In this document: positions 1 to 64,000 of the stretch, piece after piece | How positions within the stretch are numbered: the stretch's first letter is position 1 | Layout: every line of letters begins with the position of its first letter | From: Gammaproteobacteria bacterium | Lineage (GTDB): Bacteria; Pseudomonadota; Gammaproteobacteria; SZUA-140 | Direction of reading: 5' to 3' | DNA length: 64,000 bases | NCBI GenBank assembly: GCA_015488555.1 | Contig: WFNO01000066.1 | Coordinates: 1,842-65,841 of the forward strand | The notes under the pieces: model-generated | The model's input: the letters and a program-made list of their open reading frames with translations, nothing else | The model's database searches: none | What the model was told of the DNA's origin: nothing | Translations under genes and position numbers: made by a program

Positions 1-759
1 CCCACCGCGGTAGCCAAGGCCCTACAGGAACTCGCATGCGACGTGCTGGACTTCGAGCAACACGCTGACTTCCTCAGCAACCGGGAATTCCGCTGCAGCC
101 TGCTCTGCCGTCCGGACAACACGCCTAGCGATCACATCCCCCCTGAACGCCTGGAGCAGCTCTGGCTCTCCTCCCTGGCCAAGCGCGTCTCCCTGCCCCG
201 GGAACGCTTCGGGGATACCATAGGCTTCCAGAACAACTACGGCGGCACCTTCGTCGACCCGCATCCCGCCTTCCAGCAGGCCATGTTCCGCATCGTGGAG
301 CAGTATCCCGCCGCCGTCCGCGCCGGCGAGTTGAAAGAGGAATTGCAGATCGATGACGCGGAATGGCCATTGCTTGCCGAAAAACTCCTGCGCGCCCGCG
401 CGGCACAAGTACTCAACATCACCGTGGATGTCCCGGCGGTAACCACCGCCATCGCCCTCAAACCCAAGGCCGATGCCCTGGCGCGCCATCTGGCATGCGA
501 GACCCACGAATTGCCCACCCCCTGGCACGAAAACGTGGGCGTGGACGGTTTCATTCGCCAACTCCTGCCCATGCTGGACGGCACGAGAACCCGCGAGGCA
601 CTACTCGACGCTATGCGCCGGCTGTTGGACGAGGGCCGCTATCGGGCGGAGGCGGGCATGGTGCCGCCCTTGGATCCGGCCGCGCGGGAAGGCTGGTTGC
701 GGGAAAACCTGGAGCGCAGCCTGAAATTCCTGCTGCGCAGCGGCCTGCTGTCCGCCTGA
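1..759 (+). CDS. Hypothetical protein, C-terminal part. The gene runs off the window's 5' end. It may correspond to the regulatory domain of a predicted methyltransferase family.
   Basis: The frame is open from nt 1 with no stop before 759. The ORF-track segment 43..759 is in the same frame. The family assignment is from weak recall only. Confidence 0.45.
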   Translation, partial: PTAVAKALQELACDVLDFEQHADFLSNREFRCSLLCRPDNTPSDHIPPERLEQLWLSSLAKRVSLPRERFGDTIGFQNNYGGTFVDPHPAFQQAMFRIVEQYPAAVRAGELKEELQIDDAEWPLLAEKLLRARAAQVLNITVDVPAVTTAIALKPKADALARHLACETHELPTPWHENVGVDGFIRQLLPMLDGTRTREALLDAMRRLLDEGRYRAEAGMVPPLDPAAREGWLRENLERSLKFLLRSGLLSA

Positions 760-779
760 ACCGGCATCACTGCCCAGCT

Positions 780-2123
780 TCACTGCTCGGCCAGTTTCTT
801 CTCCAGATAGTGGATGTTGGTACCGCCCGCACGAAAGGCGGCATCGTTGATGATGTCACGGTGCAGGGGCACGTTGACCTTGATGCCCTCGATGACCAGC
901 TCGTTGAGCGCGGTACGCATGCGCGCCAGGGCCGAGGCGCGGGTCTCCCCGTGGGCGATGATCTTGCCCACCAGGGAATCGTAGTAGGGCGGTACCGTAT
1001 AGCCGTTGTAGAGATGGGAATCCACCCGGATGCCGGGGCCGCCCGGTTGATGATATTGGATGACGGTGCCCGGCGAAGGCGTGAAAGTGACGGGATCCTC
1101 GGCATTGATGCGGCATTCGATGGCGTGGCCGCGGATCTCCAGGTCCTCCTGGCGGTAGGACAGCGGTTCTCCGGCAGCAATGCGAATCTGCTCCTTGACG
1201 ATGTCCACGCCGGTGATCATCTCGGTCACCGGATGCTCCACCTGCAGGCGGGTATTCATCTCGATGAAGTAGAATTCGCCGTCCTGATACAAAAACTCGA
1301 AAGTGCCGGCGCCCAGATAGCCCATCTCGCGGCAGGCCCGGGCGCACAGCTCGCCGATGTGGCGGCGCTGCTCCTCGCTGATGCCCGGAGCGGGCGCCTC
1401 CTCGATCACTTTCTGATGGCGCCGCTGCATGGAGCAATCCCGTTCGAAGAGATGGATGGCATTGCCGTGCCGGTCCGCCAGCACTTGCACCTCGATGTGC
1501 CGGGGGTTCTCCAGGAACTTTTCCATGTACACGGTGCCGTCACCGAAGGCGCTTTCCGCCTCGGCGCGGGTCATGGCCACGGCATTGCCCAGGGCGGCAT
1601 CGCTGTACACCACCCGCATGCCGCGCCCGCCGCCGCCGCCGGCAGCCTTGATGATGACGGGAAAGCCGATCTCCCGGGCCAGGGCCAGGTTCTTGCCGGG
1701 GTCGTCGCTCAGAGGACCATCGGAGCCGGGGATGGTGGGAATGCCATAGCGCTTCATGGTCTCGATGGCGGAGATCTTGTCCCCCATGAGGCGGATAGTC
1801 TCGGGGCGGGGGCCGATGAACACGAACCCACTCTGCTCCACCCGATCGGCGAAATCAGCGTTCTCCGCCAGGAAACCATAGCCGGGGTGAATGGCCACCG
1901 CATCCGTCACCTCCGCGGCACTGATGATGGCCGGGATGTTGAGATAACTCTCGGCGGAAGGCGGCGGGCCGATGCATACCGATTCGTCGGCGAGGCGCAC
2001 GTGGATCAGATCCCGGTCGGCGGAGGAATGTACGGCGATGGTCTTGATCCCCATCTCACTGCAACAGCGCAGGATGCGCAGGCCGATTTCACCACGATTG
2101 GCAATGACGATCTTCTCGAACAT
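780..2123 (-). CDS. accC: Acetyl-CoA carboxylase biotin carboxylase subunit
   Basis: 447-aa ORF beginning [17 protein letters not shown], with ATP-grasp motifs. It lies immediately downstream of accB. Confidence 0.95.
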
Positions 2124-2149
2124 GGAAGAGCCCTATGCGATGACGAGCC

Positions 2150-2614
2150 TTACTCGATGATGAACAGAGGCTGGCCGTATTCCACCGGCTGGCCGTTCTC
2201 CACCAGGATCGCTGCCACCACGCCTTCCTTGTCAGACTCGATCTGGTTGAGCATCTTCATGGCCTCGATGATGCACAAGGTATCCCCCACCTTCACGTGC
2301 TGGCCCACTTCGACGAAGGGCTGGGCACCGGGCGCCGGCGCCCGATAGAAACTTCCCACCATGGGAGAGGTGATGACGTGACCTTTGGGCGGTTCCGCCT
2401 CCTCTTTCGTTCCCACCTCCTCCGCTTCCGGTTTGGCTTCCACTTCGGCCGGAACCGGCGCCGCCGGCGGCGGTGTCGCGATCACGGTCTGGGCCTGCGC
2501 CTGCGACGCATAGCGGCTGATGCGTACCGACTCCTCACCTTCATGGACCTCGATCTCCGCCAGATCCGACTCTTCCAGCAACTCGATGAGTTTCTTTATT
2601 TTTCGGATATCCAT
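2150..2614 (-). CDS. accB: Biotin carboxyl carrier protein of acetyl-CoA carboxylase
   Basis: 154-aa ORF with an Ala/Pro-rich linker and the C-terminal biotinyl motif EAMKM. Confidence 0.95.
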
Positions 2615-2686
2615 CTTGGTTCAGCTATTTCTGATTCTTCTCGTGACCGCGCTCCCCGCGAGCTTCCTCCAGCACATTCGGGTGAC

Positions 2687-3136
2687 TCACGCCCCCTCCC
2701 CGGCCAGACGCCGAATGGCCGCCTGCAGTGCCAGTTCGTACCCCTGGGCCCCCAAGCCGCAGATCACCCCCACCGCCAGGTCGGAGAAATACGACTGCCT
2801 GCGAAAGGGCTCGCGGGCATGGACGTTGGACAAATGGACCTCGATGAAGGGGATGGCGACCGCTGCCAGGGCATCGCGCATGGCGATACTGGTGTGGGTG
2901 AAAGCGGCAGGATTGAGGATGATGAAGGCGACGCCCTCCCGCCCGGCGGCCTGGATGCGTTCCACCAGTTCGTGTTCCGCGTTGCTCTGGAAGTCCAGCA
3001 CCTCGTGACCGGCGGCCGCCCCCAGCCGGCGCAGCTCCGCGGTGATGGCCCCCAAATCCCGCCGACCGTAGTGCTCGGGCTCACGCTGGCCCAACAGGTT
3101 GAGATTGGGCCCATTGATCACCAGGATTTTGGCCAC
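2687..3136 (-). CDS. aroQ: Type II 3-dehydroquinate dehydratase
   Basis: 149-aa ORF beginning (M)[22 protein letters not shown] start. The conserved aroQ-accB-accC order is present. Confidence 0.9.
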
Positions 3137-3440
3137 CCCGCCTTTCGTCTCCCCGATTTTCTTCTCGTTTTCTCCGGTTTCCTACCGCTTGCACTCGGTT
3201 TACCTGGAATGAGTGTTCGATGAACGGCTTGCCCGGGATTCTGTACAACGCGTGTCAATTTAACACCCCTCCCGGAAGCATGTCCAGTTATGCGGAATTC
3301 AGGGCCTGTTCGGCGCAGTTCGTGGCGTGTTGATCACCCTATGGCATTCCAGCAGCGCGCCGGCCAAGGCGTACGTCCGTTGGGGAAGGCACTGGAAGGG
3401 TTCGGAAAGGCCAGGCGGGAGAGAATCGAAATGAGAATGA

Positions 3441-4013
3441 TTAGCGTTTGTCACCGACCCCTTCGAGGAGTTGGCGAAGCTGGGATTTCTTGATCTCGCC
3501 GTACTGGAGGTGGGCGATACGGCCCGCACGGTCCACCAGCACGGTATAGGGCAGCACGCCCAGGCTGTTGCCGTAGGCCTGGGCGATCTCGATGGCGTCG
3601 TCCTCGCCGATGAGGATGGGATAATTGATGGTCACGCCCAGTTCCTGCAGGAACTCTTCCACCGCCGGGCGCCGGTCCACCGCCACGCCGATGAACTGTA
3701 CGCCGCGATCCGCGTATTCTTGCTGCAGCTCCACGAAGACAGGCATCTCTCGCCGACAAGGCAAGCACCAGGAGGCCCAGAAATTGAGCACCAGGATGCG
3801 ACCGTCCCATTCGGAGATCTCGCGCGGAAAACCGTCCAGGTCAGGCAGTGAAAAGTCCGGGCGTGGTTTGCCCACCAGGGCCGCAGTGACATGGTCGGCG
3901 GCCTCGCCGGTGCGCTGTTGCAGGAGCTGCTGGTAGAAATAATTGAACAATAGAGCACCGCCGCCCACGACCAGCAGCACCAAGAGTATGCCGGACGGTG
4001 GCAGGCGAGCCAT
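3441..4013 (-). CDS. TlpA/DsbE-family thioredoxin-like thiol:disulfide oxidoreductase
   Basis: Internal Met (M70 of the 3441..4220 ORF) gives a 190-aa protein with a signal anchor and a WCLPC motif. The ATG overlaps the dsbD stop (TGATG). Confidence 0.8.
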   Translation of the reverse strand: MARLPPSGILLVLLVVGGGALLFNYFYQQLLQQRTGEAADHVTAALVGKPRPDFSLPDLDGFPREISEWDGRILVLNFWASWCLPCRREMPVFVELQQEYADRGVQFIGVAVDRRPAVEEFLQELGVTINYPILIGEDDAIEIAQAYGNSLGVLPYTVLVDRAGRIAHLQYGEIKKSQLRQLLEGVGDKR

Positions 4014-6031
4014 CAGCTCAGTCCCGTCTCCATCCGAGCCCGCAACTTCCGCACATGACGCCCGAAATCCTCGGGCCCCAGAAAGCCGATGAGCCGGAAT
4101 TCCTTCATCTCTCGTCCATTGCGGTCGAAAAACAACACCGCCGGCGGCCCGAATAGACCAAAACGGCGCAGCAGCGCCCGATCCTGGGCATCGTTGTCCG
4201 TCACGTCGACCTGTAACCATACCACATCGGCGAGGATGCGGCGCACTTCGGGGTCACTGAAGGTCTTGCGCTCCAGGCGCTTGCAGTCGATGCACCAGTC
4301 GGCATAGAAATCCACCATCACCGGCCGCCCCTGCGAGGCGGCCGCGGCGATCTCCCGGTCGAGGCCCTGCGGGCCTTTGACCGGTCGGAACGAGGCCGTT
4401 TCACCAGCCCCTATTCCATCGGCCCACCCGGCGGACCACGTCTGGTTCGAATTCCCGTTCACGCCTGCTGGTCCTTGTATGCGCGGCAAGCCCTCGCCCC
4501 ACAGGCCCTGCAGGGGGCGCAGGGGATCCACGCCACCGGCTGCGGCCCCCACCAGCAGCACCACGCCATAGACGGCCATCACCACCCCACCGCCTTTCCA
4601 CAACCGGCGCCAGCCGGAGGCGCCCGCTTCCAGACGGTCGAAGACGCCCAGATAGACCGCCACCACGATGAGCAGCACCGCCCACAGCAACAAAGTCACC
4701 TGGGGCGGCAGGATGCGCTCCAGCAGCCAGATGGCCACCGCCAGCATCAGCACCCCGAAGACGTGGCGCACGGTCTCCATCCAGGGACCGGCCTTGGGCA
4801 ACCACCTGCCGGCCGAGGTACCGAAGAGCAGCAGGGGCAATCCCATGCCCAGACTGAGGACGAACAGGGACAGGCCGCCCACCCAGGCATCCCCGCTCAT
4901 ACCGATGTAGAGCAGGATCCCCGCCAGCGGCGCCGCCACGCAGGGACCGACGATGAGGGCGGAGAAAAAGCCCAGCATTGCGGCCCCAGCCCACCCACCG
5001 CCACCGAAGCGCTGGCTCGCCTCACTCAGGCGGGTCTGCAAGGCCACCGGCATCTGGATCCGGTAGAGCCCGAACATGGACAAGGCCAGGACCACGAACA
5101 GGGCGCTGAAGCCGGCCAGCACCCAAGGCTTCTGGAACCAGATCTGCAGATTGCTGCCGAACAGGGCCGCCAGCACCCCGGCAGCGGTATAGGTGAGCGC
5201 CATGGCCAGTACGTAACTGAGCGACAGCCAGAATGCGCGGCGGGTGTTCATCCCTTGCCGGCCGACGATGAGCCCGGAGAGGATGGGCACCATGGGGAAG
5301 ACGCAAGGGGTGAAGGCCAGCAGCAGACCGAGACCAAAGAAACCCAGCAGGTTCCACCACAGCCGGCCCTCGGCCAGGTCGCGGGCGATGCGGTCCTGCT
5401 CGCTCAAGAATCCCGTGCCGCCATCACCCGCAGCACCCGCGGTGGCGGCCGCGCCGGAGAGATCCGCCCGTTCGTCCGACCCGGCCGGCAACAGCAGCTC
5501 GCTGCGGGCCTTCATGGGCGGGTAACAATATCCTTTCTCGGCGCAGCCCTGGTAACCCACCTCCAGGATCACCCGCCGGGCCTGAACGGCGTCGCGAGCC
5601 AGGGGCAGGCGCACCTCCAGCTCGCCGTAATAGACTTCCATGCGCCCGAAGAACTCGTCCTCCTTGAACTTGCCGCGGGGAAATTGCGGCGTCCCCAGGG
5701 CCAGTTCGGTCTCGTTCCCTTCCCCGTCACCTGCGAACAGGCGGAACGTGAATCGCTCCCGATAGAGATAATAGCCGTCGGCCACGCTCCAGCTGGCCAC
5801 GATGGTGCGGGCATCGGCCGCCTCGGCGGAGAAGACGAAGGCCTGATCCGGGGGCAGGAATTCCTCCGCCTGACCGCCCAGGCCCAATATCCCCATCCCC
5901 CCGGTCCGGCCGCTCGAGCCGCCGCCCAGCAGTCCGCTGCCTCCATGGACGGGCAGGGCCAGGAACAAGCACAGCGCCAGGCATACTAGGGTGGCGCAGC
6001 GATCGCGTGCCTTGGTCTTATGCTCCGTCAT
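4013..6031 (-). CDS. dsbD: Thiol:disulfide interchange protein DsbD (protein-disulfide reductase)
   Basis: 672 aa with a signal peptide, a periplasmic N-domain, a multi-TM core and a C-terminal thioredoxin domain carrying WCIDCK. Confidence 0.9.
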   Translation of the reverse strand: MTEHKTKARDRCATLVCLALCLFLALPVHGGSGLLGGGSSGRTGGMGILGLGGQAEEFLPPDQAFVFSAEAADARTIVASWSVADGYYLYRERFTFRLFAGDGEGNETELALGTPQFPRGKFKEDEFFGRMEVYYGELEVRLPLARDAVQARRVILEVGYQGCAEKGYCYPPMKARSELLLPAGSDERADLSGAAATAGAAGDGGTGFLSEQDRIARDLAEGRLWWNLLGFFGLGLLLAFTPCVFPMVPILSGLIVGRQGMNTRRAFWLSLSYVLAMALTYTAAGVLAALFGSNLQIWFQKPWVLAGFSALFVVLALSMFGLYRIQMPVALQTRLSEASQRFGGGGWAGAAMLGFFSALIVGPCVAAPLAGILLYIGMSGDAWVGGLSLFVLSLGMGLPLLLFGTSAGRWLPKAGPWMETVRHVFGVLMLAVAIWLLERILPPQVTLLLWAVLLIVVAVYLGVFDRLEAGASGWRRLWKGGGVVMAVYGVVLLVGAAAGGVDPLRPLQGLWGEGLPRIQGPAGVNGNSNQTWSAGWADGIGAGETASFRPVKGPQGLDREIAAAASQGRPVMVDFYADWCIDCKRLERKTFSDPEVRRILADVVWLQVDVTDNDAQDRALLRRFGLFGPPAVLFFDRNGREMKEFRLIGFLGPEDFGRHVRKLRARMETGLS

Positions 6032-6159
6032 GTCAGCATGAAGATCGATGGAGGCCTCTTGGGCGCGGGGAAAACCGGAACAGGCCGGTTATAGCGCAAT
6101 CGGCCACCGCTCCTCCAGGACACAAGTCACATTCCGTGAATCGATTCGTCGCAGTCGCC

Positions 6160-6489
6160 TCAGACCGGCGGACGGGTCTCCGCGTCCATCCAGTCCAGAT
6201 AGGCCTTGAGTCCCGCCTCCAGGGACAAGGCGATGATCTCCGGCACCTCATAGGGATGCAGCTCGCGGATGCGCGCCTCCAGGGACGGATAACAGGCCTT
6301 GCGGGTCTTGATGAGCAGGAGGCACTCGCTGGCCATCTCGCGCCGCCCCTGCCAGTGAAAGATGGACGTCAGGCCCTTGACGATGTTGACGCAGGCCGCC
6401 AGGCGCTCGTCCACCAGTGCCTCGGCGATGCGTTCCGCCGAACCATCCTCGGGACAGGTGCACAGTACCAGGCAATGGCGCTCGCTCAT
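6160..6489 (-). CDS. cutA: Divalent-cation tolerance protein CutA
   Basis: Internal Met gives 109 aa beginning MSERHCLVLCTCPEDG...IVKGLTSIFHWQG. cutA upstream of dsbD as in E. coli. The longer ORF-track extension is low-complexity antisense of fxsA. Confidence 0.85.
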   Translation of the reverse strand: MSERHCLVLCTCPEDGSAERIAEALVDERLAACVNIVKGLTSIFHWQGRREMASECLLLIKTRKACYPSLEARIRELHPYEVPEIIALSLEAGLKAYLDWMDAETRPPV

Positions 6490-6588
6490 GGATGGGGCCC
6501 TCTCCAGCATTGATCCAGCATCGATCCGGACATCGATCCCGCATCTTACCATCTCTGCAAAGGTGCAAAAATGGTATAGTGGGAGATC

Positions 6589-7077
6589 ATGAATTTCTTC
6601 CGTCTCCTGCTGGTCCTGTTCCTCACCGTCCCCCTGGTGGAGATCTATCTCCTCATCAAGGTGGGGAACTTCATCGGTGCCCTGCCCACCGTCTTCCTGG
6701 TAGTGTTCACCGCCGTGGTGGGCGTGGTGCTGCTGCGCCTGCAGGGCTTCGCCACCATGCACCGCGTACAGGCCATGCTGGCCCGGGGCGAGATCCCCGC
6801 CGTGGAGATGCTGGAAGGCGTGGCCTTGCTCGTCAGCGGAGCCCTGCTCCTGACGCCGGGCTTCTTCACGGACACCATCGGCTTCCTGTTGTTGGTGCCT
6901 CCCCTGCGCCGGCGTCTCATCCTGTGGCTCATCGAACGCAGTTTCTTCGGCGGCATGCCGCCCGGTCCTCCTCCCGGTCCTCCTCCCGGTCCTCCTCCCG
7001 GAGCCCGTCCGGATTCCCGGGCCGGATCCCACGACCCGCGCACCATCGAGGGCGAGTTCTGGCGGGACCGGGACTGA
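6589..7077 (+). CDS. fxsA: FxsA-family cytoplasmic membrane protein
   Basis: 162 aa with two N-terminal TM helices and the FxsA core LLVPPLRRRL. SD GGGAGA lies upstream. The C-terminus holds PPGPPPGPPPGPPPG. Confidence 0.8.
   Translation: MNFFRLLLVLFLTVPLVEIYLLIKVGNFIGALPTVFLVVFTAVVGVVLLRLQGFATMHRVQAMLARGEIPAVEMLEGVALLVSGALLLTPGFFTDTIGFLLLVPPLRRRLILWLIERSFFGGMPPGPPPGPPPGPPPGARPDSRAGSHDPRTIEGEFWRDRD
6961..6999. repeat. 12-bp tandem repeat (cccggtcctcct, about 3.3 copies) encoding (PPGP)n in the FxsA tail
   Basis: Seen directly in the sequence. Approximate coordinates. Confidence 0.8.
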
Positions 7078-7164
7078 GGACAGGGAACGGAGGTCGGAGG
7101 ACAGAAAGGGAAGGCGCGATATTACAGCCTTTGAATTCCGCTCTCTGTCCTCCGTCTTCTGCCC

Positions 7165-9078
7165 TCAGTCCTCCGCCCTCCGAGCCCGTAGACCATTGGC
7201 CACCGCCAGCAGCTCGCTGGCCTCGTGCACCAGCACGGCGAAGGTCACCGAGATGAAGCCACCCACACCGGCGGGGATGAGCACCATGAGCACGGCGATG
7301 GAGAAGACGATGTTCTGCAGGCTCACCCGGCGCGCCTTGCGCCCCAGGCGCATGGCCTCCAGGAGCTTGGCCAGGTCGTCGGCCATGAGAGCGATGTCCG
7401 CCGCCTCGATGGCGGCATCGGTGCCCGCCGCGCCCATGGCCACGCCGCAGGTGGCGGCGGCCAGGGCCGGGGCGTCGTTGACGCCGTCGCCCACCATCAG
7501 GACCGGGCCCTCCCGGCCCAGGGCCTCCACGGCCGCGACCTTGTCTTCGGGCCTGAGGCCGGCGCGCACGTCGTCGATGCCCAGTTGCCGGGCGATGCGC
7601 CGCGCCGTGGCCTCGTTGTCTCCGGTGAGCATCACGGTACGAATCCCCAGCGCATGCAGGCCGGCGATCACCTGCGGGGCGTTCTCGCGCAGCACGTCCT
7701 GCAGGGCGAGGATCCCGATGATACGCTGCCGGTTACCCACCAGGACTACGGTCTTGGCCTCTTCCTGCCGGCGGCGGATGATCTCCGTCCAGGGCGAGAG
7801 GTCGAGTCCCAAGGACTCGAACAGATCGGGCTTGCCCAAGTACCAGACGGTGTCGCCCTCCCGGCCCTGGATGCCTGCGCCGGTCAGGGCCTGGACATCA
7901 CGCATGCCGCGAGGCGGGATGCCTTGTTCCTCGGCCCGTTGCCGGATGGCCCGGGCCAGGGGATGCTCCGAGTACTGCTCGAGCCCGGCGGCAATGGCCA
8001 GCAAGGCGGCTTCGTCGCCTTCGACGGCCGACACGTCGGTGACCCGCGGCCTGCCGTAGGTGAGCGTGCCGGTCTTGTCGAAGGCGATGGTGCGCACCTG
8101 GCCGAGGTGTTCCAGATGGGCGCCGCCCTTGATGAGGATGCCGCGACGCCCGGCGCCAGCGATGCCTGCGGACATGGCGATGGGCAGGGAGATGACCAGG
8201 GCGCAGGGGGCGGCGGCCACCAGCAGCACCACCGCCCGCTCGCTCCACCAGACGGTATCCAGGCCCAGCAGCCAGGGCAGGAGTAGCATGGCCAGGGCGG
8301 AGGCCAGCACCGCCGGGCTGTAGCGCCGTCCGAAACGTTCCATCCACAACTGGGCCCGGCCCTTCTGCTCCTGGGCCTCCTCCACCAGATGGATGATGCG
8401 CGCCAGGGTGTTGTCGGCGAAGCCCGCCGTGGCCTCCACGGTGAGCACGCCCTGGCCGTTGATGCTGGCTGCGAACACCTTGTCGCCCGGCCCCTTGTCC
8501 ACCGGCAGGGATTCGCCCGTCACCGGTGACTCGTCCAGGCTGGATTCGCCTTCGAGGATCACGCCGTCGGTGGGCACCGATTCGCCCGGGCGCACGACGA
8601 AACGATCTCCGGGCTGGATGGTGTCGGCGGGCACGGTGACGGTCTTGCCGCCGTCCACGAGCCGGTGCGCCGTCTTGGGCGCCAGATCCAACAAAGCGCG
8701 GATGGCGCGGCGTGTGCGGGCGAAGGTCAGCTCCTCCACGCCCTCGGCGAAGGCGTACAGCACCACCAGTGCCGCGGCCTCCTCCCACAAGCCGAGAATA
8801 CCGGCGCCGAGGGTGGCCGCCCCCATGAGGATCTCGATGCCGACGGCCCGTTCGCGGAACAGATCCTCGAGGCCTTCCCGCGCCCAGTACCAGGCCCCCA
8901 GCGGGATGGCCAACCAGTAGGCGGCCATCTCCAGAGATTCCGGAATCAGACCGGCACGCCCGCCCGCGTAGGCCCCCAGGGCCAGCAGGCCCGCCAACAA
9001 GGCGTTACGCAGGGGCGGAAAGCGCCACCAGGGCCCTGCAGCGGCCGTTTCGCCGGTGCTGCAGCCGTCCCGGGCCAT
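7165..9078 (-). CDS. Heavy-metal-translocating P1B-type ATPase. It has no N-terminal metal-binding domain and is probably a P1B-4-like Co/Zn/Cd exporter.
   Basis: 637 aa with DKTGTLT and GDGVNDAPAL. TM motif APC and a C-terminal TM containing HEASE. No CxxC/HMA domain. Confidence 0.88.
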   Translation of the reverse strand: MARDGCSTGETAAAGPWWRFPPLRNALLAGLLALGAYAGGRAGLIPESLEMAAYWLAIPLGAWYWAREGLEDLFRERAVGIEILMGAATLGAGILGLWEEAAALVVLYAFAEGVEELTFARTRRAIRALLDLAPKTAHRLVDGGKTVTVPADTIQPGDRFVVRPGESVPTDGVILEGESSLDESPVTGESLPVDKGPGDKVFAASINGQGVLTVEATAGFADNTLARIIHLVEEAQEQKGRAQLWMERFGRRYSPAVLASALAMLLLPWLLGLDTVWWSERAVVLLVAAAPCALVISLPIAMSAGIAGAGRRGILIKGGAHLEHLGQVRTIAFDKTGTLTYGRPRVTDVSAVEGDEAALLAIAAGLEQYSEHPLARAIRQRAEEQGIPPRGMRDVQALTGAGIQGREGDTVWYLGKPDLFESLGLDLSPWTEIIRRRQEEAKTVVLVGNRQRIIGILALQDVLRENAPQVIAGLHALGIRTVMLTGDNEATARRIARQLGIDDVRAGLRPEDKVAAVEALGREGPVLMVGDGVNDAPALAAATCGVAMGAAGTDAAIEAADIALMADDLAKLLEAMRLGRKARRVSLQNIVFSIAVLMVLIPAGVGGFISVTFAVLVHEASELLAVANGLRARRAED

Positions 9079-9081
9079 CTC

Positions 9082-9414
9082 TCAGCCCCGGGACGGCTCT
9101 TCCTCGTCGATGGGCAAGGCGGCAAGGAGGTCGCTCACGTAGATCCAGCCCGCCAGCGGCTGGCCCGTGCGCGCGTGCTCGCGGATGAGGCATATGGCTT
9201 CGTCCACCCGCTCGTCCGCGCACACCAGCTCCAGCTTGACCTCGGTGATGACCTTCTCTCCCACCTCCACCGAATAACCCTGTTCCTTGCTGTCCAGGGC
9301 CTTGAGCATGCCCTTGACGTCGATGATGGACAGGTTCTGATAGCCGGCGTCCTTCAGGGCGCGGATGACGTCGGCGATGCGGTTGCGATGCACGAAGGCC
9401 TTGATCTCCTTCAT
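9082..9414 (-). CDS. P-II (GlnB-like) family protein associated with the czc efflux genes
   Basis: About 110 aa from the internal ATG (MKEIKAFVHRNR...), which overlaps the czcA stop. The longer version uses a GTG at 9444. It has a GlnB-like beta-alpha-beta pattern. Confidence 0.65.
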   Translation of the reverse strand: MKEIKAFVHRNRIADVIRALKDAGYQNLSIIDVKGMLKALDSKEQGYSVEVGEKVITEVKLELVCADERVDEAICLIREHARTGQPLAGWIYVSDLLAALPIDEEEPSRG

Positions 9415-12400
9415 GAGCGTTTCTCCTTGCGGGTTTCGATCCACTCGTAGATGACGGGCAAGAGGATCAGGGTCAACAGGGTGGAGGTGAAGAGCCCGCC
9501 CACCACCACGGAGGCCAGCGGGCGCTGGGTCTCGGCCCCCACGCCGCTGGACAGCAGCATGGGGATGAGGCCGAGGATGGCCACGCTGGCCGTCATCAAC
9601 ACCGGCCGCAGTCTGAGCTCGGCACCCTTGCGCACCGCCTCACTCACCGACAAACCCTTCTCCCGCAGCTCGTTGATGAAGCTGATGAGTACGATGCCGT
9701 TGAGCATGGCCACGCCGAAGACGGCGATGAAGCCGATGGCCGAGGGCACCGACAGGTACTGGCCGCTGATGTACAGGGACACCAGCCCGCCGATGGTGGC
9801 GAAGGGCACGTTGGCGATGATGAGCGTGGCGTATTTCACTGAATTGAAGGCCGTGTACAGCAGCACGAAGATGAAGAAGATGGTGAGCGGCACGATGATG
9901 GACAGGCGCTTCAGGGCGCGCTGCTGGTTCTCGAAGGCCCCGCCCCATTCGATCCAGTAGCCCGGCGGCAGCTCGATCTCTTGTTCGATTAGGGCATCGG
10001 CCTCCTTGACGAAACCGTCCACGTCGCGGCCGCGCACGTCCATCTGGATCACGGCATAGCGCTGCAACTGCTCGCGGCGGATGAAGGAATAGCCCTCCGC
10101 CACCTCCACCTCAGCCACCCGTTCCAGGGGGATGAGGGCGCCATCGGCGGTGCGCAGCGGAATCTTGCGAATAGCCTCCACGGAGGATTTGGAGGCATCG
10201 TCCAGGCGCGCCGTGATGTCGAAACGCCGCACGCCGTCCAGCAACGTGGTCACCGGCTCGTTGCCGATGCCGTTGCGCACCACGTCCAGCACCTCGTCGG
10301 CGTTCATGCCGTAACGGGCCAACTGCTCGCGGTTCACGCGGACGCGGATCTGGGGCTTGCCCACGTTGGCCTCCAGGGAGAGATCGGCCACCCCCGGTAC
10401 CCGGGCGATGACATCCTTGATCTTCTGGCTCAAGCGGTCCAGTTCCCCCAGATCCTCGCCGTAGAGCTTGGCGGCCAGGGTGGCGCGCACCCCGGAGATC
10501 AGCTCCTCCACCCGCATCTGGATGGGCTGGGTGAAGGCGATCACCGCCGTGGGCACCGTCTCTTCCAGGGTCTCGCGCATGGCGTCGGCGATCTCCTCGA
10601 TGGATCGGTTCCACGTCTCCTTGGGCGTGAGGCCGGTGTAGATCTCCATATAGTTGACGTCAGCGGTCTCACCCTTCTCGGCGCGGCCGATCATGGCGAT
10701 GGTGGTGGTCACCTCCGGAAACTCCCCCAGGGCTTGCGCGATCTTGTTGGAGATCTCGATGGACTCCTCCAGCGAGGTGGAAGGGATGGACGTGACCCGC
10801 CACATGATGGAACCTTCCTGGAGCTGGGGCATGAATTCCTTGCCCAGCAAGGGAAACAAGGCCAAACTGCCCGCCAGTAACAGACCCGCGGCGCTCACCA
10901 CCACCTTCTTGTGGTTCAAGGACCAGGCCAACACAGGCAGATAGCCACGCTTGATCCCGGCCACCAGCCAGGTGTCGCGTTCCGCCTTGGGCTTGAGCAC
11001 CAGGGCCGCCAGCACCGGGATGAGGGTGAGGGTGAGAATGAGCGAGCCGGCCATGGCGAAGCTGATGTTGAAGGCCATGGGCTTGAAGAGCTTGCCCTCC
11101 AGACCCTCGAGGGTGAACAAGGGCAAAAAGACGACGATGATGATGAGAATGGCAAAGGCGATGGGACTGGCCACTTCGCGCGCAGCGGTGAGCACCGCGG
11201 CGGTACGGTCCACTTTCTCGCCCCGCTCGCGCCACTCGGCCATGATGCGAAAGGCGTTCTCGGTCATCACCACGGCGCCGTCCACCATCATGCCGATGCC
11301 GATGGCGAGCCCCGCCAGCGACATCAGGTTGGCGGAGATACCGGCCTCTTCCATGAAGATGAAGGCGATGAGCATGGCCAAGGGCAGGGCGGCGATGACC
11401 ACGATGGCCGAGCGCAGCTCCCCCAGGAACAGGAACAGCACGATGGCCACCAGGATGGAGCCCTCCACCAGGGCCCTGACCGCGGTCTGCACCGCCTTCT
11501 CCACCAGGTCGGTGCGCTCGTAGACGGGATTGAGTTCCACCCCCTCGGGCAGGGCGTCGCGCACCACCTCCACCTTTTCCTTGACCGCATCCACCACGTT
11601 CTTGGCGTTGGTGCCGATGCGCGACAGGGCCATGCCCATCACCACTTCGCGGCCGTCACGGGTGACGGCGCCGAAGCGCAGGCCCGGTGCCTGGCGGATG
11701 GTGGCCACGTCGCGCAGGTACACGGGGGTGCCGTCCTGGACCTTGACCACGATGTTGCCGAGATCGGTCTCGTCCTGCACCAACCCCAGGCCACGCACCA
11801 GATACTGCTCGGGCCCCAGATCGATGTACTGGCCGCCCACCTGGCGGTTGTTGTTTTCCAGGACCGTGATGACATCGCGGAAGCTCAGATCGTACTTGAT
11901 GAGCTTGAGGGGTTCGATCACCACTTGGTACTGGCGTTCCTGCCCGCCCCAGGAGAGCACGTCGTCCACGCCCGGCGCAGTGCGCAGGATGAGGCGCACG
12001 GTCCAATCCTGCAGGGTGCGCAGATCCATGTCCGTGATGGCATCCTTGAGTTGCTCGTCGGCCCGCTCCAGGGTGTACCAGAACACCTGCCCCAGCCCAG
12101 AGGAATTGGGACCCATCTCCGGCGTGCCGTAGCCTTCGGGGATGCGGTCGGCCACCTCCAGCAGGCGTTCCATCACCAGGCGGCGCACGAAATAGATGTC
12201 CATGTCGTCCTCGAAGTACACCGACACGTAGGACAGCCCGAACAGACTCACGGAGCGGATCTCCTTGACCCCTTGCAGGCCAGCCATGCCGGACTCCACC
12301 GGGAAGGTGATGAGCTGTTCCACGTCCTCCGCCGCCAACCCCGGCGACTCTGTATAGATGTTGACCTGCACCGGCGTGACGTCGGGAAAGGCGTCGATGG

Positions 12401-12503
12401 GCACCGTGGTCACCGCCCGCCAACCCAGGGCCGCTACCACCAGGAAGGCGACGATCACCAGGAACTTGTAGCGCAGGGAGACTTCGACCAGTTTGTTCAG
12501 CAT
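9411..12503 (-). CDS. czcA: CzcA/CusA-family heavy-metal efflux RND transporter
   Basis: 1030 aa beginning MLNKLVEVSLRYKFLVIV. Typical HME-RND length with 12 TM helices. Confidence 0.95.
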   Translation of the reverse strand: MLNKLVEVSLRYKFLVIVAFLVVAALGWRAVTTVPIDAFPDVTPVQVNIYTESPGLAAEDVEQLITFPVESGMAGLQGVKEIRSVSLFGLSYVSVYFEDDMDIYFVRRLVMERLLEVADRIPEGYGTPEMGPNSSGLGQVFWYTLERADEQLKDAITDMDLRTLQDWTVRLILRTAPGVDDVLSWGGQERQYQVVIEPLKLIKYDLSFRDVITVLENNNRQVGGQYIDLGPEQYLVRGLGLVQDETDLGNIVVKVQDGTPVYLRDVATIRQAPGLRFGAVTRDGREVVMGMALSRIGTNAKNVVDAVKEKVEVVRDALPEGVELNPVYERTDLVEKAVQTAVRALVEGSILVAIVLFLFLGELRSAIVVIAALPLAMLIAFIFMEEAGISANLMSLAGLAIGIGMMVDGAVVMTENAFRIMAEWRERGEKVDRTAAVLTAAREVASPIAFAILIIIVVFLPLFTLEGLEGKLFKPMAFNISFAMAGSLILTLTLIPVLAALVLKPKAERDTWLVAGIKRGYLPVLAWSLNHKKVVVSAAGLLLAGSLALFPLLGKEFMPQLQEGSIMWRVTSIPSTSLEESIEISNKIAQALGEFPEVTTTIAMIGRAEKGETADVNYMEIYTGLTPKETWNRSIEEIADAMRETLEETVPTAVIAFTQPIQMRVEELISGVRATLAAKLYGEDLGELDRLSQKIKDVIARVPGVADLSLEANVGKPQIRVRVNREQLARYGMNADEVLDVVRNGIGNEPVTTLLDGVRRFDITARLDDASKSSVEAIRKIPLRTADGALIPLERVAEVEVAEGYSFIRREQLQRYAVIQMDVRGRDVDGFVKEADALIEQEIELPPGYWIEWGGAFENQQRALKRLSIIVPLTIFFIFVLLYTAFNSVKYATLIIANVPFATIGGLVSLYISGQYLSVPSAIGFIAVFGVAMLNGIVLISFINELREKGLSVSEAVRKGAELRLRPVLMTASVAILGLIPMLLSSGVGAETQRPLASVVVGGLFTSTLLTLILLPVIYEWIETRKEKRS

Positions 12504-12515
12504 GATCGTCTCCCC

Positions 12516-13775
12516 TCAATGTGCATGGCCTGCGCCCATCTTGGACTTGAGCAGCAGTGCCTTGAGCACGAACACCCCCTGCACCACGATCTCGTCGCCC
12601 ACCGCCAGGCCGCTGCGGATCTCGGTCCAATCGCCCAGGGTGACGCCGGTCTCCACCGGCTGGGGATGCAGTTCTTCTCCCTCCACCTTGAACACCGTGG
12701 ATGAACCCTCCATGAGAATGACCGCCGCGCGCGGCACCACCACCAGGGGCTCGGTCTGCGCGGTCTCCAGGGCCACCTCCACGAACTGGCCCGGATGGAA
12801 CAAATCGTCGCGATTGTCCACCTCCACGCGCACCGACAGGGTCCGGGTGGTCTCGTCCAAACGGTGGTGGCGCTGCACCACCCGCCCGCTCACCCAGGCC
12901 GTGCCGCCGTCCGGCCGTACCCGGGCTGCAGTACCCTCACGGATACGAGTGGCCAGAACGGGTGGCAACTGGGCCTCCACCCAGAGGGTGGATTCGTCGC
13001 TGATCTCGAACAGCACCCGGCCCGGCTCGATGAATTCCCCCACCACGAACTCGTCCCGGATCACGGTGCCGTCCTGGGGAGCGAGCAGTTTGAATTCTCC
13101 GGTGGCGCGGGAGGCATCGCCGTGTTGCAACAGGGCCTTGATCTGGGCGGGGGTCATGCCGTAGGCCTGCACCCGGGCATAGGCCTGCTGGCGGGCCACC
13201 TGGGCGGCGATGTAGCGTTTTTCCGAGACCACTTTGCGCCCCAGCTTCTTCACCCGCTTCCATTCCACATCGGCCTCTAGCAGGCTGCCCTGGGCCTCGG
13301 CCATGGCCACGCTGGAGAGCGTCACCAGGGGCTGGCCCTTCTTCACCTGCTCGCCCAGCTTGGCATGGCGAGCGATGATCTGGGCGCTGATGCGAGGGGT
13401 CACCTGGGCGGTGCGATAGGCGTTGAGTTCCACCTCACCCGGTGCCATGAACTCCTCGCTCAAGGGGCGGCGCTCCACGCGGCCGGTGAGCACGCCATTG
13501 GCCTGGCGCTGGCGGGCGTCCATGCGCAACGTCCCTTCCTCGTGGCCCTCTTCCTCGTGCGCGTGTCCCTCGCCACCATTGCCGTCATGTCCTGCTTCAC
13601 CGGCCTCGTGGTCGTGATCCGCCTCATCCGCCGCTGTGGCAGTGGTTTGCTCGCGCTCGTGATCGTGATCGCCTTCGTCGGCCAGCGCTGGCACACCCCA
13701 TAGCAACAGCCACAGCGGAAACACCAGTCCCAGCATCACCGGGCGTATCGCCTTCTTCCGAAAACCTTCTCTCAT
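12516..13775 (-). CDS. czcB: Efflux RND periplasmic adaptor (membrane fusion protein), CzcB-like, with a His-rich N-terminal region
   Basis: Internal Met (MREGFRKKAIRPVMLGLVF...) sits just after the czcC stop. The HlyD-like fold carries a DHDHE/HAHEEEGHEE stretch. Confidence 0.85.
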   Translation of the reverse strand: MREGFRKKAIRPVMLGLVFPLWLLLWGVPALADEGDHDHEREQTTATAADEADHDHEAGEAGHDGNGGEGHAHEEEGHEEGTLRMDARQRQANGVLTGRVERRPLSEEFMAPGEVELNAYRTAQVTPRISAQIIARHAKLGEQVKKGQPLVTLSSVAMAEAQGSLLEADVEWKRVKKLGRKVVSEKRYIAAQVARQQAYARVQAYGMTPAQIKALLQHGDASRATGEFKLLAPQDGTVIRDEFVVGEFIEPGRVLFEISDESTLWVEAQLPPVLATRIREGTAARVRPDGGTAWVSGRVVQRHHRLDETTRTLSVRVEVDNRDDLFHPGQFVEVALETAQTEPLVVVPRAAVILMEGSSTVFKVEGEELHPQPVETGVTLGDWTEIRSGLAVGDEIVVQGVFVLKALLLKSKMGAGHAH

Positions 13776-13777
13776 CG

Positions 13778-15085
13778 TCACATTCCTCCTTCGCCGCCGG
13801 CAGCGTGCGCTGCGGCTTCCTGTGCAGGGCCCACTTCTCCGAATCCCAACCAGCTCAGGACCTGGCCCGAAGCCGCCAGCCAGTTCACCCATGCGGACCA
13901 GGCCTCGGCCTCCAACTCGACGGCGGCCAACTCGGTATTCAGGGTTTGTTGCAATTGCACCAGATATTCCGTGGTATTGATCTCACCGCTCTCCCACAGT
14001 CGTTGCAGCAGTTTCACCCGGCCCTGCAGACTGGGCCGGCCGCTGCGCTCCCAATCCACCAGTGCCTGGCGAGTCAGGCGATAGCGGTCCGCCGCCGCCG
14101 CCATGGCCGCCCACACGCGCCGGCGCAGGTTGCGGCTGTCGGCCTCGCTGCGCCGGGCCTCGGCGGCGGCGGCCTCCACCTCGGCCCGGAAGGGATTGCG
14201 CACGAATAGGGGAATGGTGAGCGTGAGACCGATCAGCGAATCCTCCTCCTCCCGGCCGCCGCGCAGGCCCAGAGTGGGATCGGGACGGCGCTCGCGGCGC
14301 GCCAGCTCCACCCCCGCGCGGGCCGCCCGGCTCAAGGCCAGCGCCTCGCGCAGCCGGGGATGGACCGCCAGCAGGGTCTCCGAAGGCTGCGCTGCGTGAG
14401 CGGGGGGCAACGCCGGCAAGTGTGGCCAGGACGCAGGCACCCGGGAGACCAGGGCACGCAGATTGGCCTCCGCTTCCGCCAAGGCCGAAGCACGACCCGC
14501 CGCAGCCATGCGCGCCTCGCTCAGGGCGAGACGGGCCAGATCCACGTCGCTCTGACCCACGTCGCCAGCGGCGAAACGGCGCTGGGCCAGTTGCAGGAAA
14601 TCCTCCAGCAAAGCTACCCGGCGCTGGGCCAGGCGGGCGAGGCGCTCTCCCGTGTGATAGCGGCTCAGGGCGTCCAATACTTCCCGCGCCACCTGCTGGC
14701 GTACCTGGTCATGGGCCGCACGGGCAGCGCGCATCTCCGAGTTACCACGCTCGTGGCGGGCTTCTCGCTTGTCCGCCCAATCGATGGTCTGACTCAATCC
14801 GAGGGAAGTGGTATTGACGCCGGTGCGCTCGGCATCCAACTCCAACTCCGGGTTGTAGAGCGGGCGTCCCGCGGCACGAGCACGGGCCTGCGCCGCTACC
14901 AGGGCCGCCTCCGCCGCGCGCACCTCCGGGTGCTCGGCCAGCACTTCGTCCACCAGCGTCGGCAATAAGGAAGACGCCGAAATCGAAGAGGAAGCCAGCA
15001 CAGACGCGGGCGCAGCGGTAATCGCTTGCACATACAGCGACCATACGAAAAACAAAACGATGAAACTCAAATTCCTGAAGGACAT
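13778..15085 (-). CDS. czcC: TolC-family outer-membrane efflux protein, CzcC-like
   Basis: 435 aa with a signal peptide and two OEP repeats. Confidence 0.85.
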   Translation of the reverse strand: MSFRNLSFIVLFFVWSLYVQAITAAPASVLASSSISASSLLPTLVDEVLAEHPEVRAAEAALVAAQARARAAGRPLYNPELELDAERTGVNTTSLGLSQTIDWADKREARHERGNSEMRAARAAHDQVRQQVAREVLDALSRYHTGERLARLAQRRVALLEDFLQLAQRRFAAGDVGQSDVDLARLALSEARMAAAGRASALAEAEANLRALVSRVPASWPHLPALPPAHAAQPSETLLAVHPRLREALALSRAARAGVELARRERRPDPTLGLRGGREEEDSLIGLTLTIPLFVRNPFRAEVEAAAAEARRSEADSRNLRRRVWAAMAAAADRYRLTRQALVDWERSGRPSLQGRVKLLQRLWESGEINTTEYLVQLQQTLNTELAAVELEAEAWSAWVNWLAASGQVLSWLGFGEVGPAQEAAAHAAGGEGGM

Positions 15086-15151
15086 GAATCCACCCTTCCT
15101 GCAACAGATGCTTCACCACTGCCCTAGACAGCGGTCCCGGGAAAGGAGGAT

Positions 15152-15484
15152 TCAGATGCGAGGCGGTTTGGTACCAACCTCAGGATGATAGGAAACCAGG
15201 ACGCGCCAGTAACCCGGCAATTGGAAAACCGGCTGTGTGGTCAGTGCTAGAGCACCGTCGAAGGCCAAGCCCAGAAGATGGGCAGAACCATGACAATAAT
15301 GATCGTGCAAGAATTCACCGCTGCTGAAATCGATTCCGGAATCGGTGCTATCGGCGGATTGCACGAGCGAAGCTGCGACCACCTGCCCATCCGCCAGCAG
15401 GCCTGGGTGGTTGTCCCAAGCCCAAGCCAGGGAAGAGGCCAGGATGCTGGACAACAACAGGACGAGAGTGAACCGTTTGATCAT
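15152..15484 (-). CDS. Small secreted protein in the CzcI position. It carries an HDHYCH motif.
   Basis: Internal Met gives about 110 aa beginning MIKRFTLVLLLSSILASSLAWA. It lies directly upstream of czcC on the same strand, as czcI does in czcNICBA. Confidence 0.5.
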   Translation of the reverse strand: MIKRFTLVLLLSSILASSLAWAWDNHPGLLADGQVVAASLVQSADSTDSGIDFSSGEFLHDHYCHGSAHLLGLAFDGALALTTQPVFQLPGYWRVLVSYHPEVGTKPPRI

Positions 15485-15664
15485 GCCTCGCTCCGCGGCG
15501 ACGTGATTTCGCCGTGAGTATAACAGCCTTATCGCACGAACGTCATATCGGATGACTCGTTCCTTCCCTTGAACGAGCAATGGAAACGGGATCGGAGTGC
15601 TTACACTCCGACCCCATCGATTTTGTCGATTCTGTCATCTGACATCTATCATCTGACATCTGGG

Positions 15665-16282
15665 TCATTTCGCCGTATGCATGAACGCCGCCAGCAGCAC
15701 CGCGGCATCCCGCAAGCGCGTGGCGAAGACCCGCGTGGGCTTGTCACCACCGACAGCGGCCTCGGCCCTGTTCACCAGATCAGCCACGCTCAAGCCCTCA
15801 TAGCCCTCGATGAAACCCTTGCCCACGGTGCCTTCGAATTCCGGAATGTATTTCTCGCTCAAGGCGGTGAGAGCCACTTTGGTGACCTTGCCTTCGGCAT
15901 CCAGGCCCACGCCCACCGCCAGATCGCCGTGGCGATAGCCGGCCTTGAGGATGATGGCGCCACCGGCGATCCGACCATCGCTGCGGTCCTTGGCCAAATA
16001 ATAGGTGTAGAGGGACTCGTCCAGATCCACGCCGTAGGTCCGTTCCGCCCACTCGGCGCCCTCGTCGCTGAGGCGTTGTTTGCGCTTGACGATCTTGAAA
16101 TTGCCCCCGGCCGGAAGCATGGCGCGCAGGGCTTCCTTTTGCTTGAGGAAATGCACCAGCGGCCCGCCATGGCCCTTGTGCGCCAGGGCTGGCGCTGCCC
16201 AGCCACCGGCCACCAGTAGGGCGGCCAGCAGAAAGACTACTCCTCGTGTATCGAACCGGAAACCTCGAATCATGCTGCTCAT
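15665..16282 (-). CDS. Periplasmic protein with an FMN-binding-like (FMN_bind) domain
   Basis: Internal Met (MSSMIRGFRFDTRGVVFLLAALLVAGGWAAPALA) gives a signal peptide. The core IILKAGYRHGDLAVGVGLDAEGKVTKVALT...EFEGTVGKGF fits the FMN_bind pattern. Confidence 0.55.
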   Translation of the reverse strand: MSSMIRGFRFDTRGVVFLLAALLVAGGWAAPALAHKGHGGPLVHFLKQKEALRAMLPAGGNFKIVKRKQRLSDEGAEWAERTYGVDLDESLYTYYLAKDRSDGRIAGGAIILKAGYRHGDLAVGVGLDAEGKVTKVALTALSEKYIPEFEGTVGKGFIEGYEGLSVADLVNRAEAAVGGDKPTRVFATRLRDAAVLLAAFMHTAK

Positions 16283-16385
16283 TTGCTGCCTCCTCGTTCG
16301 GGGTACGGCCGCCACTGTCCGGCAGGCGGCCGTGGTGTACGAAATGGCCGGCCGGGGAAGGGAGTTGCGCTCCCCTGCCCGCCGG

Positions 16386-17165
16386 TCAGGGCATGTCGCG
16401 GGCACGCACCCAAATGATCGCACCCACGTGGAGCGGATAGGCCTTGCCCTTGTGCTCCATGGTACGGCTCTGGTCCACCAGGGCGGAGAAGCCCCACCAG
16501 CCGGCACGGGGCATGGCATAGGTGAACACACCATTGGCATCCGCCTTGACCACCTGGGTGATGAAGGGATCGGCGGGCGCGCGGGCGCTGCCGTCCTGGT
16601 TGTAATACTCCACCACCACGCGGGCGAAGGGCACGGGTTTGCCATTCAGCTTGACCACGCCCTGGAAGACGTTGTTCGTCCACAGGCCATAGGGACGGGT
16701 GAGCGGTACGATCTCGGCCTCCAGGCCCAGCTCGCGATCCCAACCCTCTTCCAGGCCGAAGGTGTTCACCACCACCTTGGTGTACTGGACGAGGAAGATC
16801 TCCTCGGCCTCGTCCCAAAAGACCTCGGGCACCACGTAGAAGATGTGATCGCCCGGCTTGCGGAACTTGTAACGCAGCGTGTAGGCCGGCAACAACTCAC
16901 CCTGGCGGTCCCGCACCTGCACCGGCTGCAGGCGTGGCAGCAGGTCCTGGTCGCGGCCGGCCACCCACACGCCCACGCGCCGGGGCTTGGCCATGGGCAC
17001 GCCCAGGTCCTCGAAGGGATGGGTGAACCGGATCTCCAGGTCTACGGCGCGCCGCTCTTCATGGGTCACCACGTCGTCTGACGGGATGAGCAACTGGTAA
17101 TGGGCCATGGCCGGCGAGGATACGCCGGCCATGGCCCCCAACAGAATGGCGAGCACGCGCCGCAC
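16386..17165 (-). CDS. DUF4198-like periplasmic (transthyretin-like) protein
   Basis: The putative GTG start gives MRRVLAILLGAMAGVSSPAMA|HYQLLIPSDD. The HYQL start and beta-rich body are typical of DUF4198 proteins. The family assignment is from memory. Confidence 0.55.
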   Translation of the reverse strand: MRRVLAILLGAMAGVSSPAMAHYQLLIPSDDVVTHEERRAVDLEIRFTHPFEDLGVPMAKPRRVGVWVAGRDQDLLPRLQPVQVRDRQGELLPAYTLRYKFRKPGDHIFYVVPEVFWDEAEEIFLVQYTKVVVNTFGLEEGWDRELGLEAEIVPLTRPYGLWTNNVFQGVVKLNGKPVPFARVVVEYYNQDGSARAPADPFITQVVKADANGVFTYAMPRAGWWGFSALVDQSRTMEHKGKAYPLHVGAIIWVRARDMP

Positions 17166-17181
17166 CAGACCACCCCACCGC

Positions 17182-18264
17182 TCAGTCGAGGTGTTCGTGG
17201 GTAGGGCCAGCCTCGCCGCCACCCAGTGCATAGCTGATGCCCAGACTCCAGCGATATTTCTCGTCGTTGGATATACCGCCCAGGTTCTGATAGACGGGAT
17301 AGGAGAAGTTGCCATAGGCGACGATGCTGCGGTTGAGCTTGAAATTAATGCCTGGCGAGAAATAGACCACGTCACCGCCGCTGTTCTTCTTGAGTTCGCC
17401 ATCTTCATTGTCTTTCTTCGCAAAGATGCCGTTGAGTTCCACCACCGGCGTGATCCAGGCATGGTGATTGTAACTCAGGGCCACATCCGCCTGCCAGGAA
17501 TTGCCGCTGCGGAAATTGTTGGCACCGGGACCGTTGACGCGTAGTATCCAGTCGGCATCCAGGGCCAGCTTGTCCGTGAGGTGGCCGCTGTAGGCGATAC
17601 CAGTCTGGACCGTGAAGGCACCGCTGCCCGGCTGGTTGTGGGTACCCAGCACCTCGTCCTGGCCGGTATACCGGTTCTTGTCGGTCTTGTTGGTGAACTT
17701 GCCGGTGGGCATGAGCAACCCAAACAGCCCTGCCCATTGGTGATTGCCGTCGTTGTAGAAGCGATAGCGGGCCATGAGCAGGGTGTCCCCCCAGCCCGGC
17801 GACTCGTCCGTCTCCGAGATACAGATCGGATCCAGGTTGTCCAGAATCCCATCACCGTTAGTATCAAAACAGGCCATGGCCTGACCATCACCGTTGTCCT
17901 TGAAGCCCTGGAAATTGTTGTACTGGGTCATGATGGCCAGATCGATGTCCTCGGCCACCGGAATGCCGATCTGGATGAAATAGGCGTCCTCCCGGGAATG
18001 CTGGTGGACGTCCTCGCCGCGCGCCCGGAAGTCCACCATCTCCTGGTCCGAGAACAGCTCATAGCGGCGCGCATCCCAGCGCAGGCCGATGACCACGTCT
18101 TCCACGATGCCGGCACCCACCGCATTGATGCTGCCGGAACCACCGCCGCGAATGGATTCGCCATGCGCGAAGGCCGTATTGTGAACCAACAACAGTGAGG
18201 CCCCTCCCATGGCCAACAATGCCACTGCCTTGGACAGAGATTGCGAGTGTTTGGATTGCTTCAT
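17182..18264 (-). CDS. Secreted beta-rich protein, a putative outer-membrane channel or porin
   Basis: 360 aa with signal peptide ...VHNTAFA|HGE, SD AGGAGA and alternating hydrophobic beta-strand patterning (RYRWSLGISYAL). No identifiable family. Confidence 0.55.
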   Translation of the reverse strand: MKQSKHSQSLSKAVALLAMGGASLLLVHNTAFAHGESIRGGGSGSINAVGAGIVEDVVIGLRWDARRYELFSDQEMVDFRARGEDVHQHSREDAYFIQIGIPVAEDIDLAIMTQYNNFQGFKDNGDGQAMACFDTNGDGILDNLDPICISETDESPGWGDTLLMARYRFYNDGNHQWAGLFGLLMPTGKFTNKTDKNRYTGQDEVLGTHNQPGSGAFTVQTGIAYSGHLTDKLALDADWILRVNGPGANNFRSGNSWQADVALSYNHHAWITPVVELNGIFAKKDNEDGELKKNSGGDVVYFSPGINFKLNRSIVAYGNFSYPVYQNLGGISNDEKYRWSLGISYALGGGEAGPTHEHLD

Positions 18265-18370
18265 TTCGTTCTCCTAAGTCATTGGGTTAGTTTAAATGAC
18301 GTCGATGTATCGGACCGGAAAGCGCATCCCAGCACACTCCGTCGTAGATTCCCACAGTTTCATCTCATTC

Positions 18371-18390
18371 TTATTACGTAATAATTATTA
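18371..18390. promoter_or_regulatory. Overlapping AT-rich perfect palindromes (TTATTACGTAATAA and TAATAATTATTA). This is a candidate metalloregulator operator in the divergent promoter region.
   Basis: Both palindromes are exact and sit in a 434-bp GC-rich intergenic region between the secreted-protein gene and the His-rich gene. Approximate coordinates. Confidence 0.45.
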
Positions 18391-18698
18391 ATCATACCGC
18401 ATACCCATTGCACGCGCAAGACCCCGGGACCGTTTGGAACCGGCGCTGAAAACGGGCACGTGGCTTCGCCGTTATCGGCGGCAGTCTTGAAATCTTGCAT
18501 ATGGCAAATGGCCAACAGTCCCCGTGCTCGAGATGTTCCGGAAATCGAGATGCAATCGGAACACCCCGGTGTTAAAGTCGGCGGGCACGATGCCGAAACA
18601 GCGGTGGGCGGCGGCCCAGCGCCCGATCGCATCCTGGCCTGCCCTTTGCGTGGCATTCGTCCCCGTAAACAACAAACCAACCCTGAAGGAGAACGCGA

Positions 18699-18971
18699 AT
18701 GGAAGGTCCACACAAGCATAGCCATCAGCACGAGCACGAACATCGCCACGGCGAGCACGAACACCCCCACACCCATGCCGACGGCACCACCCACAGCCAT
18801 CCCCACGCCCATATCCACAGTCACACCCACGTGCACGAGCACGAACACCCCCACACTCACGCCGGGGGCAGCGACGACCACGATCACCAGCACAGTGAGG
18901 ACGAGCTGGCCGGGCACGACCACGATCACCCGGATCACGATCGCGAGAGTCACGAAGACCACAGCCACTGA
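18699..18971 (+). CDS. Histidine-rich metal-binding protein (about 35% His, Hpn-like)
   Basis: 90 aa, MEGPHKHSHQHEHEHRHGEHEHPHTHADG..., with an SD GAAGGAGA 7 nt upstream. No signal peptide. A rho-independent terminator follows. Confidence 0.7.
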   Translation: MEGPHKHSHQHEHEHRHGEHEHPHTHADGTTHSHPHAHIHSHTHVHEHEHPHTHAGGSDDHDHQHSEDELAGHDHDHPDHDRESHEDHSH

Positions 18972-19066
18972 AAACCGGCCGCCGTGAAGAAGGGATCCCG
19001 GTTCTGCTGACAAAAGTGTGCCAGGATTACGAAAATTTCTACTCGAAAAGCCGGTTTTTTCTCACA

Positions 19067-19094
19067 CGCCCCGCCTCACGCGGGGCGTTTTTTT
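19067..19094 (+). terminator. Rho-independent terminator after the His-rich gene
   Basis: Stem CGCCCCGC / GCGGGGCG with a CTCA loop, followed by seven T. Confidence 0.6.
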
Positions 19095-19136
19095 GGGTAT
19101 CATGGCGCCATCTCAAAGCTGACGGGAGCGCACATC

Positions 19137-19403
19137 ATGATGGAAATGGAACACGAAATGGGTGGTGGCATCTTCGACATGATGTGGATCTTCCCCATTT
19201 TGTTCTGGGTCCTCATCATCATCGGAGCCTTTTTCCTGGTCAAATGGCTGCGCCAGCCTCCCAGCAGTGAATTGTCCAGCAAATCGGCCGCCTCGCAGGC
19301 GGTAGAGAAAAGCGACGCCGCGGGCGAACCGCAAATACCGCCCCAGGGCGAGTTCAACGGCCCGCACAAGAGTAACGGCAGGAGCAGTGGAGAGGGACCG
19401 TGA
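19137..19403 (+). CDS. Small single-TM membrane protein with a Met/His-rich N-terminus (MMEMEHEMGGG)
   Basis: 88 aa with an SD GGGAG upstream and one hydrophobic helix WIFPILFWVLIIIGAFFLV. Its end overlaps the next gene's GTG start. Confidence 0.45.
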   Translation: MMEMEHEMGGGIFDMMWIFPILFWVLIIIGAFFLVKWLRQPPSSELSSKSAASQAVEKSDAAGEPQIPPQGEFNGPHKSNGRSSGEGP

Positions 19404-19768
19404 AAAAACGGGGTTGGTTCTACGGCGGCGTGGCCTTGATCCTGCTGGCCCTGACCGGGATCTTCACCCTGTCGGGCATGAACCGCCATCACGAAGGGAT
19501 GATGGGCGGCATGGGTGGGGAAGATCGTAACGACGCGCACTCCCTGGACCATCTACCGGCTGGTATGCGCCACGATCCTGCCGCCGACGTCTTCCAGGCC
19601 TCCTGTTCCGGCTGTCATGCGCCGCCGGATCCGCGCCGCTATTCGGCCGCGGAATGGCCCGCCGTGGTTGCCCGCATGCGCCAGCATATGGTGACGCAGG
19701 GCAGGCCCGTACCGCCCCCGGAGGTGCTGGGCACCGTGGTCGAGTTCCTCCAGCGACACGCCCGCTGA
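19400..19768 (+). CDS. Membrane-anchored monoheme c-type cytochrome-like protein with a Met/His-rich segment
   Basis: 122 aa from a GTG start. N-terminal TM helix, HHEGMMGGMGG region and a CSGCH (CxxCH) haem-binding motif. Confidence 0.5.
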   Translation: MKKRGWFYGGVALILLALTGIFTLSGMNRHHEGMMGGMGGEDRNDAHSLDHLPAGMRHDPAADVFQASCSGCHAPPDPRRYSAAEWPAVVARMRQHMVTQGRPVPPPEVLGTVVEFLQRHAR

Positions 19769-19784
19769 CCAAGTACACCGCCTC

Positions 19785-20450
19785 TCACGCTCCCTCGCCG
19801 TCGTTGCTGCCCGCCCTGCGCCAGCGGCGCAACAGGCGCGGCAGGAATGTCACCGCCGCCAGCAAGCCCAGGGCCAGCAAGGCCTTCCGGATGGCGCCTT
19901 CCCCCCCCGCCAGGGCCTCGCGCCCCGCATAGCCCGCATAGGTATAGGCGGCGGCCCCGGGCAACATGGCCAAGTAGCTGGCCAGCAGATAATGGGAGAA
20001 ACGGATGGGCGTAAGCCCCAGGGCATAATTGAGCAGGTTGTAGGGAAACAGGGGCACCAGGCGCACGAACACCACGAAACGCCAGCCCTCGGCCTCCACC
20101 CCCGCCATGAGGCGTTCGAGACGGCCACCGGTCCAGCGCGCCACCCAGTCTCCGGCCACATAGCGGGCGGCGAGGAAGGCTAGGGCCGCCCCCAGGGTGG
20201 CGCCGGTGAGGTTGAAGAACGTACCCCACACGGGACCGAAGAGGGCGCCGCCGGCCAGGGTCAGCACCGAGCCCGGCAGGAACAACACCGCCGCCAGGGC
20301 ATAGAGGGCCATAAAGACCAGGGGCGCCAGCCAACCGGCCCCTTGCAACCAGGCTTCGAGGGCGGTGACATCGAAACGGTCGCGGTAAGACCAAGCCAGG
20401 ACGATGGCCAACCCCAGTCCCAGCAGGGTCAACCAGCGCCTAGCGTCCAT
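19785..20450 (-). CDS. TVP38/TMEM64 (DedA-like) family membrane protein
   Basis: 221 aa, multi-TM, with a conserved G..L.G..FG core. Confidence 0.8.
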   Translation of the reverse strand: MDARRWLTLLGLGLAIVLAWSYRDRFDVTALEAWLQGAGWLAPLVFMALYALAAVLFLPGSVLTLAGGALFGPVWGTFFNLTGATLGAALAFLAARYVAGDWVARWTGGRLERLMAGVEAEGWRFVVFVRLVPLFPYNLLNYALGLTPIRFSHYLLASYLAMLPGAAAYTYAGYAGREALAGGEGAIRKALLALGLLAAVTFLPRLLRRWRRAGSNDGEGA

Positions 20451-21345
20451 CCCGCCCCTTCTCCTGCTCCACCACCCGTTGTGGCCCCCGCCCTTCGCCC
20501 GGCCCCGCCCAACTGCGGCGGTTGAGCGGATAGGTCCCCAGCTCGCGCCGGAACGGCAACCACAGCATGCCCGGCAGGCGCGCCACGATCCGGGGATCGC
20601 GGCAGGTATGGATGCCGATGGTCATGCCCTGGTGCCCGCCGCGGGGCTGGTCCCGATAGGTACCGAACAAGCGATCCCACCAAGGCAGATTGAAACCGAA
20701 ATTACTGTTGGCTTCGTCGTCGGCCACGGAATGATGCACCCGGTGCATGTCCGGGGTGACCACCACCCAGCGCAGCCAGTGGTCCAGGCGCGGCGGCAGG
20801 CGCAGATTACCATGATTGAACATGGCCGTGGCATTGAGCAACACCTCGAAGATCACCACCGCCACCAGGGGCGGCCCCAGCAGCAGGATGGCGGCGAACT
20901 TGATGAGCATGGACAGCAGGATCTCGATGGGATGGAAACGCGCCCCAGTGGTGACGTCGAAGTCCAGGTCCGCGTGATGAACACGATGCAGGCGCCACAA
21001 CAGGGGCACGGCATGGAACAGGACGTGCTGGAGATAGATCACCAGATCCAGCAACACTACGCTCACGACTATAGCCAGTCCCGCCGGGGCCTCCACCACG
21101 TTGAACCAGCCCCATTGCTGCGCCGCCGCCCAGGCCGCCACCCCCACGGCGGCGGCCGGAAACAGCAGGCGCAGGAGCAATACGTTGAGGGCCGTCAGGC
21201 CCAGGTTGTGCACCCACCTGCGCAAGCGCGACAACTGCAACGGCCGGCGCGGCGCCAGCCGCTCCCCCCCGGCCACGGCGGCGAATACCAGCAGGAAGGC
21301 CGCCAGGCGGATAATGGGTTCATAGGCCAAAACGAATGTGCTCAT
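20440..21345 (-). CDS. Sterol desaturase / fatty-acid hydroxylase superfamily membrane protein
   Basis: 301 aa with histidine boxes HRVHHAD and HRVHH plus TM helices. Confidence 0.8.
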   Translation of the reverse strand: MSTFVLAYEPIIRLAAFLLVFAAVAGGERLAPRRPLQLSRLRRWVHNLGLTALNVLLLRLLFPAAAVGVAAWAAAQQWGWFNVVEAPAGLAIVVSVVLLDLVIYLQHVLFHAVPLLWRLHRVHHADLDFDVTTGARFHPIEILLSMLIKFAAILLLGPPLVAVVIFEVLLNATAMFNHGNLRLPPRLDHWLRWVVVTPDMHRVHHSVADDEANSNFGFNLPWWDRLFGTYRDQPRGGHQGMTIGIHTCRDPRIVARLPGMLWLPFRRELGTYPLNRRSWAGPGEGRGPQRVVEQEKGRDGR

Positions 21346-21626
21346 GAGCGATGAGTCGGGTACGGGCCTTGCATCTTACTCCTATCTTACTCCGGGAAGG
21401 ATCGCCCGCAGAAGGGCGCCCTTGACAGGCGCCCCCAAGAGGTCTAAACAGGAGGGACGGAGACTCCCATCATGAATCTGAATCCAGCCTGGCGCCCGCG
21501 CAGTACGGGGCGGCAGGGGTCAAGCAGTCCGCGCCCGCCCGGCACTCCTTTCCCGGGCACGGCTTCCCTGAAACCGCGGGCTGCATCCAACAACCCGCGT
21601 TCCTCGCCCCGACCGGAGTAGGCGCC

Positions 21627-24452
21627 ATGTCCGAGGCCACGCGCCTGAGTCCCGAAATCCACCTGGGTCGAATTCTCGACCTGGCCTTCGACGAAATCTA
21701 CGTCTTCGATGCCCACACCCTGCGCTTCATCGACGCCTCGCGCGGGGCCCTGGACAACCTGGGTTACACCCTGGCGGAACTCACCCGGCTCACCCCTTTC
21801 GACATCAAGCCGGACATGACCCCGCAGTGGTGGCAGGAACTGGTACAGCCCTTGTGGAACAGCACGCGCAAACTGGCCGTGTTCCAAACCCGCCACCAGC
21901 GCAAGGACGGCAGCTGCTATCCGGTGGAATTGCGCCTGCAACTGCTGCAGGAATCAACGCCGCCGGTGTTCATCGCCATCGTCCACGACATCACCGAACG
22001 CCAGCGCAACGAAGACGCCCTGCGGGCCTCGGAGCGGCGCTACCGGGATCTCATGGAACAGTCGCCCTTCGGCATCCAGATCCACGCCCCGGACGGCCGC
22101 ATCCTCATGGTCAACTCCGCCTGGGAACGGATCACCGGCGCCCGCCTGGAAGATATGCGCGACTACAACATCCTGCAGGACCGCCAACTGGCCGAGCTGG
22201 GCATCCTGCCCTATGTGGAGCGGGCCTTCCAGGGCGAGGCCGTGGTCACCCCGCCGGTGCGATACGACACCCGCAAGACGCCGGAGGTGCCGGTGGACAG
22301 CGGCACCATCTACACCCGCACCCATCTCTATCCCATCAAGGACGAGGCGGGCAGGGTGCAGGAAGTCATTCTCATGCACGAGGACGTCAGCGATCAGATG
22401 GCCGCACAGCAGGCCCTGGCGGAGTCTCAGCGCATGCTGCGGCTGGTGCTGGACACCATTCCCGTGCGCGTGTTCTGGAAGAACCGCCAGTCGCGCTATC
22501 TGGGCTGCAACCGCCTGTTCGCCGCCGACGCCGGTCTCGACCATCCCGACGAAATCATTGGCAAGGACGATCACCAGCTCAACTGGCAGGAACAGGCGGA
22601 ACGCTTTCAGGCCGACGACCGCGCAGTGATAACCAGTGGCGAGGCCCGCCTCAACTACGAGGAAGCCCAGAGTTGGCCCGACGGTACCACCCGTATCCTG
22701 CGCACCAGCAAGATCCCCCTGCGTAACGAACGAGACGAGGTCTTCGGCGTGCTGGGTTGCTACGAGGACATCACCGAACGCAAGGCCGCCGAAGCGGCCT
22801 TGCGCGCCAGCGAACAACGCTTCCATACCCTCGCCAAAATCTCACCGGTGGGGATCTTCCGCACCGATGCCGAGGGCGGCTGCATCTACGTCAACGAGCG
22901 CTGGTGCGCCATGGCCGGCATGAAGGCCCAAGAGGCGGTGGGCAACAGCTGGGTCCGGGCCTTGCACCCCGAAGACCGGGAACGGGTCCTTCGTGAATGG
23001 CAAGAGGCTGCCGCCCGGCGCTCCTTCCACACCGAATGCCGCTTCCAGCGGCCCGATGGCACCGTCACCTGGCTCCTGGCCCAGGCGGACGCGGAATGCG
23101 ACAGCGAGGGCCGGGTGATGGGCTATGTGGGCACCATCACCGACATCACCGAACGCAAGCGCGTGGAAGAGGCCATCCAGCACATCGCCAGCGGCGTCTC
23201 CGCCCAGACCGGCGAGGCCTTCTTCCATTCCCTGGTCATCCATCTGGGCAAGCTCTTCCAGGCGGACCATGCCTTCGTGGGCCTCTACCAGGAACCGCAC
23301 CAGGTGCGCACCATCGCCGTCTGCACCCGCGGCCGCATCGCCGGCAATTTCGTCTATCCGTTAGAGGGTACCCCTTGTGCCCAACTACTGAATCGAGAGA
23401 CCTGCTACTATCCCCACGGCGTACGCCAGTTGTTCCCACGTGATCGCCTGCTACAGGAGCTGGCCATCGAGAGCTATCTGGGCACGCCCGTCATGGATCG
23501 TGCAGGGCGCCCCCTGGGGTTGATTGTCATTCTCAACTCTCGTGCCCAAGAAGACACTGCCTGGATCCATCCTATCCTAGAGATCTTCACTGCCCGCACC
23601 GCTGCCGAGCTGGAACGCCTGCAGGCCCTGGCTGAATTGGAACGCCATCGGGATTCCCTGGAAGACAGGGTACGAGAGCGCACCGAAGAGGTACGCCAAC
23701 AGGCCCGTATCATCGAGCAGGAACGCAGCGCGCTCGCCCACGCCAACCGGGAACTGGAATCCTTCGCCTACTCCGTCTCCCATGACCTGCGCGCGCCCCT
23801 GCGGGCCATCAATGGTTTTGCCCAGGCCCTGGAAGAAGATTACGGGCACCATCTGAACACTGAGGGACGCGACTACCTGCGCCGCATCCGCCGCGCCTCG
23901 GAACGCATGGGCCAGTTGATCGACGACCTGTTGATGCTCTCGCGGGTCTCGCGCCATCAGCTACGGCGGCAGCGCGTGGATCTGAGCGCCCTGGCACAGG
24001 AGGTGGCCGCCGAACTCCGGCAACTGGAGCCCCACCGTCGGGTGGCGCTGGAATTGGAATCCCATCTGACGGCCACCGGCGATCCCCTGCTCCTGCGCAT
24101 CGTGCTGGAGAACCTGCTCGGCAATGCCTGGAAATACACCCGCAAACAGCCGCACCCCCGGGTGCGCTTCGGCAGCTGCACTACCCCACAAGGCGAAACG
24201 GCCTTCTACGTACAGGACAATGGCGCTGGCTTCGACATGCGTTATGCCGACAAGCTCTTCGTCGCCTTTCAGCGCCTGCATCACCTGCACGAATACGAAG
24301 GCACCGGTATCGGCCTGGCCACGGTGGCTCGCATCGTCCAACGGCATGGCGGACGGGTATGGGCCGAGGGTGTCTGTGACCGGGGTGCCACCTTCTATTT
24401 TACCTTGAACGCCCACGACGGGGATGGCGAACATCCCGAGGAGCCACCATGA
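21627..24452 (+). CDS. Multi-PAS/PAC and GAF sensor histidine kinase
   Basis: 941 aa with repeated PAS/PAC modules (ITERK repeats), a GAF-like region, the HisKA box SHDLRAPL and HATPase motifs (DNGAGF, GTGIGLA). Confidence 0.9.
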
Positions 24453-24880
24453 AGAACAAGATCATCTTGCTGGTAGAGGACAATCCGGACGACGAGGCAC
24501 TCACCCTGCGGGCCCTGAAAAAAAACAACATCGCCAACGAGGTGGTGGTGACCCGGGATGGCGTGGAAGCCCTGGAATATCTCTTCGGCGAGGGACGCTT
24601 CAGCGGCCGCGACCCCGCCCACCGGCCGGAAGTGATCCTGCTGGACCTCAAACTGCCCAAACTGGATGGCCTGGAAGTACTCAGACGCATGCGCGCAGAC
24701 GAGCATACCCGCCGCATTCCCGTGGTCATTCTCACCACTTCCTCCGAGGAGCAGGACATCGCCGCCAGTTATGATTTAGGAGCCAACAGCTATATCCGCA
24801 AGCCGGTGGACTTCCAGCAGTTCCTGGAGGCCGTGCGCCAGCTGGGATTGTACTGGTTGCTGCTCAACGAAACGGTCTGA
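24449..24880 (+). CDS. Single-domain response regulator (CheY-like receiver)
   Basis: 143 aa, [10 protein letters not shown]...[12 protein letters not shown]...K. The start overlaps the kinase stop (ATGA). Confidence 0.9.
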
Positions 24881-25066
24881 TTCGGCCGCCGGCCCTCCTC
24901 GGTCTCCCGCGGCGATTTTTCCTGCAATAAAGGCGGGTTTCTGCTGCGTGGATGAAACATCGATCTGCTGCTCGTTGCGCCGCAGCACATCAAGTTTCGT
25001 GAAGGCGAACCCGATAACCCCCGCAGGAGCACCGTCGACAAACGCTCAAGAACGAGAACAACCGTC

Positions 25067-26884
25067 ATGAAACCTATAAAGTTCAGAAAACTGACCCTGC
25101 GCCAGATAACCCGCATCGGCCTGCTCGTGACCCTGAGCGTCGCCACACTGGTGGCCGTGCTGGTCTATGCCCGAACCATGATGCTGAGCGATCGCTTGTT
25201 GCATACCGTGGAACAGGCACAGGTTGCCGTCGCGCTCAGCAACAGCATTCATCACGACCTGGAAGAATCCGGTGCCTATTTAATCGAACATGTCCTGAGC
25301 GGCACGCCGGAAAGCCGTACGGAACTCCTGCATCATCTGGGGCTTATGGAGGAGAAATTAAAATTCCTGAACAGCCAGCGCCTGCCGGAGGAACTGGTCA
25401 CGCTGACCGAGCGTTTGAGCCGCGGCATCCTGGAAATCAAGGAGCTGTTACAGGAGCTGCACCCTGCTGGCGAGTCCGCCGTCCCATCCTTCAACCAAGA
25501 TTTCGTCCGCGAGCGGGTGCGCCCCCTGCTAATGGAACTCAATAACACCAATAACGAACTGGACCGGGCCGTATGGGACGTCAAGGAGATCCTGTTCGCT
25601 GAAATCATGGCCACGGCCCGCCGCGACGCCCTGTGGCTGGTCTTCATGATCCTGGGGGGAGCTTTGAGCGTGGTCTTGTTCAACGCTTGGCTCAATCGCC
25701 ATATCCTGCGGCGAATCCGAGAGGTGATCGCCGCTATGCAGGGCATCGCCTCGGGCACCGGGCAACTCTCCTATCGTCTCGACGCCAATGGACACGACGA
25801 GATGGCCGAACTGGCTCGGGGATTCAATCGCTTCGCCGACAAGATCCAACATGTCATCCATCTGGTGATGGAATCCTCCTCGGTGCTGGCCAAGGAAGCG
25901 GCAGTCATGTCGGAGACCAGCCGCAAGACCAAGGAGGGCGCAGAACGCCAAAAGGGAGAGATCGAAGACATCGCTTCGGCGGTAAGCGACATGACCCAGT
26001 CCGTAGAGACGGTAGCACAAAGCGCGGCCGCAGCCGCCGATGCCACCGAGCACGCCAGCGGTGGGGCGGGCAACGGGCGGGAGACGGTGGAACACACCAT
26101 CGCTGCCATCGAATCTCTGTCCGACGACATCCATCTCGCGGCCGATTCCATTCAGCACTTGGTGCGGGAGAGCAAGAACATCGACAGCGTCCTGGTGGTG
26201 ATCAACGAAATCGCCGATCAGACCAACCTGCTGGCCCTGAACGCTGCCATCGAAGCAGCCCGGGCTGGTGAACAGGGACGGGGCTTCGCGGTAGTGGCGG
26301 ACGAGGTCCGTAGCCTGGCCATCCGCACCCAGGAAGGGACCCAGGATATCAAGCAGAAAATAGATCAATTCCGTAGTTGTGCCGTGGAAGTGGCTCGGCT
26401 CATGAACCAGGGCCGGGACAAGGCCCAGGAAGTAGTGCAGCAAGCCGCCCTGGCAGGCGAGGCCCTGCGCGCCATCCACGATTCGGTGGCCACCATCACC
26501 GAGATGACCCGCAACATCGCCCGTGCCACCGACCAGCAATCCTCCGTGGTGGGCGAAATCCGGCAAAACATCGTTTCCATCAGCCGCATCGCCAGCGAGA
26601 CCTCCGAGAAGGCGGTGCAGACCTCGGCCTCCAACCACGAATTGAGTCTCATGGCCATGCAACTGCGCACCCTGGTGGAGCAGTTCCTGCTAGAAAACGG
26701 CCCGGGGCCAGCGGATCCGGCCACGGGCACACACGGACTGGAAGCAAAAGGGGATAAAACAACGGACGGCGGCATAGCGGCAGGCGGAGACGGCTCGCAA
26801 CCGCCAGCTCCCAAGGCGCCGGGCCTAACGGGCGCTGGCCCCGCACCCGCCGGGGGGGCGGGCGGAGAAGTCACCCTGTTCTGA
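25067..26884 (+). CDS. Methyl-accepting chemotaxis protein. Two TM helices flank a periplasmic sensor region of about 170 aa; HAMP and MCP signalling domains follow.
   Basis: 605 aa with the conserved signalling-domain core ...[32 protein letters not shown]. Confidence 0.9.
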
Positions 26885-27028
26885 GACGACCTGCGGGCCC
26901 TCTAGCAGGCTCTACTCACGCGGCGCGATCCGGTGTTGAAAATAGCCTCGAAATGCTCATTTACTAGTTTAAAACTGCGCTTTCTCGGCTATTTTCGTCT
27001 TGTCTCGCGCTCGCCCGATGAGCGCACT

Positions 27029-27349
27029 TCAACTGCCTGCTAGGGCGAGATACACCACGCCCTCTTCCACGCGCACCGGATAAGTGCGGACGCAACCCAC
27101 GTCCGGCGCCACCGCCTGGCCGCTCTCCAATTCCAGTACCCAGTTGTGCAGAGGGCAGGTCACGCGCCGGTCGTGCACCAGTCCCTGTGACAAGGGCCCG
27201 CCCTTGTGGGGACAGCGGTCTTGCAAGGCAAAAACCTCGTCACAGGCGGTGCGGAACACCGCGATGTCACCGGCCGCCGTACGCACTACCCGCGAGCCCT
27301 GGCGGGGAATGTCGTCCAGCCGCCCGATTTCCTTCCATGCCTCGCTCAT
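27029..27349 (-). CDS. nirD: Nitrite reductase small subunit (Rieske-type) NirD
   Basis: Internal Met gives 106 aa (MSEAWKEIGRL...CPHKGGPLSQG...CPLH) with an SD GGAG. It lies downstream of nirB. Confidence 0.85.
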   Translation of the reverse strand: MSEAWKEIGRLDDIPRQGSRVVRTAAGDIAVFRTACDEVFALQDRCPHKGGPLSQGLVHDRRVTCPLHNWVLELESGQAVAPDVGCVRTYPVRVEEGVVYLALAGS

Positions 27350-27390
27350 CACCGCTCCTTCGGCCTGCATCTCTCCACACCCGTCCATCG

Positions 27391-29829
27391 TCAACTCACC
27401 AGCTTCAGGGGAATGTACTCGCGCCGGCGCTGTGCATCCCGCACCTGCTCGGCCCAGGGATCCACCTGGGCGTGGCGCTGGGACTCCAGGAAGCGGGCAT
27501 GCAGGGCCCGCCGCCCCTCCGGATCCTCCACGATGCGCTGCTTGACATAACCCAACCCCACGCGCTCGATCCAGTGGGCGGTGCGCTCCAGGTAATGGGC
27601 CTCCTCGCGATAGAGCTGCAGGAAGGCGCCGCAGTATTCCTTCACCTCCTCCGCTGTATTCACCTTGCACAGCAGGTCGGTGGCCCGCACCTTGACGCCG
27701 CCGTTGCCACCCACGTGCAACTCCCAGCCGGACTCCACCGCCACCACGCCGAAGTCCTTGATGGTGGCCTCGGCACAATTGCGCGGGCAGCCGGACACTG
27801 CCATCTTGACCTTGTGCGGTGTCCACGATCCCCAGCACATCTTCTCCAGTTCGATGCCCATGGTTGTAGAGTCCTGGGTGCCGAAGCGGCACCATTCCGA
27901 TCCCACGCAGGTCTTCACCGTACGCAGGGCCTTGCCGTAGGCGTGGCCGGAAACGAAACCCGCCTCGTTGAGCGCGCGCCAGATGGCAGGCAGGTCCTCC
28001 TTCTTCACTCCCAGCAAATCGATGCGCTGGCCGCCCGTGATCTTCAGCGTGGGCACCTGGAAGCGCTCGGCCACATCGGCGATGGCACGCAACTCAGCAG
28101 GCGTGGTCACTCCGCCCCAGATGCGCGGCACCACGGAATAGGTCCCGTCCTTCTGGATGTTGGCGTGGACCCGCTCGTTGATGAAACGAGATTGCGGGTC
28201 GTCCACCACCTCGCCAGGCCAGGTGGAGAGCAGGTAATAGTTGAGCGCCGGCCGACACACGTGGCAGCCGTCGGGCGAACGCCACTCCATGTAGTCCATG
28301 ACCGCGTGGATGCTGGTGAGATGCTGCTGGCGGATCACCCGGCGCACCTCGTCGTGGGTGTGATCGGTACACTTGCACAGAGGCTTCTCGGCGGGGGTCT
28401 GGGAATAGTCGTTGCCCAGGGTATCCATGAGAATCTGCTCCACCAGCCCGGTGCAGGAACCGCAGGAAGAAGAGGCCTTGGTGTGAGCCCGCACGTCGTC
28501 CAGGGTGAACAGTCCCTTGTCGGTGATGGCCCGGACGATGTCCCCCTTGCAGACCCCGTTGCAGCCGCATACTTCCATGTCGTCGCTCAGGGCGCTGGCG
28601 GCGTTCTGTCCGCCATGACCGGAATCCCCGAGATGGGCCTGGCCGAACAGCAAGTGGTCACGAATGTCGGCGATATTGGTGCCGTCGCGCATGAGCTGGA
28701 AATACCAGCTGCCGTCCATGGTGTCGCCGTAGAGCACGGCCCCACGAATGCGGTCGTCCTTGAGCACCAGCTTCTTGTAGATGCCCTGGCTGTCGTCGCG
28801 CAGGACAATCTCCTCGCTGTCGGCATCGCCATGGAAATCGCCGGCGGAGAACAGGTCGATGCCCGTGACCTTGAGCTTGGTGGAGGTCACCGTCCCCTCG
28901 TAGCGGGCATAACCCAGGCGGGCCAGGTGGTTGGCGCACACCCGCGCCATCTCGAACAACGGCGCCACCAAGCCATAGGTTCGGCCGCGGTGCTGCACGC
29001 ACTCACCCACGGCATAGATCCTGGGATCGAAGGTCTGCAGGGTATCGTTGACCACCACGCCACGCTCGCAATAGAGACCGGCGGCACGGGCCAGCTCGAT
29101 GTTGGGCCGGATGCCCACCGCCATCACCACGAGGTCCGCGGGAATCTCGGTGCCGTCCTTGAAGCGCACCGCGCGCACCTCTTCCTCCCCCAAAATGGCC
29201 TCAGTCTCGGTTTCCATGAGAAAAGTGAGTCCCTTCTCCTCCAGGGCCCGCTTGAGCAGGGCACCTGCGGGTTTGTCCAGCTGGCGCTCCATGAGGGTGT
29301 CCATAAGGTGTACTACGGTCACCGTCATGCCGCGTTCCTTGAGACCGTTGGCGGCTTCCAACCCCAACAGTCCGCCGCCGATCACCACCGCATGCCTGCC
29401 ACACCGGCTGGCCTCCAGCATGGCGTTGACGTCGTGGATGTCGCGGAAGGTGATCACGCCCTCCAGGTCTCTACCCGGCACCGGCAGAATCATGGGATTG
29501 GAACCGGTGGCCAAGAGCAGACGGTCGTACGGTGCCTCGGTACCATCCTCGGCCACCACCCGGCGCCGGCGGCGGTCGATGGCCACCACCTTCTTGCCCG
29601 CGTGCAGCGTGATCCCGCGGGATGCGTACCAATCTAAGTCGTTGAGCATGATGTCGTCCAGGGTCTTCTCGCCCGCGAGCACCGGTGAGAGCAAGATGCG
29701 GTTGTAGTTGCCGAAGGGCTCGGCACCGAAGACAGTGATGTCATACAGATCCGGCGCCAGCTTGAGCAACTCCTCCAAGGTGCGCACACCCGCCATCCCG
29801 TTACCGATCATGACCAGCCTTTCTTTCAT
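27391..29829 (-). CDS. nirB: NAD(P)H-dependent assimilatory nitrite reductase large subunit NirB
   Basis: About 812 aa from ATG MKERLVMIGNGMAG. The ORF track began 4 codons earlier at a GTG. Contains FAD/NAD, BFD-like Fe-S and sirohaem domains. Confidence 0.9.
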   Translation of the reverse strand: MKERLVMIGNGMAGVRTLEELLKLAPDLYDITVFGAEPFGNYNRILLSPVLAGEKTLDDIMLNDLDWYASRGITLHAGKKVVAIDRRRRRVVAEDGTEAPYDRLLLATGSNPMILPVPGRDLEGVITFRDIHDVNAMLEASRCGRHAVVIGGGLLGLEAANGLKERGMTVTVVHLMDTLMERQLDKPAGALLKRALEEKGLTFLMETETEAILGEEEVRAVRFKDGTEIPADLVVMAVGIRPNIELARAAGLYCERGVVVNDTLQTFDPRIYAVGECVQHRGRTYGLVAPLFEMARVCANHLARLGYARYEGTVTSTKLKVTGIDLFSAGDFHGDADSEEIVLRDDSQGIYKKLVLKDDRIRGAVLYGDTMDGSWYFQLMRDGTNIADIRDHLLFGQAHLGDSGHGGQNAASALSDDMEVCGCNGVCKGDIVRAITDKGLFTLDDVRAHTKASSSCGSCTGLVEQILMDTLGNDYSQTPAEKPLCKCTDHTHDEVRRVIRQQHLTSIHAVMDYMEWRSPDGCHVCRPALNYYLLSTWPGEVVDDPQSRFINERVHANIQKDGTYSVVPRIWGGVTTPAELRAIADVAERFQVPTLKITGGQRIDLLGVKKEDLPAIWRALNEAGFVSGHAYGKALRTVKTCVGSEWCRFGTQDSTTMGIELEKMCWGSWTPHKVKMAVSGCPRNCAEATIKDFGVVAVESGWELHVGGNGGVKVRATDLLCKVNTAEEVKEYCGAFLQLYREEAHYLERTAHWIERVGLGYVKQRIVEDPEGRRALHARFLESQRHAQVDPWAEQVRDAQRRREYIPLKLVS

Positions 29830-29877
29830 GAATGCTTCCACTCCGCAGCTTTCGTTGTTCCACTGTCTCCAGAGTTA

Positions 29878-29893
29878 TGCAATGATCGTGCCG
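29878..29893 (-). promoter_or_regulatory. Candidate sigma54 (-24/-12) promoter for nirBD
   Basis: Minus strand reads CGGCAC-GATCA-TTGCA with exact GG-N10-GC spacing, about 38 nt upstream of the nirB ATG. An IHF-like site ATCAAaaaaTTA lies just upstream at about 29893-29908. Confidence 0.5.
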
Positions 29894-29904
29894 ATCAAAA
29901 AATT

Positions 29905-29924
29905 AAACAAATATCTATTTGTTT
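29905..29924. promoter_or_regulatory. 20-bp palindrome AAACAAATA-TC-TATTTGTTT upstream of the nirB promoter. Candidate operator or bending site.
   Basis: Perfect 9-bp arms. It overlaps the IHF-like AT-rich tract in the nirB/narK divergent region. Confidence 0.4.
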
Positions 29925-30223
29925 AGCATGAACTTTCTCAATTCTCTCGGAGACACCCCGCGCTTCGCCCCCGCCAAGCTGCATCAGATTGGTGCGCCTT
30001 GGCGCCCTGCCATGAGCTGCTTTGACTGGATGAGATCAATCCCACTCGCTTCGCCCCTGAATTCGAGCCGGCCGCCGTACGATTCTTGCAGAAACCATAC
30101 TCCCGCCTCGAGACTCGGTGGGAGTATCACTACATCTCTGCCAGCATCCCACACTGCGCACTCCTGGTGCACCCTGACAACGCGAAATCTAAAAAACCCC
30201 TGCACATCAATATCTTAATAACT

Positions 30224-30239
30224 TGGCCTAATTATTGCA
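30224..30239 (+). promoter_or_regulatory. Candidate sigma54 (-24/-12) promoter for the narK-type transporter gene
   Basis: TGGCC-TAATTA-TTGCA with GG-N10-GC spacing, about 60 nt upstream of the GTG start. Confidence 0.5.
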
Positions 30240-30311
30240 TAAGGGCTTTGAAAACAGGGTCAGCGGTATCTTTGCCGTGCCATCCCATACTTGGTAGCGA
30301 AGGAGACGGTA

Positions 30312-31799
30312 GTGAGCAGTTCCCACGACAAGCCCAGCGAGAAATTCAAACTGTGGTCCTTCAGCGGCAGGGTTCGGATCCTACACCTGACTTGGTTCGC
30401 TTTCTTCCTCAGCTTCTTCGTGTGGTTCAACCACGCCCCCTTGCTGGGCGCCATCCGGGAATCCCTGCAGCTTAGCGAGCAGGAAGTAAAGGCCCTGCTC
30501 ATTCTCAACGTGGCCCTCACCATTCCCGCACGCATCGTAGTGGGCATGCTGGTGGACCGCTTTGGCCCGCGCATCCTGTTCGCCGCTCTGCTCAGCATCG
30601 CCGCCGTCATCTGCTTCGGCTTCGCCTTTGCCGAGGACTATCAACAGATGGCTATCCTGCGTTTCCTGCTGGGCTTCGTGGGCGCGGGCTTCGTCATCGG
30701 CATCCGCCTCATTGCCGAATGGTTCCCGGCCCGGGAGGTTGGCCTGGCGGAAGGGATCTATGGCGGTTGGGGCAACTTCGGCTCCGCCGCCGCGGCCATC
30801 ACCCTGCCCACCCTGGCCCTGGCCTTCGGCGGCGAGGACGGCTGGCGCTATGCCATCGCTACCACCGGTGTCATCGCCTTGCTCTACGCCCTGGTGTTCT
30901 ACCGTCTGGCCCGCAACACCCCCAAAGGCTCCACCTATTTCAAACCCAAGAAGAGCGGCGCCCTGGAGGTGACCAGCCCCGGCGACTTCTTCCTCTATAT
31001 CATCATGTGCCTGCCGCTCTACGTCGCCTTGGCTTTGCTGGTATGGAAACTCGGACCGGAACAGCTCGCCATGCTGGGCACCGCCCTGACCTACACGCTC
31101 TACGGCCTGCTGGCAGTGTTGTTCCTCTATCAAGCGATGCATATCCACCGCGTCAACCGCCACGTCTTCGAAAAACCGGTGCCGGAGTTGGAACGCTACA
31201 AGTTCAAGCAAGTAGCCATTCTCAACCTGGCCTATCTGGTCACTTTTGGCTCGGAGCTGGCAGTGGTTTCCATGCTGCCCTTGTTCTTCCAGGACACCTT
31301 CGGCCTGTCGCTGGTGATGGCAGGCCTGCTGGCCTCCGGCTATGCCTTCATGAATCTGGTCTCGCGTCCCACCGGCGGCCTGTGGAGTGATCGTTTCGGC
31401 CGCCGCCGCACCCTGGCCCTGTTGCTGGCCGGTCTGGTGGTAGGTTATCTGCTCATGAGCCAGATCCACAGCGGCTGGCCGGTGGCGCTGGCGGTGGTGG
31501 TGGCCATGCTCTGCTCTTTCTTCGTACAAGCGGGAGAAGGAGCGGTGTTCGCCATGGTACCCCTGGTGAAGCGACGCCTCACCGGCCAGATCGCCGGCAT
31601 GACCGGGGCTTACGGCAACGTAGGTGCTGTGCTCTTCCTCACCGTGCTGTCCTTCGTCTCCCCTCAGACCTTCTTCCTGGTGATCGCCGGGATGGCCTTG
31701 CTGGTGCTGGTGGCGGTATGGTTCTTTCTCGACGAACCCAAGGGACACATGGTGGAGACCCTGCCCGACGGCACAGTACAGATGATCGAAGTGAATTGA
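30312..31799 (+). CDS. narK: Nitrate/nitrite transporter (MFS, NarK/NasA family)
   Basis: GTG start preceded by AAGGAG gives [15 protein letters not shown]... The 12-TM MFS body has NNP-family motifs. The ORF track started 7 codons earlier at a TTG. Confidence 0.85.
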
Positions 31800-31867
31800 T
31801 TCGGAAGGGACCGCCCGCTGGCTGCTATGGTTCCCAGGAGTGCATGGATCCCCCGTCCCCGCCACGC

Positions 31868-33574
31868 ATGAATACCGCTCTCGCCATCGACGCCGGCCAA
31901 TACAGCAGCGCCGGCCTCAAGGAGAACAACGAGGACGCCTGCGGCATCCGCATCCCGGACGAGCCCTTGCTGACCACCAAGGGCATCGCCGCCGTGATCG
32001 CCGACGGCGTGAGCAGCAGCGCCGGCGGCCGCGAGGCCAGCGAGACTTGCGTGCAGGGCTTTCTCAACGACTACTACAGCACTCCCGAATCCTGGGTGGT
32101 GAAGACCTCTGGCCAGCGGGTACTGGGGGCGCTCAACCGCTGGCTGCACGGGCAAGGCCAGCACAAATACCGCTCCGCCCACGGCATGATCACCACCTTG
32201 AGCGCCCTGGTGATCAAATCCTGCACCGCCCATCTGTTCCACGTGGGCGACACGCGCATCTACCGCCTGCGCAACGGCGAATTGGAATGTCTGACCCGCG
32301 ACCACCAATTGTGGTCGGCGGGCGAGAAGACCTTTCTGTGCCGCGCCATGGGCGCCGACACCCATGTGGAGATCGACTACCGCAGCCTGCCCGTGGAGGC
32401 CGGCGATCTGTTCCTGCTCACCACTGACGGCGTCCACGGCTGGCTGGCCGCGCGCGACCTCCGGGCCCTGCTCGAGCGCCACCGGCAACATCCGGAACAG
32501 GCTGCACGCATGCTGGTGCAGGAGGCCCTGGCGCGGGGCAGCGAGGATAATGCCACCTGCCAGGTGGTCGCCGTGCGCAGCCTCCCTCAACTAGACGAAG
32601 AGGCCTTCTACCGCCAGTTGGTGGAACTGCCCTTCCCACCGCCCCTGGAAGACGGCATGGTGCTGGACGGCTACCGCATCCTGCGCGAACTACACGCCAG
32701 CAATCGTACCCAGGTCTATCTGGCGCTGGACACCGAGACAAGGGAAAAAGTGGTGCTCAAAACCCCCTCTGTGAACTACGAGGACGATGCCGCCTACATT
32801 GACCGCTTCCTGCACGAGGAATGGGCGGGACGGCGCATCCACAATCCCCATGTCCTGCGGGTACTGGAACCGCGGCGGCGGCGGCGCTTCCTCTACTACG
32901 TCACGGAATACGTGGAAGGTCAGACCTTGCGCCAGTGGATACACGACCATCCACTGCCTAGCCCAGCCGAGGTGCGCCCCCTGGTGGAACAGATGGCTGC
33001 CGGCCTGCGCGCCTTCCACCGCCAAGAAATGATCCACCAAGACCTCAAGCCCGAGAACATCCTCATCGACACACATGGCACGGTAAAACTCCTGGATTTT
33101 GGTTCCACACGCATCGCCGGCATCCAGGAAATCGCCTCACCCTTGCACCACGACCATCCCTTGGGCACCCTGGATTATGCTGCCCCCGAATACTTTCGCG
33201 GCTATCCGGGCACGTCCCGTTCGGATCTCTATTCCCTGGGGGTCATCACCTACGAAATGCTCACCGGCCACCTGCCCTATGGCGGACCCCTGTCGGCACG
33301 CAACCTAAAACGCGTCCGCTATCGTCCCGCCGGGCGGCACAATCCGGAAGTGCCGCTCTGGATGGACAAGGCCTTGCAGAAGGCCGTGCATCTCCAGCCC
33401 CAGCGGCGCTACGAGAGTCTGTCCGAGTTCACCTACGATCTATCCCATCCCAATCCCGCCTTTCTCCAGGAGGATGTCCCGCTCCTAGAACGCGATCCCA
33501 CTGCCTTCTGGCGTGCCCTGGCCCTGCTGGAAGCCCTGGCGCTATTGGCGCTGCTCTTGTACCTGGCACACTGA
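31868..33574 (+). CDS. Bifunctional PP2C-type Ser/Thr phosphatase / Ser/Thr protein kinase
   Basis: N-terminal PP2C fold (MNTALAIDAGQYS...ADGVSS...EDNATC) and C-terminal Hanks kinase (HQDLKPENIL, DFG, APE). An alternative ATG at 31844 has a tight AGGAG. Confidence 0.8.
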   Translation: MNTALAIDAGQYSSAGLKENNEDACGIRIPDEPLLTTKGIAAVIADGVSSSAGGREASETCVQGFLNDYYSTPESWVVKTSGQRVLGALNRWLHGQGQHKYRSAHGMITTLSALVIKSCTAHLFHVGDTRIYRLRNGELECLTRDHQLWSAGEKTFLCRAMGADTHVEIDYRSLPVEAGDLFLLTTDGVHGWLAARDLRALLERHRQHPEQAARMLVQEALARGSEDNATCQVVAVRSLPQLDEEAFYRQLVELPFPPPLEDGMVLDGYRILRELHASNRTQVYLALDTETREKVVLKTPSVNYEDDAAYIDRFLHEEWAGRRIHNPHVLRVLEPRRRRRFLYYVTEYVEGQTLRQWIHDHPLPSPAEVRPLVEQMAAGLRAFHRQEMIHQDLKPENILIDTHGTVKLLDFGSTRIAGIQEIASPLHHDHPLGTLDYAAPEYFRGYPGTSRSDLYSLGVITYEMLTGHLPYGGPLSARNLKRVRYRPAGRHNPEVPLWMDKALQKAVHLQPQRRYESLSEFTYDLSHPNPAFLQEDVPLLERDPTAFWRALALLEALALLALLLYLAH

Positions 33575-34058
33575 ATCGGAAAGAGGCCAAAACGAAGGGA
33601 AGCCGGATCACGTCTCGATGCTTCCGTCTGGATTAAACTCCACAATCGAATCGGGCTAATCCCGATACAGAAATCCACCTCCTGTAGCATCCCGTGTGCG
33701 CGGGCACCCGAACCAAAGCGCCTTTACGCAAAGCATGGTATCTCCTTATGGAATGGGCTTTTGCAATCGTCAGGTCGATCCTGCCGGCTCGGCTACCTGC
33801 ATTGGAACCAGGACCAGATAAAAGTCCTTACGATTAAAGCCTCATTCAGCGGGCCTCTGGACGGACGGCCTGTTAGGCGCGCCGATGTCGGCATGGCCCG
33901 AGCTATGCCAAGGAGGCGCAACACCGCCGCCGCGGCCGTGGCACACGCCCCCTCATTCTCACCCAGGCGCCCGCCATCCCGGCCGAATATGCCGGTAAGA
34001 CCTGTACTCCACCGCAAGATCACCCGGCACGCGGCCGTGGGAAATCTTGAGATAGGTT

Positions 34059-35975
<1,917 letters not shown>

Positions 35976-36037
35976 CGCCGCCCTATAATACCGCTTTTGG
36001 AATGCGTATCCTGCCCCGGGACGAAAAAGGTTCTCGC

Positions 36038-36904
36038 ATGACCCTGGACGAAAAGTGGTTTACGGAGATCTGTGAAGAGGGCGGCAGTGCCTTCTCTCTC
36101 AAGATCAAGGCCAAGCTGCACGAAGAGCGCACCCCCTATCAGACCATCGCCATCTACGAGACCGAGACCTTCGGTAATCTCATGGTGATTGATGGCTTCA
36201 TCATGCTCAGCAGCCGCGACAATTTCCTCTATCACGAGATGCTGGCCCATCCGGCCCTATTCACCCACGAAGGCCCGCGCCGGGTGCTCATCATCGGCGG
36301 AGGCGACTGCGGCACCCTGCAGGAAGTGCTGCGCCACGAGGAAGTGGAAGAGGTGTGGCAGGTGGAGATCGACGAGCGGGTCACGCGCCTGGCGGAGCGG
36401 TATTTCCCGGAATTGTGCGCCGCCAACGGCGATCCACGGGCCCATTTCCATTTCGGGGATGGCATCCAGTGGGTCCGGGACGCCGCCGCGGAGAGCTATG
36501 ACGTGATCATCGTGGACAGCACCGATCCCATCGGTCCGGCGGAGGGCCTGTTCGCCGAACCCTTCTACCGGGACTGCCGGCGCATCCTGCGCCCCGGCGG
36601 TATTCTGGTACAACAGAGCGAATCCCCCCTGTACCACCTGGACATCATCCGGGACATGCGCGCGGCCATGTCAGGCGCGGGATTCGAGACGCTGATGACC
36701 CTGCATTTCCCGCAATGCGTCTACCCCACCGGCTGGTGGACGGCCACCATGGCGGGCAAGGGCCGCGACCTGACGCGTTTCCGGGAAGCCGACGCCGCGG
36801 CGCGCCGTTTTCCCACGCGCTATTACAGCGCCGACATCCACCGCGCCGCGTTGGCCCAGCCCCCCTTCTTCAGCGCCGCCCTTTCTTCCCGCACCAGTGC
36901 TTGA
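36038..36904 (+). CDS. speE: Spermidine synthase (polyamine aminopropyltransferase)
   Basis: Internal ATG MTLDEKWFTE... with motifs FLYHEM and VLIIGGGDGG-like GGGDCG. Divergent from speA. Confidence 0.9.
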   Translation: MTLDEKWFTEICEEGGSAFSLKIKAKLHEERTPYQTIAIYETETFGNLMVIDGFIMLSSRDNFLYHEMLAHPALFTHEGPRRVLIIGGGDCGTLQEVLRHEEVEEVWQVEIDERVTRLAERYFPELCAANGDPRAHFHFGDGIQWVRDAAAESYDVIIVDSTDPIGPAEGLFAEPFYRDCRRILRPGGILVQQSESPLYHLDIIRDMRAAMSGAGFETLMTLHFPQCVYPTGWWTATMAGKGRDLTRFREADAAARRFPTRYYSADIHRAALAQPPFFSAALSSRTSA

Positions 36905-37361
36905 CGTCGCGGCGGGCCTTCTCCAGCACCGCCTCCCGTTCGGCCTCGGTGAGCCAGATACGCGCGCCGCTCTCGTCCACCCGGTACATGCGTGAAATGC
37001 GCTCGTTGCGCGCCAGGTTCTCGCGCGCGAGCGCGCAGTTCTTGCGGCGCTGTTTGCGGCGTTCCCGCTCGGCCTTGCGCGCTTCGGCCGGAGACAGGGC
37101 CGCCTGTTGCCGGCCGTCGCCGGCTGCCGCGGCCTGCTCCTCGGCCTTCTTGGGCGCGGGCTCGGCGGGGGGAGGCTCTTCCACGTAGCGGCCACCGGTG
37201 CGTACCTGCACCGACTCCACCGCGTGTCCCCGGGGCTGGTCGCTGAAATGCACCCGGCCGCGTTCGTCCACCCATTTGTAGACGGTGACCGCAGGCGCGG
37301 CGCCGGCGGCCAGCGCCAGGACCACGCCACAGCACAAGGGAAGGAACGGTATTCTCTCCAT
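36870..37361 (-). CDS. DUF4124-domain periplasmic protein
   Basis: Internal Met gives MERIPFLPLCCGVVLALAAGAAPA|VTVYKWVDERGRVHFSDQP, the DUF4124 signature, plus a charged C-terminal tail. Its 3' end overlaps the speE 3' end by about 35 nt. Confidence 0.6.
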   Translation of the reverse strand: MERIPFLPLCCGVVLALAAGAAPAVTVYKWVDERGRVHFSDQPRGHAVESVQVRTGGRYVEEPPPAEPAPKKAEEQAAAAGDGRQQAALSPAEARKAERERRKQRRKNCALARENLARNERISRMYRVDESGARIWLTEAEREAVLEKARRDVKHWCGKKGRR

Positions 37362-37444
37362 GCCCTCTATATCGGCAAGACAGCCGGGATCTTGCCCCCG
37401 GCGGGTGTGACGGAATCGGCGTTTTCGGCCACCGGCTCCGGGGC

Positions 37445-38236
37445 TCAGCCGGAGAGCCGGTCCAGGCGCAGGCGCTGGCGCTCGTCGAACAGGCGCCGCG
37501 AGGCCACTGCCACCGCCGCCACGGTCCCGAAACCCGTACCGGAGGCGATCATGAACATGATGAGGATCTGGTAATTCACGGCTTCCAGGGGTGGGGCGCC
37601 GGCCAGGATCTGTCCGGTCATCATGCCCGGCAGGCTGACGATGCCGGCGGCGGCCATGGCATTGATGATGGGAATCATGCCCGCACGGATACTCTCGCGC
37701 CGCGGGGCGGCGATGGCCGTGCGCCAATCGTGACCCAGCGTGAGATGAGCCTCGATGGCCCCGCGCTGCTGCCAGGCCTGTTGTGTGAGGCGGTCCAGGG
37801 CGATGGCGATGCCGTTCATGGTGTTGCCGAACATCATGCCCAGCAAGGGGATGCTGTATTGCGGCGCATACCAGGGCTCGGGCTGCACCACCACCAGCAA
37901 GGCCAGCAAGGTGATGGTGAAGGTGGAAACGAACATGGACAGGGTCCCCACGCCATAACCCCAGACTCCACGCAGGCGCCGCTGCTGGCGGGCCCACACC
38001 TCGCGCCCAGCCACCAGGAGCATGAACAAGGACACGGGCAGGAGCCACAGGGGATGGAGTTCGGTGAACAGGACCTTGAGCACCAGACCCACGAGCAGGA
38101 GCTGCACCACCGTGCGCAGGGCCGCCACCAGGAGCGAGGCAGTCAGCCCCAGGCGCAGCCACCACGACAGGCCTCCCAGGGCCAGTACCAGCAAGGCCGC
38201 CAGCAGCAGATCCCAAGGCGTGAGACTGACCATCAT
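37445..38236 (-). CDS. fetB: Iron-export ABC transporter permease FetB (UPF0014/YbbM family)
   Basis: Internal MMVSL... start overlaps the fetA stop. Multi-TM permease. Confidence 0.8.
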   Translation of the reverse strand: MMVSLTPWDLLLAALLVLALGGLSWWLRLGLTASLLVAALRTVVQLLLVGLVLKVLFTELHPLWLLPVSLFMLLVAGREVWARQQRRLRGVWGYGVGTLSMFVSTFTITLLALLVVVQPEPWYAPQYSIPLLGMMFGNTMNGIAIALDRLTQQAWQQRGAIEAHLTLGHDWRTAIAAPRRESIRAGMIPIINAMAAAGIVSLPGMMTGQILAGAPPLEAVNYQILIMFMIASGTGFGTVAAVAVASRRLFDERQRLRLDRLSG

Positions 38237-38892
38237 GACGGCAGCGCCTGGACCTGCAGGCGGCCATGCACGAGGCGGTAGTGGCGCGCAGCCACACGCG
38301 CGATCTGCGCCGGATCGTGGCTCACCCAGAACACCGGCGCGCGGCGCTGCGCACACCAGACCGTCACGAACGCCTCCACCCGCCGGGTATTGTGTGGATC
38401 CAGCGCCCCGGTGGGTTCGTCCAGCAACAAGACCTCGGGATCGCCTGCCAAGAGGCGTAACAAGGCCAGCCGCTGGCGTTCGCCGCTGGACAGGCGGCTC
38501 AAAGGCCGCGCCATCAGTTCAGGGGCCAGCCCCAGCGCCGCCAGCACTTCAGGGGGCGGCGGCGGAAAATGCGCCGCAGCGGTATCCGCCCACCAGTGAC
38601 TCTCGGCAGGAAGGTAGGCTACGCGGCGGCGCCATTCGGGCCCCGGCAGAGTGCTGCAGGCCGTCCCATCCAACCAGACCTCGCCCGCGTGCGGCTCCAG
38701 ATCAGCCACCGCCCGCAAGAGCAGGGTCTTGCCGGAACCGGAGTGGCCGGATAGACACACGCATTCGCCGCGTTTCACTTCGAGACTCACAGGACCCACC
38801 GGACCGATGACCAGATCTTGGATACGTAAACTCAATCCTCGTTTTCCAACTTCTGCTTTCCAGGCCTCTGCAAACCTGCCATGCACCACCAT
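38233..38892 (-). CDS. fetA: Iron-export ABC transporter ATP-binding protein FetA (YbbL family)
   Basis: Walker A GHSGSGKT, ABC signature LSSGERQRL and Walker B LLLDEP. Confidence 0.8.
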   Translation of the reverse strand: MVVHGRFAEAWKAEVGKRGLSLRIQDLVIGPVGPVSLEVKRGECVCLSGHSGSGKTLLLRAVADLEPHAGEVWLDGTACSTLPGPEWRRRVAYLPAESHWWADTAAAHFPPPPPEVLAALGLAPELMARPLSRLSSGERQRLALLRLLAGDPEVLLLDEPTGALDPHNTRRVEAFVTVWCAQRRAPVFWVSHDPAQIARVAARHYRLVHGRLQVQALPS

Positions 38893-38951
38893 GGTACACT
38901 ATGGGCGCTCTCGAACCGCTTTCTCGGCGATCAACAGGTAAGGAGGTTATC

Positions 38952-39191
38952 ATGTCCGATCCCGTCGTCGCACAGAAATCCCCCTACGTGCTCAACCTGG
39001 AACCCGGCACTTATTACTGGTGCAGTTGCGGCCGTTCGGCCAATCAACCCTTCTGTGACGGCTCCCACAAGGGCACGGATTTCACGCCCAAGGAATTCAC
39101 CGTGGACAGCCCCACCACCGTGGCCTTGTGTGGTTGCAAACACACCCAGGGCCCGCCCTTCTGCGACGGTTCCCACAACGATGTAGAGTAA
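38952..39191 (+). CDS. CDGSH-type iron-sulfur domain protein (two CDGSH motifs)
   Basis: ATG with a perfect SD (TAAGGAGGTtatcATG) gives 79 aa, MSDPVVAQ...CDGSHKG...CDGSHND. Confidence 0.8.
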   Translation: MSDPVVAQKSPYVLNLEPGTYYWCSCGRSANQPFCDGSHKGTDFTPKEFTVDSPTTVALCGCKHTQGPPFCDGSHNDVE

Positions 39192-39216
39192 AAAAACGGG
39201 CGCCCGCAGGCGCCCG
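39190..39216 (-). terminator. Rho-independent terminator downstream of amtB
   Basis: On the minus strand CGGGCGCC-TGCG-GGCGCCCG is followed by T7. It overlaps the 3' end of the CDGSH gene (its stop lies in the run of A) and is only hairpin-like for that gene, which has no T-run after the stem. Confidence 0.6.
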
Positions 39217-39252
39217 TCCATCCCTTCCGTGGAATGTGGGTGATGAGGCGTA

Positions 39253-40530
39253 TCAGAGCCCGGAACCGCGGGTACCCGTGAATTCCGGATAGGCCTCCAG
39301 GCCGCATTCGGCGAGGTCCACGCCCTCGAACTCTTCCTCTTCGCTGACGCGGATACCCATCACCGCTTTGAGCAACAGCCACACCACGAAGCTGGTGATG
39401 AAGACCCAGGCGAGGATGACGCCGATCCCCAGCAACTGCGCGCCGATGGTGGCGTCGGGATTGGTCAGCACCACCGCCAGCAGGCCCCAGATACCTGCCA
39501 CGCCGTGCACGGAAATGGCCCCCACGGGGTCATCGATCTTGAGTTTGTCCAGGGCGACGATGGAATAGACCACCAGCACGCCGCCCAGCGCACCGATCAT
39601 GGTGGCCCACAGCGGCGAGGGGGTGAGCGGCTCAGCGGTGATGGACACCAGGCCGGCCAGGGCCCCGTTCAGCGCCATGGTGAGATCGGCCTTGCCGAAC
39701 ATGAGCCGGGCCGTGATAAGGGCCGCCACGACTCCACCGGCCGCGGCCATGTTGGTGTTGACGAATATGGCGGCCACGGCATTGGCTTCGGCCACGTTGG
39801 AGAGCACGAGTTCCGAACCGCCATTGAACCCGAACCAACCCAGCCAGAGAATGAAAGTTCCCAAGGTAGCCAATGGCATATTGGCTCCGGGCATGGGGTT
39901 GATCTCACCATTGGGCCCATACTTGCCCTTGCGTGGTCCAAGCAACAGCACCCCGGCCAAAGCCGCGGCGGCGCCGGTCATGTGCACCACGCCGGAACCG
40001 GCGAAGTCCAGGAAGCCGGCCTCGTCCAGGAAGCCACCGCCCCACTTCCAGAAGCCCTGGATGGGATAGATGAAGCCGGTCATCACCACGGCGAAGGCCA
40101 AGAAGGCCCACAACTTCATGCGCTCAGCCACGGCACCCGACACGATGGACATGGCGGTGGCCACGAACACCATCTGGAAAAAGAAATCAGCCAGATTGGA
40201 ATAGTAGCTGCCGTCATACCAGGCTGCCGGATCCTGCGCCAGCACCTGTGCCGGATCGTTGTCACCGCCCAGCAGGAAACTCAACCCGGGAATGTACCCG
40301 CCGGCGTATTCGTCGCCCGGGTACATGAGGTTGTAACCCACCACCATGTACATGATGCAGGCGATGGCGAACAGGGCGATGTTCTTGGTCAGGATCTCCG
40401 CCGTGTTCTTGGCGCGGACCATGCCGGCTTCCAGCATGGCAAAGCCGGCGGCCATCCACATGACGAGGGCACCGGTCACCAGAAAATAAAAGGTGTCCAG
40501 TGCGTATTTGGTTTCCAATATCGCTTCCAC
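39253..40530 (-). CDS. amtB: Ammonium transporter AmtB
   Basis: 425 aa, Amt family, 11 TM helices. Confidence 0.95.
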   Translation of the reverse strand: MEAILETKYALDTFYFLVTGALVMWMAAGFAMLEAGMVRAKNTAEILTKNIALFAIACIMYMVVGYNLMYPGDEYAGGYIPGLSFLLGGDNDPAQVLAQDPAAWYDGSYYSNLADFFFQMVFVATAMSIVSGAVAERMKLWAFLAFAVVMTGFIYPIQGFWKWGGGFLDEAGFLDFAGSGVVHMTGAAAALAGVLLLGPRKGKYGPNGEINPMPGANMPLATLGTFILWLGWFGFNGGSELVLSNVAEANAVAAIFVNTNMAAAGGVVAALITARLMFGKADLTMALNGALAGLVSITAEPLTPSPLWATMIGALGGVLVVYSIVALDKLKIDDPVGAISVHGVAGIWGLLAVVLTNPDATIGAQLLGIGVILAWVFITSFVVWLLLKAVMGIRVSEEEEFEGVDLAECGLEAYPEFTGTRGSGL

Positions 40531-40567
40531 TGTTTATTCCTCCGCAACTTCACTCATATCGTCGAAA

Positions 40568-40918
<351 letters not shown>

Positions 40919-40991
40919 CTACTAATACTTAAAGTGTGCTGAACCCCGAAGGCTCTCAGAGCCGAAACAAAGGCCTTGGACATCCTTGTTT

Positions 40992-41007
40992 AGCATCATC
41001 CATGCCA
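40992..41007 (-). promoter_or_regulatory. Weak candidate sigma54 promoter for glnK-amtB
   Basis: Minus strand reads TGGCAT-GGATG-ATGCT with GG-N10-GC spacing, about 85 nt upstream of the glnK ATG. Confidence 0.3.
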
Positions 41008-41190
41008 TGATGTTTTCTATTTAAAATCAACTTGTTATTTATACTTGGACCATTGAGAGCACTTTTTGGGTGCAACTGCGCCCTCGGCAACCCGTGTGAT
41101 GCGCAATTTTGGTGCGCATTACGGCTGATGCATCCGCCGGCCTGCTGGTGTAAGATTCCCCCGAACCCATTCTTCGGTGTACGAAACCTC

Positions 41191-41478
41191 ATGGCGCTGG
41201 ATCCCAAACTGCTGGACGACCTGGGCAAGCGGCTCACGGATGCCCTGCCCGAGAGCGCACGCCTCCTGCAGCAGGACGTGGAAAAAAACCTGCGGGCACT
41301 GGTGGCCAGCACCTTCGACCGCCTGGACCTGGTGACCCGGGAGGAGTTCGAGGTGCAAAAGGGCGTCCTGGAACGCACCCGGCGCAAGCTGGAGGAGCTG
41401 GAGCGGCGGGTGGCCGAACTGGAAGCGGTCCTCCTGGATTCAACGCCCCCACAACAGGAACCGAAAACCGATTCGTGA
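41191..41478 (+). CDS. ubiK: Ubiquinone biosynthesis accessory factor UbiK (YqiC/BMFP family)
   Basis: Internal ATG gives 95 aa, MALDPKLLDDLGKRLTDALPESA..., with a coiled-coil C-terminus. Confidence 0.8.
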   Translation: MALDPKLLDDLGKRLTDALPESARLLQQDVEKNLRALVASTFDRLDLVTREEFEVQKGVLERTRRKLEELERRVAELEAVLLDSTPPQQEPKTDS

Positions 41479-41532
41479 ACACGACCCGCCGTCTCCAGCG
41501 CTTAGCCGAATATGAAGACTCAAGGATGAGCC

Positions 41533-43041
41533 ATGTCGCTGGCCACGTTCCTGTGCCGCGCCCAATGCGGCATTGAAGCACCGCAGGTCACCATCGAAGT
41601 CCACCTCGGCAGCGGCCTGCCGTCGCTGTCCATCGTCGGCCTGCCCGAGGCCGCGGTGCGCGAGAGCCGCGAGCGCGTGCGCGCGGCCTTGCTCAGCAGC
41701 CGCTATGAATTTCCCGCCCGGCGCATCACCATCAACCTGGCACCGGCCGATCTACCCAAACAGGGCGGTCGCTACGACCTGGCCATCGCGTTGGGCATCC
41801 TCGCGGCCTCCGGGCAATTGCGCCTGCGCCAGACCCAGGCCTACGAAGTGGCGGGCGAGCTGGGTCTCGACGGCGAGATCCGGCCCATCCGCGGGCTCCT
41901 GCCCCTGGCCCTACACTGCCGCCGCGCCGGCAGGACCTTGATCCTGCCGGCCGCAAACCGCGGCGAGGCAGCCCTCATCGAAGGACTCTCCTACCTGCCC
42001 GCGCGCCACCTCACCGAGGTGTGCGCCCACCTGAACGGCAGCCAGCCCCTGCCCCTGCAAACCGGCCACGCCCCGTCCGGCGACCGAGCATCCGTTCCGG
42101 ATCTGTGCGAGGTCCGCGGCCAGCATCACGCCAAACGGGCCTTGACCATCGCCGCCGCCGGCGGGCACAGCCTGCTCCTCATCGGCCCGCCGGGTACCGG
42201 CAAGACCATGCTGGCCACCCGCCTGCCCGGCATCCTGCCACCCATGAGCGAGGAAGAGGCCATGGAGAGCGCCGCCCTCGCCTCCGTCAGCCGCCAGGGA
42301 TTCCGGCCCGAGCACTGGCGCCGGCGCCCTTTCCGCAGTCCCCATCACACCGCTTCGGCGGTGGCGCTGGTGGGCGGCGGCAATCCACCCGCCCCGGGTG
42401 AGATCTCTCTGGCCCATCACGGCGTATTGTTCCTGGACGAACTGCCGGAATTCGACCGCCGAGTGCTGGAAGTACTGCGTGAACCCCTGGAGTCCGGCAC
42501 CATCACCATCTCCCGCGCCCATCATCAGGCCGAGTTTCCCGCCCGCTTCCAGCTCGTCGCCGCCATGAACCCCTGTCCCTGCGGCCACCTGGGCGATCCC
42601 ACGGGACAGTGCCGCTGCACCGCGGAACAGATCCAGCGCTACCGGACGCGCCTCTCCGGGCCGCTGCTGGACCGCATCGACATGCACGTGGAAGTGCCGC
42701 CGCTACCACCCGAGCAATGGCGCTCGCCGCAGCAGGAGTCGGCCACCAGCGAAACGGTGCGCCGGCAGGTGACGGCCGCCCGCGCCCGCCAACTGGCGCG
42801 CAGCGGCAAGACCAACCACCGGCTCGGTGCAGCGGAAGTGGAACGACATTGCGCACTGCAGGCACAACAGGCCCGGTTGTTGGAGACCGCCTGCCGCCGA
42901 CTGGGGCTCTCGGCGCGAGCCTACCACCGCATTCTCAAGGTGGCCCGCACCATCGCCGACCTCGCCGGCGCCGAGCACATCGAGACCGACCATCTGCAGG
43001 AGGCCATCTCCTACCGGCGCCTGGACCGGCGCTTGTCCTGA
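41533..43041 (+). CDS. yifB: YifB/ComM-family Mg-chelatase-like AAA+ ATPase
   Basis: 502 aa with an N-terminal Lon-like domain, the AAA+ core GPPGTGKTMLA and a C-terminal Mg_chelatase_C domain. Confidence 0.9.
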   Translation: MSLATFLCRAQCGIEAPQVTIEVHLGSGLPSLSIVGLPEAAVRESRERVRAALLSSRYEFPARRITINLAPADLPKQGGRYDLAIALGILAASGQLRLRQTQAYEVAGELGLDGEIRPIRGLLPLALHCRRAGRTLILPAANRGEAALIEGLSYLPARHLTEVCAHLNGSQPLPLQTGHAPSGDRASVPDLCEVRGQHHAKRALTIAAAGGHSLLLIGPPGTGKTMLATRLPGILPPMSEEEAMESAALASVSRQGFRPEHWRRRPFRSPHHTASAVALVGGGNPPAPGEISLAHHGVLFLDELPEFDRRVLEVLREPLESGTITISRAHHQAEFPARFQLVAAMNPCPCGHLGDPTGQCRCTAEQIQRYRTRLSGPLLDRIDMHVEVPPLPPEQWRSPQQESATSETVRRQVTAARARQLARSGKTNHRLGAAEVERHCALQAQQARLLETACRRLGLSARAYHRILKVARTIADLAGAEHIETDHLQEAISYRRLDRRLS

Positions 43042-43885
43042 TCCGGATGCCGGGAACCTGCTCTCTGTCATAGAGTAGGGAAAATGCCGTGCCCGCGTAT
43101 CAAATCAGCTCGTTGGAGAGGCGTTTGGCCTCAGGCAAAGCATGGACTGACTTCCTGAACTGTCCGAATCAGGATCTCCCGGTCCTCGCGAGACAGGGCG
43201 TGCAGGTCTCCGCCTTCGTGATACGCCAGGGCCTGAGGCAGTGCCATAATCGACGTTGCTCCAGGGTCAAGATCTCCAGAGGGGCTGAAAGTAGCGGCTC
43301 ATGCCCCGCGCCTTTGAGGCAATGGCGGCATTTCTCCGGGAGCAGCCAACCCCAGGCGATAATGCCAGTAGGCCCAGGAACGGGCGGAGAGCTGTCCCGC
43401 TTCGGCATGGCGTAGCACGGCCGCGAGGCGCTCCTCTCCCAGGATCTCCATCATGCGCTGGACATCCTCGAATCACCGAGTTCCATGACCTGAGCCACGA
43501 TCCGGTCAGGCGGTTGCAAAGCCTGCTCCGGAGTCCTCCACCAGACATACCTGGCAGCGAGGCGGTGCAGTTCCCGTCTCTGGCGGGGCGTCAACTCAGG
43601 AAACGTCGTAAAACCATTTCCGCCTCTTCAAAATCGCGCGTGGTCGTGGTGGGGATTGTGAGATGGCTTCTGGCAAAGCGCAAGAGAAGCCGGGTCAGGC
43701 GGGAAAGTGAGGCGTGATGGTACATGCCCTCGTGCGATGTCCATTCTGCGGCCGGATGACAAATGGCAGGCCTCGAACGACCGGGAAACGTCCCCTCCGG
43801 AGCGGGGAGGAGAGGGACCGGAAGGCAGGTCTGGGAGACGTGTACTTCCGAGATGCGCAACACTACCGCCGGTCGTCTCAGGAAA
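43042..43885 (-). pseudogene. About 840 bp with no intact gene, holding frameshifted remnants of two or three small minus-strand genes that are possibly toxin-antitoxin-like
   Basis: Peptide segments ...RDFEEAEMVLRRFLS*, (TTG overlapping the stop) TPRQRRELHRLAARYVWWRTPEQAL...MELGD, ...QRMMEILGEERLAAVLRHAEAGQLSARSWAYWHYRLGL and ...ALSREDREILIRTVQE...AKRLSNELI continue into one another only across frame changes. Confidence 0.35.
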
Positions 43886-44776
43886 CTACACCGGAAAGCC
43901 GCGCTGGCGCAGGTGTTCCTTGGCCTCCAGGGCGGTGAGCGCCATGTCCAGTTCCTTTTCCCAGGGATAGGGTTCGGCAGGGGGCAGCTCGGCGCCCACG
44001 TCGATGTCGTGGTAGGGCTCGTCGGCGTAGATCTTGACGTGGCGGGTCTCCTCGATGTTGGGGGTGAGGTCGGGCCAGATCTCGTGAAAGAGGTCCTTGG
44101 GACGGGTGATGGACCAGGCGGCCACCAGGCGGTAGTGCTCGGGCAGGTCGCGGAAGGCGGCCATGGTGCCGGTCTGGGGCCGGCCGCTGGATTCGTCGAT
44201 GTGATCGGTGTGCACGAAGACGATGAGCTTGGGCCGGTACTGGACGATGTCGGGGGTGCGGTTGAGCCCGGCCGGCATCCAGGCGGAGAAGGCCACGTCG
44301 AAGGCGAAGTCCACGTTGCGGTAATCCGCGGCGCTGCGGGTGAACACCGCCTCGTCGTAGAAGTCCGGGATCTGGTTGGGCTTGTCGGCGGGGTCGTGGA
44401 TGCCGATCACCGAGACGCCCTCGCGCCCCAGCAGGCTGCCGAGAAAGCCGTTGCGGCTGTGGAAATCGCACACCACGGGCCGTTCCGCCACCTGGCGCGC
44501 GCAGTGGGCGATCTGGCGCATCTCTTCGCGCAGGGGATAGAAGGGCGCGATGGTGTGGGCATGGGTGGCCGGGTCGCGGTCGGGATTGCTGAACACCAGG
44601 GCGTGCAAGGGCAGCTCTCGGATGCGCTCGTCGAAGGGCTTGCTGGGGTCCCAGGCGGGGTGGAGGCGTTCCTGAAAGGCGATGATGCGGTTGAACATGG
44701 CATCGCTGAAGGCCTCCATGTCCCGCAGTTTCTCGAACTGGGGCGGAACCTTGCGTGATGAAGTGTGATCGTTCAT
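43886..44776 (-). CDS. Hypothetical protein, possibly a Rossmann-fold methyltransferase-like protein. It is co-oriented downstream of hemE.
   Basis: 296-aa ORF. A VVCDFHSRNGFLG...VIGIHDP segment resembles SAM-MTase motif I and the acidic loop. Confidence 0.5.
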   Translation of the reverse strand: MNDHTSSRKVPPQFEKLRDMEAFSDAMFNRIIAFQERLHPAWDPSKPFDERIRELPLHALVFSNPDRDPATHAHTIAPFYPLREEMRQIAHCARQVAERPVVCDFHSRNGFLGSLLGREGVSVIGIHDPADKPNQIPDFYDEAVFTRSAADYRNVDFAFDVAFSAWMPAGLNRTPDIVQYRPKLIVFVHTDHIDESSGRPQTGTMAAFRDLPEHYRLVAAWSITRPKDLFHEIWPDLTPNIEETRHVKIYADEPYHDIDVGAELPPAEPYPWEKELDMALTALEAKEHLRQRGFPV

Positions 44777-44821
44777 GGTGCCGGTCCTTCCTTCGGCTCG
44801 TCGGGCCCGACCCGGCGGGGG

Positions 44822-45885
44822 TCAGTCCCGGTGAAAGGGAATGCTGAGTTCGTGCACGGCGTCGATGAACACGGCCACCCGTTCCGGGTCCACGTGCGGG
44901 TGGATGCCGTGACCCAGGTTGAAGACGTGGCCGGGACCGGGGCCGTAGCTCTCCAGCACGGCCTGCACTTCGGCGCGAATGCGCTCGGGCGAGGCATAGA
45001 GCACGCAGGGGTCCATGTTGCCCTGCAGGGCCACGCGCCCGCCCACCCGGCGCCGTGCCTCGGCCAGCTCCAGGGTCCAGTCCACGCCCAGGGCGTCGCA
45101 GCCGCTGCCGGCCATCATCTCCAGCCAGCCTCCTCCGCCCTTGGTGAACAGGATCACCGGCACCCGGCGGCCTTCGTGTTCGCGGATCAAGCCCTCGACG
45201 ATGCGCGTCATGGCACGCAGGGAGAAGTCGCGGTAGTCGCGGGTGGTGAGCACCCCGCCCCAAGTGTCGAACACCATCACCGCCTGGGCGCCGGCGCGGA
45301 TCTGGGCGTTGAGGTAATCGGTCACCGCCTGCGCCAGGGTGTCCAGCAGGCGGTGCATGAGCCGGGGCTGGTCGAAGAGCAGGCCCTTGACCTTGGCGTA
45401 TTCCTTGCTCGCGCCGCCCTCCACCATGTAGGTGGCCAGGGTCCAAGGGCTGCCGGAAAAACCGATCAAGGGCACCTGGCCGTCCAGCTCGCGGCGGATG
45501 AGGCGCACGGCATCCATCACGTAACGCAAATCGGTCTCGGGATCGGGCACCCCCAGGGCCTCGATGGCCGCGGCATCCTGCACCGGGCGCTCGAAACGCG
45601 GCCCCTCACCGGGGCTGAAATAGAGTCCCAGTCCCATGGCATGGGGAATGGTGAGGATGTCCGAGAACAGAATGGCGGCATCCAGGGGGAAGCGGCGCAA
45701 GGGCTGCAGGGTCACCTCGCAGGCCAGCTCCGGGTTGGTGCACAACCCCATGAAGCTGCCGGCCCGCTCGCGGGTGGCGCGGTATTCCGGCAGGTAGCGC
45801 CCGGCCTGGCGCATCATCCATACCGGGGTGCAGTCCACGGGCTGGCGCAGCAGGGCGCGCAACAAGCGATCGTTCTTCAGCTCGC

Positions 45886-45889
<4 letters not shown>
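44822..45889 (-). CDS. hemE: Uroporphyrinogen decarboxylase
   Basis: Internal [22 protein letters not shown]..., overlapping the gltD stop. Confidence 0.95.
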
Positions 45890-52015
<6,126 letters not shown>

Positions 52016-52152
52016 GTTTTTCGTCAACGACTCACCTGAACGTGTTCCGGCCCTGAAAACGCACGCGAGCGTCCTCCGTGCCGGGATTTTTTGCTCGTCT
52101 ATTCAAACGGTTGGGCCCCTCCTCGGAGGGAAACGGCGGCGCAAGGGGTGAG

Positions 52153-52181
52153 ATTATACTTGTCTGGCCCCGACCCATCAA
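52153..52181 (-). promoter_or_regulatory. Candidate sigma70 promoter for gltBD
   Basis: Minus strand reads TTGATG-N17-TATAAT about 130 nt upstream of the gltB ATG. Confidence 0.45.
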
Positions 52182-52243
52182 TAAAATCCGGCCGGCCGGC
52201 TTCCGCAAAGACCGCTAAGATACTGAGTAAAAAGGGCTTCCCT

Positions 52244-54445
52244 TCAACGGTGGATGTCGTGGAAGGTACGGATGGCCGCCTGCACCGCACGCACGGAGCG
52301 TATCCAGGGCTGGATGCCGGCGATGCGCTGTTGGATCTCGGCCGCCGCCTGTCGGGCCGACTCCCGGCTGGGATAATCGCCATAGAGCACGGCCACCAGT
52401 TCCCGGTCGTCGCGCAAGGTCCGGTACAGCATCACCTCCTCGAGGATCCCCCAGCGCGCCAGACGCCGGGCTGCGGCGGAGAGGTCCATGGCCATGAGCT
52501 GCAACACGTAGCGTTCGGGCGGGCGCTGCAGAATGCGTTTTTCGTCCGCGTGCACGCGCGCGGCATCCAGGCCCTGGCCGCCCGTCCCGGAAGGAGCGGG
52601 ACTCGGTGAGGATGCCGCCTGACCGCCCGCGGCCAGCACCGCCTGCACGGATCGGAATGAACGCACCCAAGGGCGTATCCCCGGCAGGCGTTCCCGCAAC
52701 GCTTCGGCGGCCGCCTGCGCGGTACGGCGGTCGGGATAGTCTCCGTAAACCACGGCCAGCAGAGGCCTGCGAGCATTCGGCCGGTCCCCAATCTGGCCTC
52801 TGGCTAGGAAAGTGGCCACTTCCCCTTCCAGTCCCTGGCGACGCACATAGGCCAGGGCCCTGTCCGGGCGCATGGCCAGAAGCTGCAGCGTGAAACGTGT
52901 GGGATCGCGGCTGCGCAGCCAGTCCTGCCGCAGCAGGTCTTCGCTGCCGGCGGGCGTACCCCCGGGCTCGCCCTGTGCCGCCGAACCGGTAGATGCCTGT
53001 GCAGATTCTGGTGCAGATTCTGGTGCAGATTCTGGTGCAGATTCTGGCGCAACGGATTCCGGTGTGGCTGTCGGCGACGCGGGTGAGCCTGCCGTGGTCT
53101 TTGCTTGACCATCCGCTTGGGCCCCGTCCGAGGCTGCGGTCTCTACGGCCGGTGCTGCGGTGGGGGGCGTCGTTCCTGCTTCCGTTTCCCGTTCTGGTTC
53201 AAGTCCTTTTTGTTCTTGTGCAGAGGGCAGTGCGTCCTGCCGGTCGATCTCCTGCGTTTTTTCGTCGGATTGAATACCGGAGGAGGGCTCGACCGCAGAG
53301 GTGGATACTGAGGCAGGGGGCTCCTGCGGGGCTGCAGGAGTGCCATCTGCGGAAGGGGATTCGACGCGGGCGGCCGCCACCGGCGGAGGAGTTGGCAACT
53401 CCAGCGCGGGCAGTGTGCGTTTCCCGGCGCCTTCATCACCGGCCGGCGCAGCTACCGTCCGGCCGGTGGGAACGACCGGTCCTTCCAGCCAGCGATTGAT
53501 GGCCTCCTGGAACCACAGCACTCCTCCCAGCACCCCGGCGACCGCGCCCCAGAGCAGCACTCGCAGGCCCCGCTTGCTGCGCCCGCCAGTGCCCCCTGCC
53601 TTGGCCGTGTCCTGTCCCTCGCGTCCGCCTTCCGGGCAGCTGGCAGCGCCCGAGGGCCCTGCATTCGCCTGCAACTCCGCCGGCAGATGGGCCCGGGCGG
53701 CGGCGTTGATGCGCCCCGGCAAACCCGCCGATTCCTCGTGAATGCGCGCCAGCAAGGCCGGTGGAAAGAGATCCTCGTCCAGGCCCGCGATGCGCAGATG
53801 ATGCTGGATGTAGCGCATCGTCTCCTGTTCGTCGAAGGGCGGCAATTCGAAAGAGTGACTGACATGCGCGCGCAGGCCGGCGAGGGCCTCGTCCCGCAGT
53901 TTGTTCTCCAGTTCCGGCTCACCCACCAGGATGATGCACAGCGGGCGATCCTCGGGCGTAGACTTCTCCACCAGTCGGGCTAGCAACCGCAGTACGGGCA
54001 CGGGCAGATCCTGGGCATCGTCGACGATGAGCACTGGCACCAAGGCGCTGTTGCGCAGGGTGCGCAGCATCTTGTACAGCTGCGCCAGAGCGGCATCCTC
54101 ATCCTTGGCCGCGTCGAACAAGAAGACTTCCGCCATCTGCTCCAGCAGGCGCCGGGACGTAAACACCTCCCGCGCCGCCACGACACAGACGCGCCAGGAG
54201 GGACTGGCACGGTGGATGAATTGCTGGATCAGGCTGCTCTTTCCGCTGCCACGCGCACCGGTGAGCAGCAGCACGTCGCTGTAGGGTGCGAGATGCAGCA
54301 GGAAATGCAGGCTCTTGGCGCGCTGTGTCTCGCTGTAATAGAACTCCTCGTCGAGCGTGTCGGCGAAGGGCCCGCGCCGGACTGCTTCTCGCTCGCCGGC
54401 GCCGGCATCTTCTCCCGACAGCACCGTGATCTGGGGCACGCTCAC
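52244..54445 (-). CDS. DamX-like protein: N-terminal ExeA-like AAA ATPase domain, a long low-complexity linker, and two C-terminal SPOR domains
   Basis: Probable GTG start after GAGGAG (MSVPQITVLSG...). AAA core LLTGARGSGKS. Two SPOR-like modules with the pattern ...VLQLMA...LYGDYPS.... Confidence 0.75.
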   Translation of the reverse strand: MSVPQITVLSGEDAGAGEREAVRRGPFADTLDEEFYYSETQRAKSLHFLLHLAPYSDVLLLTGARGSGKSSLIQQFIHRASPSWRVCVVAAREVFTSRRLLEQMAEVFLFDAAKDEDAALAQLYKMLRTLRNSALVPVLIVDDAQDLPVPVLRLLARLVEKSTPEDRPLCIILVGEPELENKLRDEALAGLRAHVSHSFELPPFDEQETMRYIQHHLRIAGLDEDLFPPALLARIHEESAGLPGRINAAARAHLPAELQANAGPSGAASCPEGGREGQDTAKAGGTGGRSKRGLRVLLWGAVAGVLGGVLWFQEAINRWLEGPVVPTGRTVAAPAGDEGAGKRTLPALELPTPPPVAAARVESPSADGTPAAPQEPPASVSTSAVEPSSGIQSDEKTQEIDRQDALPSAQEQKGLEPERETEAGTTPPTAAPAVETAASDGAQADGQAKTTAGSPASPTATPESVAPESAPESAPESAPESAQASTGSAAQGEPGGTPAGSEDLLRQDWLRSRDPTRFTLQLLAMRPDRALAYVRRQGLEGEVATFLARGQIGDRPNARRPLLAVVYGDYPDRRTAQAAAEALRERLPGIRPWVRSFRSVQAVLAAGGQAASSPSPAPSGTGGQGLDAARVHADEKRILQRPPERYVLQLMAMDLSAAARRLARWGILEEVMLYRTLRDDRELVAVLYGDYPSRESARQAAAEIQQRIAGIQPWIRSVRAVQAAIRTFHDIHR
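52999..53051. repeat. 12-bp tandem repeat (gcagattctggt, about 4.5 copies) encoding (SAPE)n in the DamX-like linker
   Basis: Seen directly. Approximate coordinates. Confidence 0.8.
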
Positions 54446-54470
54446 GACCCGCTCCTCGTGCAGATCCGCT

Positions 54471-54722
54471 TCATGTGAGAGGCTCCCCCTGGGTGAAGAC
54501 CACGCGGTAACCGCGGCGCAACTGGGCATCACGCGCCCGCATCAGCGCCGCCTGGGCCGCCTCCAGGGTGTCGTGGTGTTCGCGCCGCATCCGGCCGGCA
54601 TGCCCTTGATAACCCCATTCACGCACCAGGGACCAGCCACCCAGCAGATCGCGCTGCAGGATCAGGTGGTAGAAACGCGGAGGTCTATCGTCCTGGGGCG
54701 TGATTTGCATATAGATCTGCAT
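54471..54722 (-). CDS. Small WGR-domain protein
   Basis: 83 aa, ...WSLVREWGYQGHAGRMRREHHDTLEAAQAALMRARDAQLRRGYRVV, which fits the WGR W..WGRIG...GY pattern. It sits between the dGTPase-like and DamX-like genes. Confidence 0.5.
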   Translation of the reverse strand: MQIYMQITPQDDRPPRFYHLILQRDLLGGWSLVREWGYQGHAGRMRREHHDTLEAAQAALMRARDAQLRRGYRVVFTQGEPLT

Positions 54723-54771
54723 GCCTGCGGCTTGCCAGCATCCCTTCTGCGGCCACCGGGAAGGGCCGGCG

Positions 54772-55950
54772 TCAGGTGACCTGGGAAGGATCGAACAACC
54801 GCTCGTATTCGCCGATGGCGAACCGGTCGGTCATGCCCGCCACGTAGTCTGCCACTACTCGGGCCCGCCCTGCAATACCGCTGCGCGCCTCCTGGGCCCG
54901 CGCCTTGTCCTGGTATTCCGGCGGCAGCAGGAGCGGCTCGTCCAGGAAGGCCTCGAACAGCGCGCTGACGATGCGCTCGGCCTTGGCGCTCATGCGCTGT
55001 ACCCGGTAGTGGCGGTACAGGGCCCGGCGCAGAAAGCGCTTCAATTCCCGGTTCATGGCGTCCATCTCCTCACTGAAGCCGATCAGGGGCGCGGGCGCGG
55101 CCCGTACTGCCTCGATGTCGCGCGGCGCCGCCTCCTCCAGGCGTCGGCGGCTGGTCTCCACGAGATCGGTGACCTGGCGGTTGATCATGCGCCGCACCAC
55201 CTCGTGGATGACCCGCCGGTGGTTCAAGCGGGGATAGGCCTGGCACACGGCCTCGTACTGTTCCCGGAACAGTTCGATCTCGCGCAATTGATCGATATGG
55301 ACGAGACCGGCGCGCAGGCCGTCGTCCACGTCGTGGTTGTTGTAGGCGATCTCGTCCGCCAGATTGGCGAGCTGGGCCTCCAGGCTGGGCTGGCGGCCCT
55401 GCAGGAAGCGCGCCCCCAGCTCTCCCAGCTCCGCGGCCGTGCGCGGCGAACAGTGTTTGAGAATGCCCTCGCGGGTCTCGTAGGTCAGGTTCAAGCCGCT
55501 GAACTCCGCGTAGCGTTCCTCCAGCTCGTCCACCACGCGCAGGGACTGGAGATTGTGCTCGAAACCGCCGTAGTCGCGCATGCAACGGTTCAAGGCGTCC
55601 TGGCCCGCATGGCCGAAAGGGGTGTGGCCCAGGTCGTGTGCCAGGGCGATGGATTCGGTGAGATCCTCGTTCAATCCCAGCACGCGGGCGATGGAACGGC
55701 CGATCTGGGCCACCTCCAGGGAATGGGTCAGGCGCGTGCGGTACATGTCCCCCTCGTGATTGACGAACACCTGAGTCTTGTATTCCAGGCGCCGGAAGGC
55801 GGCGGAATGGACGATGCGGTCGCGGTCGCGCTGGTATTCGGTGCGATAGGCCGGCGGAGGTTCGGGGTGGCGGCGGCCGCGGGAGTTGGCCGCGCTGGCG
55901 GCATAGGGGGCGAGGCGGGGAGCGAAGGGAGACTCGGCCTGCCGGGACAT
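54772..55950 (-). CDS. dGTPase-family (Dgt-like) HD-domain dNTP triphosphohydrolase
   Basis: 392 aa with HD motifs ([17 protein letters not shown]). Confidence 0.85.
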
Positions 55951-56003
55951 GGCCTATGCCACCGCCCCCCTGCGGCAGCCGCAGCGCGCCATCTCCAGGG
56001 CGC

Positions 56004-57095
56004 TCATTGCCGGCCTCCTGCGAGGCAGGCGGCGATGCTCTCGCGCAGCAGGTCGGCGCCGAAATCCGCGGTGAGTACCGCCTCCCCGATGCGCCGCAAT
56101 AGCACCAGACGCAAGCGGCCGGCGCGCACCTTCTTGTCCACCGCTATGAGTTCCAGGAAGCGCTGAGGGGGCAGCGCGGCCGGGGGGCGCACAGGCAGGC
56201 CGGCCCGTTCGACGAGGGCCACGATACGGTGCTGCTCGGTCTCGCTCAACCAGCCCAGACGCCGGGACAGCTCGGCGGCCATGCACAGACCGGCGGCCAC
56301 CGCCTCGCCATGCAACCAAGTACCGTAACCCAGGCCGGTTTCGATGGCATGGCCGAAGGTGTGCCCCAGATTGAGCAGGGCACGCTGGCCGCGCTCGCGT
56401 TCGTCCGCGGCGACGATCTCGGCCTTGTTGCGGCAGGAACGCTCGATGGCCTGCGCCAGCACCTCCCGATCGCGCGCCAGCAGCGCCGCCATGTGTTCCT
56501 CCAGCCAGGCGAAAAAAGGGGCGTCGCGCAGGAGGCCGTATTTGATCACCTCGGCCACACCGGCCCGCAGCTGGCGGTCGTCCAGGGTATCCAGGGTCTC
56601 GGTGTCGATGATCACGCAGCGCGGCTGGTGAAAGGCGCCGATCATGTTCTTGCCCAAGGGGTGATTGACACCGGTCTTGCCGCCCACCGAGGAATCCACC
56701 TGGGCCAGCAGGGTGGTGGGAACCTGGATGAAGGGCACCCCGCGCTGGTAGCAGGCGGCGGCGAAACCGGCCATGTCCCCCACCACGCCGCCGCCCAGGG
56801 CGACGAGCGTGGCGTCGCGGGCGAAACGCCCGGCGAGCAGGGCATCGAAGATGCGGTTCACGTATTCCAGGGTCTTGTATTGCTCGCCATCGGGCAACAC
56901 CACCTGGTCCCACTCATAGGCCTCCAGGAAGGGTCGCAGGCGGTCCAGATAGAGCGGGGCCACGGTCTCGTTGCTCACCACCATCACCTGCCGGCCCTCG
57001 AGGTGAGGCGCCAGCAGTTCCCCCCGCGCCAGCAGGCCGGCACCGATGTGGATGGGATAACTGCGCGCGCCCAGCGCTACGGTCAATGTCTTCAT
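56004..57095 (-). CDS. aroB: 3-dehydroquinate synthase
   Basis: 363 aa, full-length AroB. Confidence 0.95.
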
Positions 57096-57127
57096 CGGCG
57101 GTTCTTGCGGGAAGCGGGACCGGCCTC

Positions 57128-57658
57128 TCAGGAAGGATCGGACAGCAGCCGGAGCTGTTTCAGGATCGCGTTCACGGTGCTGCGCACGGAACGATTATCG
57201 GTGTCCACGACGATATTTGCAATCTCGCGGTAGAGGGGATCGCGCTGGACGAACAGCTCCTGCAGGCGGGCGCGGGGATCCTCGGTCTGCAACAACGGGC
57301 GGTTGCGATCGCGGGCGGTACGTTGCAACTGCTGCTCCACCGAGGTGCGCAAATAGACCACGACGCCTCGGTCGGCCAGATGGCGCCGGTTCTCCTCCGC
57401 CAGCACGGCACCGCCGCCGGTGGCCAGCACGATCCCCTTGCGCCGGGTCAATTCGTCGATCACCTGGCATTCCCGGCGGCGAAACCCCGCTTCCCCTTCG
57501 AGGTCGAAGATCCAGGGAATGTCGGCCCCGGTGCGGGTCTCGATCTCGTGGTCGCTGTCGAGGAAGGTCTTGTCCAGGGCCTTGGCCAACTGGCGGCCGA
57601 TGGTGGTCTTGCCCGCGCCCATGGGTCCCACCAGGAAGATGTTGAGGTCCGGATCCAT
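57128..57658 (-). CDS. aroK: Shikimate kinase
   Basis: 176 aa beginning [22 protein letters not shown]. Confidence 0.95.
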
Positions 57659-57861
57659 GGCCCAGAGATATGCCAGAGGGCCGGCGGGAAATCAACGGGG
57701 GTGGAACGAAAGCCCCGTTTCACCCGCCGCCCCTCAGGAGTATTCAGGCAGGGGCTTCAGACGCGCAACGGCAAACCAGGCATCGCACGCGAAGGCATGC
57801 GTGATTCCTTGCCCGCATTTTGCACATCCCGGCATCCGGAATCCGCCGGGATGAAGCGCCG

Positions 57862-58730
57862 TCACAAAGTGCTCGTACAATTGTTGTTGGTTCCGAAGGG
57901 GCTAAACTCACCTGGGGGCGATACATCCACGTCGTCGATGTCGGCAGGAGCAATGCGCAACCAGAAACGCACCGTGTGCTGGGACTCGGTGCCCGCCACG
58001 CCGGTGGAAGCGGTGAGGCGCACATAGACCCACTGTGCATACTCGCGTGGATAGACCACTCCGAACTCGAAGGTGCCGCTGCCGTCCGTGGTCACCGTGG
58101 CCGGCACGCTGGCGATGTTGCCCGGTTCCAGGGTGTTGTTGTTGTCCTCACCCGGATCCAGGATCCCGTTCTCGTTGCCGTCCTCACTGTTACAGGTGGC
58201 CTGTACGTTCTGACTCCAGGTGGTGGCGCCTTGTAGTACTTCCCAATATCCCTTGCGGTACTGCTCGGGATTGACGGAGAGATTGACATTGGTGCTCACC
58301 GGATTACCGCTGGCATCGGTGACGATCACGGTATAGGGGATGCTGTATTGGGTGTCACCCACCAGGTTGAGGACATTGCCGGTACCCAGGCGCACGAACA
58401 GCTCGGACTTGGCCACGGTGAGACTGATGGTGGCCTCCACGGCCGGCGTGTCCTCCACCCAGGCCTTGATCTGCACGCCGTCCTTGGCGGTGGTGGCCGC
58501 CGAGGACACATAGGTGGTCTTGGCCTGTCCCAGCGAGTCGGTGATGGCGGTGGTCAGGGTACCGCCGCTGGAACCGAGCTGCGGGGAACTGATCAGGAGC
58601 TGGATGGCATCCACCTGCGAGGCGACACCGAGGGTGCGGCGCCATCTAAGAAACTCTCGTCGTCACCCAGACAACCCGCCAGCAGCATGACGACTCTCCA
58701 CAACACGAGGGCCTTGAACGATTTGATCAT
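57862..58730 (-). pseudogene. Lipoprotein gene interrupted by a frameshift. The signal peptide and lipobox sit in one frame and the 250-aa body in another.
   Basis: An ATG at about 58730 encodes MIKSFKALVLWRVVMLLAGC|LGDD... That frame stops after about 45 codons. The 57862..58614 ORF, which opens with GTG, continues in a different frame with a Ser/Thr/Gly-rich beta-type body. The total length is not a multiple of 3. Confidence 0.5.
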
Positions 58731-58981
58731 AGCGACGAACCCCAATCAGTCGATGCTTGGAACCGGAACCGGCGCTCGGCACCGGTCTGCCAAACCGTTA
58801 ACCCGGGACCTGCGATCCGGCGCGGGCGTCTCGTCTCCGCATCAAAGCCGCACCGGATCCATGCTCCGGGCGACGCCCTATCGCGTTGTCCGTGTCCGAA
58901 CCGTGTGTTCGCTCGTATCTAGATGTGATCTCGACTGGTGGTGCGCTTTGCTTTAACCGTCCGCGGCCACGGTAGGCGCGA

Positions 58982-61162
58982 TCAGCGCAATTCCAGCCCT
59001 TCCTTGAGGATCTTGGGTGTGACGAAGATCAACAGTTCCCGCTTGTCGTCCAGCTTGCTGGTGTTGCGGAACAGAGCGCCCAGAAAGGGCAGATCACCCA
59101 GCAGGGGTACTTTATTGACGTTGCGGGTGCGGGTCTGCTCGTAGATGCCGCCTAACACGACCGTCTCGCCATTGTCCACCAGCACCTGGGTCTTGACCTC
59201 GCGGGTGTCGATGCTGGGAATGCCCAGGAACTCCTTGCCCACGTTGTCCTTATTGACCTGCAGATCCATGATGATGCGGTCGTCCGGTGTGATCTGCGGC
59301 GTAACGCGCAGGCTGAGCACTGCCTTCTTGAACGCTACCGCCGTGGCGCCGCTGGAGGCCGCCTGCTGATAGGGGATCTCGGTACCCTGCTCGATCACCG
59401 CCTCGGACTGATTAGCGGTGATCACCCGGGGACTGGAGATGATCTCCCCTTCACCCTCCGCCTGCATGGCTGACAACTCCAGATCCACCAGGAAGTCCGA
59501 ACCCAATACGGCGAAGGCGATCTGACCGGCGGGACTGGTCACCGGCAGATTGACGTTGAGGCGATTGTCCAAGGCCGGCATGGTGATGGGCGGGGGCGCC
59601 GAACTCACCATGGTATCGGCTGCCGTGAGACTGCCGCTGGTGAAACCGGTAGTGTTGGAGGTGAACTCTTCCACCGTGGAAAAACCCGTTCGCACGCCCA
59701 GATCACGACTAAAATTGTCACTGGCCACCACAATACGCGATTCGATGAGCACCTGGCGCACGGGGATATCCAGCTTGCCCACCAGGCGGCGGATCTCCTC
59801 CAGCTTCTCAGCGGTATCACGCACCAGCAAGGCATTGGTGCGCTCGTCCACGGTCACGCTGCCCCGCTCGGAGAGCAGGGAGTTCTCCTCGGCCTTAAGC
59901 AAGATGGCGATATCCGCGGCCTTGGCATAGTTGACCTGGATCAGATCGGTGAACAGAGGCGCCAATTCCTTGGCCTTCTGCAGGGATTCCAGTTCTTGTT
60001 TCTCGCGCGCGGCGATTTCTTCGCTGGGTGCTACCAAGATCACGTTACCTGCCTTGCGCATGGCCAGCCCCTTGGTGCGCAGGATGATGTCCAGGGCCTG
60101 ATCCCAGGGCACGTTCTTCAGGCGCAGGGTCACGTTGCCCCGCACCGAATCACTGGTCACCAGATTCAGGCCGGTAAAATCGGCGATCAACTGCAACACC
60201 GCCCGCACCTCGATATCCTGGAAATTGAGTGACAGCCGCTCACCTGTGTATTCCGGCTCCTTGAGCCGGGCCAGGGCCTCCTTCTCTGGTGTCACCGGTT
60301 TCACTTCCAAAGTGAAACGCTCATCGGACTGATAGGCCAGGTGTTCGAACTTACCAGTGTTCTCTACGATCAGGCGCACGCCTCTCTCGTGCCTAAAACT
60401 GTCGATGAGTGTCACCGGAGTAGCGAAATCCACCACGTCCAGGCGCCGCTCGAGGGCTTTGGGCAGCGAGGCTCCCAGGAAATCAACGATGATGCGATTG
60501 GCCTTCTGTTCCACGTTCACCGGTATGGCGGGATCGCTCAGGGTGACGATCACCCGGCCCTCGCCGGCAGGCCCGCGAGAGAAATCGATGTTCTTAATAT
60601 TGGCACGCTGCGCCTCAGGCACCTGTGCAGACGCGGACTCCGCGAACACCGCACCGCCACCCTCCGCTGCCGGGGCACCAGCGAGAATGATATAGAAATC
60701 ATTGCCGGAGACCTGCGTCTCATAGGGCACCATGCGATCCAGATTGAGGACCACACGGGTACGGCCGCGGGCTTCGATGGCATGGATGCTGCGGGCCACG
60801 CCAACGCCCACCGAGAAGCGCTTGGGTACCTGGCTGTGGGTATTGGGAAAATCCAGAGCGATGCGCGCTGGGTTGTCGATAGTGAAACTGAGTGGCGGCT
60901 GAGGGGGCTCGCCAGAGAAACGCAGACGTATCTGTACGCGATTGCCAGGCAAGGCGGAAAATTCCATGTCCTTCAACACGTGGCGCGGTTCTTGTGCAGA
61001 CGCAACCCGGGCTACGGCCGTTGACCGCTGCGTGTCCTGGGCACCGGCAAGCGGCAACCAAGCGATGCAGGTCCATGCCAGCATCCAGCAAGCCCATTTG
61101 CACATGCAGGACGCCCGTCCCGCAGTGCAGCCGCCTCTTCCGTGTTTCGTCAAACCAGTCAT
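58982..61162 (-). CDS. pilQ: Type IV pilus secretin PilQ
   Basis: AMIN domains, N0/N1 domains and a C-terminal secretin domain. The start was chosen at the Met 24 nt after the pilP stop; the alternative is M at 61105. Confidence 0.9.
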   Translation of the reverse strand: MTGLTKHGRGGCTAGRASCMCKWACWMLAWTCIAWLPLAGAQDTQRSTAVARVASAQEPRHVLKDMEFSALPGNRVQIRLRFSGEPPQPPLSFTIDNPARIALDFPNTHSQVPKRFSVGVGVARSIHAIEARGRTRVVLNLDRMVPYETQVSGNDFYIILAGAPAAEGGGAVFAESASAQVPEAQRANIKNIDFSRGPAGEGRVIVTLSDPAIPVNVEQKANRIIVDFLGASLPKALERRLDVVDFATPVTLIDSFRHERGVRLIVENTGKFEHLAYQSDERFTLEVKPVTPEKEALARLKEPEYTGERLSLNFQDIEVRAVLQLIADFTGLNLVTSDSVRGNVTLRLKNVPWDQALDIILRTKGLAMRKAGNVILVAPSEEIAAREKQELESLQKAKELAPLFTDLIQVNYAKAADIAILLKAEENSLLSERGSVTVDERTNALLVRDTAEKLEEIRRLVGKLDIPVRQVLIESRIVVASDNFSRDLGVRTGFSTVEEFTSNTTGFTSGSLTAADTMVSSAPPPITMPALDNRLNVNLPVTSPAGQIAFAVLGSDFLVDLELSAMQAEGEGEIISSPRVITANQSEAVIEQGTEIPYQQAASSGATAVAFKKAVLSLRVTPQITPDDRIIMDLQVNKDNVGKEFLGIPSIDTREVKTQVLVDNGETVVLGGIYEQTRTRNVNKVPLLGDLPFLGALFRNTSKLDDKRELLIFVTPKILKEGLELR

Positions 61163-61185
61163 AGTCAACAACCCCCGTGTTGGGC

Positions 61186-61737
61186 TCATTCGTTTTCGCC
61201 GACGGACAGGGTGGCCTGGCGTTCCTGCCACCCGCCCAGACCATCGGGCACGATCTCCGTCAGGACCAGTTTGTTTTCGGTGACCTCGACGATTCTGCCA
61301 TAATTCTGGCCCAGATAATTGTCGGGGCGTACCCGATAGATGATGCCATCCGGTGCCTTCACCAGCCCCCATCGCTGGGACTTGAATTCCACCGAACCGA
61401 TCATGCGCAAGGTATCCAGTGGATAATTCTCCAAAACCTCGCGGCGTCGCTTGACGTCGGGCCGGACACCTGCCACCACCTTATTCACTTCATCGCTGGG
61501 TTTGACCTCGGACTTCCAGGTCTCGAAGGGATCCTTGAGATCACCGGCGCTGTAGACATAGGTCTCGGCCGGTTTGAACTCGGGCAGCGGCTCCACTTGG
61601 CCCTTCTTCGCCTTGGCCTCGGCCACGAACTGTTGCAGATCGCTCATCCCGCTGCTGCTACAACCAGCCAGCAAGGCCACCAGTGCCGGCACCGGCCAGA
61701 AGCGTATCCATCCGTTTTTTTGTCTCATCATGTTCAT
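61186..61737 (-). CDS. pilP: Type IV pilus assembly lipoprotein PilP
   Basis: Lipobox LLAGC. The start overlaps the pilO stop. Confidence 0.85.
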   Translation of the reverse strand: MNMMRQKNGWIRFWPVPALVALLAGCSSSGMSDLQQFVAEAKAKKGQVEPLPEFKPAETYVYSAGDLKDPFETWKSEVKPSDEVNKVVAGVRPDVKRRREVLENYPLDTLRMIGSVEFKSQRWGLVKAPDGIIYRVRPDNYLGQNYGRIVEVTENKLVLTEIVPDGLGGWQERQATLSVGENE

Positions 61738-62380
61738 CGGCCCTTCGCCTTCTTGTTCTTCTCCGCCTCACTCGCCTCCATGACCTTCGCCTCGTCTTCG
61801 TCCAGATAGCGATAGGTCTTGGCGGTCATTTCCATGACCAGTATGTCCCGCCCTTTTTTCTTGGGTGGAGCAATGGTGAAATCGTGCAAGGTAACGATAC
61901 GGGGCAAGGCAGCCACATCGCTGACGAAGCTGCCAAACTGATGATAACTGCCGGTCACCTGGATCTTGATGGGTAGCTCGGCATAGAAATCGGCGGGGCG
62001 CTCGCTCTCCGGCTTGAAGAGTTCAAACTCCAGGCCATTCTCAAGGCCAGTCTGAGAGATGTCCACCAGTAATTCGGCCACCTCGGTCTTGCTGGGCAAT
62101 TGCCGCAACATGGTCCCAAAGGAACGCTTCATCTCTTCCATCTGTGCCCGATAGGCAGGCAGATTGGCGGCTTGGTGAGCCTTGATGCTGAAGACTTTCT
62201 TCAGTTCCTCTTCTTTCTTGCGCGCCGCCTCCAGCGCCGCCAATTGGCTACGGGTATCGAACCACAACCCCCCACCCAATACCAACAGGCTCAAGACAAC
62301 GATGACAGTGATCTTGAGCCAGGCGGGCCAGCGCGCCACATCGTTGGGATCGATCTTGCGCAGCTCCTCGAGATCGATCT

Positions 62381-62384
<4 letters not shown>
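61734..62384 (-). CDS. pilO: Type IV pilus assembly protein PilO
   Basis: 216 aa with a single TM helix and a PilO fold. Confidence 0.85.

Positions 62385-64000
<1,616 letters not shown>

Follow-up and report, generated by a model that had tools for sequence, protein, structure and literature searches.

A predicted nickel-capture cassette beside a heavy-metal efflux operon of known kind in a gammaproteobacterial contig

Outer-membrane channels of the COG4313/Phenol_MetA_deg family have been discussed for hydrophobic substrates, and a literature search found no nickel role reported for the family. DUF4198 is the NikK component of the NikKMLQO systems (PMC545781, PMC2667541), and "orphan NikK" genes without NikMQO were noted earlier (PMC2667541). 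A DUF4198 protein binds Ni via its N-terminal His with a Kd of 18 nM, and this N-terminal-His type preferred Ni over Zn in vitro (PMC12537917). The sole DUF4198 protein studied in vivo, Neisseria Zcp, is Zur-regulated, binds zinc and is not needed for uptake (PMC12663993). DUF4198 is also often encoded next to flavinylated DUF2271 and ApbE across 1,500 PepSY-like clusters (bioRxiv 10.1101/2021.01.07.425746). For efflux operons, PMC7726332, citing Sant'Anna 2009, documents the association of PII-NG with czc.

In the window (the whole 64-kb stretch of DNA that was analysed), the 11-kb gene string at 7165-18264 most likely consists of two units side by side, a nickel-capture cassette and then an ordinary heavy-metal efflux operon. 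The features are:

18699 to 18971, plus strand: divergent gene for a very His-rich 90-aa protein, translation without signal peptide
18419 to 18414 and 18396 to 18391, minus strand: sigma-70-type cassette promoter, -35 TTGCGC and -10 TATGAT
18371 to 18397, minus strand: NikR-type operator, GTATGAT-N13-GTAATAA, overlapping the -10 box
17182 to 18264, minus strand: outer-membrane protein (OMP), COG4313/Phenol_MetA_deg beta-barrel (Pfam PF13557, E 3e-10)
16386 to 17165, minus strand: DUF4198 (NikK-like) periplasmic metal-binding protein (Pfam PF10670, E 8e-56)
15665 to 16282, minus strand: protein X, new family, RnfG/NqrC-like (FMN_bind) fold without flavinylation motif
15485 to 15664, minus strand: intergenic region with a direct repeat (15660-15632) and a strong hairpin with 12-bp stem (including 15609-15594)
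15546 to 15517, minus strand: promoter-like site, ATGACG-18-TATACT with TG (extended -10)
15152 to 15484, minus strand: small secreted protein encoded at the head of the efflux unit, with AWAWDNH, (H/C)DHYC(C)HGxAHL and C-terminal KPPR conserved
13778 to 15085, minus strand: OEP outer-membrane factor, CzcC-like (Pfam OEP, E 4e-39)
12516 to 13775, minus strand: MFP, CzcB-like, with His-rich N-terminal segment (HlyD_D23, TIGR01730)
9411 to 12503, minus strand: HME-RND pump, CusA/CzcA-type (TIGR00914, 1096 bits; cutoff 701)
9082 to 9414, minus strand: P-II-like protein of the czc-linked "PII-NG" kind (Pfam P-II, E 5e-12), start overlapping the pump stop (ATGA)
7165 to 9078, minus strand: P1B-type ATPase, P1B-4-like (TIGR01525, 598 bits)

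The ORF check of the window returned nine co-directional minus-strand ORFs at these coordinates, as originally predicted, and the HMM search backed seven of the nine labels, the name FMN_bind being true at the fold level only. Calculated from the coordinates, the successive gaps from the OMP to the ATPase gene are 16, 103, 180, 66, 2, 12, -4 and 3 nt; those of 103 and 180 nt are not short, as all had been said to be. Start and stop codons overlap at czcA/P-II as claimed but not at czcC/czcB, which lie 2 nt apart with a likely czcB start at 13775. The AT-rich palindromes described upstream are present in the 434 nt (18265-18698) before the OMP gene.

The AF2 model of the OMP has 12 strands (pLDDT 83.6), and in Foldseek it matched 4rl8, a COG4313 channel, and FapF with E values of about 1e-11. 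The mature N-terminus is flexible (HGESIRGGGSGS), and its AHGES-RG is at least 90% conserved among 47 homologues; the protein is a candidate TonB-independent nickel channel. The DUF4198 gene has a likely GTG start at 17165, and the mature N-terminus reads HYQLLIPSDD, its His being invariant in all cassette orthologues. A phmmer search against solved structures gave no relative of this protein, which is thus distant from Zcp and IsDUF4198. In the OMP, DUF4198 and X alike, the residue at +1 after the AxA cleavage site is a His, either invariant or conserved to at least 90%; the published nickel-binding DUF4198 likewise begins with His.

Protein X gave no FMN_bind match in Pfam or NCBIfam even at E<=10. 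Its model has the RnfG/NqrC fold, and profile comparison identified it as a remote homologue of a Pfam-FMN_bind protein (96.9% probability, E 2e-10). The mature N-terminus HKGH(G/A)G is invariant and is accompanied by YRHGD; the corresponding family motifs are HxGH[AGS]G, invariant at the cleaved N-terminus, and YxHG. The [S/T]GA[S/T] flavinylation motif, which the remote true FMN_bind relatives have, is missing at the C-terminal site of X, and no ApbE gene is present in the listed cassette neighbourhoods. We infer that X is not a flavoprotein; it may be an FMN_bind-fold protein in which the site of flavin attachment has disappeared and an HxGH metal site has arisen at the N-terminus.

The window operator matches the NikR consensus GTATGAT-N13/14-ATCATAC, which is enterobacterial (PMC545781), at 11 of 14 positions, a weak match overall with a degenerate right half-site. 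When the intergenic region was shuffled 500 times, 6 shuffles scored as well, and window-wide the match alone is not significant (2 matches against 0.65 expected; 13 of 100 shuffles equal). At the same position the score is 13/14 in loci L013 and L014 and 11/14 in L009 and L011, and throughout clade A the NikR-type site overlaps the conserved -10 TATGAT. NikR-type sites (N13, scores 11-14 of 14) stand upstream of nearly every cassette, and the -35/-10 spacing of the promoter is conserved across loci. With N13 between them, the conserved outer half-sites read GTATGA/TCATAC or GTGTTAC/GTAACAC, the two NikR signals known from the literature (PMC545781). Such an operator implies repression by nickel, the reverse of efflux-induction logic, and the cassette is probably nickel-repressed. 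The 64-kb window was found to hold neither a NikR gene nor a nickel enzyme nor an inner-membrane importer for nickel. The product of the divergent gene had no Pfam match, and an orthologue occupies the same divergent position in L007, L009, L011-13, L023, L030 and L032; it accompanies the cassette and may be a cytoplasmic protein that buffers or stores nickel.

Vent Gammaproteobacteria and Nitrospira MAGs supplied 24 species-level loci, and the order OMP-DUF4198-(Aq_1264_TM)-X is constant in all of them and in several metagenome contigs. The 4-TM Aq_1264_TM protein is encoded upstream of X in most loci and is absent from the window. The cassette occurs alone, with ECF CbiMQO and a NikL-like gene, with ZnuA-NikR-ZnuCB or with efflux genes, and NikR genes lie inside or near it in 5 of the 24 loci. 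Judged by this synteny, the cassette is an independent module, most likely a previously undescribed variant of nickel acquisition beside efflux of a known type. The proposal that uptake and efflux stand side by side fits the 12 of 24 loci with RND/CDF efflux genes within 10 kb, together with the importers (CbiMQO, or ZnuABC with NikR) found elsewhere; this adjacency in half of the loci could be a direct functional link and not mere neighbourhood. The three upstream genes had been placed outside described czc systems, which holds, and OMP, DUF4198 and X probably do form a separate periplasmic/outer-membrane metal-handling module.

A TATACT-like -10 element is conserved just before the small gene in seven clade-A loci; L009 and L011-L015 have it at the place matching that in the window. 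L014 and L015 have T-rich terminators downstream of X. The window scan detected no clear intrinsic terminator after X, the region having a 12-bp hairpin and a short U tract, so read-through into the efflux genes is possible. The conserved -10 and the hairpins suggest that transcription of the efflux operon starts from a promoter of its own. Every clade-A locus has the small gene, placed after X and before the OEP gene; its product had no family match, no plasmid match and only 6 relatives in 5.8 billion proteins, and the earlier label "CzcI-like" is by position only.

The RND pump scored about equally against ZneA (688 bits) and CusA (659 bits), and on these scores is a generic HME-RND pump, not a canonical CzcA. 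It is 67-74% identical to pumps on Rhodanobacter and Cupriavidus plasmids, which are also followed by P-II. The best solved relative of the ATPase is the P1B-4 pump sCoaT (7qbz, 405 bits; also 7qc0), with ZntA at 364 bits. The ATPase has no N-terminal metal-binding domain, carries APC where sCoaT has SPC, and has HEASE in the last TM helix.

What the analysis observed is which genes are present, their folds, motifs and synteny, and that operator and promoter are conserved; from this we infer which metal is handled, in which direction it moves, that NikR binds and where the transcripts begin and end, as follows. Unit 1 (18419-15665) would comprise the promoter with its NikR-type operator, OMP, DUF4198 and X, accompanied by the divergent His-rich gene. 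When nickel is scarce, NikR would leave the operator, and Ni(II) would enter through the 12-stranded COG4313-type barrel without TonB. The NikK-like DUF4198 and X would capture Ni(II) in the periplasm via their amino-terminal histidines and keep it ready for an inner-membrane importer, in relatives Aq_1264_TM, CbiMQO or ZnuBC, none of which stands beside the cassette in the window lineage. Unit 2 (15546-7165) would have its own promoter, followed by the genes for the small secreted CCHG protein, OEP-MFP-RND, a PII-NG-like protein and a P1B-4-like ATPase. Divalent cations in excess would be carried by this ATPase out of the cytoplasm into the periplasm, and the RND pump would expel them. Taken whole, this account of two adjacent, separately controlled units forming a divalent-metal homeostasis island, probably Ni/Co-centred, is in our view somewhat probable.

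A single operon with one function, in which OMP, DUF4198 and X serve the RND pump as CusF-like capture/delivery or buffering proteins and metal-stressed cells transcribe all nine genes together, seems unlikely. In its favour, cassette and efflux genes are contiguous and co-directional in eight clade-A loci in the order X-small-OEP-MFP-RND, efflux genes are within 10 kb in 12/24 loci, the window scan showed no strong terminator after X, and the window lineage has no importer gene beside the cassette. However, the cassette has its own conserved promoter with NikR-type operators implying repression at plentiful metal, and elsewhere it is found by itself or fused to importers. The other efflux-linked group has its CDF/RND genes on the upstream side of the cassette promoter and not downstream of it, and the conserved -10 element before the small gene, with hairpins or T-rich terminators after X, speaks against a single nine-gene operon.

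Quite improbable is a zinc-starvation cassette, that is, Zur-controlled periplasmic zinc capture like that of Zcp. It would agree with the regulation and zinc binding of Zcp, with the Nitrospira loci in which a ZnuA/ZnuC/ZnuB-type importer follows the cassette, and with the AT-rich palindrome of the window operator, which also matches a Geobacter-type Zur consensus, at 15/22 (4 of 500 shuffles equal). Those Znu-type operons contain a NikR gene, though, other cassettes are fused to CbiMQO/NikL-like genes, the outer half-sites and N13 spacing are those of NikR, and the N-terminal-His DUF4198 preferred Ni over Zn. It is very improbable that X is still a redox protein which, with non-covalent flavin or a redox metal and a membrane partner, changes the oxidation state of periplasmic metal in parallel to the PepSY-like/ApbE/DUF2271/DUF4198 clusters. 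The fold and FMN_bind homology of X, the company that DUF4198 keeps in those clusters and the Aq_1264_TM gene preceding X in most loci favour such a role; against it, the [S/T]GA[S/T] motif is lost, the listed neighbourhoods hold no ApbE, PepSY or cytochrome partner, Aq_1264_TM is absent from the window, and Ni(II) can be taken up without a redox step. The suggested redox module feeding the pump is likewise not supported, since X has no flavinylation motif and the listed neighbourhoods show no ApbE gene.

Compared with known systems, the OMP is like the Pput2725 (4rl8) and FapF channels in its PF13557 match and predicted 12-stranded barrel, and as a TonB-independent, metal-regulated outer-membrane channel would be like the metal porin MnoP (Mn; PMC6011978); MnoP and RopAe (Cu) are proposed as its functional analogues. 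Unlike known COG4313 channels, it belongs to a subfamily with a conserved N-terminal AHGES-RGGG tail and histidines H87, H89 and H209, encoded behind NikR-type operators. The window DUF4198 resembles NikK, IsDUF4198 and Zcp in its strong Pfam match, signal peptide followed by an N-terminal His and upstream NikR-type site, and cassette relatives lie within DUF4198-NikL-like-CbiM-CbiQ-CbiO operons; it differs from NikK in having no adjacent inner-membrane transporter and in its pairing with a dedicated outer-membrane barrel and X. Protein X shares with RnfG/NqrC a detectable profile homology, an N-terminal hydrophobic segment and an extracytoplasmic location, whereas RnfG/NqrC (PF04205) are ApbE-flavinylated and X fails the Pfam model, has no flavin motif and has no ApbE, Rnf or Nqr partners nearby. 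The clusters of Meheust et al. 2021 likewise place a secreted DUF4198 beside a small extracytoplasmic protein of flavin-binding lineage, but the cassette has no PepSY, ApbE or DUF2271 genes, its partner X has no flavinylation site, and its regulation looks nickel- rather than iron-dependent.

The efflux pump of the window is equidistant from ZneA and CusA, and its TM4 reads AIG...DGA...TEN. In CzcA this motif is reportedly DFG...DGA...VEN. Apart from this, from the APC of the ATPase and from a leading small protein without relation to named families, the unit is like the czcCBA HME-RND operons with PII-NG and a P1B-4 ATPase (CzcP/sCoaT type) in its OEP-MFP-RND order, its P-II overlap and the ATPase directly after, and by gene content is of a known kind, czcCBA-PII-ATPase.

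We consider it reasonably likely that the minus-strand gene string at 7165-18264 consists of a nickel-acquisition cassette with a NikR-type operator, located directly upstream of a conventional HME-RND/PII/P1B-4 efflux operon that has its own promoter. The functional statements on the string were inferred from sequence, structural models and synteny. Nine ORFs lie head to tail:

17182-18264, minus strand: Phenol_MetA_deg/COG4313-type outer-membrane protein (OMP; Pfam PF13557)
16386-17165, minus strand: DUF4198 protein (PF10670)
15665-16282, minus strand: protein X, no family match in Pfam/NCBIfam
15152-15484, minus strand: small protein, no family match in Pfam/NCBIfam
13778-15085, minus strand: OEP outer-membrane factor (Pfam, E 4e-39)
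12516-13775, minus strand: CzcB-type adaptor (MFP) with a His-rich N-terminus (TIGR01730, 162 vs cutoff 95)
9411-12503, minus strand: CusA/CzcA-family HME-RND pump (TIGR00914, 1096 bits vs cutoff 701)
9082-9414, minus strand: P-II domain protein (PF00543, 46.5 bits vs cutoff 25)
7165-9078, minus strand: P1B ATPase (Pfam/NCBIfam)

The intergenic distances between successive genes, calculated from the coordinates, were 16, 103, 180, 66, 2, 12, -4 and 3 nt. Seven of the nine gene labels in the original prediction were identified by Pfam/NCBIfam, but the genes it named 'FMN_bind' (X) and 'CzcI-like' (the small protein) were without any family match, with zero Pfam/NCBIfam matches for both proteins even at E ≤ 10. 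The remainder of the window carries chromosomal housekeeping genes (accC, nirB, speA/speE, amtB-glnK and gltBD). MAG and metagenome contigs of uncultured Gammaproteobacteria were near-identical to the window, and a more distant relative (72% identity in X) came from a hydrothermal-vent metagenome.

The OMP matched PF13557 with 40.9 bits (cutoff 22) and was modeled as a barrel of 12 strands, for which Foldseek returned the COG4313 channel 4rl8 (E 2e-11, TM 0.72 on target) and FapF. The DUF4198 protein matched PF10670 with 190 bits (cutoff 34, E 7.6e-56). In the OMP, DUF4198 and X, predicted cleavage after AxA leaves an N-terminal histidine in every orthologue examined. The mature OMP starts as A↓HGES(I/L/V)RGGG (↓, cleavage site), and its N-terminal histidine was found in at least 90% of 47 homologues with identity down to 23%. 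DUF4198 starts as A↓H(F/Y)Q(M/L)(I/L)IPSD; in the window the sequence is ...SSPAMA↓HYQLL, and the histidine as first mature residue was invariant among the cassette orthologues. Because model confidence was low in the mature N-terminal segment of the OMP (roughly residues 34-50, pLDDT <50 through residue 43), this segment is probably flexible. The genes of more distant OMP homologues (37-50% identity) have unrelated surroundings, lying in a Cu-oxidase region, next to kinase genes or by themselves, so the OMP subfamily is not strictly tied to the cassette. The literature search found no nickel role for Phenol_MetA_deg. An N-terminal histidine has been reported in 79% of DUF4198 proteins, and one such protein, which prefers Ni over Cu, binds Ni(II) at 18 nM via its histidine (PMC12537917).

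X was predicted to adopt an RnfG/NqrC-like fold, and searches of the X profile and the DUF4198 protein against solved-structure sequences gave nothing usable. The X family is rare (33 clusters among 5.8 billion proteins), and the precomputed Pfam annotation was blank for 33/33 X relatives. Searching 1.84 billion cluster representatives with the X profile gave 64 matches, 30 of them at E ≤ 1e-30, with a Pfam domain in none. In the alignment, A↓HKGH(G/A)G right behind the signal peptide and YRHG(D/E) were both invariant. One 3294-aa protein (P0072) contained 10 stretches matching X-profile positions 8-79 (E 2e-16).

The comparison covered contigs bearing X relatives and 24 loci from a scan with one genome for each species (the handles of both begin with L), and genes were located by tblastn. 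DUF4198 always precedes X, usually together with the same OMP, and most lineages also encode a 4-TM protein with a Met/His-rich loop (Pfam Aq_1264_TM) between DUF4198 and X. Clade A includes the window and its nearest relatives, L011-L015 (genome scan) and L007 and L009 (metagenome contigs); here the small gene and OEP-MFP-RND come after the cassette, accompanied in some loci by P-II and the ATPase. CDF and/or RND genes lie upstream of the cassette or near it in L003/L021, L016, L019, L022, L025, L026 and L030. An ECF importer context (DUF4198-NikL-like-CbiM-CbiQ-CbiO-Aq_1264_TM-X) was found in L017 from the genome scan and in the metagenome contig L005, and an ABC importer context, with ZnuA-NikR-ZnuC-ZnuB after the cassette, in Nitrospira L028, L031 (the same record as L001/L002) and L034. 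The cassette stands alone in L023 and L032, with a NikR gene about 3 kb off. The linkage of the upstream genes to efflux genes, on which the original prediction depended, was seen in other genomes: of the 24 species-level loci, 12 have efflux genes within 10 kb of the cassette, 4 an adjoining importer and 5 a NikR gene. Recurrence of the cassette-efflux pairing suggests that, in metal-rich habitats, selection keeps high-affinity nickel capture linked to broad efflux of divalent cations. In the window, tblastn for NikR, Aq_1264_TM, ZnuABC, CbiMQO, NikL-like and CDF genes found none near the locus, the sole match being to an ABC ATPase at about 38.3 kb that is unrelated.

Other features of these loci were also recorded. 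In Nitrospira L001 (10661-13933), L028 and L034, a ZnuA-type (cluster A-I) ABC importer operon lies directly downstream of X with the NikR gene inserted between znuA and znuC, an arrangement that suggests a nickel-specific ZnuABC-like importer. Aq_1264_TM (PF27139) is a protein of about 215 aa with 4 TM segments and a Met/His/Asp-rich loop (MDHSQMDMGSMAGMDHG); it occurs at L003 9307-9954, L010 9353-9988 and at least 11 other loci, always immediately before X, is absent from the clade of the window, and might act in the inner membrane as a permease or partner protein. Locus L012 (9076-12491) is rearranged to DUF4198-X-small-OMP-small-OEP, with the gene of the small protein (a CCHG protein) duplicated and the OMP gene shifted downstream of X. 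In the window, a tandem direct repeat (two copies of GATGTCAGATGA, 15632-15660) lies directly behind the X stop codon, whereas the orthologous intergenic regions showed none. The gene at 18699-18971 (plus strand), transcribed divergently from the OMP gene, encodes a 90-aa protein of mostly His/Glu/Asp without signal peptide, and many cassette loci keep it at this position; another His-rich type (MxCDxTYHRHxHR...) is encoded just upstream of the OMP gene and co-directional with it in L016, L023, L029 and L032. A strong bidirectional terminator (19066-19088) separates the His-rich gene from two small overlapping genes at 19137-19768 (plus strand), one encoding an 88-aa membrane protein and the other a protein of 122 aa that bears the haem-c motif CSGCH and gave weak Pfam DHC/Cytochrome_CBB3 matches. 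The cassettes of L007 and L009 are flanked by a PAS-rich histidine kinase gene with an adjoining single-domain response regulator gene, and by FA_hydroxylase and VTT-domain genes; the latter two were confirmed in the window, where the 941-aa ORF at 21627-24452 (plus strand) is taken to be the kinase orthologue, judged by length and position. At the other end of the string, the convergent ATPase and fxsA genes (stops at 7165 and 7077, respectively) have a hairpin of about 100 nt between them (7075-7174; RNA MFE -72.5 kcal/mol, z -5.4), which is probably a bidirectional terminator or REP-like element. The Rfam scan of 6900-19400 at E ≤ 1 found no metal riboswitch (NiCo or other), and gave only sub-threshold miRNA-precursor-like matches to this long hairpin.

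The efflux half (czcCBA-PII-P1B-4 ATPase) is ordinary and of a known kind. The RND pump scored about equally to ZneA and CusA, and its TM4 reads AIGIGMMVDGAVVMTEN. Its nearest plasmid relatives (67-74% identity) were from Rhodanobacter, Cupriavidus and Variovorax, and in both of the two inspected the gene after OEP-MFP-RND encodes a 'P-II family nitrogen regulator'. In the window the P-II start overlaps the pump stop codon (ATGA), and the same pump/P-II pairing was found in L003, L011, L014, L039 and L040. The nearest solved relative of the ATPase was the P1B-4 pump sCoaT (7qbz, 405 bits vs 364 for ZntA), with the alignment beginning at residue 26; the Pfam scan found no HMA domain, and there was no N-terminal heavy-metal-binding domain. 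The small protein is kept only within clade A, with AWAWDNH, (H/C)DHYC(C)HGxAHL and a C-terminal KPPR, and has six database relatives; a contig of assembly GCA_015492445.1 encodes an identical copy. Its tblastn search against 72,556 plasmids, which presumably include Cupriavidus czc plasmids such as pMOL30, gave no match at E ≤ 1. The resemblance to czcI behind the 'CzcI-like' label is confined to the position before the OEP gene.

With its predicted fold, X might still be redox-active, and we regard this as very improbable because the flavin site is missing and no ApbE is encoded nearby. The [S/T]GA[S/T] motif near the C-terminus, which ApbE flavinylates, was missing in 33 of 34 aligned X sequences, the lone SGAT being at the non-equivalent position 89, and the relatives at E ≤ 1e-30 were without it save for one SGAT at position 87. 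The profile matches split cleanly into close relatives, which have HxGH[AGS]G and YxHG and no motif at the flavinylation position, and remote true FMN_bind matches, which have TGAT/SGAT at about residue 150-170 and no N-terminal histidine. The ApbE flavin transferase family was missing from the gene lists within 10 kb on either side of six X relatives. X is best read as an FMN_bind-fold protein turned into an N-terminal-histidine metal binder; the predicted name is right for fold and superfamily, but neither a PF04205 match (none at E ≤ 10) nor the flavinylation motif accompanies it. The original prediction described the string as 11 kb of nine co-directional genes with short gaps. A single detoxification operon is unlikely and was set aside as the primary reading, since a conserved internal -10 element and hairpins count against it. 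The 180-nt gap 3' of X contains a hairpin with a 12-bp stem followed by a short U tract, and a promoter-like ATGACG-18-TATACT with TG upstream. TATACT, CATACT or TAGCAT occupies the equivalent position ahead of the small gene in 7/7 clade-A loci, and a T-rich terminator lies behind X in L014 and L015. Because of these gap elements, the conserved -10 and the independent occurrence of the cassette elsewhere, two transcription units are favoured, and read-through across the gap may occur in the window.

Control of the cassette by nickel was weighed against control by zinc. In the upstream regions of clade A a promoter TTGnnn-17-TATGAT is conserved, and GTATGAT-N13-(G/A)T(C/A)ATA(C/A) overlaps its -10 box. 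Scored with the enterobacterial NikR consensus (14 positions), the orthologous sites reached 13/14 in L013 and L014; the window site (18371-18397) and those of L009 and L011 reached 11/14. Other cassettes have 1-3 copies of GTGTTAC-N13-GTAACAC or the reversed form (12-14/14), which surround a TTGACA...TACGAT promoter. GTATGAT-N13/14-ATCATAC and GTGTTAC-N13/14-GTAACAC were described as NikR signals by Rodionov et al. (PMC545781), who also assigned nikK and nikL as extra periplasmic components. The window site alone is weak, with 2 window-wide matches vs 0.65 expected (not significant alone), and 6/500 shuffles of the intergenic region scored as well as the 11/14 site. The assignment of the putative window operator to NikR rests on conservation at the orthologous position and on linked NikR genes, which were found in or near the cassette in L001, L023, L028, L032 and L034; the 64-kb window contains none. 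Fur and gamma-type Zur were rejected as regulators of the cassette promoter, their consensus being no better than shuffles (76/500 and 149/500, respectively). The Geobacter-type Zur consensus scored equal to NikR in the same intergenic region, so zinc control stays as a rival, and the DUF4198 protein Zcp of Neisseria is a Zur-regulated zinc buffer dispensable for uptake (PMC12663993). A Zur/zinc system was judged quite improbable.

Building on the preferred reading, a NikR-linked nickel-acquisition cassette, we tentatively propose that the OMP, DUF4198 and X could form a TonB-independent, NikR-controlled Ni(II) relay from the medium through outer membrane and periplasm, beside efflux. Its members would be three mutually unrelated proteins that each expose an amino-terminal histidine: the COG4313-type barrel, through its flexible HGES tail; the NikK-like DUF4198 protein; and X, of RnfG fold, whose flavin site would have been exchanged for the HxGH N-terminus. 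Located beside RND/CDF/P-type efflux, such a relay would allow vent bacteria to hold trace nickel while expelling abundant Zn, Co and Cd. If true, this would give nickel a new route across the outer membrane and the FMN_bind fold a new role, that of metallochaperone; to our knowledge, outer-membrane nickel passage is known only for a few TonB-dependent receptors. The locus also bears on how periplasmic nickel escapes broad-specificity RND pumps. As far as we know, no DUF4198 protein had been characterised before 2025, and no partners had been assigned to 'orphan NikK' genes. Two candidate partners are now offered, a dedicated 12-stranded channel and an RnfG/NqrC-derived new family, together with NikR-type operators as a regulatory handle and the recurrent siting beside efflux systems in metal-rich vent bacteria. 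The N-terminal histidine common to all three proteins provides a simple testable chemical hypothesis. Every member stems from an uncultured MAG, so practical impact will stay moderate until one of them has been heterologously expressed.

Compared with known systems, X and the RnfG/NqrC FMN_bind proteins have a common predicted fold, but X is without the PF04205 match, the motif and the ApbE neighbour. The canonical CzcA TM4 motif is reportedly DFG-X3-DGA-X3-VEN, whereas the window pump has AIG...DGA...TEN. P1B-4 ATPases are said to have SPC in the helix that binds the ion and HEGxT in the final one; the window ATPase is a variant in which APC aligns with SPC of sCoaT and HEASE with its HEGST. 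The window P-II protein is encoded directly beside a czcA-type gene, like those of the czc-linked clade that PMC7726332 (citing Sant'Anna 2009) names PII-NG. The window DUF4198 protein shares the PF10670 match and the N-terminal histidine with NikK, but is not adjoined by CbiM/Q/O-like genes, which are present only in the relatives L005 and L017. Zcp, as a zinc buffer under Zur, contrasts with the Ni(II)-binding DUF4198 protein of PMC12537917. Already known are the efflux unit and the association of DUF4198 with nickel; the X family (FMN_bind fold minus flavin site, plus N-terminal HxGH), the NikR-linked COG4313-type barrel with a His tail, and the fixed cassette with its recurrent juxtaposition to efflux genes are new.

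Follow-up and report, generated by a model that had tools for sequence, protein, structure and literature searches.

Genes and AT-rich tract at the locus

The AT-rich tract lies in an intergenic region of about 440 bp in the window, by which we mean the whole 64-kb stretch of DNA that was analyzed. The region separates the ATG of a minus-strand outer-membrane protein gene (18264) from the ATG of a plus-strand gene for a His-rich protein (18699), and the initial annotation had correctly placed the site in a divergent control region of metal-related genes. The first gene of the minus-strand operon (17182-18264) encodes a 360-residue outer-membrane β-barrel protein, OMP, that matched Phenol_MetA_deg (PF13557, E=3e-10) and has the predicted mature N-terminus HGESIRGGG. 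It had 114 homologues, and in an alignment of 36 sequences H34, G35, E36 and many other His, Glu and Asp residues were invariant. The second gene (16386-17231, minus strand; gene call in locus L037) encodes a periplasmic DUF4198 protein (PF10670, E=6e-56) with the predicted mature N-terminus HYQLLIPSD, the N-terminal His being retained in all orthologues. The third member of the cassette encodes a conserved secreted protein of 206 residues, p206 (15665-16285, minus strand), for which there was no Pfam or NCBIfam match; in about 30 loci, its gene was in synteny with those of OMP and the DUF4198 protein. The predicted mature N-terminus of p206 is HKGHGG, and the A|HKGH motif was present in all orthologues except three, which had HAGH or HEGH. 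Thus, all three proteins of the operon are predicted to begin with a His after removal of the signal peptide. The divergent gene (18699-18971, plus strand) encodes, by translation, a His-rich protein of 90 residues, starts about 300 bp from the site discussed below, and may share its control region with the OMP operon; in other loci, a His-rich gene was part of the OMP operon, with NikR-type boxes upstream of it, or diverged from such boxes. No NCBIfam name was obtained for OMP, the DUF4198 protein, p206, p110 or the His-rich protein.

The tract itself contains the two overlapping palindromes that had first drawn attention to it. Both were exact reverse-complement palindromes, TTATTACGTAATAA at 18371-18384 (palindrome 1) and TAATAATTATTA at 18379-18390 (palindrome 2), neither of which has a strand, and they overlap by 6 nt. 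The GC content of the window was approximately 0.64, its longest AT-only run (14 nt) was located at 18379-18392, and the segment 18367-18396 was the joint most AT-rich 30-mer (26/30). Perfect palindromes of at least 12 bp are not unusual in the window as such, as 34 of any composition were observed compared to 25.6 +/- 5.1 in dinucleotide-type shuffles. When the search was confined to those with at least 80% AT, there were two, both at this site, whereas shuffles contained 0.07 on average and only 0.5% of them had two or more. The AT-rich palindromes are unusual for the window and the tract is non-random, as had been claimed.

A conserved block with a predicted promoter and half-sites

Alignment of eight orthologous loci showed that the intergenic region has only one conserved block, TTGAAA-N12-TATGCG-GTATGAT-N13-GT(C/A)ATA(C/A), made up of the -35-like TTGAAA together with TATGCGGTATGAT on one side of a variable AT-rich segment and TATTAYGTMATAM on the other. 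In the profile of the eight sites, the information content was high in both flanks, low in the center and lowest in the spacer, a distribution that fits an operator made of two half-sites. The palindromes are not the conserved unit of the region. Palindrome 1 was exact only in the window and L044, had one mismatch in L001 and was lost in five of the eight orthologues (L002, L032, L046, L047, L049), while palindrome 2 was found in the window alone. Palindrome 1 consists of two abutting half-sites, h3 and h2, in opposite orientation and palindrome 2 falls mostly in the variable AT-rich spacer, spanning the predicted transcription start; both would be by-products of the candidate operator, the one of half-site copies and the other of the spacer.

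The candidate NikR operator, box B (18371-18397, minus strand), is a 27-bp inverted repeat, GTATGAT-N13-GTAATAA, which on the plus strand reads TTATTAC gtaataattatta ATCATAC. Its left half-site, h1 (18391-18397, minus strand), is an exact consensus GTATGAT that was found in six of the eight orthologues, the exceptions being L047 (ATATGAT) and L049 (TTATGAT). The right half-site, h3 (GTAATAA, 18371-18377, minus strand), is degenerate, with 4/7 positions of ATCATAC, and its reverse complement, TTATTAC, has 6/7 positions of a GTATTAC-type half-site. At this position L002, L032, L046 and L047 have GTCATAC (6/7 of ATCATAC), so the sites in the first three read GTATGAT-N13-GTCATAC; L049 has GTCATAA, L001 and L044 have GTAATAA and a further locus, L074, has GTAATAC. 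The distance between the heptamers was N13 throughout, in the window as in each of the eight orthologues, corresponding to 15 nt from hexamer to hexamer, and the N14 register scored at the level of the null.

The conserved block is predicted to be a sigma-70-like promoter for the operon, with its -10 element TATGAT (18391-18396, minus strand) inside h1 of the 27-bp inverted repeat. The predicted -35 element, TTGCGC (18414-18419, minus strand), lies 17 nt upstream of the -10 and is weak in this genome; six orthologues have TTGAAA or TTGAAT at this position and L049 has TTGCGC. A promoter tool called TTGAAT/17/TATGAT in L002 and TTGAAA/17/TATGAT in L046. A scan of the window region for sigma-70 promoters and terminators returned nothing at threshold, the promoter itself scoring 8/12, below the cut-off, and it was recognized through the orthologues only. 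The transcription start would lie near 18384 on the minus strand, inside the spacer. When 18150-19200 was compared to Rfam at permissive thresholds, only two sub-threshold sRNA matches appeared, both outside the site, indicating that there is no riboswitch or leader of a known family. Palindrome 1 was also considered as an RNA hairpin, a reading that was dropped because the palindrome was unconserved and without compensatory changes. Similarly, a possible delta-type half-site in front of the His-rich gene, GGTGTTA at about 18575, was dropped because it had no partner half-site and was inconsistent in L001 and L044.

The block holds more conserved sequence than the two half-sites. The plus strand can be written as four heptamers, h0 to h3, in the layout [TTATTAC][GTAATAA]ttatta[ATCATAC][CGCATAC], in which a weaker candidate, box A (18378-18404, minus strand; GTATGCG-N13-TTATTAC, 27 bp), is interleaved with box B at an offset of 7 bp. 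Box A scored 11/14 in a generalized box scan and may be functional. In a scan with a position weight matrix (PWM) derived from the eight sites, lesser peaks appeared 7 bp to either side and on the opposite strand, and TATGCG was unchanged in all eight orthologues and in L074. A simple two-half-site model leaves the extra conserved sequence (TATGCG and TATTAY) unexplained. The four-heptamer layout was found in symmetric form in L023 and L024. It is conceivable, if rather unlikely, that the whole is a 34-bp compound operator, [GTATGCG][GTATGAT]-N6-[TTATTAC][GTAATAA], in which two 27-bp boxes are interleaved at a 7-bp offset. It would be recognized either by a pair of NikR tetramers, each bound to another face of the helix, or by a regulator not yet described. 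Under its control there would be a previously unrecognized TonB-independent nickel route of vent gammaproteobacteria, in which three secreted proteins, each with an N-terminal His, hand the metal on through the cell envelope.

Assignment of the regulator

The enterobacterial NikR consensus is GTATGAT-[N13/14]-ATCATAC, with an architecture of 27-28 bp (PMC545781). Scored against GTATGAT-N13-ATCATAC, the eight orthologues gave 11, 11, 11, 13, 12, 11, 13 and 13 of 14, the three with 13/14 being the sites in L002, L032 and L046, compared to a mean of 7.8, a 95th percentile of 9 and a maximum of 12 in 4000 composition-matched shuffles. Box B of the window scored 11/14 and rose to 13/14 once the half-sites were generalized to include GTATTAC. 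In view of these scores and of the comparison of loci described below, the tract probably forms the center of an operator of the NikR type and not a Fur-type box. The promoter on which it sits belongs to an operon that probably captures nickel. The suggestion that the tract is the box of a metal regulator is thus retained in part: an operator for a metal-sensing repressor whose gene lies elsewhere is the best reading, and the assignment to the Fur family was not upheld. The accompanying claim that the window has no regulator gene held, since no NikR, Fur or Zur homologue is encoded in the 64 kb. There was also no nikR within about 10 kb past the right end of the window, where only pil, PBP and TCA-cycle genes were found.

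The related loci provided a connection to NikR. The cassette is adjoined by nikR in six of them (L011, L030, L013, L022, L033 and L027), and the encoded proteins combine NikR_C with RHH_1 domains and retain the conserved Ni ligands. Among orthologous cassettes that are more distantly related, at least 14 have paired 27-bp delta-type NikR boxes around a TTGACA promoter, in the layout GTRNCAC-N13-GTRNCAC, N5, GTGYTAC-N13-GTGYTAC. In L028 and L019 there were tandem hybrid boxes, for example GTATTAC-N13-GTCATAC, that link the GTATGA and delta half-site types. The boxes in L027 flank nikR and precede the OMP gene, and at other vent gammaproteobacterial nikR loci boxes were located before DUF4198 and nikMQO-like genes. 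In relatives with delta-type boxes, the recognition strand of NikR reads RFGVS, in contrast to the R-x-T-x-T of the E. coli type. A profile search recovered about 8000 NikR homologues.

The first alternative is that one or more dimers of Zur, Fur or Nur bind ACGTAAT-A-ATTATTA and repress a zinc or iron acquisition operon when metal is replete. One argument for such a box is that the window scored 11/14 against TCGTAATnATTACGA, the 7-1-7 of Zur in B. subtilis and Geobacter-type sequences (null 95th percentile 9), a score equal to that of the window for NikR; the Zur consensus TAAATCGTAATnATTACGATTTA is given in PMC545781. In the orthologues, however, the same Zur match dropped to 8-10/14, and the other members of the family scored at background: 12/19 for Fur19 (null 95th percentile 12), 10/14 for both the Fur 7-1-7 and PerR (null 95th percentile 10) and 12/22 for gamma-type Zur (null 13), with Neisseria-type Zur also no better than shuffles. 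Moreover, the central TAATnATTA core falls in the least conserved part of the block and was altered in L044, L046, L047, L049 and L032, the orthologue versions being TGATTATTA, TAAATATTA, TAGTTATTA, TGATTAATA and ACATATTAT, while the conserved bases outside it, GTATGAT and GTMATAM, were kept. A related site in L026 faces a ZnuA-type transporter, and the Neisseria DUF4198 protein Zcp is Zur-regulated and other members of the DUF4198 family respond to Fe (PMC12663993), all of which would suit a Fur-family regulator. Against this, the DUF4198 protein of the operon has the N-terminal His that is typical of the Ni-binding type, and no Fur-family gene was present at about 36 related loci, compared to the six with nikR; a tblastn search with E. 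coli Fur and Zur likewise found no homologue in the window or the OMP-related loci. Given the background scores, the unconserved TAATnATTA, the loss of the palindromes in orthologues and the lack of Fur-family neighbors, the assignment to the Fur family is not supported and we regard such a box as very improbable.

A different metal-responsive regulator that reads the four-part pattern [TATGCG]G[GTATGA]-N8-[TATTAC]G[TAATAA], for instance as a dimer of dimers on GTATGA-N8-TCATAC, with a coincidental or convergent likeness to NikR, is a stronger competitor and is nonetheless distinctly unlikely. It would account for the conservation of TATGCG and TATTAY outside the two NikR half-sites and for the 7-bp self-similarity of the PWM. 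In L023, L024 and L026 the same hexamers form GTATGA-N8-TCATAC, an exact palindrome of 20 bp that is bordered symmetrically by TTAAGC/GCTTAA. This spacing misfits the NikR tetramer, and in L026 the site is common to the cassette and a divergent ZnuA-type ABC importer, so another regulator or metal is possible. TGA-N8-TCA is also the core spacing of the ArsR/SmtB 12-2-12 operators, and the nikR genes of relatives accompany delta-type boxes, with none at any locus that has GTATGA-type sites. On the other side, chance would hardly produce a 13/14 match to the NikR consensus with the spacing also as published, and the hybrid boxes of L028 and L019 join GTATGA with delta half-sites in a 27-bp tandem architecture. 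The Pfam gene tables showed no ArsR/SmtB (HTH_20/ArsR), MerR or other conserved DNA-binding gene in the neighborhood, and the sharing of the L026 site with an importer favors the logic of a co-repressor and opposes derepression by excess metal. The last alternative dispenses with a dedicated regulator and takes the tract as an AT-rich core promoter, initiation region or UP-like element, or as the source of a hairpin in the 5'-UTR. The -10 hexamer is indeed inside the left conserved block, AT-rich DNA melts easily at a transcription start and palindrome 1 could fold the 5' end of the mRNA into a 7-bp hairpin. Yet conservation continues for about 12 bases (TATTAYGTMATAM) past the predicted start, a stretch that promoter function does not require, the block is the sole conserved sequence in 440 bp, and the lost palindrome and the Rfam result noted above oppose a hairpin, so that this explanation is extremely unlikely.

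Probable function and related systems

The operon probably provides a route for nickel capture or uptake through the cell envelope, judging from its gene content. A DUF4198 protein with an N-terminal His, IsDUF4198, binds Ni2+ with a Kd of 18 nM and the genes of such proteins neighbor NikR_C genes (PMC12537917). The product of the second gene of the operon is a member of the same family and retains the N-terminal His, which in IsDUF4198 makes up the Ni site. Zcp, in contrast, is a zinc binder that uses three internal His (PMC12663993); a comparison of the window protein with PDB sequences gave marginal matches to Zcp only (E about 0.2), which are uninformative on its metal specificity.

The mechanism that we propose is modeled on that of E. 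coli NikR at PnikABCDE. With sufficient nickel, a Ni-loaded NikR tetramer, encoded elsewhere in the genome, would bind the operator through its two ribbon-helix-helix domains, one per half-site at a distance of two helical turns, and exclude RNA polymerase. When nickel is scarce, NikR would leave and the OMP-DUF4198-p206 operon would be transcribed; the divergent His-rich gene may have the same nickel response. The presence of a NikR in this genome, its binding to the site, repression as the outcome and nickel as the transported metal are all inferred.

The E. coli operator, GTATGA-N16-TCATAC (cited in PMC7055735), was re-read in NC_000913.3, where it is located 37 bp upstream of nikA. The candidate operator resembles it in having an exact GTATGA on one side (TCATAC is exact in L002, L032, L046 and L047) and in being an inverted repeat whose halves are separated by AT-rich DNA at about two turns of the helix. 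The E. coli site overlaps the core promoter of a nickel-acquisition operon, as the candidate would that of its probable counterpart, and the sites are located a few tens to approximately 120 bp upstream of the first ATG. It differs in that the spacer is 15 nt instead of 16, still within the published N13/14 range for the heptamers, the right half-site is degenerate (TAATAA) and an extra pair of conserved heptamers is interleaved at a 7-bp offset. Furthermore, the target is the OMP-DUF4198-p206 cassette rather than the NikABCDE ABC importer and nikR is not adjacent. NikR boxes of delta-proteobacteria and others, GTGTTAC-[N13/14]-GTAACAC (Rodionov et al. 2004, PMC545781), share the 27-bp architecture and, in relatives, are found before orthologues of the cassette and beside nikR. 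The right half-site of the window, TTATTAC, is one base off GTaTTAC, the NikR half-site of D. desulfuricans hydAB (Table 4 of PMC545781). The left half-site, in contrast, is of the enterobacterial type, GTATGAT, and the relatives usually have two tandem boxes at 31-32 bp whereas here they are interleaved at a 7-bp offset.

The NikR operators of H. pylori are AT-rich, of the type TATWATT-N11-AATWATA. Its regulon (fecA3, frpB4, hpn and hpn-like), like the locus described here, combines outer-membrane and small His-rich proteins, and Ni-responsive repression of outer-membrane uptake and His-rich storage proteins is described in PMC7055735 and in the references of PMC11247825. The difference is that the outer-membrane targets in H. 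pylori are TonB-dependent receptors, while OMP is a small barrel of the Phenol_MetA_deg type.

If the tract is a NikR-type operator, a regulator and a metal, NikR and nickel, would be assigned to this three-gene envelope cassette, which is conserved, has had no annotation so far and occurs widely in hydrothermal-vent Gammaproteobacteria and Nitrospirota. These organisms need nickel for hydrogenases and other enzymes. The range of NikR operators would then include an E. coli-like half-site with a 15-nt spacer and hybrid half-sites, there would be independent genomic support for DUF4198 proteins with N-terminal His as NikR-linked nickel binders, and an annotation otherwise filed as a Fur or Zur box would be corrected. 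The regulation is of an expected, ordinary type, here in an unstudied deep-sea bacterium, and opens no new question.

The initial annotation had suggested a search for further copies of the motif. The PWM from the eight orthologues gave 61.4 for the site itself and at best -2.7 elsewhere in the window, which has no second site. A scan of JGI metagenome contigs with a strict pattern returned 25 matches, mostly chance occurrences in low-GC gut contigs. The only others were three orthologues and L074, so no wider regulon emerged; L074 has the same operator with the His-rich gene alone.

Conserved block in the intergenic region

The intergenic region holding the AT-rich tract was 434 bp long, between a minus-strand gene string that begins at 18264 and a plus-strand gene on the right encoding a 90-residue histidine-rich protein (18699-18971). 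The plus strand at 18360-18409 read tcatctcatt cTTATTACGTAATAATTATTAATCATACCGCATACccatt. The exact palindromes reported in the initial annotation, TTATTACGTAATAA (18371-18384) and TAATAATTATTA (18379-18390), were confirmed, and the longest AT-only run of the window, 14 nt, was found at 18379-18392 against a mean GC content of ~64%. Perfect palindromes of at least 12 bp were common in the window (34 vs 25.6 ± 5.1 in shuffles). Both AT-rich cases fell at this site, compared with 0.07 expected per shuffle, confirming that the AT-rich palindromes exceed chance. Palindrome 1 was exact only in the window and one relative, L044, and was gone in five loci, while palindrome 2 occurred in the window only; both are lineage-specific. 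Two further AT-rich intergenic tracts, 29895-29925 and 41014-41045 (26/30 AT), did not resemble the candidate operator described below; the former lies just upstream of the minus-strand gene for a nirB-like nitrite reductase (27391-29841).

The footprint sample comprised 36 loci encoding relatives of the first protein of the minus-strand string, a 360-residue outer-membrane barrel (OMP), together with more close relatives obtained by exact-protein look-up. Alignment of the intergenic regions of the window and relatives at 68-83% protein identity revealed a single conserved block. In the operon direction, the block was TTGCGC-N12-TATGCG GTATGAT TAATAATTATTAC GTAATAA in the window and TTGAAA-N12-TATGCG GTATGAT TTTTAATTATTAT GTAATAA in relative L001, with TTTTGATTATTAC at the center of an otherwise identical element in L044. 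The same left flank was followed by TTTTAAATATTAT GTCATAC in L046 and by TAATACATATTAT GTCATAC in L032. The remaining relatives had TTGAAT-N12-TATGCG GTATGAT TATTAATTATTAT GTCATAC (L002), TTGAAA-N12-TATGCG ATATGAT CTTTAGTTATTAT GTCATAC (L047) and TTGCGC-N12-TATGCG TTATGAT TATTGATTAATAC GTCATAA (L049). The eight-site profile was bipartite, with high information in both flanks and low information in the center.

By sequence, TTGAAA and TATGAT at a 17-nt spacing make a good sigma-70 promoter, and one was called by the scan tool in L002 and L046. The scan of the window region gave no sigma-70 promoter at this site because the -35 element of the window is weaker. The predicted -10 hexamer falls within GTATGAT and the predicted transcription start in the AT-rich center.

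Identity of the putative regulator

On the best-supported reading, a NikR-type operator occupies the site and overlaps the promoter of an operon that probably captures nickel. The candidate site, TTATTAC-N13-ATCATAC, occupied 18371-18397 on the plus strand. All eight sites (window and seven relatives) matched 11-13 of the 14 positions of the N13 NikR consensus published in 2004 (PMC545781), while 4000 composition-matched shuffles averaged 7.8 matches (95th percentile 9) and reached 12 at most. In the operon direction, the left half-site of the window was an exact consensus. The right half-site, GTAATAA, was degenerate relative to ATCATAC, but its reverse complement, TTATTAC, is one base off GTATTAC. 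The latter is a half-site of a D. desulfuricans NikR site in the literature (PMC545781) and of hybrid boxes in the relatives L028 (GTATTAC-N13-GTCATAC), L019 and L074 (GTATGAT-N13-GTAATAC). The E. coli prototype, GTATGA-N16-TCATAC (PMC7055735), was re-read upstream of nikA (37 bp away) in NC_000913.3; its hexamers are separated by N16, and L002, L032, L046 and L047 keep TCATAC on the right.

Moreover, two tandem 27-bp NikR boxes of the delta-proteobacterial type were present in 14 or more of the more distant orthologous cassettes, their heptamers lying at offsets 0, 20, 32 and 52 around a TTGACA promoter, as in L017 (GTAGCAC-N13-GTAACAC, 5 nt, GTGTTAC...). A nikR gene adjoined the cassette in six loci (tblastn with a verified E. 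coli NikR query), with RHH_1 and NikR_C domains by Pfam and conserved nickel ligands. In L027, boxes preceded both nikR and the OMP gene, and in two more vent gammaproteobacterial nikR loci they preceded DUF4198 and nikMQO-like genes. The double boxes were highly regular in the vent-MAG loci L005-L018, L030 and L036 (e.g. L017 273-330, L015 197-255), with the promoter TTGACA...TACGAT; they are mutually inverted, so the whole 59 bp forms one large palindrome.

The initial annotation had likened the tract to a Fur-family box, a claim that found no support, since the Fur 19-mer, the Fur and PerR 7-1-7 motifs and two Zur consensi all scored at the null level. The B. subtilis-type Zur 7-1-7 motif matched 11/14 in the window and just 8-10 in the orthologues, and tblastn with E. 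coli Fur and Zur queries found no Fur or Zur homologue in the window or any related locus. Binding by a Fur-family protein is very unlikely. A regulator of another kind is a less improbable candidate, if still an unlikely one. Room for either is left by three observations. Beyond the two half-sites, TATGCG and TATTAY are also conserved, and together they make up another 27-bp box, weaker than the first, interleaved with it and offset by 7 bp. In L023 (741-760), L024 (5846-5865) and L026 (5820-5846), more distant OMP genes were preceded by an exact 20-bp palindrome, GTATGA-N8-TCATAC, flanked by outer symmetric TTAAGC/GCTTAA elements; its N8 spacing is at odds with binding by a NikR tetramer, and in L026 the palindrome is shared with a divergent ZnuA/ABC-3/ABC importer, the ZnuA-type protein of which lacks a His-rich loop. 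Finally, no nikR of the organism itself was seen in the 64-kb window or ~10 kb past its right end.

The cassette and its predicted control

The minus-strand string, from hydrothermal-vent gammaproteobacterial MAGs, began with the OMP gene (17182-18264; Pfam Phenol_MetA_deg), followed by a DUF4198 gene (16386-17231), the gene for a 206-residue protein, p206 (15665-16285), and one for a 110-residue protein, the last two without an assigned family, and then by czcCBA, a P-II-like gene and a P1B-type ATPase gene. In close relatives, p206 and czcC were set apart by a ~450-bp gap or an opposite-strand gene, and ~25 more distant loci had the OMP-DUF4198-p206 trio without an adjoining czc cluster. Therefore, the unit under this promoter is most likely a three-gene, here perhaps four-gene, cassette and not the efflux genes. 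The P-II-like protein (9082-9444, minus strand), whose association with a metal-efflux system is unusual, was kept between czcA and the P1B-type ATPase in several relatives (L037, L044, L047, L024). In other vent Gammaproteobacteria (L079 6001-9676; L082 6001-9225), a nikR-HI_1622_C-CbiM-CbiQ-ABC cluster, nikR first, adjoined a czcCBA operon in a back-to-back arrangement, so genes for nickel uptake and for RND efflux are recurrent neighbors in these organisms.

The predicted mature N-termini of all three secreted cassette proteins begin with histidine, AFA|HGES (OMP), AMA|HYQL (DUF4198) and ALA|HKGH (p206), a residue kept across ~30 loci. The OMP motif A|HGESIRGGG was invariant across 36 sequences, A|H[YF]Q was kept in every DUF4198 orthologue, and every p206 orthologue had the histidine, as A|HKGH in most and HAGH or HEGH in three. 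This pattern suggests a common N-terminal-His metal site or metal relay. A 2025 study reported that DUF4198 proteins mostly expose an N-terminal histidine once the signal peptide is cleaved, that their genes neighbor NikR_C regulators and TonB receptors, and that one member binds Ni2+ through this residue with a Kd of 18 nM (PMC12537917). The gene content is consistent with an envelope cassette that presumably handles nickel. As a caveat, another DUF4198 protein, Zcp, binds zinc under Zur regulation (PMC12663993).

By analogy with E. coli, Ni-NikR on both half-sites would cover -10 to about +13 and block RNA polymerase, switching the cassette off when nickel is sufficient. Co-regulation may extend to the divergent His-rich gene; elsewhere, a gene of this type was either part of the operon behind the boxes or divergent from them. 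L074, in which the OMP operon is absent, had TATGCGGTATGAT-N13-GTAATAC 361 bp upstream of a His-rich gene, and this retention hints that the element also serves that gene. The L074 element (3044-3076) had lost its -35; the divergent His-rich gene was at 2420-2683 (minus strand), with a HIT-family gene in place of the OMP operon. The 90-residue protein of the window, ~40% histidine with HxH repeats, resembles Hpn-type nickel storage proteins. Conserved beside its gene were those for an 88-residue membrane protein and a 122-residue protein (19400-19768, plus strand) that has one CxxCH motif (CSGCH) and weakly resembles c-type cytochrome subunits. Antisense ORFs overlay the His-rich gene and were at times called on the wrong strand in relatives (e.g. 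L044 9308-9589).

Follow-up and report, generated by a model that had tools for sequence, protein, structure and literature searches.

The buffering of nickel and cobalt in the bacterial cytoplasm, and their routing between importers, chaperones, and exporters, has been worked out in detail for only a few model organisms. In coordination chemistry, poly-His sites are good zinc binders. A small protein of Nitrosomonas europaea, SmbP, binds several divalent ions and has repeated motifs that contain His. Helicobacter Hpn is induced through NikR and is required to supply urease and hydrogenase with nickel. Hpn sequesters nickel and transfers it toward nickel enzymes, with 5 Ni bound per monomer; it is found solely in gastric Helicobacter, and its sequence includes one or two -CC- motifs as well as His runs (PMC4671568). 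The His-rich segments of HspA and Hpn are regarded as a nickel reservoir (PMC4671568), and LarC1 binds nickel through a His-rich surface (PMC13510736). The cytoplasmic loop of the exporter RcnA contains 17 to 53 His residues (PMC11247825). Cytoplasmic metal binding by poly-His segments is thus already known as a kind of function. What is new here is a His-rich module that forms an alignable, portable family.

The window is the whole 64,000-nucleotide stretch of DNA that we analyzed. The initial annotation described in it a 90-amino-acid (aa) protein, about one-third His in HxH repeats, with a strong Shine-Dalgarno (SD) sequence and its own terminator, and each of these features held up (Table 1). 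We counted 33 His residues among the 90 (36.7%), together with 11 Glu and 10 Asp. Cys, Phe, Trp, and Tyr are absent, and Ile, Val, and Leu occur once apiece. The His residues alternate strictly (HxH), and there is no HH dipeptide. Among the 524 six-frame open reading frames (ORFs) of at least 60 aa in the whole window, this ORF ranked first in His content (about 35 to 36.7%), and the runner-up reached 13.9%. The GC-rich terminator begins 95 nt after the stop codon and has a fold energy of -25.9 kcal/mol (z = -3.7 versus shuffles). The 3' untranslated region (UTR) is weakly structured (z = -2.2), and the 5' region (18400-18710) is not structured above shuffles (z = +0.56). A sigma-70 scan upstream of the gene found no convincing promoter. 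Rfam at gathering thresholds gave no match in the whole window, and a permissive Rfam scan of 18200-19200 gave just weak, terminator-driven small RNA matches and no NiCo or other riboswitch. When we scanned the 90-aa protein against Pfam and NCBIfam, no family was returned.

Table 1. Coordinates of the His-rich gene, its signals and predicted segments, and the neighboring features (positions in the window)
Feature	Position	Strand	Remarks
His-rich protein CDS, 90 aa	18699..18971	+	Stop TGA at 18969-18971; sequence MEGPHKHSHQHEHEHRHGEHEHPHTHADGTTHSHPHAHIHSHTHVHEHEHPHTHAGGSDDHDHQHSEDELAGHDHDHPDHDRESHEDHSH
Shine-Dalgarno core AAGGAG	18686..18691	+	7 nt before the ATG; read from sequence
Intrinsic terminator	19066..19095	+	9-bp stem (8 G-C) at 19066-19088, 5-nt loop, T7
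Residues 5-25, first (HX)n block, predicted beta-strand 1	18711..18773	+	AlphaFold2; His register invariant in alignment A2
Residues 26-30 (ADGTT), predicted hairpin turn	18774..18788	+	Between the strands; center of the widely shared motif HTHADGTTHSHPH
Residues 31-50, second (HX)n block with conserved HSHPH, predicted beta-strand 2	18789..18848	+	A2 and AlphaFold2
Residues 51-90, Gly/acidic linker and His/Asp/Glu C-terminal tail	18849..18968	+	Ends in HDHDHPDHDRESHEDHSH; low model confidence
Two overlapping perfect AT-rich palindromes, candidate operator	18371..18390	.	TTATTACGTAATAA at 18371-18384 (14 nt) and TAATAATTATTA at 18379-18390
Outer-membrane channel (OMP), Phenol_MetA_deg family	17182..18264	-	First gene of divergent string; PF13557, E = 3e-10
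DUF4198 periplasmic metal-binding protein	16386..17231	-	PF10670, E = 1.5e-55
CzcC	13778..15085	-	In divergent string
P-II-like gene, 110-120 aa	9082..9444	-	Wedged between P1B ATPase and czcA
Short P1B ATPase, 637 aa	7165..9078	-	N-terminal metal-binding domain absent
88-aa protein gene	19137..19403	+	Just 3' of the terminator; Met/His/Glu-rich N terminus (MMEMEHEM), one transmembrane helix
122-aa membrane-anchored protein gene	19400..19768	+	CSGCH haem-c motif; overlaps the 88-aa gene
Antisense Val/Met-rich ORF, 217 aa	18360..19013	-	Exact antisense codon phase; shadow of His codons

Reading the N terminus (MEGPHKHSHQHEH), we found no hydrophobic core, no Sec signal peptide, and no twin-arginine/RR motif. 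Because there is no signal peptide and the same module is fused in its relatives to cytoplasmic proteins (CbiO-type ATPases and CooT; see below), a cytoplasmic location, which the initial annotation had deduced from the missing signal peptide, is supported and seems probable to us.

The exact 90-aa protein is called on 11 public contigs, with the same context in each. These 11 copies are identical in DNA across the ORF and are therefore uninformative on selection. A word-indexed homologue search with the single sequence gave one weak match and little else. An exhaustive phmmer search of 1.84 billion representative sequences gave five hits. One of them (P0003) is a repeat protein that we set aside as a chance match, and two others (P0004 and P0005) align over all 90 residues. 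In both, the His-rich part starts at an internal Met preceded by AAGGAGG and is therefore a separate cistron, which gene callers have merged with the upstream ORF. Pattern scans of metagenomes and genomes, which yielded at least two and at least three true loci, respectively, added free-standing orthologues from a Desulfovibrionaceae MAG (L010), a Desulfobacteraceae MAG (L012), and a metagenome contig (L013).

The five other free-standing orthologues are 86 to 88 aa long and 53 to 64% identical to the window protein, with nearly gapless alignments. All five have an SD sequence (AGGAGG type) 5 to 7 nt before the ATG, comparable to that in the window. The orthologues keep the start M-E/K/Q-G-x-H, the central HSHPH, and the C-terminal H-D-x-E-x-H-x-H-S-H. 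The six free-standing sequences share 32 invariant His columns, and the codon switches between CAC and CAT in 30 of these 32. Pairwise pN/pS among the six was 0.21 to 0.35 in the sense frame, versus 0.92 to 1.75 in the in-phase antisense frame. We then compared the sequences with a composition test in which the His positions were fixed and the non-His residues were permuted. Non-His residues were identical at 13 to 29 of about 53 columns, versus 5 to 7 expected (P ≤ 0.004 in 15 of 15 pairs), so that matches were 2 to 4 times more frequent than composition predicts. We concluded that 18699-18971(+) is a genuine, conserved gene. The initial annotation had called it probably a real, separately expressed unit; the orthologues and the purifying selection on the sense frame bear out the first part, and its expression is something that we infer. 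A lack of homologues beyond compositional bias, which had been named as the outcome that would speak against the gene, is not what we found, because the length, register, termini, SD sequence, and non-His residues are retained in orthologues from unrelated lineages and purifying selection acts on the sense frame.

Over its full length of 90 residues, the window protein matches the 86- to 90-aa module of a seven-sequence alignment (A2; 52 to 64% identity) and follows its pattern, that of an HxH-hairpin family. The module begins with M-[EKQ]-G-x-H and about 11 HX repeats. A G/D-rich turn follows (ADGTT in the window) and then about 10 more HX repeats, which open with a near-invariant H-S-H-P-H. 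The C-terminal half consists of a Gly/acidic linker, HDHxH, EGEHG, and then HDHxHPxH-D-x-E-x-H-(x)-D/E-H-S-H. Across the seven sequences of A2, 29 His residues are invariant. The C-terminal motif H-D/E-x-E-x-H-(x)-D/E-H-S/P/K-H is also kept where the module is fused to CooT or CbiO. We searched the full-text literature for the family motifs and for CooT or CbiO proteins with His-rich tails and found neither described. To our knowledge, CooT proteins have been described without such a tail. Taken together, the window protein is the founding member of an undescribed family of His-rich modules.

AlphaFold2, run with a four-sequence alignment (A3), predicted one long antiparallel hairpin whose strands comprise residues 5 to 25 and 31 to 50, with pLDDT values of about 79 to 92; for residues 51 to 90, pLDDT was 50 to 56. 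An independent model, of a CooT fusion, gave the tail a matching two-strand topology (pLDDT, 41 to 71). Because HxH alternates, the His residues of a strand would lie on one face. We offer the predicted hairpin, with every His on one face, as a hypothesis built on shallow four-sequence alignments. A PDB sequence search with the family profile returned chance zinc-finger matches alone (E > 4), and a Foldseek search of the model against the PDB returned long hairpins of pore-forming toxins alone (E > 0.25), which we regard as meaningless.

Several gene calls within the family (P0017, P0019, P0022, and P0023) switch midway from HxH to Thr/Pro/Asn-rich sequence, which is what the +1 or -1 frame of CAC/CAT repeats encodes. 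Frameshift errors thus seem to be frequent in this repetitive DNA, unless the slippage is real. Separately, the motif HTHADGTTHSHPH is common to P0001, P0002, P0007-P0014, and P0013. P0002 is a 1,755-aa eukaryote-like protein with Cys-rich and FN3-like regions; it carries about 11 tandem units containing HEHTHADGTTHSHPH, and these are identical over 13 to 15 residues to residues 22 to 36 of the window protein (18762-18806). The same turn motif is found at the head of P0007-P0014 and P0025, which are PF26551 proteins, and also inside the LarC fragment P0013. The sharing of this motif with P0002 and PF26551 could reflect either convergence on a metal-binding turn or transfer.

A profile search and inspection of the loci revealed the module as a C-terminal tail in two kinds of larger protein. 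In four distinct clusters (P0006, P0015, P0018, and P0020), it is the tail of CooT (PF10133), a nickel accessory protein of CO dehydrogenase. In four other cases (L011, L014, P0016, and P0021), it is the tail of double CbiO-type ABC ATPases. The L011 operon, from a Desulfotignum MAG (258-6228), encodes an LbtU-like porin, DUF4198, two small proteins, a CbiM-like protein that begins MHISDG, CbiQ, and CbiO-CbiO-tail. One of the small proteins (110 aa) is secreted with an N-terminal His, and the other (97 aa) is also secreted. The operon encodes an ECF-type Ni/Co importer and provides a complete route for Ni/Co from the outer membrane to the cytoplasm. It is a good candidate for an experimental model.

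Other members lie next to or within genes for metal trafficking or cobalamin synthesis. In L009, the module is directly 3' of a LarC N-domain (PF01969), and in P0013, it is an insert within a LarC fragment. It adjoins CobU in L013 and CobO in L016. In L008, it lies 3' of a frameshifted gene for a CDF exporter with a His-rich loop, and a peptide/nickel-type ABC importer and FmdE are also found upstream. At that locus (5200-6573), the CDF gene is split over two frames, the last of which enters the His-rich ORF without a stop, with the SD sequence and ATG kept. This arrangement may be a snapshot of how a tail fusion originates, or it may be an assembly error. For four free-standing members (L010, L012, L015, and L018), metal-related neighbors were not evident; the stand-alone gene is therefore not bound to one operon. 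In no locus did we see a Zn-specific partner (ZnuABC, COG0523, ZinT, or Zur). All the fusion partners that we found, namely, CooT, CbiO of CbiMQ-type importers, and LarC, are specific for Ni/Co. The family thus includes His-rich segments joined to Ni/Co-trafficking proteins (the CooT and CbiO fusions) or beside one (LarC in L009). In the window, the gene is free-standing, and its sole link to trafficking is its neighborhood to DUF4198 and HME-RND efflux genes.

We consider it probable, from the sequence relationships above, that the 90-aa protein is a soluble cytoplasmic buffer or hand-off protein with multiple sites for Ni/Co (possibly Zn). Because the same module is the tail of a Ni/Co importer ATPase and of CooT, the free-standing form would most likely be a version of that tail acting in trans. 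Its approximately 33 imidazoles and 21 carboxylates would bind many divalent transition-metal ions, which is the sole obvious chemistry of the protein. The two HxH runs would pair into a long hairpin and present a flat, two-row array of about 22 imidazoles. As for stoichiometry, each ion might be held by three or four His residues on one hairpin or be sandwiched between two hairpins, and the flexible C-terminal tail might capture ions and pass them on. As the tail of a CbiO ATPase, the module would receive the ion leaving the transporter. As the tail of CooT, it would be a reservoir, like the His-rich extensions of HspA and Hpn. The free-standing form would bind Ni(II)/Co(II) (with Zn(II) less likely) on its entry into the cytoplasm, keep it buffered, and hand it on to chaperones or exporters; this direction of transfer is the one that we presume.

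The initial annotation placed the gene divergent from a czc string. It is indeed divergent from a minus-strand string, across an intergenic region of 434 nt, but its immediate neighbors there are the OMP and DUF4198 genes, and czcCBA lies further down the same strand. The order of the string is OMP, DUF4198, two orphan genes, CzcC/B/A, the P-II-like gene, the P1B ATPase, CutA, and DsbD. The efflux genes in the window encode a CusA/CzcA-family RND pump, a CzcB/NccB adaptor, an OEP, and an ATPase best matching Cd/Zn subfamilies. Because the His-rich gene lies beside a heavy-metal efflux island, protection against overload would be as plausible a role as storage. The two orphan genes encode secreted proteins of 205 aa and 110 aa, the latter with HDHYCHGSAH. 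The P1B ATPase has APC in place of CPC in its transmembrane motif and HEAS in its last helix, motifs that we take to resemble those of the Co/Ni/Zn P1B-4 type.

The DUF4198 protein of the window is 46% identical (E = 5e-90) to that of the Desulfotignum L011 operon. In both, the first residue past the predicted signal cleavage site is His (AMA/HYQ in the window and ALA/HFG in L011, the slash marking the site). A DUF4198 protein has been found by crystallography to bind nickel, with a Kd of 18 nM, via its N-terminal His (PMC12537917), and the DUF4198 protein Zcp captures zinc (PMC12663993). Over 15152-18264(-), the string starts with OMP and DUF4198 and continues, without an obvious break, into the orphan secreted proteins and CzcCBA. 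The OMP-DUF4198 start looks like metal capture or uptake, and a mixture of uptake-type and efflux-type components in one string is unusual.

A palindrome in the divergent intergenic region had also been reported, and it is present, perfect, and 14 nt long. It overlaps a second perfect palindrome, and both are AT rich within an otherwise 64%-GC region. TTATTACGTAATAA is unique in the window, with 0 occurrences expected by chance (none in 100 shuffles). The palindromes are upstream of both genes but much closer to the OMP start (about 107 nt) than to the His-rich ATG (about 310 nt). We looked for the palindrome at all other family loci, and it was absent outside the window's species. Compared by eye with consensus sequences, it did not fit the Escherichia coli NikR box and matched the Fur consensus at about 10 of 19 positions, which we take as a lead only. 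In the 64-kb window, we found no metal-responsive regulator gene, no Ni enzyme, no Ni/Co inner-membrane importer, and no tRNA or rRNA gene.

The main alternative, which we consider unlikely, is that the same molecule handles zinc or cadmium: it would be a cytoplasmic Zn/Cd buffer of the adjacent efflux island and would hold the excess until export. The window neighbors taken by themselves (the Czc-type RND system, the Cd/Zn-family P1B ATPase, and CutA) would fit Zn/Cd/Co no less well than Ni. Poly-His sites bind zinc well, Zcp provides a zinc-capturing DUF4198 protein, and the L008 gene lies 3' of a CDF exporter gene with a His-rich loop. In contrast, the fusion partners found are all of Ni/Co type, the cobalamin genes CobU and CobO are among the neighbors, and Zn-specific partners were seen in no locus. 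Further, the DUF4198 protein of the window keeps the N-terminal His of the nickel-binding class and is 46% identical to that of the Ni/Co importer operon. These comparisons favor Ni/Co as the preferred metals.

A function unrelated to metals, either as a His-based pH buffer or as a disordered protective or condensate-forming protein, strikes us as improbable. The extreme composition, the low model confidence of the C-terminal 40 residues, and the occurrence of some members in contexts without metal genes would all fit such a function. However, repeated independent fusions to Ni/Co-handling proteins and 29 to 32 conserved His positions are unexpected for a bulk pH buffer, and the conserved terminal motifs favor specific interactions.

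The terminator lies between the ORF and co-oriented downstream genes, the 88-aa and 122-aa genes, and this raises the idea of a regulatory ORF in which 33 His codons sense the charging of His-tRNA, or metal, and control read-through into those genes. For these two genes, we found no Pfam family and only sub-threshold cytochrome c matches in NCBIfam, and they accompany the His-rich gene in the window's species only. We give the regulatory idea very little credence, and given the fused forms, in which the module is a domain of larger proteins, it is largely refuted. Ribosome-coupled attenuation is excluded because the gap between stop codon and terminator is too great. We found no alternative antiterminator in the weakly folded 3' region, the non-His residues and termini are conserved, and the downstream genes differ among orthologues and are not His-biosynthesis genes. 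A his-operon-type leader peptide or attenuator was also rejected as a candidate: the ORF has 90 codons, and the downstream genes encode membrane and CxxCH proteins.

The weakest reading, which is already refuted and has next to no probability left, is that the + strand ORF is noncoding, being either a chance ORF in AC-rich DNA or the reverse of a true antisense gene: the antisense frame is similar in GC3 and is open because CAC/CAT reads GTG/ATG and the composition excludes antisense stop codons, but its pN/pS rules it out as a gene, the synonymous variation of His codons becomes V/M changes in it, it runs 340 nt into unconserved intergenic DNA, and the sense start, stop, and SD sequence are conserved across six lineages.

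Returning to the Ni/Co buffer or hand-off protein, we also put forward a more speculative joint reading, which as a whole we think doubtful but worth stating. The module could be a beta-hairpin domain, portable and so far unrecognized, in which a row of metal ions templates the fold (a "histidine zipper"). Ni/Co importers could use it as the dock that receives ions in the cytoplasm, and CooT/LarC-type nickel insertion systems could use it as their reservoir, in the form of either a tail or a diffusible, stand-alone carrier. PF26551 proteins and the animal-like 1,755-aa protein could have come to carry its turn motif, HxHxDGTTHSHPH, either by transfer or by convergence. The conserved, alignable His module would offer a concrete candidate, easy to test, for the cytoplasmic acceptor that is missing at the Ni/Co importers of environmental anaerobes and of bacteria exposed to metals. 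As a natural, short, Cys-free peptide with a presumably high capacity, it is also a potential tag for metal capture, affinity purposes, or biomineralization. The alternating HxH design predicts an unusual, metal-templated beta-hairpin.

Among known systems, the bacterial metallothioneins (SmtA/BmtA type) were rejected as relatives: the protein contains no Cys at all and matches nothing in Pfam or NCBIfam. The Sec/Tat signal of secreted or periplasmic binders, such as SmbP and ZinT-like proteins, is absent, and the module is fused to cytoplasmic ATPases. SmbP is periplasmic, with a signal peptide, and helical, whereas the 90-aa protein has no signal peptide, is predicted to form a beta-hairpin, and matches no PDB chain. 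The His-rich loops of exporters (RcnA and CDF/DmeF) are also cytoplasmic and HxH/HD rich and are thought to chelate Ni/Co/Zn at the transporter. The L008 member, in frame after a CDF gene, recalls these CDF-type exporter segments. However, the RcnA and CDF loops are internal to membrane proteins, whereas the HxH module has a conserved architecture of its own and occurs as a soluble, separate protein or as a C-terminal tail.

The initial annotation likened the protein to Hpn and to the His-rich tails of metal chaperones. As a functional analogy, this is supported by the fusions and neighborhoods; homology to Hpn is not, since BLASTP against an Hpn sequence gave no alignments at E ≤ 100. None of the five hits in the exhaustive phmmer search was Hpn-like. 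The 90-aa protein is thus not a homologue of Hpn but a presumed analogue. Like it, Hpn and Hpn-2 are small (60 to 72 aa), cytoplasmic, and without a signal peptide, with about 37 to 47% His. Unlike Hpn, the 90-aa protein lacks Cys altogether, and its His residues never form HH pairs but alternate as HxH. Their ranges also differ: that of Hpn is gastric Helicobacter, whereas the HxH family, which has fused forms too, comes from Desulfobacterota-type MAGs and from a Gram-negative MAG lineage of 64% GC. The His-rich regions of metallochaperones and insertases (CooJ, UreE, HypB, SlyD, HspA, and LarC1) are likewise attached to Ni-trafficking proteins as a local reservoir or surface. These known chaperone tails are lineage specific, of low complexity, and mutually unalignable, whereas the HxH module, with its various partners and as a gene of its own, keeps its length, register, termini, and non-His residues.

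Follow-up and report, generated by a model that had tools for sequence, protein, structure and literature searches.

A conserved gene pair of a methionine-rich predicted cytochrome c and a small SHOCT-related membrane protein in metal- and sulfide-stress loci

Two small overlapping genes in the stretch of gammaproteobacterial DNA analysed here (64,000 nucleotides, hereafter the window) make up a trimmed copy, specific to its lineage, of a two-gene module that is widespread and combines a Met-rich cytochrome c with a SHOCT-type protein. Genes for metal efflux accompany the module and, in some lineages, so do genes for sulfide detoxification. The original prediction called the pair uncharacterised, and we indeed found no description of it in the literature searched or in curated families, nor any link between SHOCT proteins and cytochromes c in that literature.

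Two overlapping genes under purifying selection

The two genes, ORF1 and ORF2, and their parts are arranged as follows.

19137..19403, plus strand: ORF1, 88 aa (ORF call and translation)
19137..19184, plus strand: ORF1 N-tail, residues 1–16, MMEMEHEMGGGIFDMM, Met/His/acidic, predicted periplasmic
19185..19247, plus strand: ORF1 transmembrane (TM) helix, residues 17–37, WIFPILFWVLIIIGAFFLVKW, near-invariant in close relatives
19248..19400, plus strand: ORF1 tail, residues 38–88, low-complexity, presumably cytoplasmic, in place of SHOCT
19400..19403, plus strand: GTGA overlap of the ORF1 stop and the ORF2 start (read in the sequence)
19400..19768, plus strand: ORF2, 122 aa, GTG start
19478..19525, plus strand: ORF2 Met/His-rich juxtamembrane segment, residues 27–42, MNRHHEGMMGGMGGED
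19562..19765, plus strand: ORF2 cytochrome c domain, residues 55–122, with CSGCH and the invariant Met93

The sizes of 88 and 122 aa given in the original prediction are those of the ORF calls, and the translational coupling it proposed agrees with the 4-nt overlap, which is kept in relatives. Reading of the sequence places a Shine-Dalgarno-like GGGAG 8 nt upstream of the ORF1 ATG and a Shine-Dalgarno-like GGAGAGGGA upstream of the ORF2 GTG. Together with a His-rich gene, ORF1 and ORF2 were called as a trio on 11 metagenome or MAG contigs with their frames intact. When the window was compared with the diverged copies in three related loci (L010–L012), dN/dS was 0.10 for ORF1 residues 1–47 and 0.20–0.26 for ORF2; for the ORF1 tail the diverged copies gave 0.33–0.66. 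Both ORFs are real genes, and both are under purifying selection.

The Met-rich stretches noticed earlier in both proteins are present and conserved in the diverged relatives L010–L014. ORF1 has six Met among residues 1–16 and ORF2 has four among residues 27–38, and the typical frequency of Met in proteins is about 2–3% (an estimate), so that the Met content of both segments is, by estimate, far above typical.

ORF2 as a monohaem c-type cytochrome

Judged by its sequence and its structural model, ORF2 is a c-type cytochrome, class I-like, with predicted haem attachment and predicted His/Met ligation. The one haem c motif that had been reported is its sole CxxCH, the CSGCH of residues 69–73 (nt 19604–19618). 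Conservation of the two motif cysteines in homologues had been named as a check, and in 78 distinct homologous domains Cys69 and Cys72 are 100% conserved, as are His73 and Met93 (nt 19676–19678, in an R-M pair). Met97 is conserved in 92% of these domains and His120 in 59%; because His120 is no better conserved than this, bis-His ligation is unlikely, and the distal axial ligand would be Met93.

The haem domain was modelled with confidence by AlphaFold2, and the top structural matches of the model were all cytochromes c: DHC (Rhodobacter sphaeroides, 2fwt; Shewanella baltica, 3u99), SorB (Starkeya novella, 2blf_B) and cytochrome c_z. A profile search of PDB sequences returned Rhodothermus cytochrome c, CcoP and FccA. 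By its predicted fold ORF2 belongs to the cytochromes c, while against curated thresholds it scored below the cut-offs, both for Cytochrome_CBB3 (16.2 bits, cut-off 27) and for DHC (PF09626; 17 bits, cut-off 22.2, over profile positions 2–56 only). A dihaem relative in L029 reached 30.2 bits with Cytochrome_CBB3, which is above threshold.

At the N-terminus of ORF2 (MKKRGWFYGGVALILLALTGIFTLSG/MNRHH), a hydrophobic run of about 21 residues comes after three positive charges (KKR). This is consistent with the TM anchor of the original prediction, but also with a cleavable signal peptide, with L-S-G at positions −3 to −1 of a possible cleavage site; it could be either. A signal peptide, a lipoprotein signal or an anchor is clear in the homologues, and together with the N-terminal sequence this points to export to the periplasm. 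The anchor or signal peptide is followed by the Met/His-rich flexible segment, in which NRHHEGMMGGMGGED occupies residues 28–42, and then by the monohaem domain. AlphaFold2 gave pLDDT values below 50 for residues 15–42, and the juxtamembrane segment is predicted to be flexible. It is kept as RHHE(G/E)MMGGMM in L010–L012 and as RHHRGMMGGMMGG in L014, and the motif RHH-x-GMMGGM is common to the window and L014 despite an overall identity of 48%.

ORF2 is distinct from each of the known cytochromes that it resembles. DHC carries two haems with two CxxCH motifs in about 120 aa, whereas ORF2 would carry one, and the ORF2 sequence scores below the thresholds for both DHC and SorB; ORF2 also shows the PDP...EWPxVVxRM signature of its family, is extended at the N-terminus by Met/His-rich sequence and has a partner gene dedicated to it. 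SorB belongs to sulfite dehydrogenase as one of its subunits, and there is no SorA gene here. Cytochrome c_y (Rhodobacter capsulatus), which is built of an anchor, a linker and a haem domain, and cytochrome c_z (Chlorobaculum tepidum, 3a9f_B) are membrane-anchored, whereas the N-terminus of ORF2 is perhaps cleaved; their linkers are Ala/Pro-rich and that of ORF2 is Met/His/Gly-rich, and their genes lie among photosynthesis or respiration genes, not in a metal island beside a coupled partner gene. Dihaem relatives of ORF2 align weakly over both haem domains with FccA, which is the dihaem subunit of flavocytochrome c sulfide dehydrogenase (1fcd_C, 3vrd_A; E=0.012–0.029), and in 8 loci dihaem relatives lie beside an SQR/FCSD-like flavoprotein. 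However, the window protein is monohaem and has no flavoprotein neighbour, and the adjacent flavoproteins in those loci score as type III SQR, not as FccB. Kinship with CopJ, the copper-induced CxxC protein known from Rubrivivax and Cupriavidus (PMC4600104), was unsupported at the BLAST level: searched by tblastn with ORF2, 72,556 plasmids yielded a single weak match, in Variovorax. We also dropped a FixP_N/CcoP-like identity for the small proteins encoded upstream of monohaem relatives in L022 and L085, which had no such Pfam match.

ORF1 and the small SHOCT proteins

Homology places ORF1 in a large family of small membrane proteins built of a Met-rich tail, a TM helix and a SHOCT domain, the last of which ORF1 has lost. 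An HMM made from 26 partner proteins of related cytochromes matched ORF1 residues 2–44 with E=7e-11 (the next non-member reached 0.045), and an exhaustive profile search with ORF1 gave 35 weak matches, 31 of them with Pfam SHOCT. A word-indexed search had returned three near relatives only, which made ORF1 look like a novel orphan; the HMM and the exhaustive search overturned this. The N-tail and the TM of ORF1 are homologous to those of the small SHOCT membrane proteins, its TM aligning with that of the SHOCT partner proteins, while the SHOCT domain itself (PF09851; two helices, roughly 28 residues) is absent: ORF1 gave no Pfam SHOCT match even at E≤10, and its tail shows no RYA(K/R)GEI motif in the alignments and no Pfam match. 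Homology, synteny and the same overlap as in L014 assign ORF1 to the cytochrome-paired subfamily. SHOCT, a cytoplasmic domain of two helices without an assigned function, may serve to bind another partner, and a test for its oligomerisation was negative (Eberhardt et al. 2013, PMC3581485).

ORF1 has no K or R ahead of the TM and has K36, R39 and K49 after it, so by the positive-inside rule it is predicted to be bitopic, with the N-terminus out and the C-terminus in. In the alignment the N-tail stretch is kept in L010–L013. The N-tails of the SHOCT family are rich in Met, Gly and Trp, and Met-rich N-tails are general among small SHOCT proteins, not only the cytochrome-adjacent ones.

The likeness of the Met stretches to CusF, PcoC and CopA that had been proposed is one of composition only, as neither ORF1 nor ORF2 has a Pfam or NCBIfam match to the CusF, PcoC, CopK or CopA families. 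The Met-rich Cu(I)/Ag(I) sites of CusF, CopK, PcoC, the Met-rich insert of CueO and the extracellular Mets motifs of Ctr1 have, like the pair, Met/His clusters outside the cytoplasm, and in the SHOCT-type partners Trp joins the clusters; but there is no homology, and in the pair the segments, for which disorder is predicted, belong to a haem protein and its partner.

The pair recurs as a module, in some cases mobile

Conservation of the pair in related genomes had also been proposed as a check. In 26 of the 80 best among 360 or more related loci a SHOCT-type gene adjoins a cytochrome of the Met-rich family or lies at most 1.6 kb from it, and in 23 of these 26 the partner is immediately adjacent, often with the same overlap. 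The 4-nt overlap was found in L014 (ATGA, read in the sequence), L019, L021, L025, L027, L034 and L042, and also in a Methylococcus locus, L094. The closest syntenic relative, L014, carries the full SHOCT version in the place of ORF1, likewise overlapping by 4 nt, and shows translational coupling of a MerR-family gene to the pair. Neither the SHOCT domain nor the MerR gene remains in the window lineage. The identity to L014 is 43–48% for the pair and 64–76% for the neighbouring genes; the pair is therefore much more diverged than its surroundings, and its role here may be reduced. In L013 a deletion removes the ORF1 tail and the start of ORF2.

The module ranges over Gamma- and Betaproteobacteria, Geobacter, Pelobacter, Thermodesulfobacteriota and Nitrospirota, and in at least some cases it is clearly mobile. 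Thiofaba and Tepidiphilus share one cassette at 99% identity, the Methylococcus pair has an LTXXQ/Metal_resist gene nearby in an island flanked by recombinases, and mobile-element genes lie near the pair in a few cassettes.

The partner gene was found with none of the 31 betaproteobacterial homologues of "housekeeping" type. Cytochromes with the partner contain 9.6% Met, those without it 5.1%, and both the partner gene and the high Met content are limited to the stress-island subgroup. The betaproteobacterial paralogue sits in a non-stress context, where it adjoins a Methyltransf_28 gene, which shows the haem domain as such to be a general electron carrier.

Metal and sulfide stress context

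The pair typically neighbours ArsR or MerR regulators, DUF302 and Cus or other metal-efflux RND pumps, and YtkA-CusB is also among its neighbours in related loci; in Thiobacillus and Methylococcus an ArsR gene stands first in the cassette. A true CusF/CusBA system adjoins the pair in some relatives only: the pairs of L019 and L034 directly follow cusBA-cusF, and L019 has CusF and a CusA-type pump with the M/M/M triad. Besides the window, 14 loci have an APC-type P1B ATPase near the pair. In some loci, SQR, DsrE and rhodanese genes stand in place of metal exporters, and a type III SQR is directly adjacent in 8 loci.

The exporters thus vary by lineage, from CusBA/CusF through APC-type Zn/Cd-like ATPases to the non-Cus RND pump of the window, and the context implicates no single metal; Zn and Cd are not redox-active. 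The coordination of Cu(I)/Ag(I) that had been suggested for the Met stretches finds no such backing in the window, where Cu/Ag specificity is not supported: the RND pump has R/Y/E at positions 573/623/672 of the CusA Met triad, on which ground we rejected a Cus-type identity for it, and the ATPase carries the APC motif of CtpG, the Zn/Cd exporter of M. tuberculosis (PMC9045314, PMC13460109). Of the broader claim, that of a periplasm-facing metal/redox module, the metal-handling island and the predicted periplasmic position of the Met stretches stand, while the mechanism is a matter of proposal.

Neighbourhood of the pair in the window

The following features surround the pair.

4013–6031: DsbD ORF
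7165..9078, minus strand: P1B-type ATPase, 637 aa, CtpG-like, with APC (not CPC) as its TM motif (TIGR01512, 524 bits)
19030..19136, plus strand: conserved upstream leader of ORF1, near-invariant in L010–L013
19066–19095: G+C hairpin and T-run in the leader, terminator-like
about 19098–19103: TATCAT hexamer in the leader
19785–20450, minus strand: VTT/DedA-like membrane protein (Pfam), convergent with the pair
20440–21345, minus strand: fatty-acid-hydroxylase-family protein (Pfam), convergent with the pair

The ATPase is 50–56% identical over its full length to pair-adjacent ATPases, every one with the APC motif, from 13 other loci; in the window its gene is 10 kb from the pair and on the opposite strand. 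DsbD supplies reductant for cytochrome c maturation. The VTT/DedA-like and fatty-acid-hydroxylase families adjoin the pair in L014 and L019 as well, the latter family being also near the pair in L065; in all these loci the families were identified because the genes clustered by BLAST with those of the window, and not through Pfam. Both window proteins are 76% identical to their L014 copies. Downstream, both the window and L014 have genes for a PAS histidine kinase and a response regulator. Adjacency to the His-rich gene, part of the original prediction, holds in close relatives and in L014 but is not kept across the family.

The hairpin followed by the T-run separates the His-rich gene from ORF1, and the leader is kept in L013 even though the upstream gene there is a different one. 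An Rfam search of 18200–19900 gave only a chance SgrS match (13.8 bits against a cut-off of 37) and no known riboswitch or leader, and a promoter scan gave no convincing sigma-70 promoter for ORF1; readings of the leader as a MerR-type or ECF-type promoter were unconvincing and were dropped. By tblastn, the window has no homologues of MerR, ArsR, DUF302 or CusF.

Proposed function and alternatives

We tentatively propose, as the likeliest of the readings considered, that the pair is a periplasm-facing redox module for metal stress. The N-terminal helix of ORF2 would hold it at the inner membrane, or cleavage of a signal peptide would set it free, with the haem bound covalently at Cys69/Cys72, His73 and Met93 as axial ligands, and the flexible Met/His-rich segment between the membrane and the haem domain. 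ORF1 would be its bitopic partner, with the N-tail outside, one TM and a degenerate tail replacing the ancestral SHOCT. The two proteins would be synthesised in a coupled manner and may associate through their TM or juxtamembrane parts, and the Met/His clusters of both might form a soft-metal binding patch at the outer face of the inner membrane. The haem could then exchange electrons with the bound ion, for example taking Cu(I) to Cu(II), with the electron presumably passing on to the respiratory chain; alternatively, it may sustain periplasmic electron transfer during metal export by the neighbouring RND and P1B pumps. A narrower version, in which the pair is a horizontally mobile, haem-based counterpart of the multicopper oxidases that uses thioether/imidazole clusters at the membrane surface to capture a soft metal ion such as Cu(I) or Ag(I), and whose haem, acting beside the P1B and RND exporters, changes the redox state of the ion or drains its electron into the respiratory chain, seems to us rather unlikely.

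Metal-resistance islands are rich in small accessory genes without an assigned role, and two such genes are now linked as a conserved module. Should the module prove to couple redox chemistry to metals, cuprous oxidases such as CueO would have a haem-based alternative in it, and it would provide the first functional role for small SHOCT membrane proteins; SHOCT has been without an assigned function since its description in 2013, and the module would offer a testable one. Culturable carriers of the module exist, among them Methylococcus capsulatus (CP079097), Tepidiphilus olei and T. thermophilus, Thiofaba sp. EF100 and Thiobacillus, so direct testing is possible. If the pair is an alternative electron carrier only, the value of the finding would be modest and mainly annotational.

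That last reading we regard as doubtful. ORF2 would then be an ordinary or alternative respiratory carrier, similar to c_y or c_z, passing electrons to a terminal oxidase or receiving them from an SQR/FCSD-like dehydrogenase; the Met stretches would serve as a linker or antioxidant without metal chemistry, and ORF1 would be a stabilising subunit. The fold and profile matches, all of them electron-transfer cytochromes, are as expected of such a carrier, and so are the anchor-linker-haem architecture, which is that of c_y, the housekeeping neighbourhood of the 31 betaproteobacterial homologues, and the 8 loci with a directly adjacent type III SQR. It accounts less well for the restriction of the partner gene and the high Met content to the stress-island subgroup, for the retention of RHH-x-GMMGGM between the window and L014 at 48% identity, or for the coupling of the pair to MerR/ArsR regulators and metal pumps in many lineages.

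A role of ORF1 and the SHOCT proteins as scaffolds or chaperones of the neighbouring metal pump, with the cytochrome as an accessory periplasmic component, is improbable. Its model is the PacL proteins, which are small, have a single TM and a disordered cytoplasmic region, lie beside Ctp ATPases and are required for ATPase function, stabilising and clustering mycobacterial CtpC, CtpG and CtpV (PMC13460109). ORF1 has the same gross architecture as PacL, the pair recurs with APC-motif, CtpG-like ATPases in the 14 loci and the window, and PacL2-CtpG under CmtR (PMC13460109, PMC9045314) combines an ArsR-family regulator with an APC-motif ATPase, as is seen with the pair. But PacL systems have no cytochrome, and it is to the cytochrome, not the ATPase, that ORF1 is most closely linked: the SHOCT-type gene is linked to the cytochrome in 26 of 26 loci and to an ATPase in about half. 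ORF1 also gave no DUF1490 or DUF6110 match, and the distance and opposite orientation of the window ATPase gene argue against membership in this system.

We consider it similarly improbable that the pair is a sensor, in which the Met segments and the haem would read the metal or redox state outside and the bitopic protein would relay it to a cytoplasmic regulator. That SHOCT may bind another partner (PMC3581485) is compatible with such a relay. So are the MerR-family gene coupled to the pair in L014, the ArsR genes at the head of the Thiobacillus and Methylococcus cassettes, and the PAS histidine kinase and response regulator that both the window and L014 encode downstream. MerR and ArsR regulators, however, sense cytoplasmic metal directly, and the window lineage has lost SHOCT and MerR, yet the pair is under purifying selection.

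Least probable of all is a decaying remnant with little or no function left in this genome. Such decay would fit the loss of SHOCT and MerR, the weak constraint on the ORF1 tail, the L013 deletion of the ORF1 tail and the ORF2 start, and a divergence of the pair that is faster than that of its neighbours. Against it speak the dN/dS of the N-terminal half of ORF1 (0.10) and of ORF2 (0.20–0.26), the conserved upstream leader, the fully intact haem ligands and the intact frames in 11 contigs.

Organization and constraint of ORF1 and ORF2

The pair and the elements upstream of it are arranged in the window as follows.

18699-18971, + strand: gene for a His-rich protein of 90 aa with 33 His (37%)
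19030-19136, + strand: block of ~105 nt preceding ORF1, nearly unchanged in relatives that have a coding dS near 0.5
19137-19403, + strand: ORF1, 88 aa, beginning MMEMEHEMGGGIFDMM, followed by the hydrophobic helix WIFPILFWVLIIIGAFFLVKW
19400-19768, + strand: ORF2, 122 aa, with a GTG start, KKR and then hydrophobic residues, NRHHEGMMGGMGGED, and CSGCH (residues 69-73)

Both reading frames, a coupled pair, lie where the original prediction had placed them, with the overlap, Met stretches and CSGCH it described: the ORF1 stop falls inside a GTGA at the junction, the start codon of ORF2 is the GTG at 19400, and Shine-Dalgarno-like sequences precede both. Gene calls on 11 contigs, which come from metagenomes and MAGs of hot-spring type, contain the trio of His-rich gene, ORF1 and ORF2, and diverged copies were found with ORF1 identity of 75-87%. 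Against these copies, ORF1 had a dN/dS of 0.10 over residues 1-47 and of 0.33-0.66 over its tail, and ORF2 one of 0.20-0.26, demonstrating that both are genuine genes under constraint, which for the ORF1 tail is only weak.

The ~105-nt block has a strong hairpin and T-run (19066-19095) ~40 nt before the start codon, between the His-rich gene and ORF1, and a TATCAT hexamer. It gave no match in Rfam and is a candidate promoter, attenuator or terminator. It is kept even in the relative locus L013 (JGI 3300003178 contig, 700-1000), where the upstream gene differs. In L013 ~150 nt are missing, so that the ORF1 tail and the first ORF2 codons are gone; ORF1 is left at 52 aa and ORF2 could begin at a TTG within the hydrophobic segment. 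This contig also has a run of N, and the deletion may be an assembly artefact. The 90-aa His-rich protein, in which no signal peptide or TM helix was found and whose gene has a dN/dS of 0.07-0.09 and a 71% identical orthologue in the relative locus L014, is probably a cytoplasmic metal-buffering protein.

ORF2 is a small monohaem c-type cytochrome

Matches of ORF2 to DHC and Cytochrome_CBB3 in Pfam, and to the TorC C-terminal domain and SorB in NCBIfam, were below threshold, and its similarity to homologues was confined to the last ~60 residues. Scanning one genome per species gave 360 loci with relatives; among the best 80 of these 360, which were kept, most relatives are dihaem proteins of 210-230 aa containing the same domain twice. 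In all 78 distinct C-terminal domains compared, C69, C72, H73, P76, P78, W86, M93 and L117 are invariant, bearing out the CxxCH haem c motif proposed earlier, and R92, M97 and H120 are conserved in 99%, 92% and 59%, respectively. This conservation fits His73 and Met93 as the putative haem c ligands. The Foldseek result agreed with a cytochrome c assignment, and a PDB-sequence profile search matched Rhodothermus cytochrome c, CcoP and FccA. Together with the conserved haem residues, these results identify ORF2 as a flexible Met/His-rich segment followed by a small monohaem c-type cytochrome domain. Its N-terminal helix would be either a membrane anchor or a cleaved signal peptide.

ORF1 belongs to a family of small SHOCT-type proteins

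A word-indexed search had given the impression that ORF1 is an orphan, which was overturned by the partner genes seen in the 80 loci: many Met-rich cytochromes of the ORF2 family adjoin a small gene, the partner, whose product has a Met/Gly/Trp-rich N-terminal tail, a single TM helix and, at its C-terminus, SHOCT (PF09851). An HMM built from these neighbouring small SHOCT-type proteins, with the window left out, matched ORF1 residues 2-44 with E=7e-11; of the 3,959 ORFs searched, the non-member that came next was at 0.045. When an ORF1 profile was searched exhaustively against 1.84 billion representative proteins, the strong matches were its own cluster only, and SHOCT was present in 31 of 35 weak matches (E 1e-5 to 1e-3). 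No SHOCT domain was found by a domain search of ORF1 itself. As judged from sequence comparison, ORF1 is a SHOCT-less derivative of small proteins with a Met-rich tail, a TM helix and SHOCT. K and R are absent before the TM helix and K36, R39 and K49 follow it, so that by the positive-inside rule the N-tail would be periplasmic and the C-tail cytoplasmic.

The pair is conserved and travels in a mobile cassette

Conservation in related genomes, a check named in the original prediction, was found: the partner lies within the fetched region in 26 of the 80 loci, in 23 immediately adjacent to the cytochrome. It is upstream with a 4-nt overlap in L014, L019, L021, L025, L027 and L034, and directly downstream in, for example, Thiobacillus, Thiofaba and Tepidiphilus. 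It is absent from all 31 betaproteobacterial homologues of a housekeeping neighbourhood downstream of a Methyltransf_28 gene; Met content is 9.6% in cytochromes with the partner versus 5.1% in this group. By record titles (many of MAGs), the carriers include Gammaproteobacteria, Betaproteobacteria, Geobacter, Pelobacter, Thermodesulfobacteriota and one Manganitrophaceae MAG.

In L014, the closest relative, synteny with the window takes in the His-rich gene, the unknown 205-aa and 111-aa genes, DUF4198, a VTT-domain gene, a fatty-acid-hydroxylase-family gene and a PAS kinase. These neighbours are 64-76% identical, compared with 48% for ORF2 and 43% for ORF1 over its N-terminal half. The L014 partner keeps its SHOCT domain, and its start is overlapped by the stop of a MerR-family gene; no MerR or ArsR homologue was found in the window. 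The window copy is a trimmed member of a conserved, uncharacterised module.

In L035, L037, L039 and L094 the genes form a cassette ordered ArsR, APC-ATPase, (DUF302), dihaem Met-rich cytochrome, SHOCT, LTXXQ/CpxP-like. The Thiofaba sp. EF100 and Tepidiphilus olei cassettes share 99% identity over 5.8 kb, and the cassette is 85% identical to an island of Methylococcus capsulatus (one genome; ArsR, ATPase, DUF302, cytochrome, SHOCT, LTXXQ/Metal_resist) flanked by recombinase/resolvase and phage-like genes. The 99% identity and the recombinase-flanked island show that the cassette is mobile, and the sequences indicate its recent horizontal transfer. Directly after the pair, L035 has an LTXXQ/Metal_resist (CpxP/Spy/ZraP-like) gene (6482-7198, + strand) with a Met/Gly-rich N-terminal stretch GYGMGPGMMGGWCPMCGM, and L034 an ApbE flavin transferase gene (6192-7115, + strand).

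The pair lies in metal stress islands

The surrounding window genes are the following.

7165-9078, - strand: P1B-type ATPase with an unusual APC TM motif (AAAPCALVISLP) and with HEASELLAVANGLR in the last helix, passing the NCBIfam Cd-family model
9082-18264, - strand: outer-membrane protein (Phenol_MetA_deg), DUF4198, 205-aa and 111-aa proteins, then outer-membrane factor, CzcB-like adaptor, CusA/CzcA-family RND pump and P-II-like protein
19785-21345, - strand: VTT/DedA-like membrane protein and fatty-acid-hydroxylase-family (OlsE-like) protein, adjoining the pair

A P1B ATPase of 635-660 aa with APC replacing the CPC motif recurs with the pair in 14 loci, the window enzyme being 50-56% identical to its counterparts beside the cytochrome/SHOCT pair at 13 further loci. 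Its motif resembles that of mycobacterial CtpG, an APC-motif exporter of Zn and/or Cd that is under the ArsR-family regulator CmtR and relies on PacL2, a small single-TM scaffold (PMC9045314, PMC13460109). Other recurring neighbours are ArsR/SmtB regulators, DUF302, YtkA-CusB adaptors, RND pumps and outer-membrane factors, and about eight loci carry genes for type III SQR, DsrE and ArsR-rhodanese. L019 has CusF and a CusA-type pump keeping the M573/M623/M672 triad; the CusF/CusA-type homologues of L034 were assigned by BLAST clustering only. The order RND, P-II, APC-ATPase is also present in the Thermodesulfobacteriota locus L073. These neighbours point to metal stress, joined in some lineages by sulfide stress, rather than to Cu/Ag specifically.

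The window RND pump was considered as a Cus-type Cu/Ag pump and ruled out, because R/Y/E occupy the Met-triad positions of CusA. Its TM4 contains GIGMMVDGAVVMTEN and lacks the Asp that comes first in the DFG...D...EN motif of CzcA. The Cu/Ag specificity predicted for the pair is not established, nor is its link to the His-rich gene; what stands of the proposed metal/redox module is a real, conserved, metal-associated and uncharacterised pair that would face the periplasm.

The 205-aa and 111-aa proteins carry the motifs AHKGHGGP and WAWDNHPG and gave no family match. The pair has the VTT and fatty-acid-hydroxylase genes beside it in the window and also in L014 and L019 (in L065 the latter only); these genes might belong to the same stress response, perhaps via membrane lipid modification.

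Possible roles of the pair

All database names of family members are either 'hypothetical protein' or 'c-type cytochrome', or else automatic cytochrome c labels of a generic sort (cytochrome c2/c5, mono/diheme cytochrome c family). A full-text literature search found no description of a SHOCT-type/Met-rich cytochrome pair, and the SHOCT paper reports no function for the domain (PMC3581485). The ORF2 haem domain, a small DHC/SorB-like cytochrome c, is of a known kind, its arrangement of anchor, linker and haem is like that of cytochromes c_y and c_z, and the Met-rich stretches, present in both proteins as predicted, are like Cu(I) sites in composition only; the pair therefore varies a known theme.

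In a metal-redox role, the Met/His clusters of ORF1 and ORF2 would sit close to the membrane on its periplasmic side, ORF1 and ORF2 would associate, the clusters would bind soft metal ions, and the ORF2 haem would either swap electrons with bound ions or sustain periplasmic electron transfer during metal stress. Taken jointly, these steps make the leading reading, a tentative proposal that falls somewhat short of being probable, weakened by the variety of associated exporters and by Zn and Cd, which are redox-inert. That the pair is a plain alternative electron carrier seems rather unlikely. A PacL-like scaffold for the ATPase is improbable, and a sensor equally so. Both genes are constrained, and a decaying remnant is the least credible reading.

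Two other window genes were noted. Just past the ATPase lies a full-length DsbD (DsbD_N, DsbD_TM and thioredoxin domains; 4013-6031, - strand); DsbD feeds reductant into cytochrome c maturation and into the periplasmic thiol systems of copper stress. Unrelated to the pair, a 618-aa protein combines a PP2C phosphatase with a Ser/Thr protein kinase (31718-33574, + strand).

Follow-up and report, generated by a model that had tools for sequence, protein, structure and literature searches.

A bifunctional PP2C phosphatase/Ser-Thr kinase gene directly behind a nitrate/nitrite transporter gene, a candidate switch of nitrate uptake

Protein kinase genes next to nitrate transporter genes have been described in pseudomonads. 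Pseudomonas sp. UW4 carries the cluster nasST-nasA-ppkB-nasDEC-cobA, in which the Ser/Thr kinase gene ppkB lies directly 3' of the nitrate transporter gene nasA (PMC3596284), and PA1782 of P. aeruginosa appears as an uncharacterised kinase in a published list (PMC8560001). Both genes agree with the initial annotation of the present locus, which mentioned a similarly placed kinase gene in some pseudomonads and called its role in nitrate assimilation undefined; the literature search gave passing mentions only and no functional study of this family, with PA1782, ppkB and Hsero_2899 included. The locus lies in a 64,000-nucleotide stretch of gammaproteobacterial DNA, referred to here as the window. 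When compared with the published description of UW4, it shares the placement of a kinase gene behind a nitrate transporter gene. It differs from the Pseudomonas arrangement in that the transporter-kinase pair is divergent from nirBD instead of lying inside a nasA-kinase-nirBD-nasC operon, and in that its NarK partner is the 495-aa form with 14 hydrophobic segments.

The same two opposing enzyme folds are also encoded together in the PknB-PstP, PrkC-PrpC and Stk1-Stp1 pairs of Gram-positives and mycobacteria. These are pairs of separate proteins with an extracellular PASTA sensor, a canonical Gly-rich loop and cell-wall or division targets, whereas the window protein is one chain, is predicted to be tail-anchored and has no extracellular domain. 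Pfam and hydropathy revealed neither PASTA repeats nor an extracellular part in it, and its scores remain below the cut-offs of NF033483 (Stk1/PknB PASTA; 188.7, cut-off 450) and NF033484 (Stp1/IreP; 113.5, cut-off 230).

AceK, encoded in aceBAK, is the classic bifunctional kinase/phosphatase of a metabolic operon and acts on isocitrate dehydrogenase. It resembles the window protein in this setting and in the control of one dedicated target that is proposed here, but it is soluble, has a different architecture, uses a single active site for both reactions and targets an enzyme rather than a transporter. GlnK-AmtB follows the logic proposed for the narK-kinase/phosphatase pair: a transporter for a nitrogen source shares a two-gene operon, induced by nitrogen limitation, with a private regulator that acts on it post-translationally. 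However, GlnK blocks the channel by binding under uridylylation and 2-oxoglutarate control, there is no transporter phosphorylation, and the proteins are unrelated. In eukaryotes, CIPK23 and ABI2 act on NRT1.1, the PP2C CEPH acts on NRT2.1, and Npr1 acts on Ynt1 and Mep2. The proposed likeness is the reversible Ser/Thr phosphorylation of cytoplasmic loops or tails of nitrogen transporters, with a PP2C eraser in several cases, and the window NarK is a member of the nitrate/nitrite porter family that also includes NRT2. In the eukaryotic half of this suggested parallel, however, writer and eraser are distinct soluble proteins controlled by calcium or peptide hormones, and the systems as such are not homologous. 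The same analogy to eukaryotic nitrate transporter control is made in PMC3596284.

The kinase/phosphatase gene (31868..33574, plus strand) runs from an ATG at 31868 to a stop ending at 33574 and encodes 568 aa, as supported by the open reading frame, Pfam, homologues, AlphaFold2 and Foldseek. An alternative in-frame ATG at 31844, with AGGAG 5' of it, would give a protein of 576 aa; this longer start is used by a database protein of 100% identity (P0001), while the homologue alignment starts at the methionine of 31868. The gene is confirmed as real, far beyond chance, by 7,807 database matches, relatives of about 560-580 aa (the length of the best 120 listed, which are at least 61% identical) and invariant catalytic residues. 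The protein begins with a PP2C phosphatase, continues with a Hanks-type Ser/Thr kinase and ends in a single transmembrane helix at the C-terminus. Since both Pfam domains score above their cut-offs and both folds are matched, the initial claim that a phosphatase and a kinase share a single polypeptide holds. The AlphaFold2 model has a mean pLDDT of 86.5 and a pTM of 0.79. A Foldseek search of solved structures found none with both domains, and no NCBIfam equivalog reaches its cut-off for this protein.

The PP2C (PPM) domain covers aa ~5-240 (31880..32587, plus strand). PP2C_2 is matched at aa 19-211 with 60.9 bits against a cut-off of 24, and the fold matches PppA, tPphA and PstP with TM-scores of 0.81-0.86. 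The metal-binding residues D23, D46-G47, D187-G188 and D227-N228 are invariant in 118 homologues and are retained in all clades; in the window protein all four metal-coordinating Asp of PPM motifs I, II, VIII and XI are intact. The homologue alignment also revealed an inter-domain linker motif, LPFPPPL (aa 254-260; 32627..32647, plus strand). Its residues P255-F256-P257-P258 are invariant in the 118 close homologues, and the motif breaks down in FNT-linked and in distant clades.

The kinase domain covers aa ~265-527 (32660..33448, plus strand). Pfam Pkinase matches aa 281-514 with 134.6 bits against a cut-off of 31.7, and the fold matches PknB with a TM-score of up to 0.85. The kinase motifs K298, E317/E318, H390-Q-D392-L-K394-P-E-N397, D410-F-G and A439-P-E are present, and K298, E317/E318, D392, K394, N397, D410-F-G and E441 are invariant in 118 sequences. 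The catalytic loop reads HQD (non-RD) in the window protein and HRD in some relatives. The P-loop at aa 275-284, however, is LHASNRTQVY; it contains no glycine and departs from the GxGxxG pattern of Hanks kinases, with a conserved HASxR(T/S)Q motif standing where the Gly-rich loop would be. Glycine is absent from this loop in every close relative, and a single one occurs in the most distant clade. The description as a complete eukaryotic-like kinase is therefore correct for the catalytic residues but not for the Gly-rich loop. Since that loop is missing in every clade, the ATP handling of the kinase, and even its activity, is uncertain. The activation loop was modelled by AlphaFold2 with low confidence.

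The hydrophobic tail noted at the outset is also present. The juxtamembrane motif PLLERDPTAFW and the C-terminal transmembrane segment together span aa 538-568 (33479..33571, plus strand). Hydropathy shows aa 550-568 as the sole hydrophobic segment (Kyte-Doolittle 2.15) in the protein, and the AlphaFold2 helix covers aa 544-567. The tails of 118 homologues have a median Kyte-Doolittle value of 2.14 against 1.22 in the remainder of the protein, and an ERNPxxFW motif followed by about 20 hydrophobic residues is kept in every clade, the most distant included. The kinase/phosphatase is thus predicted to be a membrane protein anchored by a single C-terminal segment.

The gene lies immediately 3' of a nitrate transporter gene, as first described. 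This gene, narK (30312..31799, plus strand), encodes a narK/nasA-type nitrate/nitrite MFS transporter of 495 aa that scores 341.6 bits against TIGR00886 (cut-off 311.7) and has only remote similarity to NarK of E. coli (E 1e-7). The program-listed frame begins at TTG 30291; homologues align from about residue 16 of this long frame, and the start is placed at GTG 30312, with the RBS AAGGAG at 30300. The spacer between the two genes (31800..31867, plus strand) is 68 nt long, or 44 nt if counted to ATG 31844, and is shorter than 100 bp in 40 of 55 related loci. Consensus scans found no sigma-70 promoter and no plus-strand terminator between or after the two genes. An exact TGGC-N7-TTGCW match, TGGCCTAATTATTGCA (30224..30239, plus strand), sits 88 bp 5' of the narK start and is the predicted sigma-54-type promoter of the narK and kinase/phosphatase unit. 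Of 134 related loci, 65 carry the same strict motif on the coding strand 5' of narK, at a distance of 31-87 bp from the narK start in 60 of them; none of 134 controls, taken from stretches inside narK, contains it. These results suggest that narK and the kinase/phosphatase gene are co-transcribed under sigma-54 control. In P. aeruginosa, nasA (PA1783) and nirBD drop 16- to 650-fold in ntrB/ntrC mutants (PMC7214821).

The assimilatory nitrite reductase genes nirB (27391-29841) and nirD (27029-~27361) occupy 27029..29841 on the minus strand. They match TIGR02374 (975.7 bits) and TIGR02378 (105.9 bits), respectively, and nirB has a probable ATG at 29829. A putative sigma-54-like element 5' of nirB, CGGCAC-N5-TTGCA (29878..29893, minus strand), was read from the sequence; it fits the GG-N10-GC core and fails the strict TGGC pattern. 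The kinase/phosphatase gene is not part of a nirBD operon here; with narK it makes up a separate two-gene unit that is divergent from nirBD. No nitrate reductase, nasR or cobA gene is present within the 64-kb window. An Rfam scan of 26800-34300 gave only one sub-threshold match, with no riboswitch or NasT-type leader, and the 3' region folds no better than shuffled sequence.

The family is widespread and uncharacterised, and the window gene is an ordinary member of it. RefSeq names the family "bifunctional protein-serine/threonine kinase/phosphatase", and the window protein fits it in length (about 570 aa), in domain order (PP2C then kinase) and in full-length collinearity. Among the best 150 representatives at 50% clustering, the majority align collinearly over residues ~3-566. 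A Thiohalobacter protein is 65% identical over 96% of the length, and FNT-linked plasmid copies bearing the RefSeq name are 35-52% identical over at least 95%. The family occurs in at least 596 species-level genomes, with carriers that include marine sulfur oxidisers, methanotrophs, hydrocarbon degraders, a Nitrospira genome and, going by published work, pseudomonads. The view that this is an unusual regulatory device for a metabolic operon was accordingly dropped, given the very large family and AceK as a precedent.

The pairing of narK with the kinase/phosphatase gene is near-obligate in both directions. At least 55 of the 65 genome loci with enough sequence have narK directly 5' in the same orientation, and tblastn placed it in that position at four further loci. 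In the reverse test, starting from NarK, the kinase/phosphatase gene is directly 3' in 65 of 70 metagenome loci and within 2 kb in 2 more. In about half of the loci nirBD adjoins the pair, nirB is absent within 8 kb at many narK-linked loci, and no gene is conserved 3' of the kinase/phosphatase gene across related loci. An apparent NarK-kinase fusion at one locus (L005) was rejected, as it consists of two genes in different frames.

Relatives of 35-52% identity sit behind formate/nitrite-family (FNT) transporter genes in Methylobacterium, Azospirillum, Cupriavidus, Ideonella, Acinetobacter, Psychrobacter and Pseudoalteromonas. In Methylocystis the gene 5' of a relative encodes a 420-aa MFS transporter, and in Burkholderia a 29%-identical relative sits behind the gene of an APC (amino-acid-type) permease. 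About 10-15% of the family lie in unrelated neighbourhoods. The clades track the partner type and not the host class, a pattern that may owe something to the two-gene module being transferred as a whole. A Chromatiaceae genome (L012) and a Methylococcaceae genome (L066) have adjacent FNT and NarK modules, each transporter with its own paralogue. The siblings share only 46-49% identity; the FNT-linked copies are 53-58% identical to FNT-linked proteins of alpha- and beta-proteobacteria, and the NarK-linked copies are 53-62% identical to the window protein. Between NarK-linked and FNT-linked proteins only K394/R and G321/A separate cleanly, and therefore no obvious partner-recognition surface is seen.

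It is about an even chance (probability roughly 0.5) that the kinase/phosphatase is a dedicated phosphorylation switch of its transporter, expressed under nitrogen limitation. The protein would be a tail-anchored enzyme that faces the cytoplasm with opposing PP2C and Ser/Thr kinase activities. The sigma-54 (NtrC-type, nitrogen-limitation) promoter would drive transcription of narK and the kinase/phosphatase gene together, and the C-terminal helix would keep the enzyme in the same membrane as NarK. It could then phosphorylate and dephosphorylate cytoplasmic parts of NarK, with the invariant loop (...EVTS) and the conserved C-terminal tail as candidate sites, and nitrate uptake might be raised or lowered within seconds to match the nitrogen state of the cell. 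Such a switch would parallel both the action of GlnK on AmtB and the kinase/PP2C control of nitrate and ammonium transporters in plants and yeast.

The candidate phospho-acceptor region is a conserved NarK loop, aa 202-226 (30915..30989, plus strand). Conserved Ser and Thr residues are found in NarK loops predicted to be cytoplasmic. Ser or Thr occupies the positions of S207, T208, T221 and S222 in 90% or more of 56 kinase/phosphatase-linked NarKs, and G206, T208, Y209, F210 and S222 are invariant in the NarK alignment. This loop may serve as a phosphorylation substrate. Three NarKs without an adjacent kinase/phosphatase gene retain the same loop and tail motifs; this comparison therefore does not link the motifs to the kinase, and they may be structural.

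The enzyme might instead target a soluble component of nitrogen assimilation or regulation, such as NirB, nitrate reductase, a NasR/NasT-type regulator, PII or NtrC, and be merely co-expressed with the transporter, or the transporter might be a sensor rather than a substrate. A common target of this kind would fit the two positions that alone distinguish NarK- from FNT-linked proteins, and the adjacency of nirBD in about half of the loci and the resemblance of the PP2C half to tPphA, the cyanobacterial phosphatase of PII, also speak for it. One family serves three transporter folds, which also counts against a switch, since a single enzyme family would have to recognise three unrelated folds. 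However, the transporter pairing holds wherever nirBD is absent and also in FNT and cyanase contexts, the separate paralogue per transporter in two genomes would be unnecessary for a shared target, the tail anchor is kept in all clades, and no soluble partner gene is conserved nearby. This alternative seems fairly unlikely. NirB and NarK had both been suggested as substrates; comparative genomics favours the transporter and speaks against NirB, because the pairing persists without nirBD, switches to FNT and is duplicated per transporter in two genomes.

It is also conceivable, if rather improbable, that the kinase half is either a pseudokinase or self-directed and that the PP2C phosphatase is the sole output. 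The kinase half would then phosphorylate no other proteins and would serve the phosphatase as a regulatory domain that binds a nucleotide or ligand, or as a timer that autophosphorylates. This would be consistent with the glycine-free P-loop and its conserved replacement motif, the activation loop predicted at low confidence and the lack of a sensor domain elsewhere in the protein. True pseudokinases, though, usually lose some catalytic residues, whereas K298, E317/E318, D392, N397, DFG and APE are (near-)invariant in about 120 close homologues and for the most part preserved in distant clades, as is typical of an active phosphotransferase. An anti-phage defence kinase of the PD-T4-6 or MADS6 type that lies near nitrogen genes by chance is very improbable. 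PADLOC PD-T4-6 profiles match aa 265-529 with up to 185 bits, and there are weak NCBIfam matches to MAD6 and PglW, but these span only the generic kinase domain, equal the match to PknB-type kinases in score and fall far below curated cut-offs (133.4 vs 460 and 47.3 vs 990). The family also has a fixed place behind nitrate/nitrite transporters, with a sigma-54 promoter, in hundreds of species and without a defence-island context. Membership in PD-T4-6, MADS MAD6 or BREX PglW was rejected, as the cut-offs are missed and the neighbours are nitrogen-assimilation genes.

If the phosphorylation switch is extended to the whole family, tail-anchored enzymes with one paralogue per transporter would gate nitrogen-source importers by reversible phosphorylation across Proteobacteria and neighbouring groups. 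At least three unrelated importer folds (NarK-type MFS, formate/nitrite family, APC permease) would be involved, and this general class is possible but somewhat doubtful. WNK kinases are controlled by chloride. More speculatively, the glycine-free, Arg-containing P-loop may by analogy make the kinase sensitive to a small anion or metabolite.

Bacteria halt nitrate uptake within seconds of ammonium exposure, and the literature searched offers no mechanism of this fast shut-off for NarK/NasA-type transporters. As a general class, the switch would supply the long-sought mechanism of rapid ammonium shut-off of nitrate/nitrite uptake in heterotrophic bacteria. If the switch reading is wrong, the window protein is an ordinary member of a common, unstudied family. 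If it is true, the control of nutrient transporters by Ser/Thr phosphorylation, known from plants and yeast, would extend to Gram-negative bacteria, and P. aeruginosa, with three annotated Ser/Thr kinases, would have a function for one of them. The near-constant genetic pairing with a transporter gene makes this family a concrete, testable candidate for uptake control.

The kinase/phosphatase gene is a single long frame on the forward strand that ends at 33574 and encodes 568 aa when translated from the ATG at 31868. An alternative in-frame ATG at 31844 is preceded by AGGAG and adds eight residues. The 100% identical database protein P0001 (576 aa) corresponds to this start, and the alignment of homologues begins at the Met of 31868; the coordinates 31868-33574 were retained from the initial annotation, with 31844 noted as an alternative. 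The proposed fusion of a PP2C phosphatase and a Hanks-type kinase in one polypeptide is borne out by Pfam, AlphaFold2 and Foldseek. PP2C_2 matches aa 19-211 (60.9 bits, cut-off 24) and Pkinase matches aa 281-514 (134.6 bits, cut-off 31.7). The AlphaFold2 model of the window protein, made with 118 homologues, has a mean pLDDT of 86.5 and a pTM of 0.79. In Foldseek comparisons with the PDB, the C-terminal half resembles M. tuberculosis PknB (TM-score up to 0.85) and the N-terminal half resembles PppA, tPphA and PstP (TM-score 0.81-0.86); no solved structure in the PDB was found to contain both halves. Curated scores ruled out a PknB/Stk1-type PASTA kinase and a Stp1-type phosphatase.

Both domains had been described as complete, which holds for the catalytic and metal-binding residues but not for the Gly-rich loop of the kinase. 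Residue conservation was scored in alignments of 21 and 118 homologues. All four metal-binding Asp of the PP2C half are invariant (D23, D46 with G47, D187 with G188, D227 with N228), as are K298, E317/E318, D392, K394, N397, D410-F411-G412 and E441 of the kinase. The catalytic loop reads HQD in the window protein, not the HRD present in some relatives. The Gly-rich loop position reads LHASNRTQVY and contains no glycine; of its residues, Y284 is invariant, while H276, R280 and Q282 are shared by 90% or more of the 118 homologues. Since this replacement is present in every clade examined, it is a family trait and not decay. Only two positions, K394/R and G321/A, cleanly split the proteins encoded directly after narK (NarK-linked) from those encoded after a formate/nitrite transporter family gene (FNT-linked). 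K394 (nt 33047-33049), the lysine of the HxDxKxxN catalytic loop, is Lys in 134/134 NarK-linked and Arg in 10/10 FNT-linked proteins, the latter including those of loci L081-L084, L086, L088 and L093.

The hydrophobic tail noted at the outset is also present. The last 19 residues have a Kyte-Doolittle score of 2.15 and are the sole hydrophobic stretch of the window protein; among the 118 homologues the median is 2.14 for the tail versus 1.22 for the remainder of the protein. The C-terminal end consists in all clades of an ERNPxxFW motif followed by about 20 hydrophobic residues. Because the only hydrophobic stretch is C-terminal and the ERNPxxFW tail is conserved, the enzyme is predicted to be tail-anchored and to face the cytoplasm; no sensor domain, extracellular or otherwise, is present.

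The gene lies immediately behind a nitrate transporter gene, as first described. The transporter gene is narK (30312-31799, forward strand; TIGR00886 341.6 bits, cut-off 311.7), with a probable GTG start at 30312 preceded by AAGGAG. The two genes are 44-68 nt apart on the same strand, and a terminator scan found no forward-strand terminator-like site between them. The genes nirB and nirD (29841-27029) are on the opposite strand, so narK and the kinase/phosphatase gene are a divergently oriented unit of their own and do not belong to the nirBD operon. The kinase/phosphatase stop is followed by a gap and convergent speA. Scans of this non-coding gap (33575-34058, 480 bp) yielded neither an Rfam match nor a consensus terminator, and it folds no better than shuffled sequence. 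The window also has a 'marine subtype' ammonium transporter gene (40530-39253, reverse strand) and gltBD (45886-52027, reverse strand). Assimilatory nitrate reductase, nasR, nasST and cobA are absent from the 64-kb window; either the nitrate reductase is elsewhere in the genome or the transporter mainly imports nitrite. Three forward-strand genes lie beyond nirD, encoding a multi-PAS/GAF histidine kinase (21627-24452), a stand-alone receiver protein (24449-24880) whose start overlaps the histidine kinase stop, and a methyl-accepting chemotaxis protein (25067-26884).

The 470-bp region between divergent nirB and narK has a sigma-54-type motif before narK and a sigma-54-like element before nirB. 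The motif before narK (30224-30239, forward strand; TGGCCTAATTATTGCA) is an exact match to TGGC-N7-TTGCW, and the element before nirB is at 29893-29878 on the reverse strand (CGGCACGATCATTGCA). By chance 1.56 matches are expected per 64 kb, which makes one match in the window weak evidence alone. The strict motif is found upstream of narK on the coding strand in 65/134 related loci and in 0/134 control stretches of equal length inside narK, and it lies 31-87 bp ahead of the narK start in 60 of the 65 motif-bearing loci. In P. aeruginosa ntrB/ntrC mutants, nasA (PA1783) and nirBD are down 16- to 650-fold (PMC7214821). Because of the motif excess and the mutant data, expression of the narK unit under nitrogen limitation is a prediction well supported by comparison.

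The pairing with narK is near-obligate in both directions. An ORF-based tally covered the 65 genome loci for which 1.6 kb or more of upstream sequence was available. In 55 of them the adjoining upstream gene is narK, in the same orientation, and the spacer is below 100 bp in 40 of these 55. Four more loci (L001, L021, L025, L059) have narK in this position by tblastn, missed by the ORF caller. Conversely, 80 metagenome loci were fetched via NarK, and among the 70 with at least 700 bp of downstream sequence the kinase/phosphatase gene directly follows narK in 65 and is within 2 kb in 2 more. The nirBD genes adjoin in only about half of the loci. No downstream gene is conserved across loci, the next commonest neighbour being nitrate reductase beyond nirD. 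Eight of the inspected exceptions have unrelated neighbourhoods, one of them being located behind an NtrC-like activator gene. The five exceptions placed in a tree all fall inside the NarK-linked clade, which suggests secondary relocation. On a Thiotrichaceae contig (L077:1521-4666) the gene lies between an NtrC-like sigma-54 activator gene, which takes the usual place of the transporter gene, and murJ. At L011:6456-11168 a second, convergent narK (488 aa) immediately follows the enzyme gene, which thus has a NarK gene on either side.

Relatives 35-52% identical to the window protein are encoded immediately downstream of an FNT gene, not narK, on annotated plasmids and chromids of seven organisms. 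These are Methylobacterium nodulans, Azospirillum oryzae, Cupriavidus pinatubonensis, Ideonella dechloratans (where nirBD and the gene of a nitrate/nitrite-sensing protein come first), Pseudoalteromonas (in the neighbourhood of nirBD-cobA and the gene of a nitrate regulatory protein), and Acinetobacter and Psychrobacter, whose plasmid copies adjoin cyanase (cynS). Cyanase-linked loci are L082:6410-9725, L088:3087-6167 and L092:275-2445, and some such copies are on mobilisable plasmids, down to 17 kb. On a Sulfitobacter plasmid, cynS comes after the kinase/phosphatase gene, and the gene upstream is cut off where the record starts. The role of the cyanase-linked modules may be in the uptake of cyanate or nitrite and not in nitrate assimilation. 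In Methylocystis the order is nirB-nirD-nitrate reductase-MFS transporter and then the kinase/phosphatase gene. In Burkholderia sp. PAMC 26561 (L090:938-5635) a 29%-identical relative lies behind an APC amino-acid-type permease and beside a glutamate-synthase-like gene. The most distant relatives, at about 29% identity (L090 and L089, Acidithiobacillus caldus), share the architecture and tail and lie beside an APC-family permease gene and glutamate-synthase-like genes of the GlxBCD type, a hint that importers of other nitrogen sources may have the module too. In A. caldus, IS elements flank the gene, and its product has no DFG motif.

In a distance tree the proteins group by partner type, not host class, and alpha-, beta- and gamma-proteobacterial FNT-linked proteins cluster together. 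In two uncultured gammaproteobacterial genomes an FNT module adjoins a NarK module, and each transporter has its own paralogue (Chromatiaceae, L012:2337-9692; Methylococcaceae, L066:2540-9725). Within a genome, the two paralogues share only 46% or 49% identity. Their FNT-linked copies are 53-58% identical to alpha-/beta-proteobacterial FNT-linked proteins, and their NarK-linked copies are 53-62% identical to the window protein.

Of the 14 hydrophobic segments of the window NarK, two are extra predicted helices (aa 226-244 and 254-272) that lie, flanked by an invariant loop, between canonical helices 6 and 7; E. coli NarK is only distantly similar (E 1e-7). Among the metagenome loci retrieved with NarK, the gene directly downstream of this 14-segment subtype is almost always that of the kinase/phosphatase. 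The loop after helix 6 is on the predicted cytoplasmic side, and at its positions S207, T208, T221 and S222 a Ser or Thr is kept in no fewer than 90% of 56 linked NarKs, T208 and S222 being invariant in a second alignment. The C-terminal tail is conserved too. FNT partners have conserved Ser/Thr at the N- and C-terminal ends, which we take to be cytoplasmic from general FNT topology. These residues are candidate phosphorylation targets only. No tie of the NarK motifs to the kinase was seen, as these motifs are also kept by the three NarKs that have no kinase/phosphatase gene beside them.

The favored interpretation, with a probability of roughly 0.5, is a transporter-private phosphorylation switch co-transcribed with narK under nitrogen limitation. 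Transcription of narK along with the switch would depend on sigma-54 and NtrC, and the enzyme would insert beside the transporter through its tail. The kinase half would write, and the PP2C half erase, phosphate on cytoplasmic parts of the transporter, so that uptake activity could be set faster than by transcription. There is no sensor domain; candidate inputs are a metabolite acting on the atypical P-loop or PP2C flap, and the transporter's own conformational state.

It is possible, at about half that weight, that the enzyme has a soluble target or that the transporter acts as the sensor. A single soluble target shared in one cell would hardly explain one paralogue per transporter in L012 and L066, whereas enzymes that each work with their own transporter would explain it easily. 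It is rather doubtful that the kinase half is a pseudokinase or purely autoregulatory. A phage defence kinase is very improbable, as the matches to a generic kinase domain that are its sole basis fall below curated cut-offs.

The private switch would have parallels in logic. GlnK-AmtB pairs a transporter with its private regulator in one operon, AceK is a bifunctional kinase/phosphatase encoded in a metabolic operon, and NRT1.1, NRT2.1, Ynt1 and Mep2 are under eukaryotic kinase/PP2C control. The similarly placed pseudomonad kinase gene mentioned in the initial annotation is supported by ppkB, noted after the transporter gene in Pseudomonas sp. UW4 (PMC3596284). PA1782 is listed as one of three P. 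aeruginosa Ser/Thr kinases and has no known role (PMC8560001). The likeness to ppkB and PA1782 is drawn from literature descriptions of position and annotation.

The family is large, old and already named. A protein database search gave 7,807 matches; the best 120 are about 560-580 aa with at least 61% identity, and several are named "bifunctional protein-serine/threonine kinase/phosphatase", the RefSeq family to which the window protein belongs. Most of the best 150 representatives of 50% identity clusters are collinear over the full length (560-610 aa). A scan with one genome per species found carriers in at least 596 species-level genomes, those listed including many Gammaproteobacteria (sulfur oxidisers, methanotrophs, Porticoccaceae, Cycloclasticus, Methylophaga), Zetaproteobacteria and one Nitrospira genome. 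The gene is therefore not the unusual device first supposed, being an ordinary member of a widespread, named family for which literature searches found no functional study; the original observation is confirmed and its interpretation supported in part. No description of the family-level pattern (two-way near-obligate pairing, three transporter folds and a paralogue per transporter) was found in the literature. This pattern turns a vague annotation into a sharp hypothesis on the fast control of nitrate/nitrite uptake.
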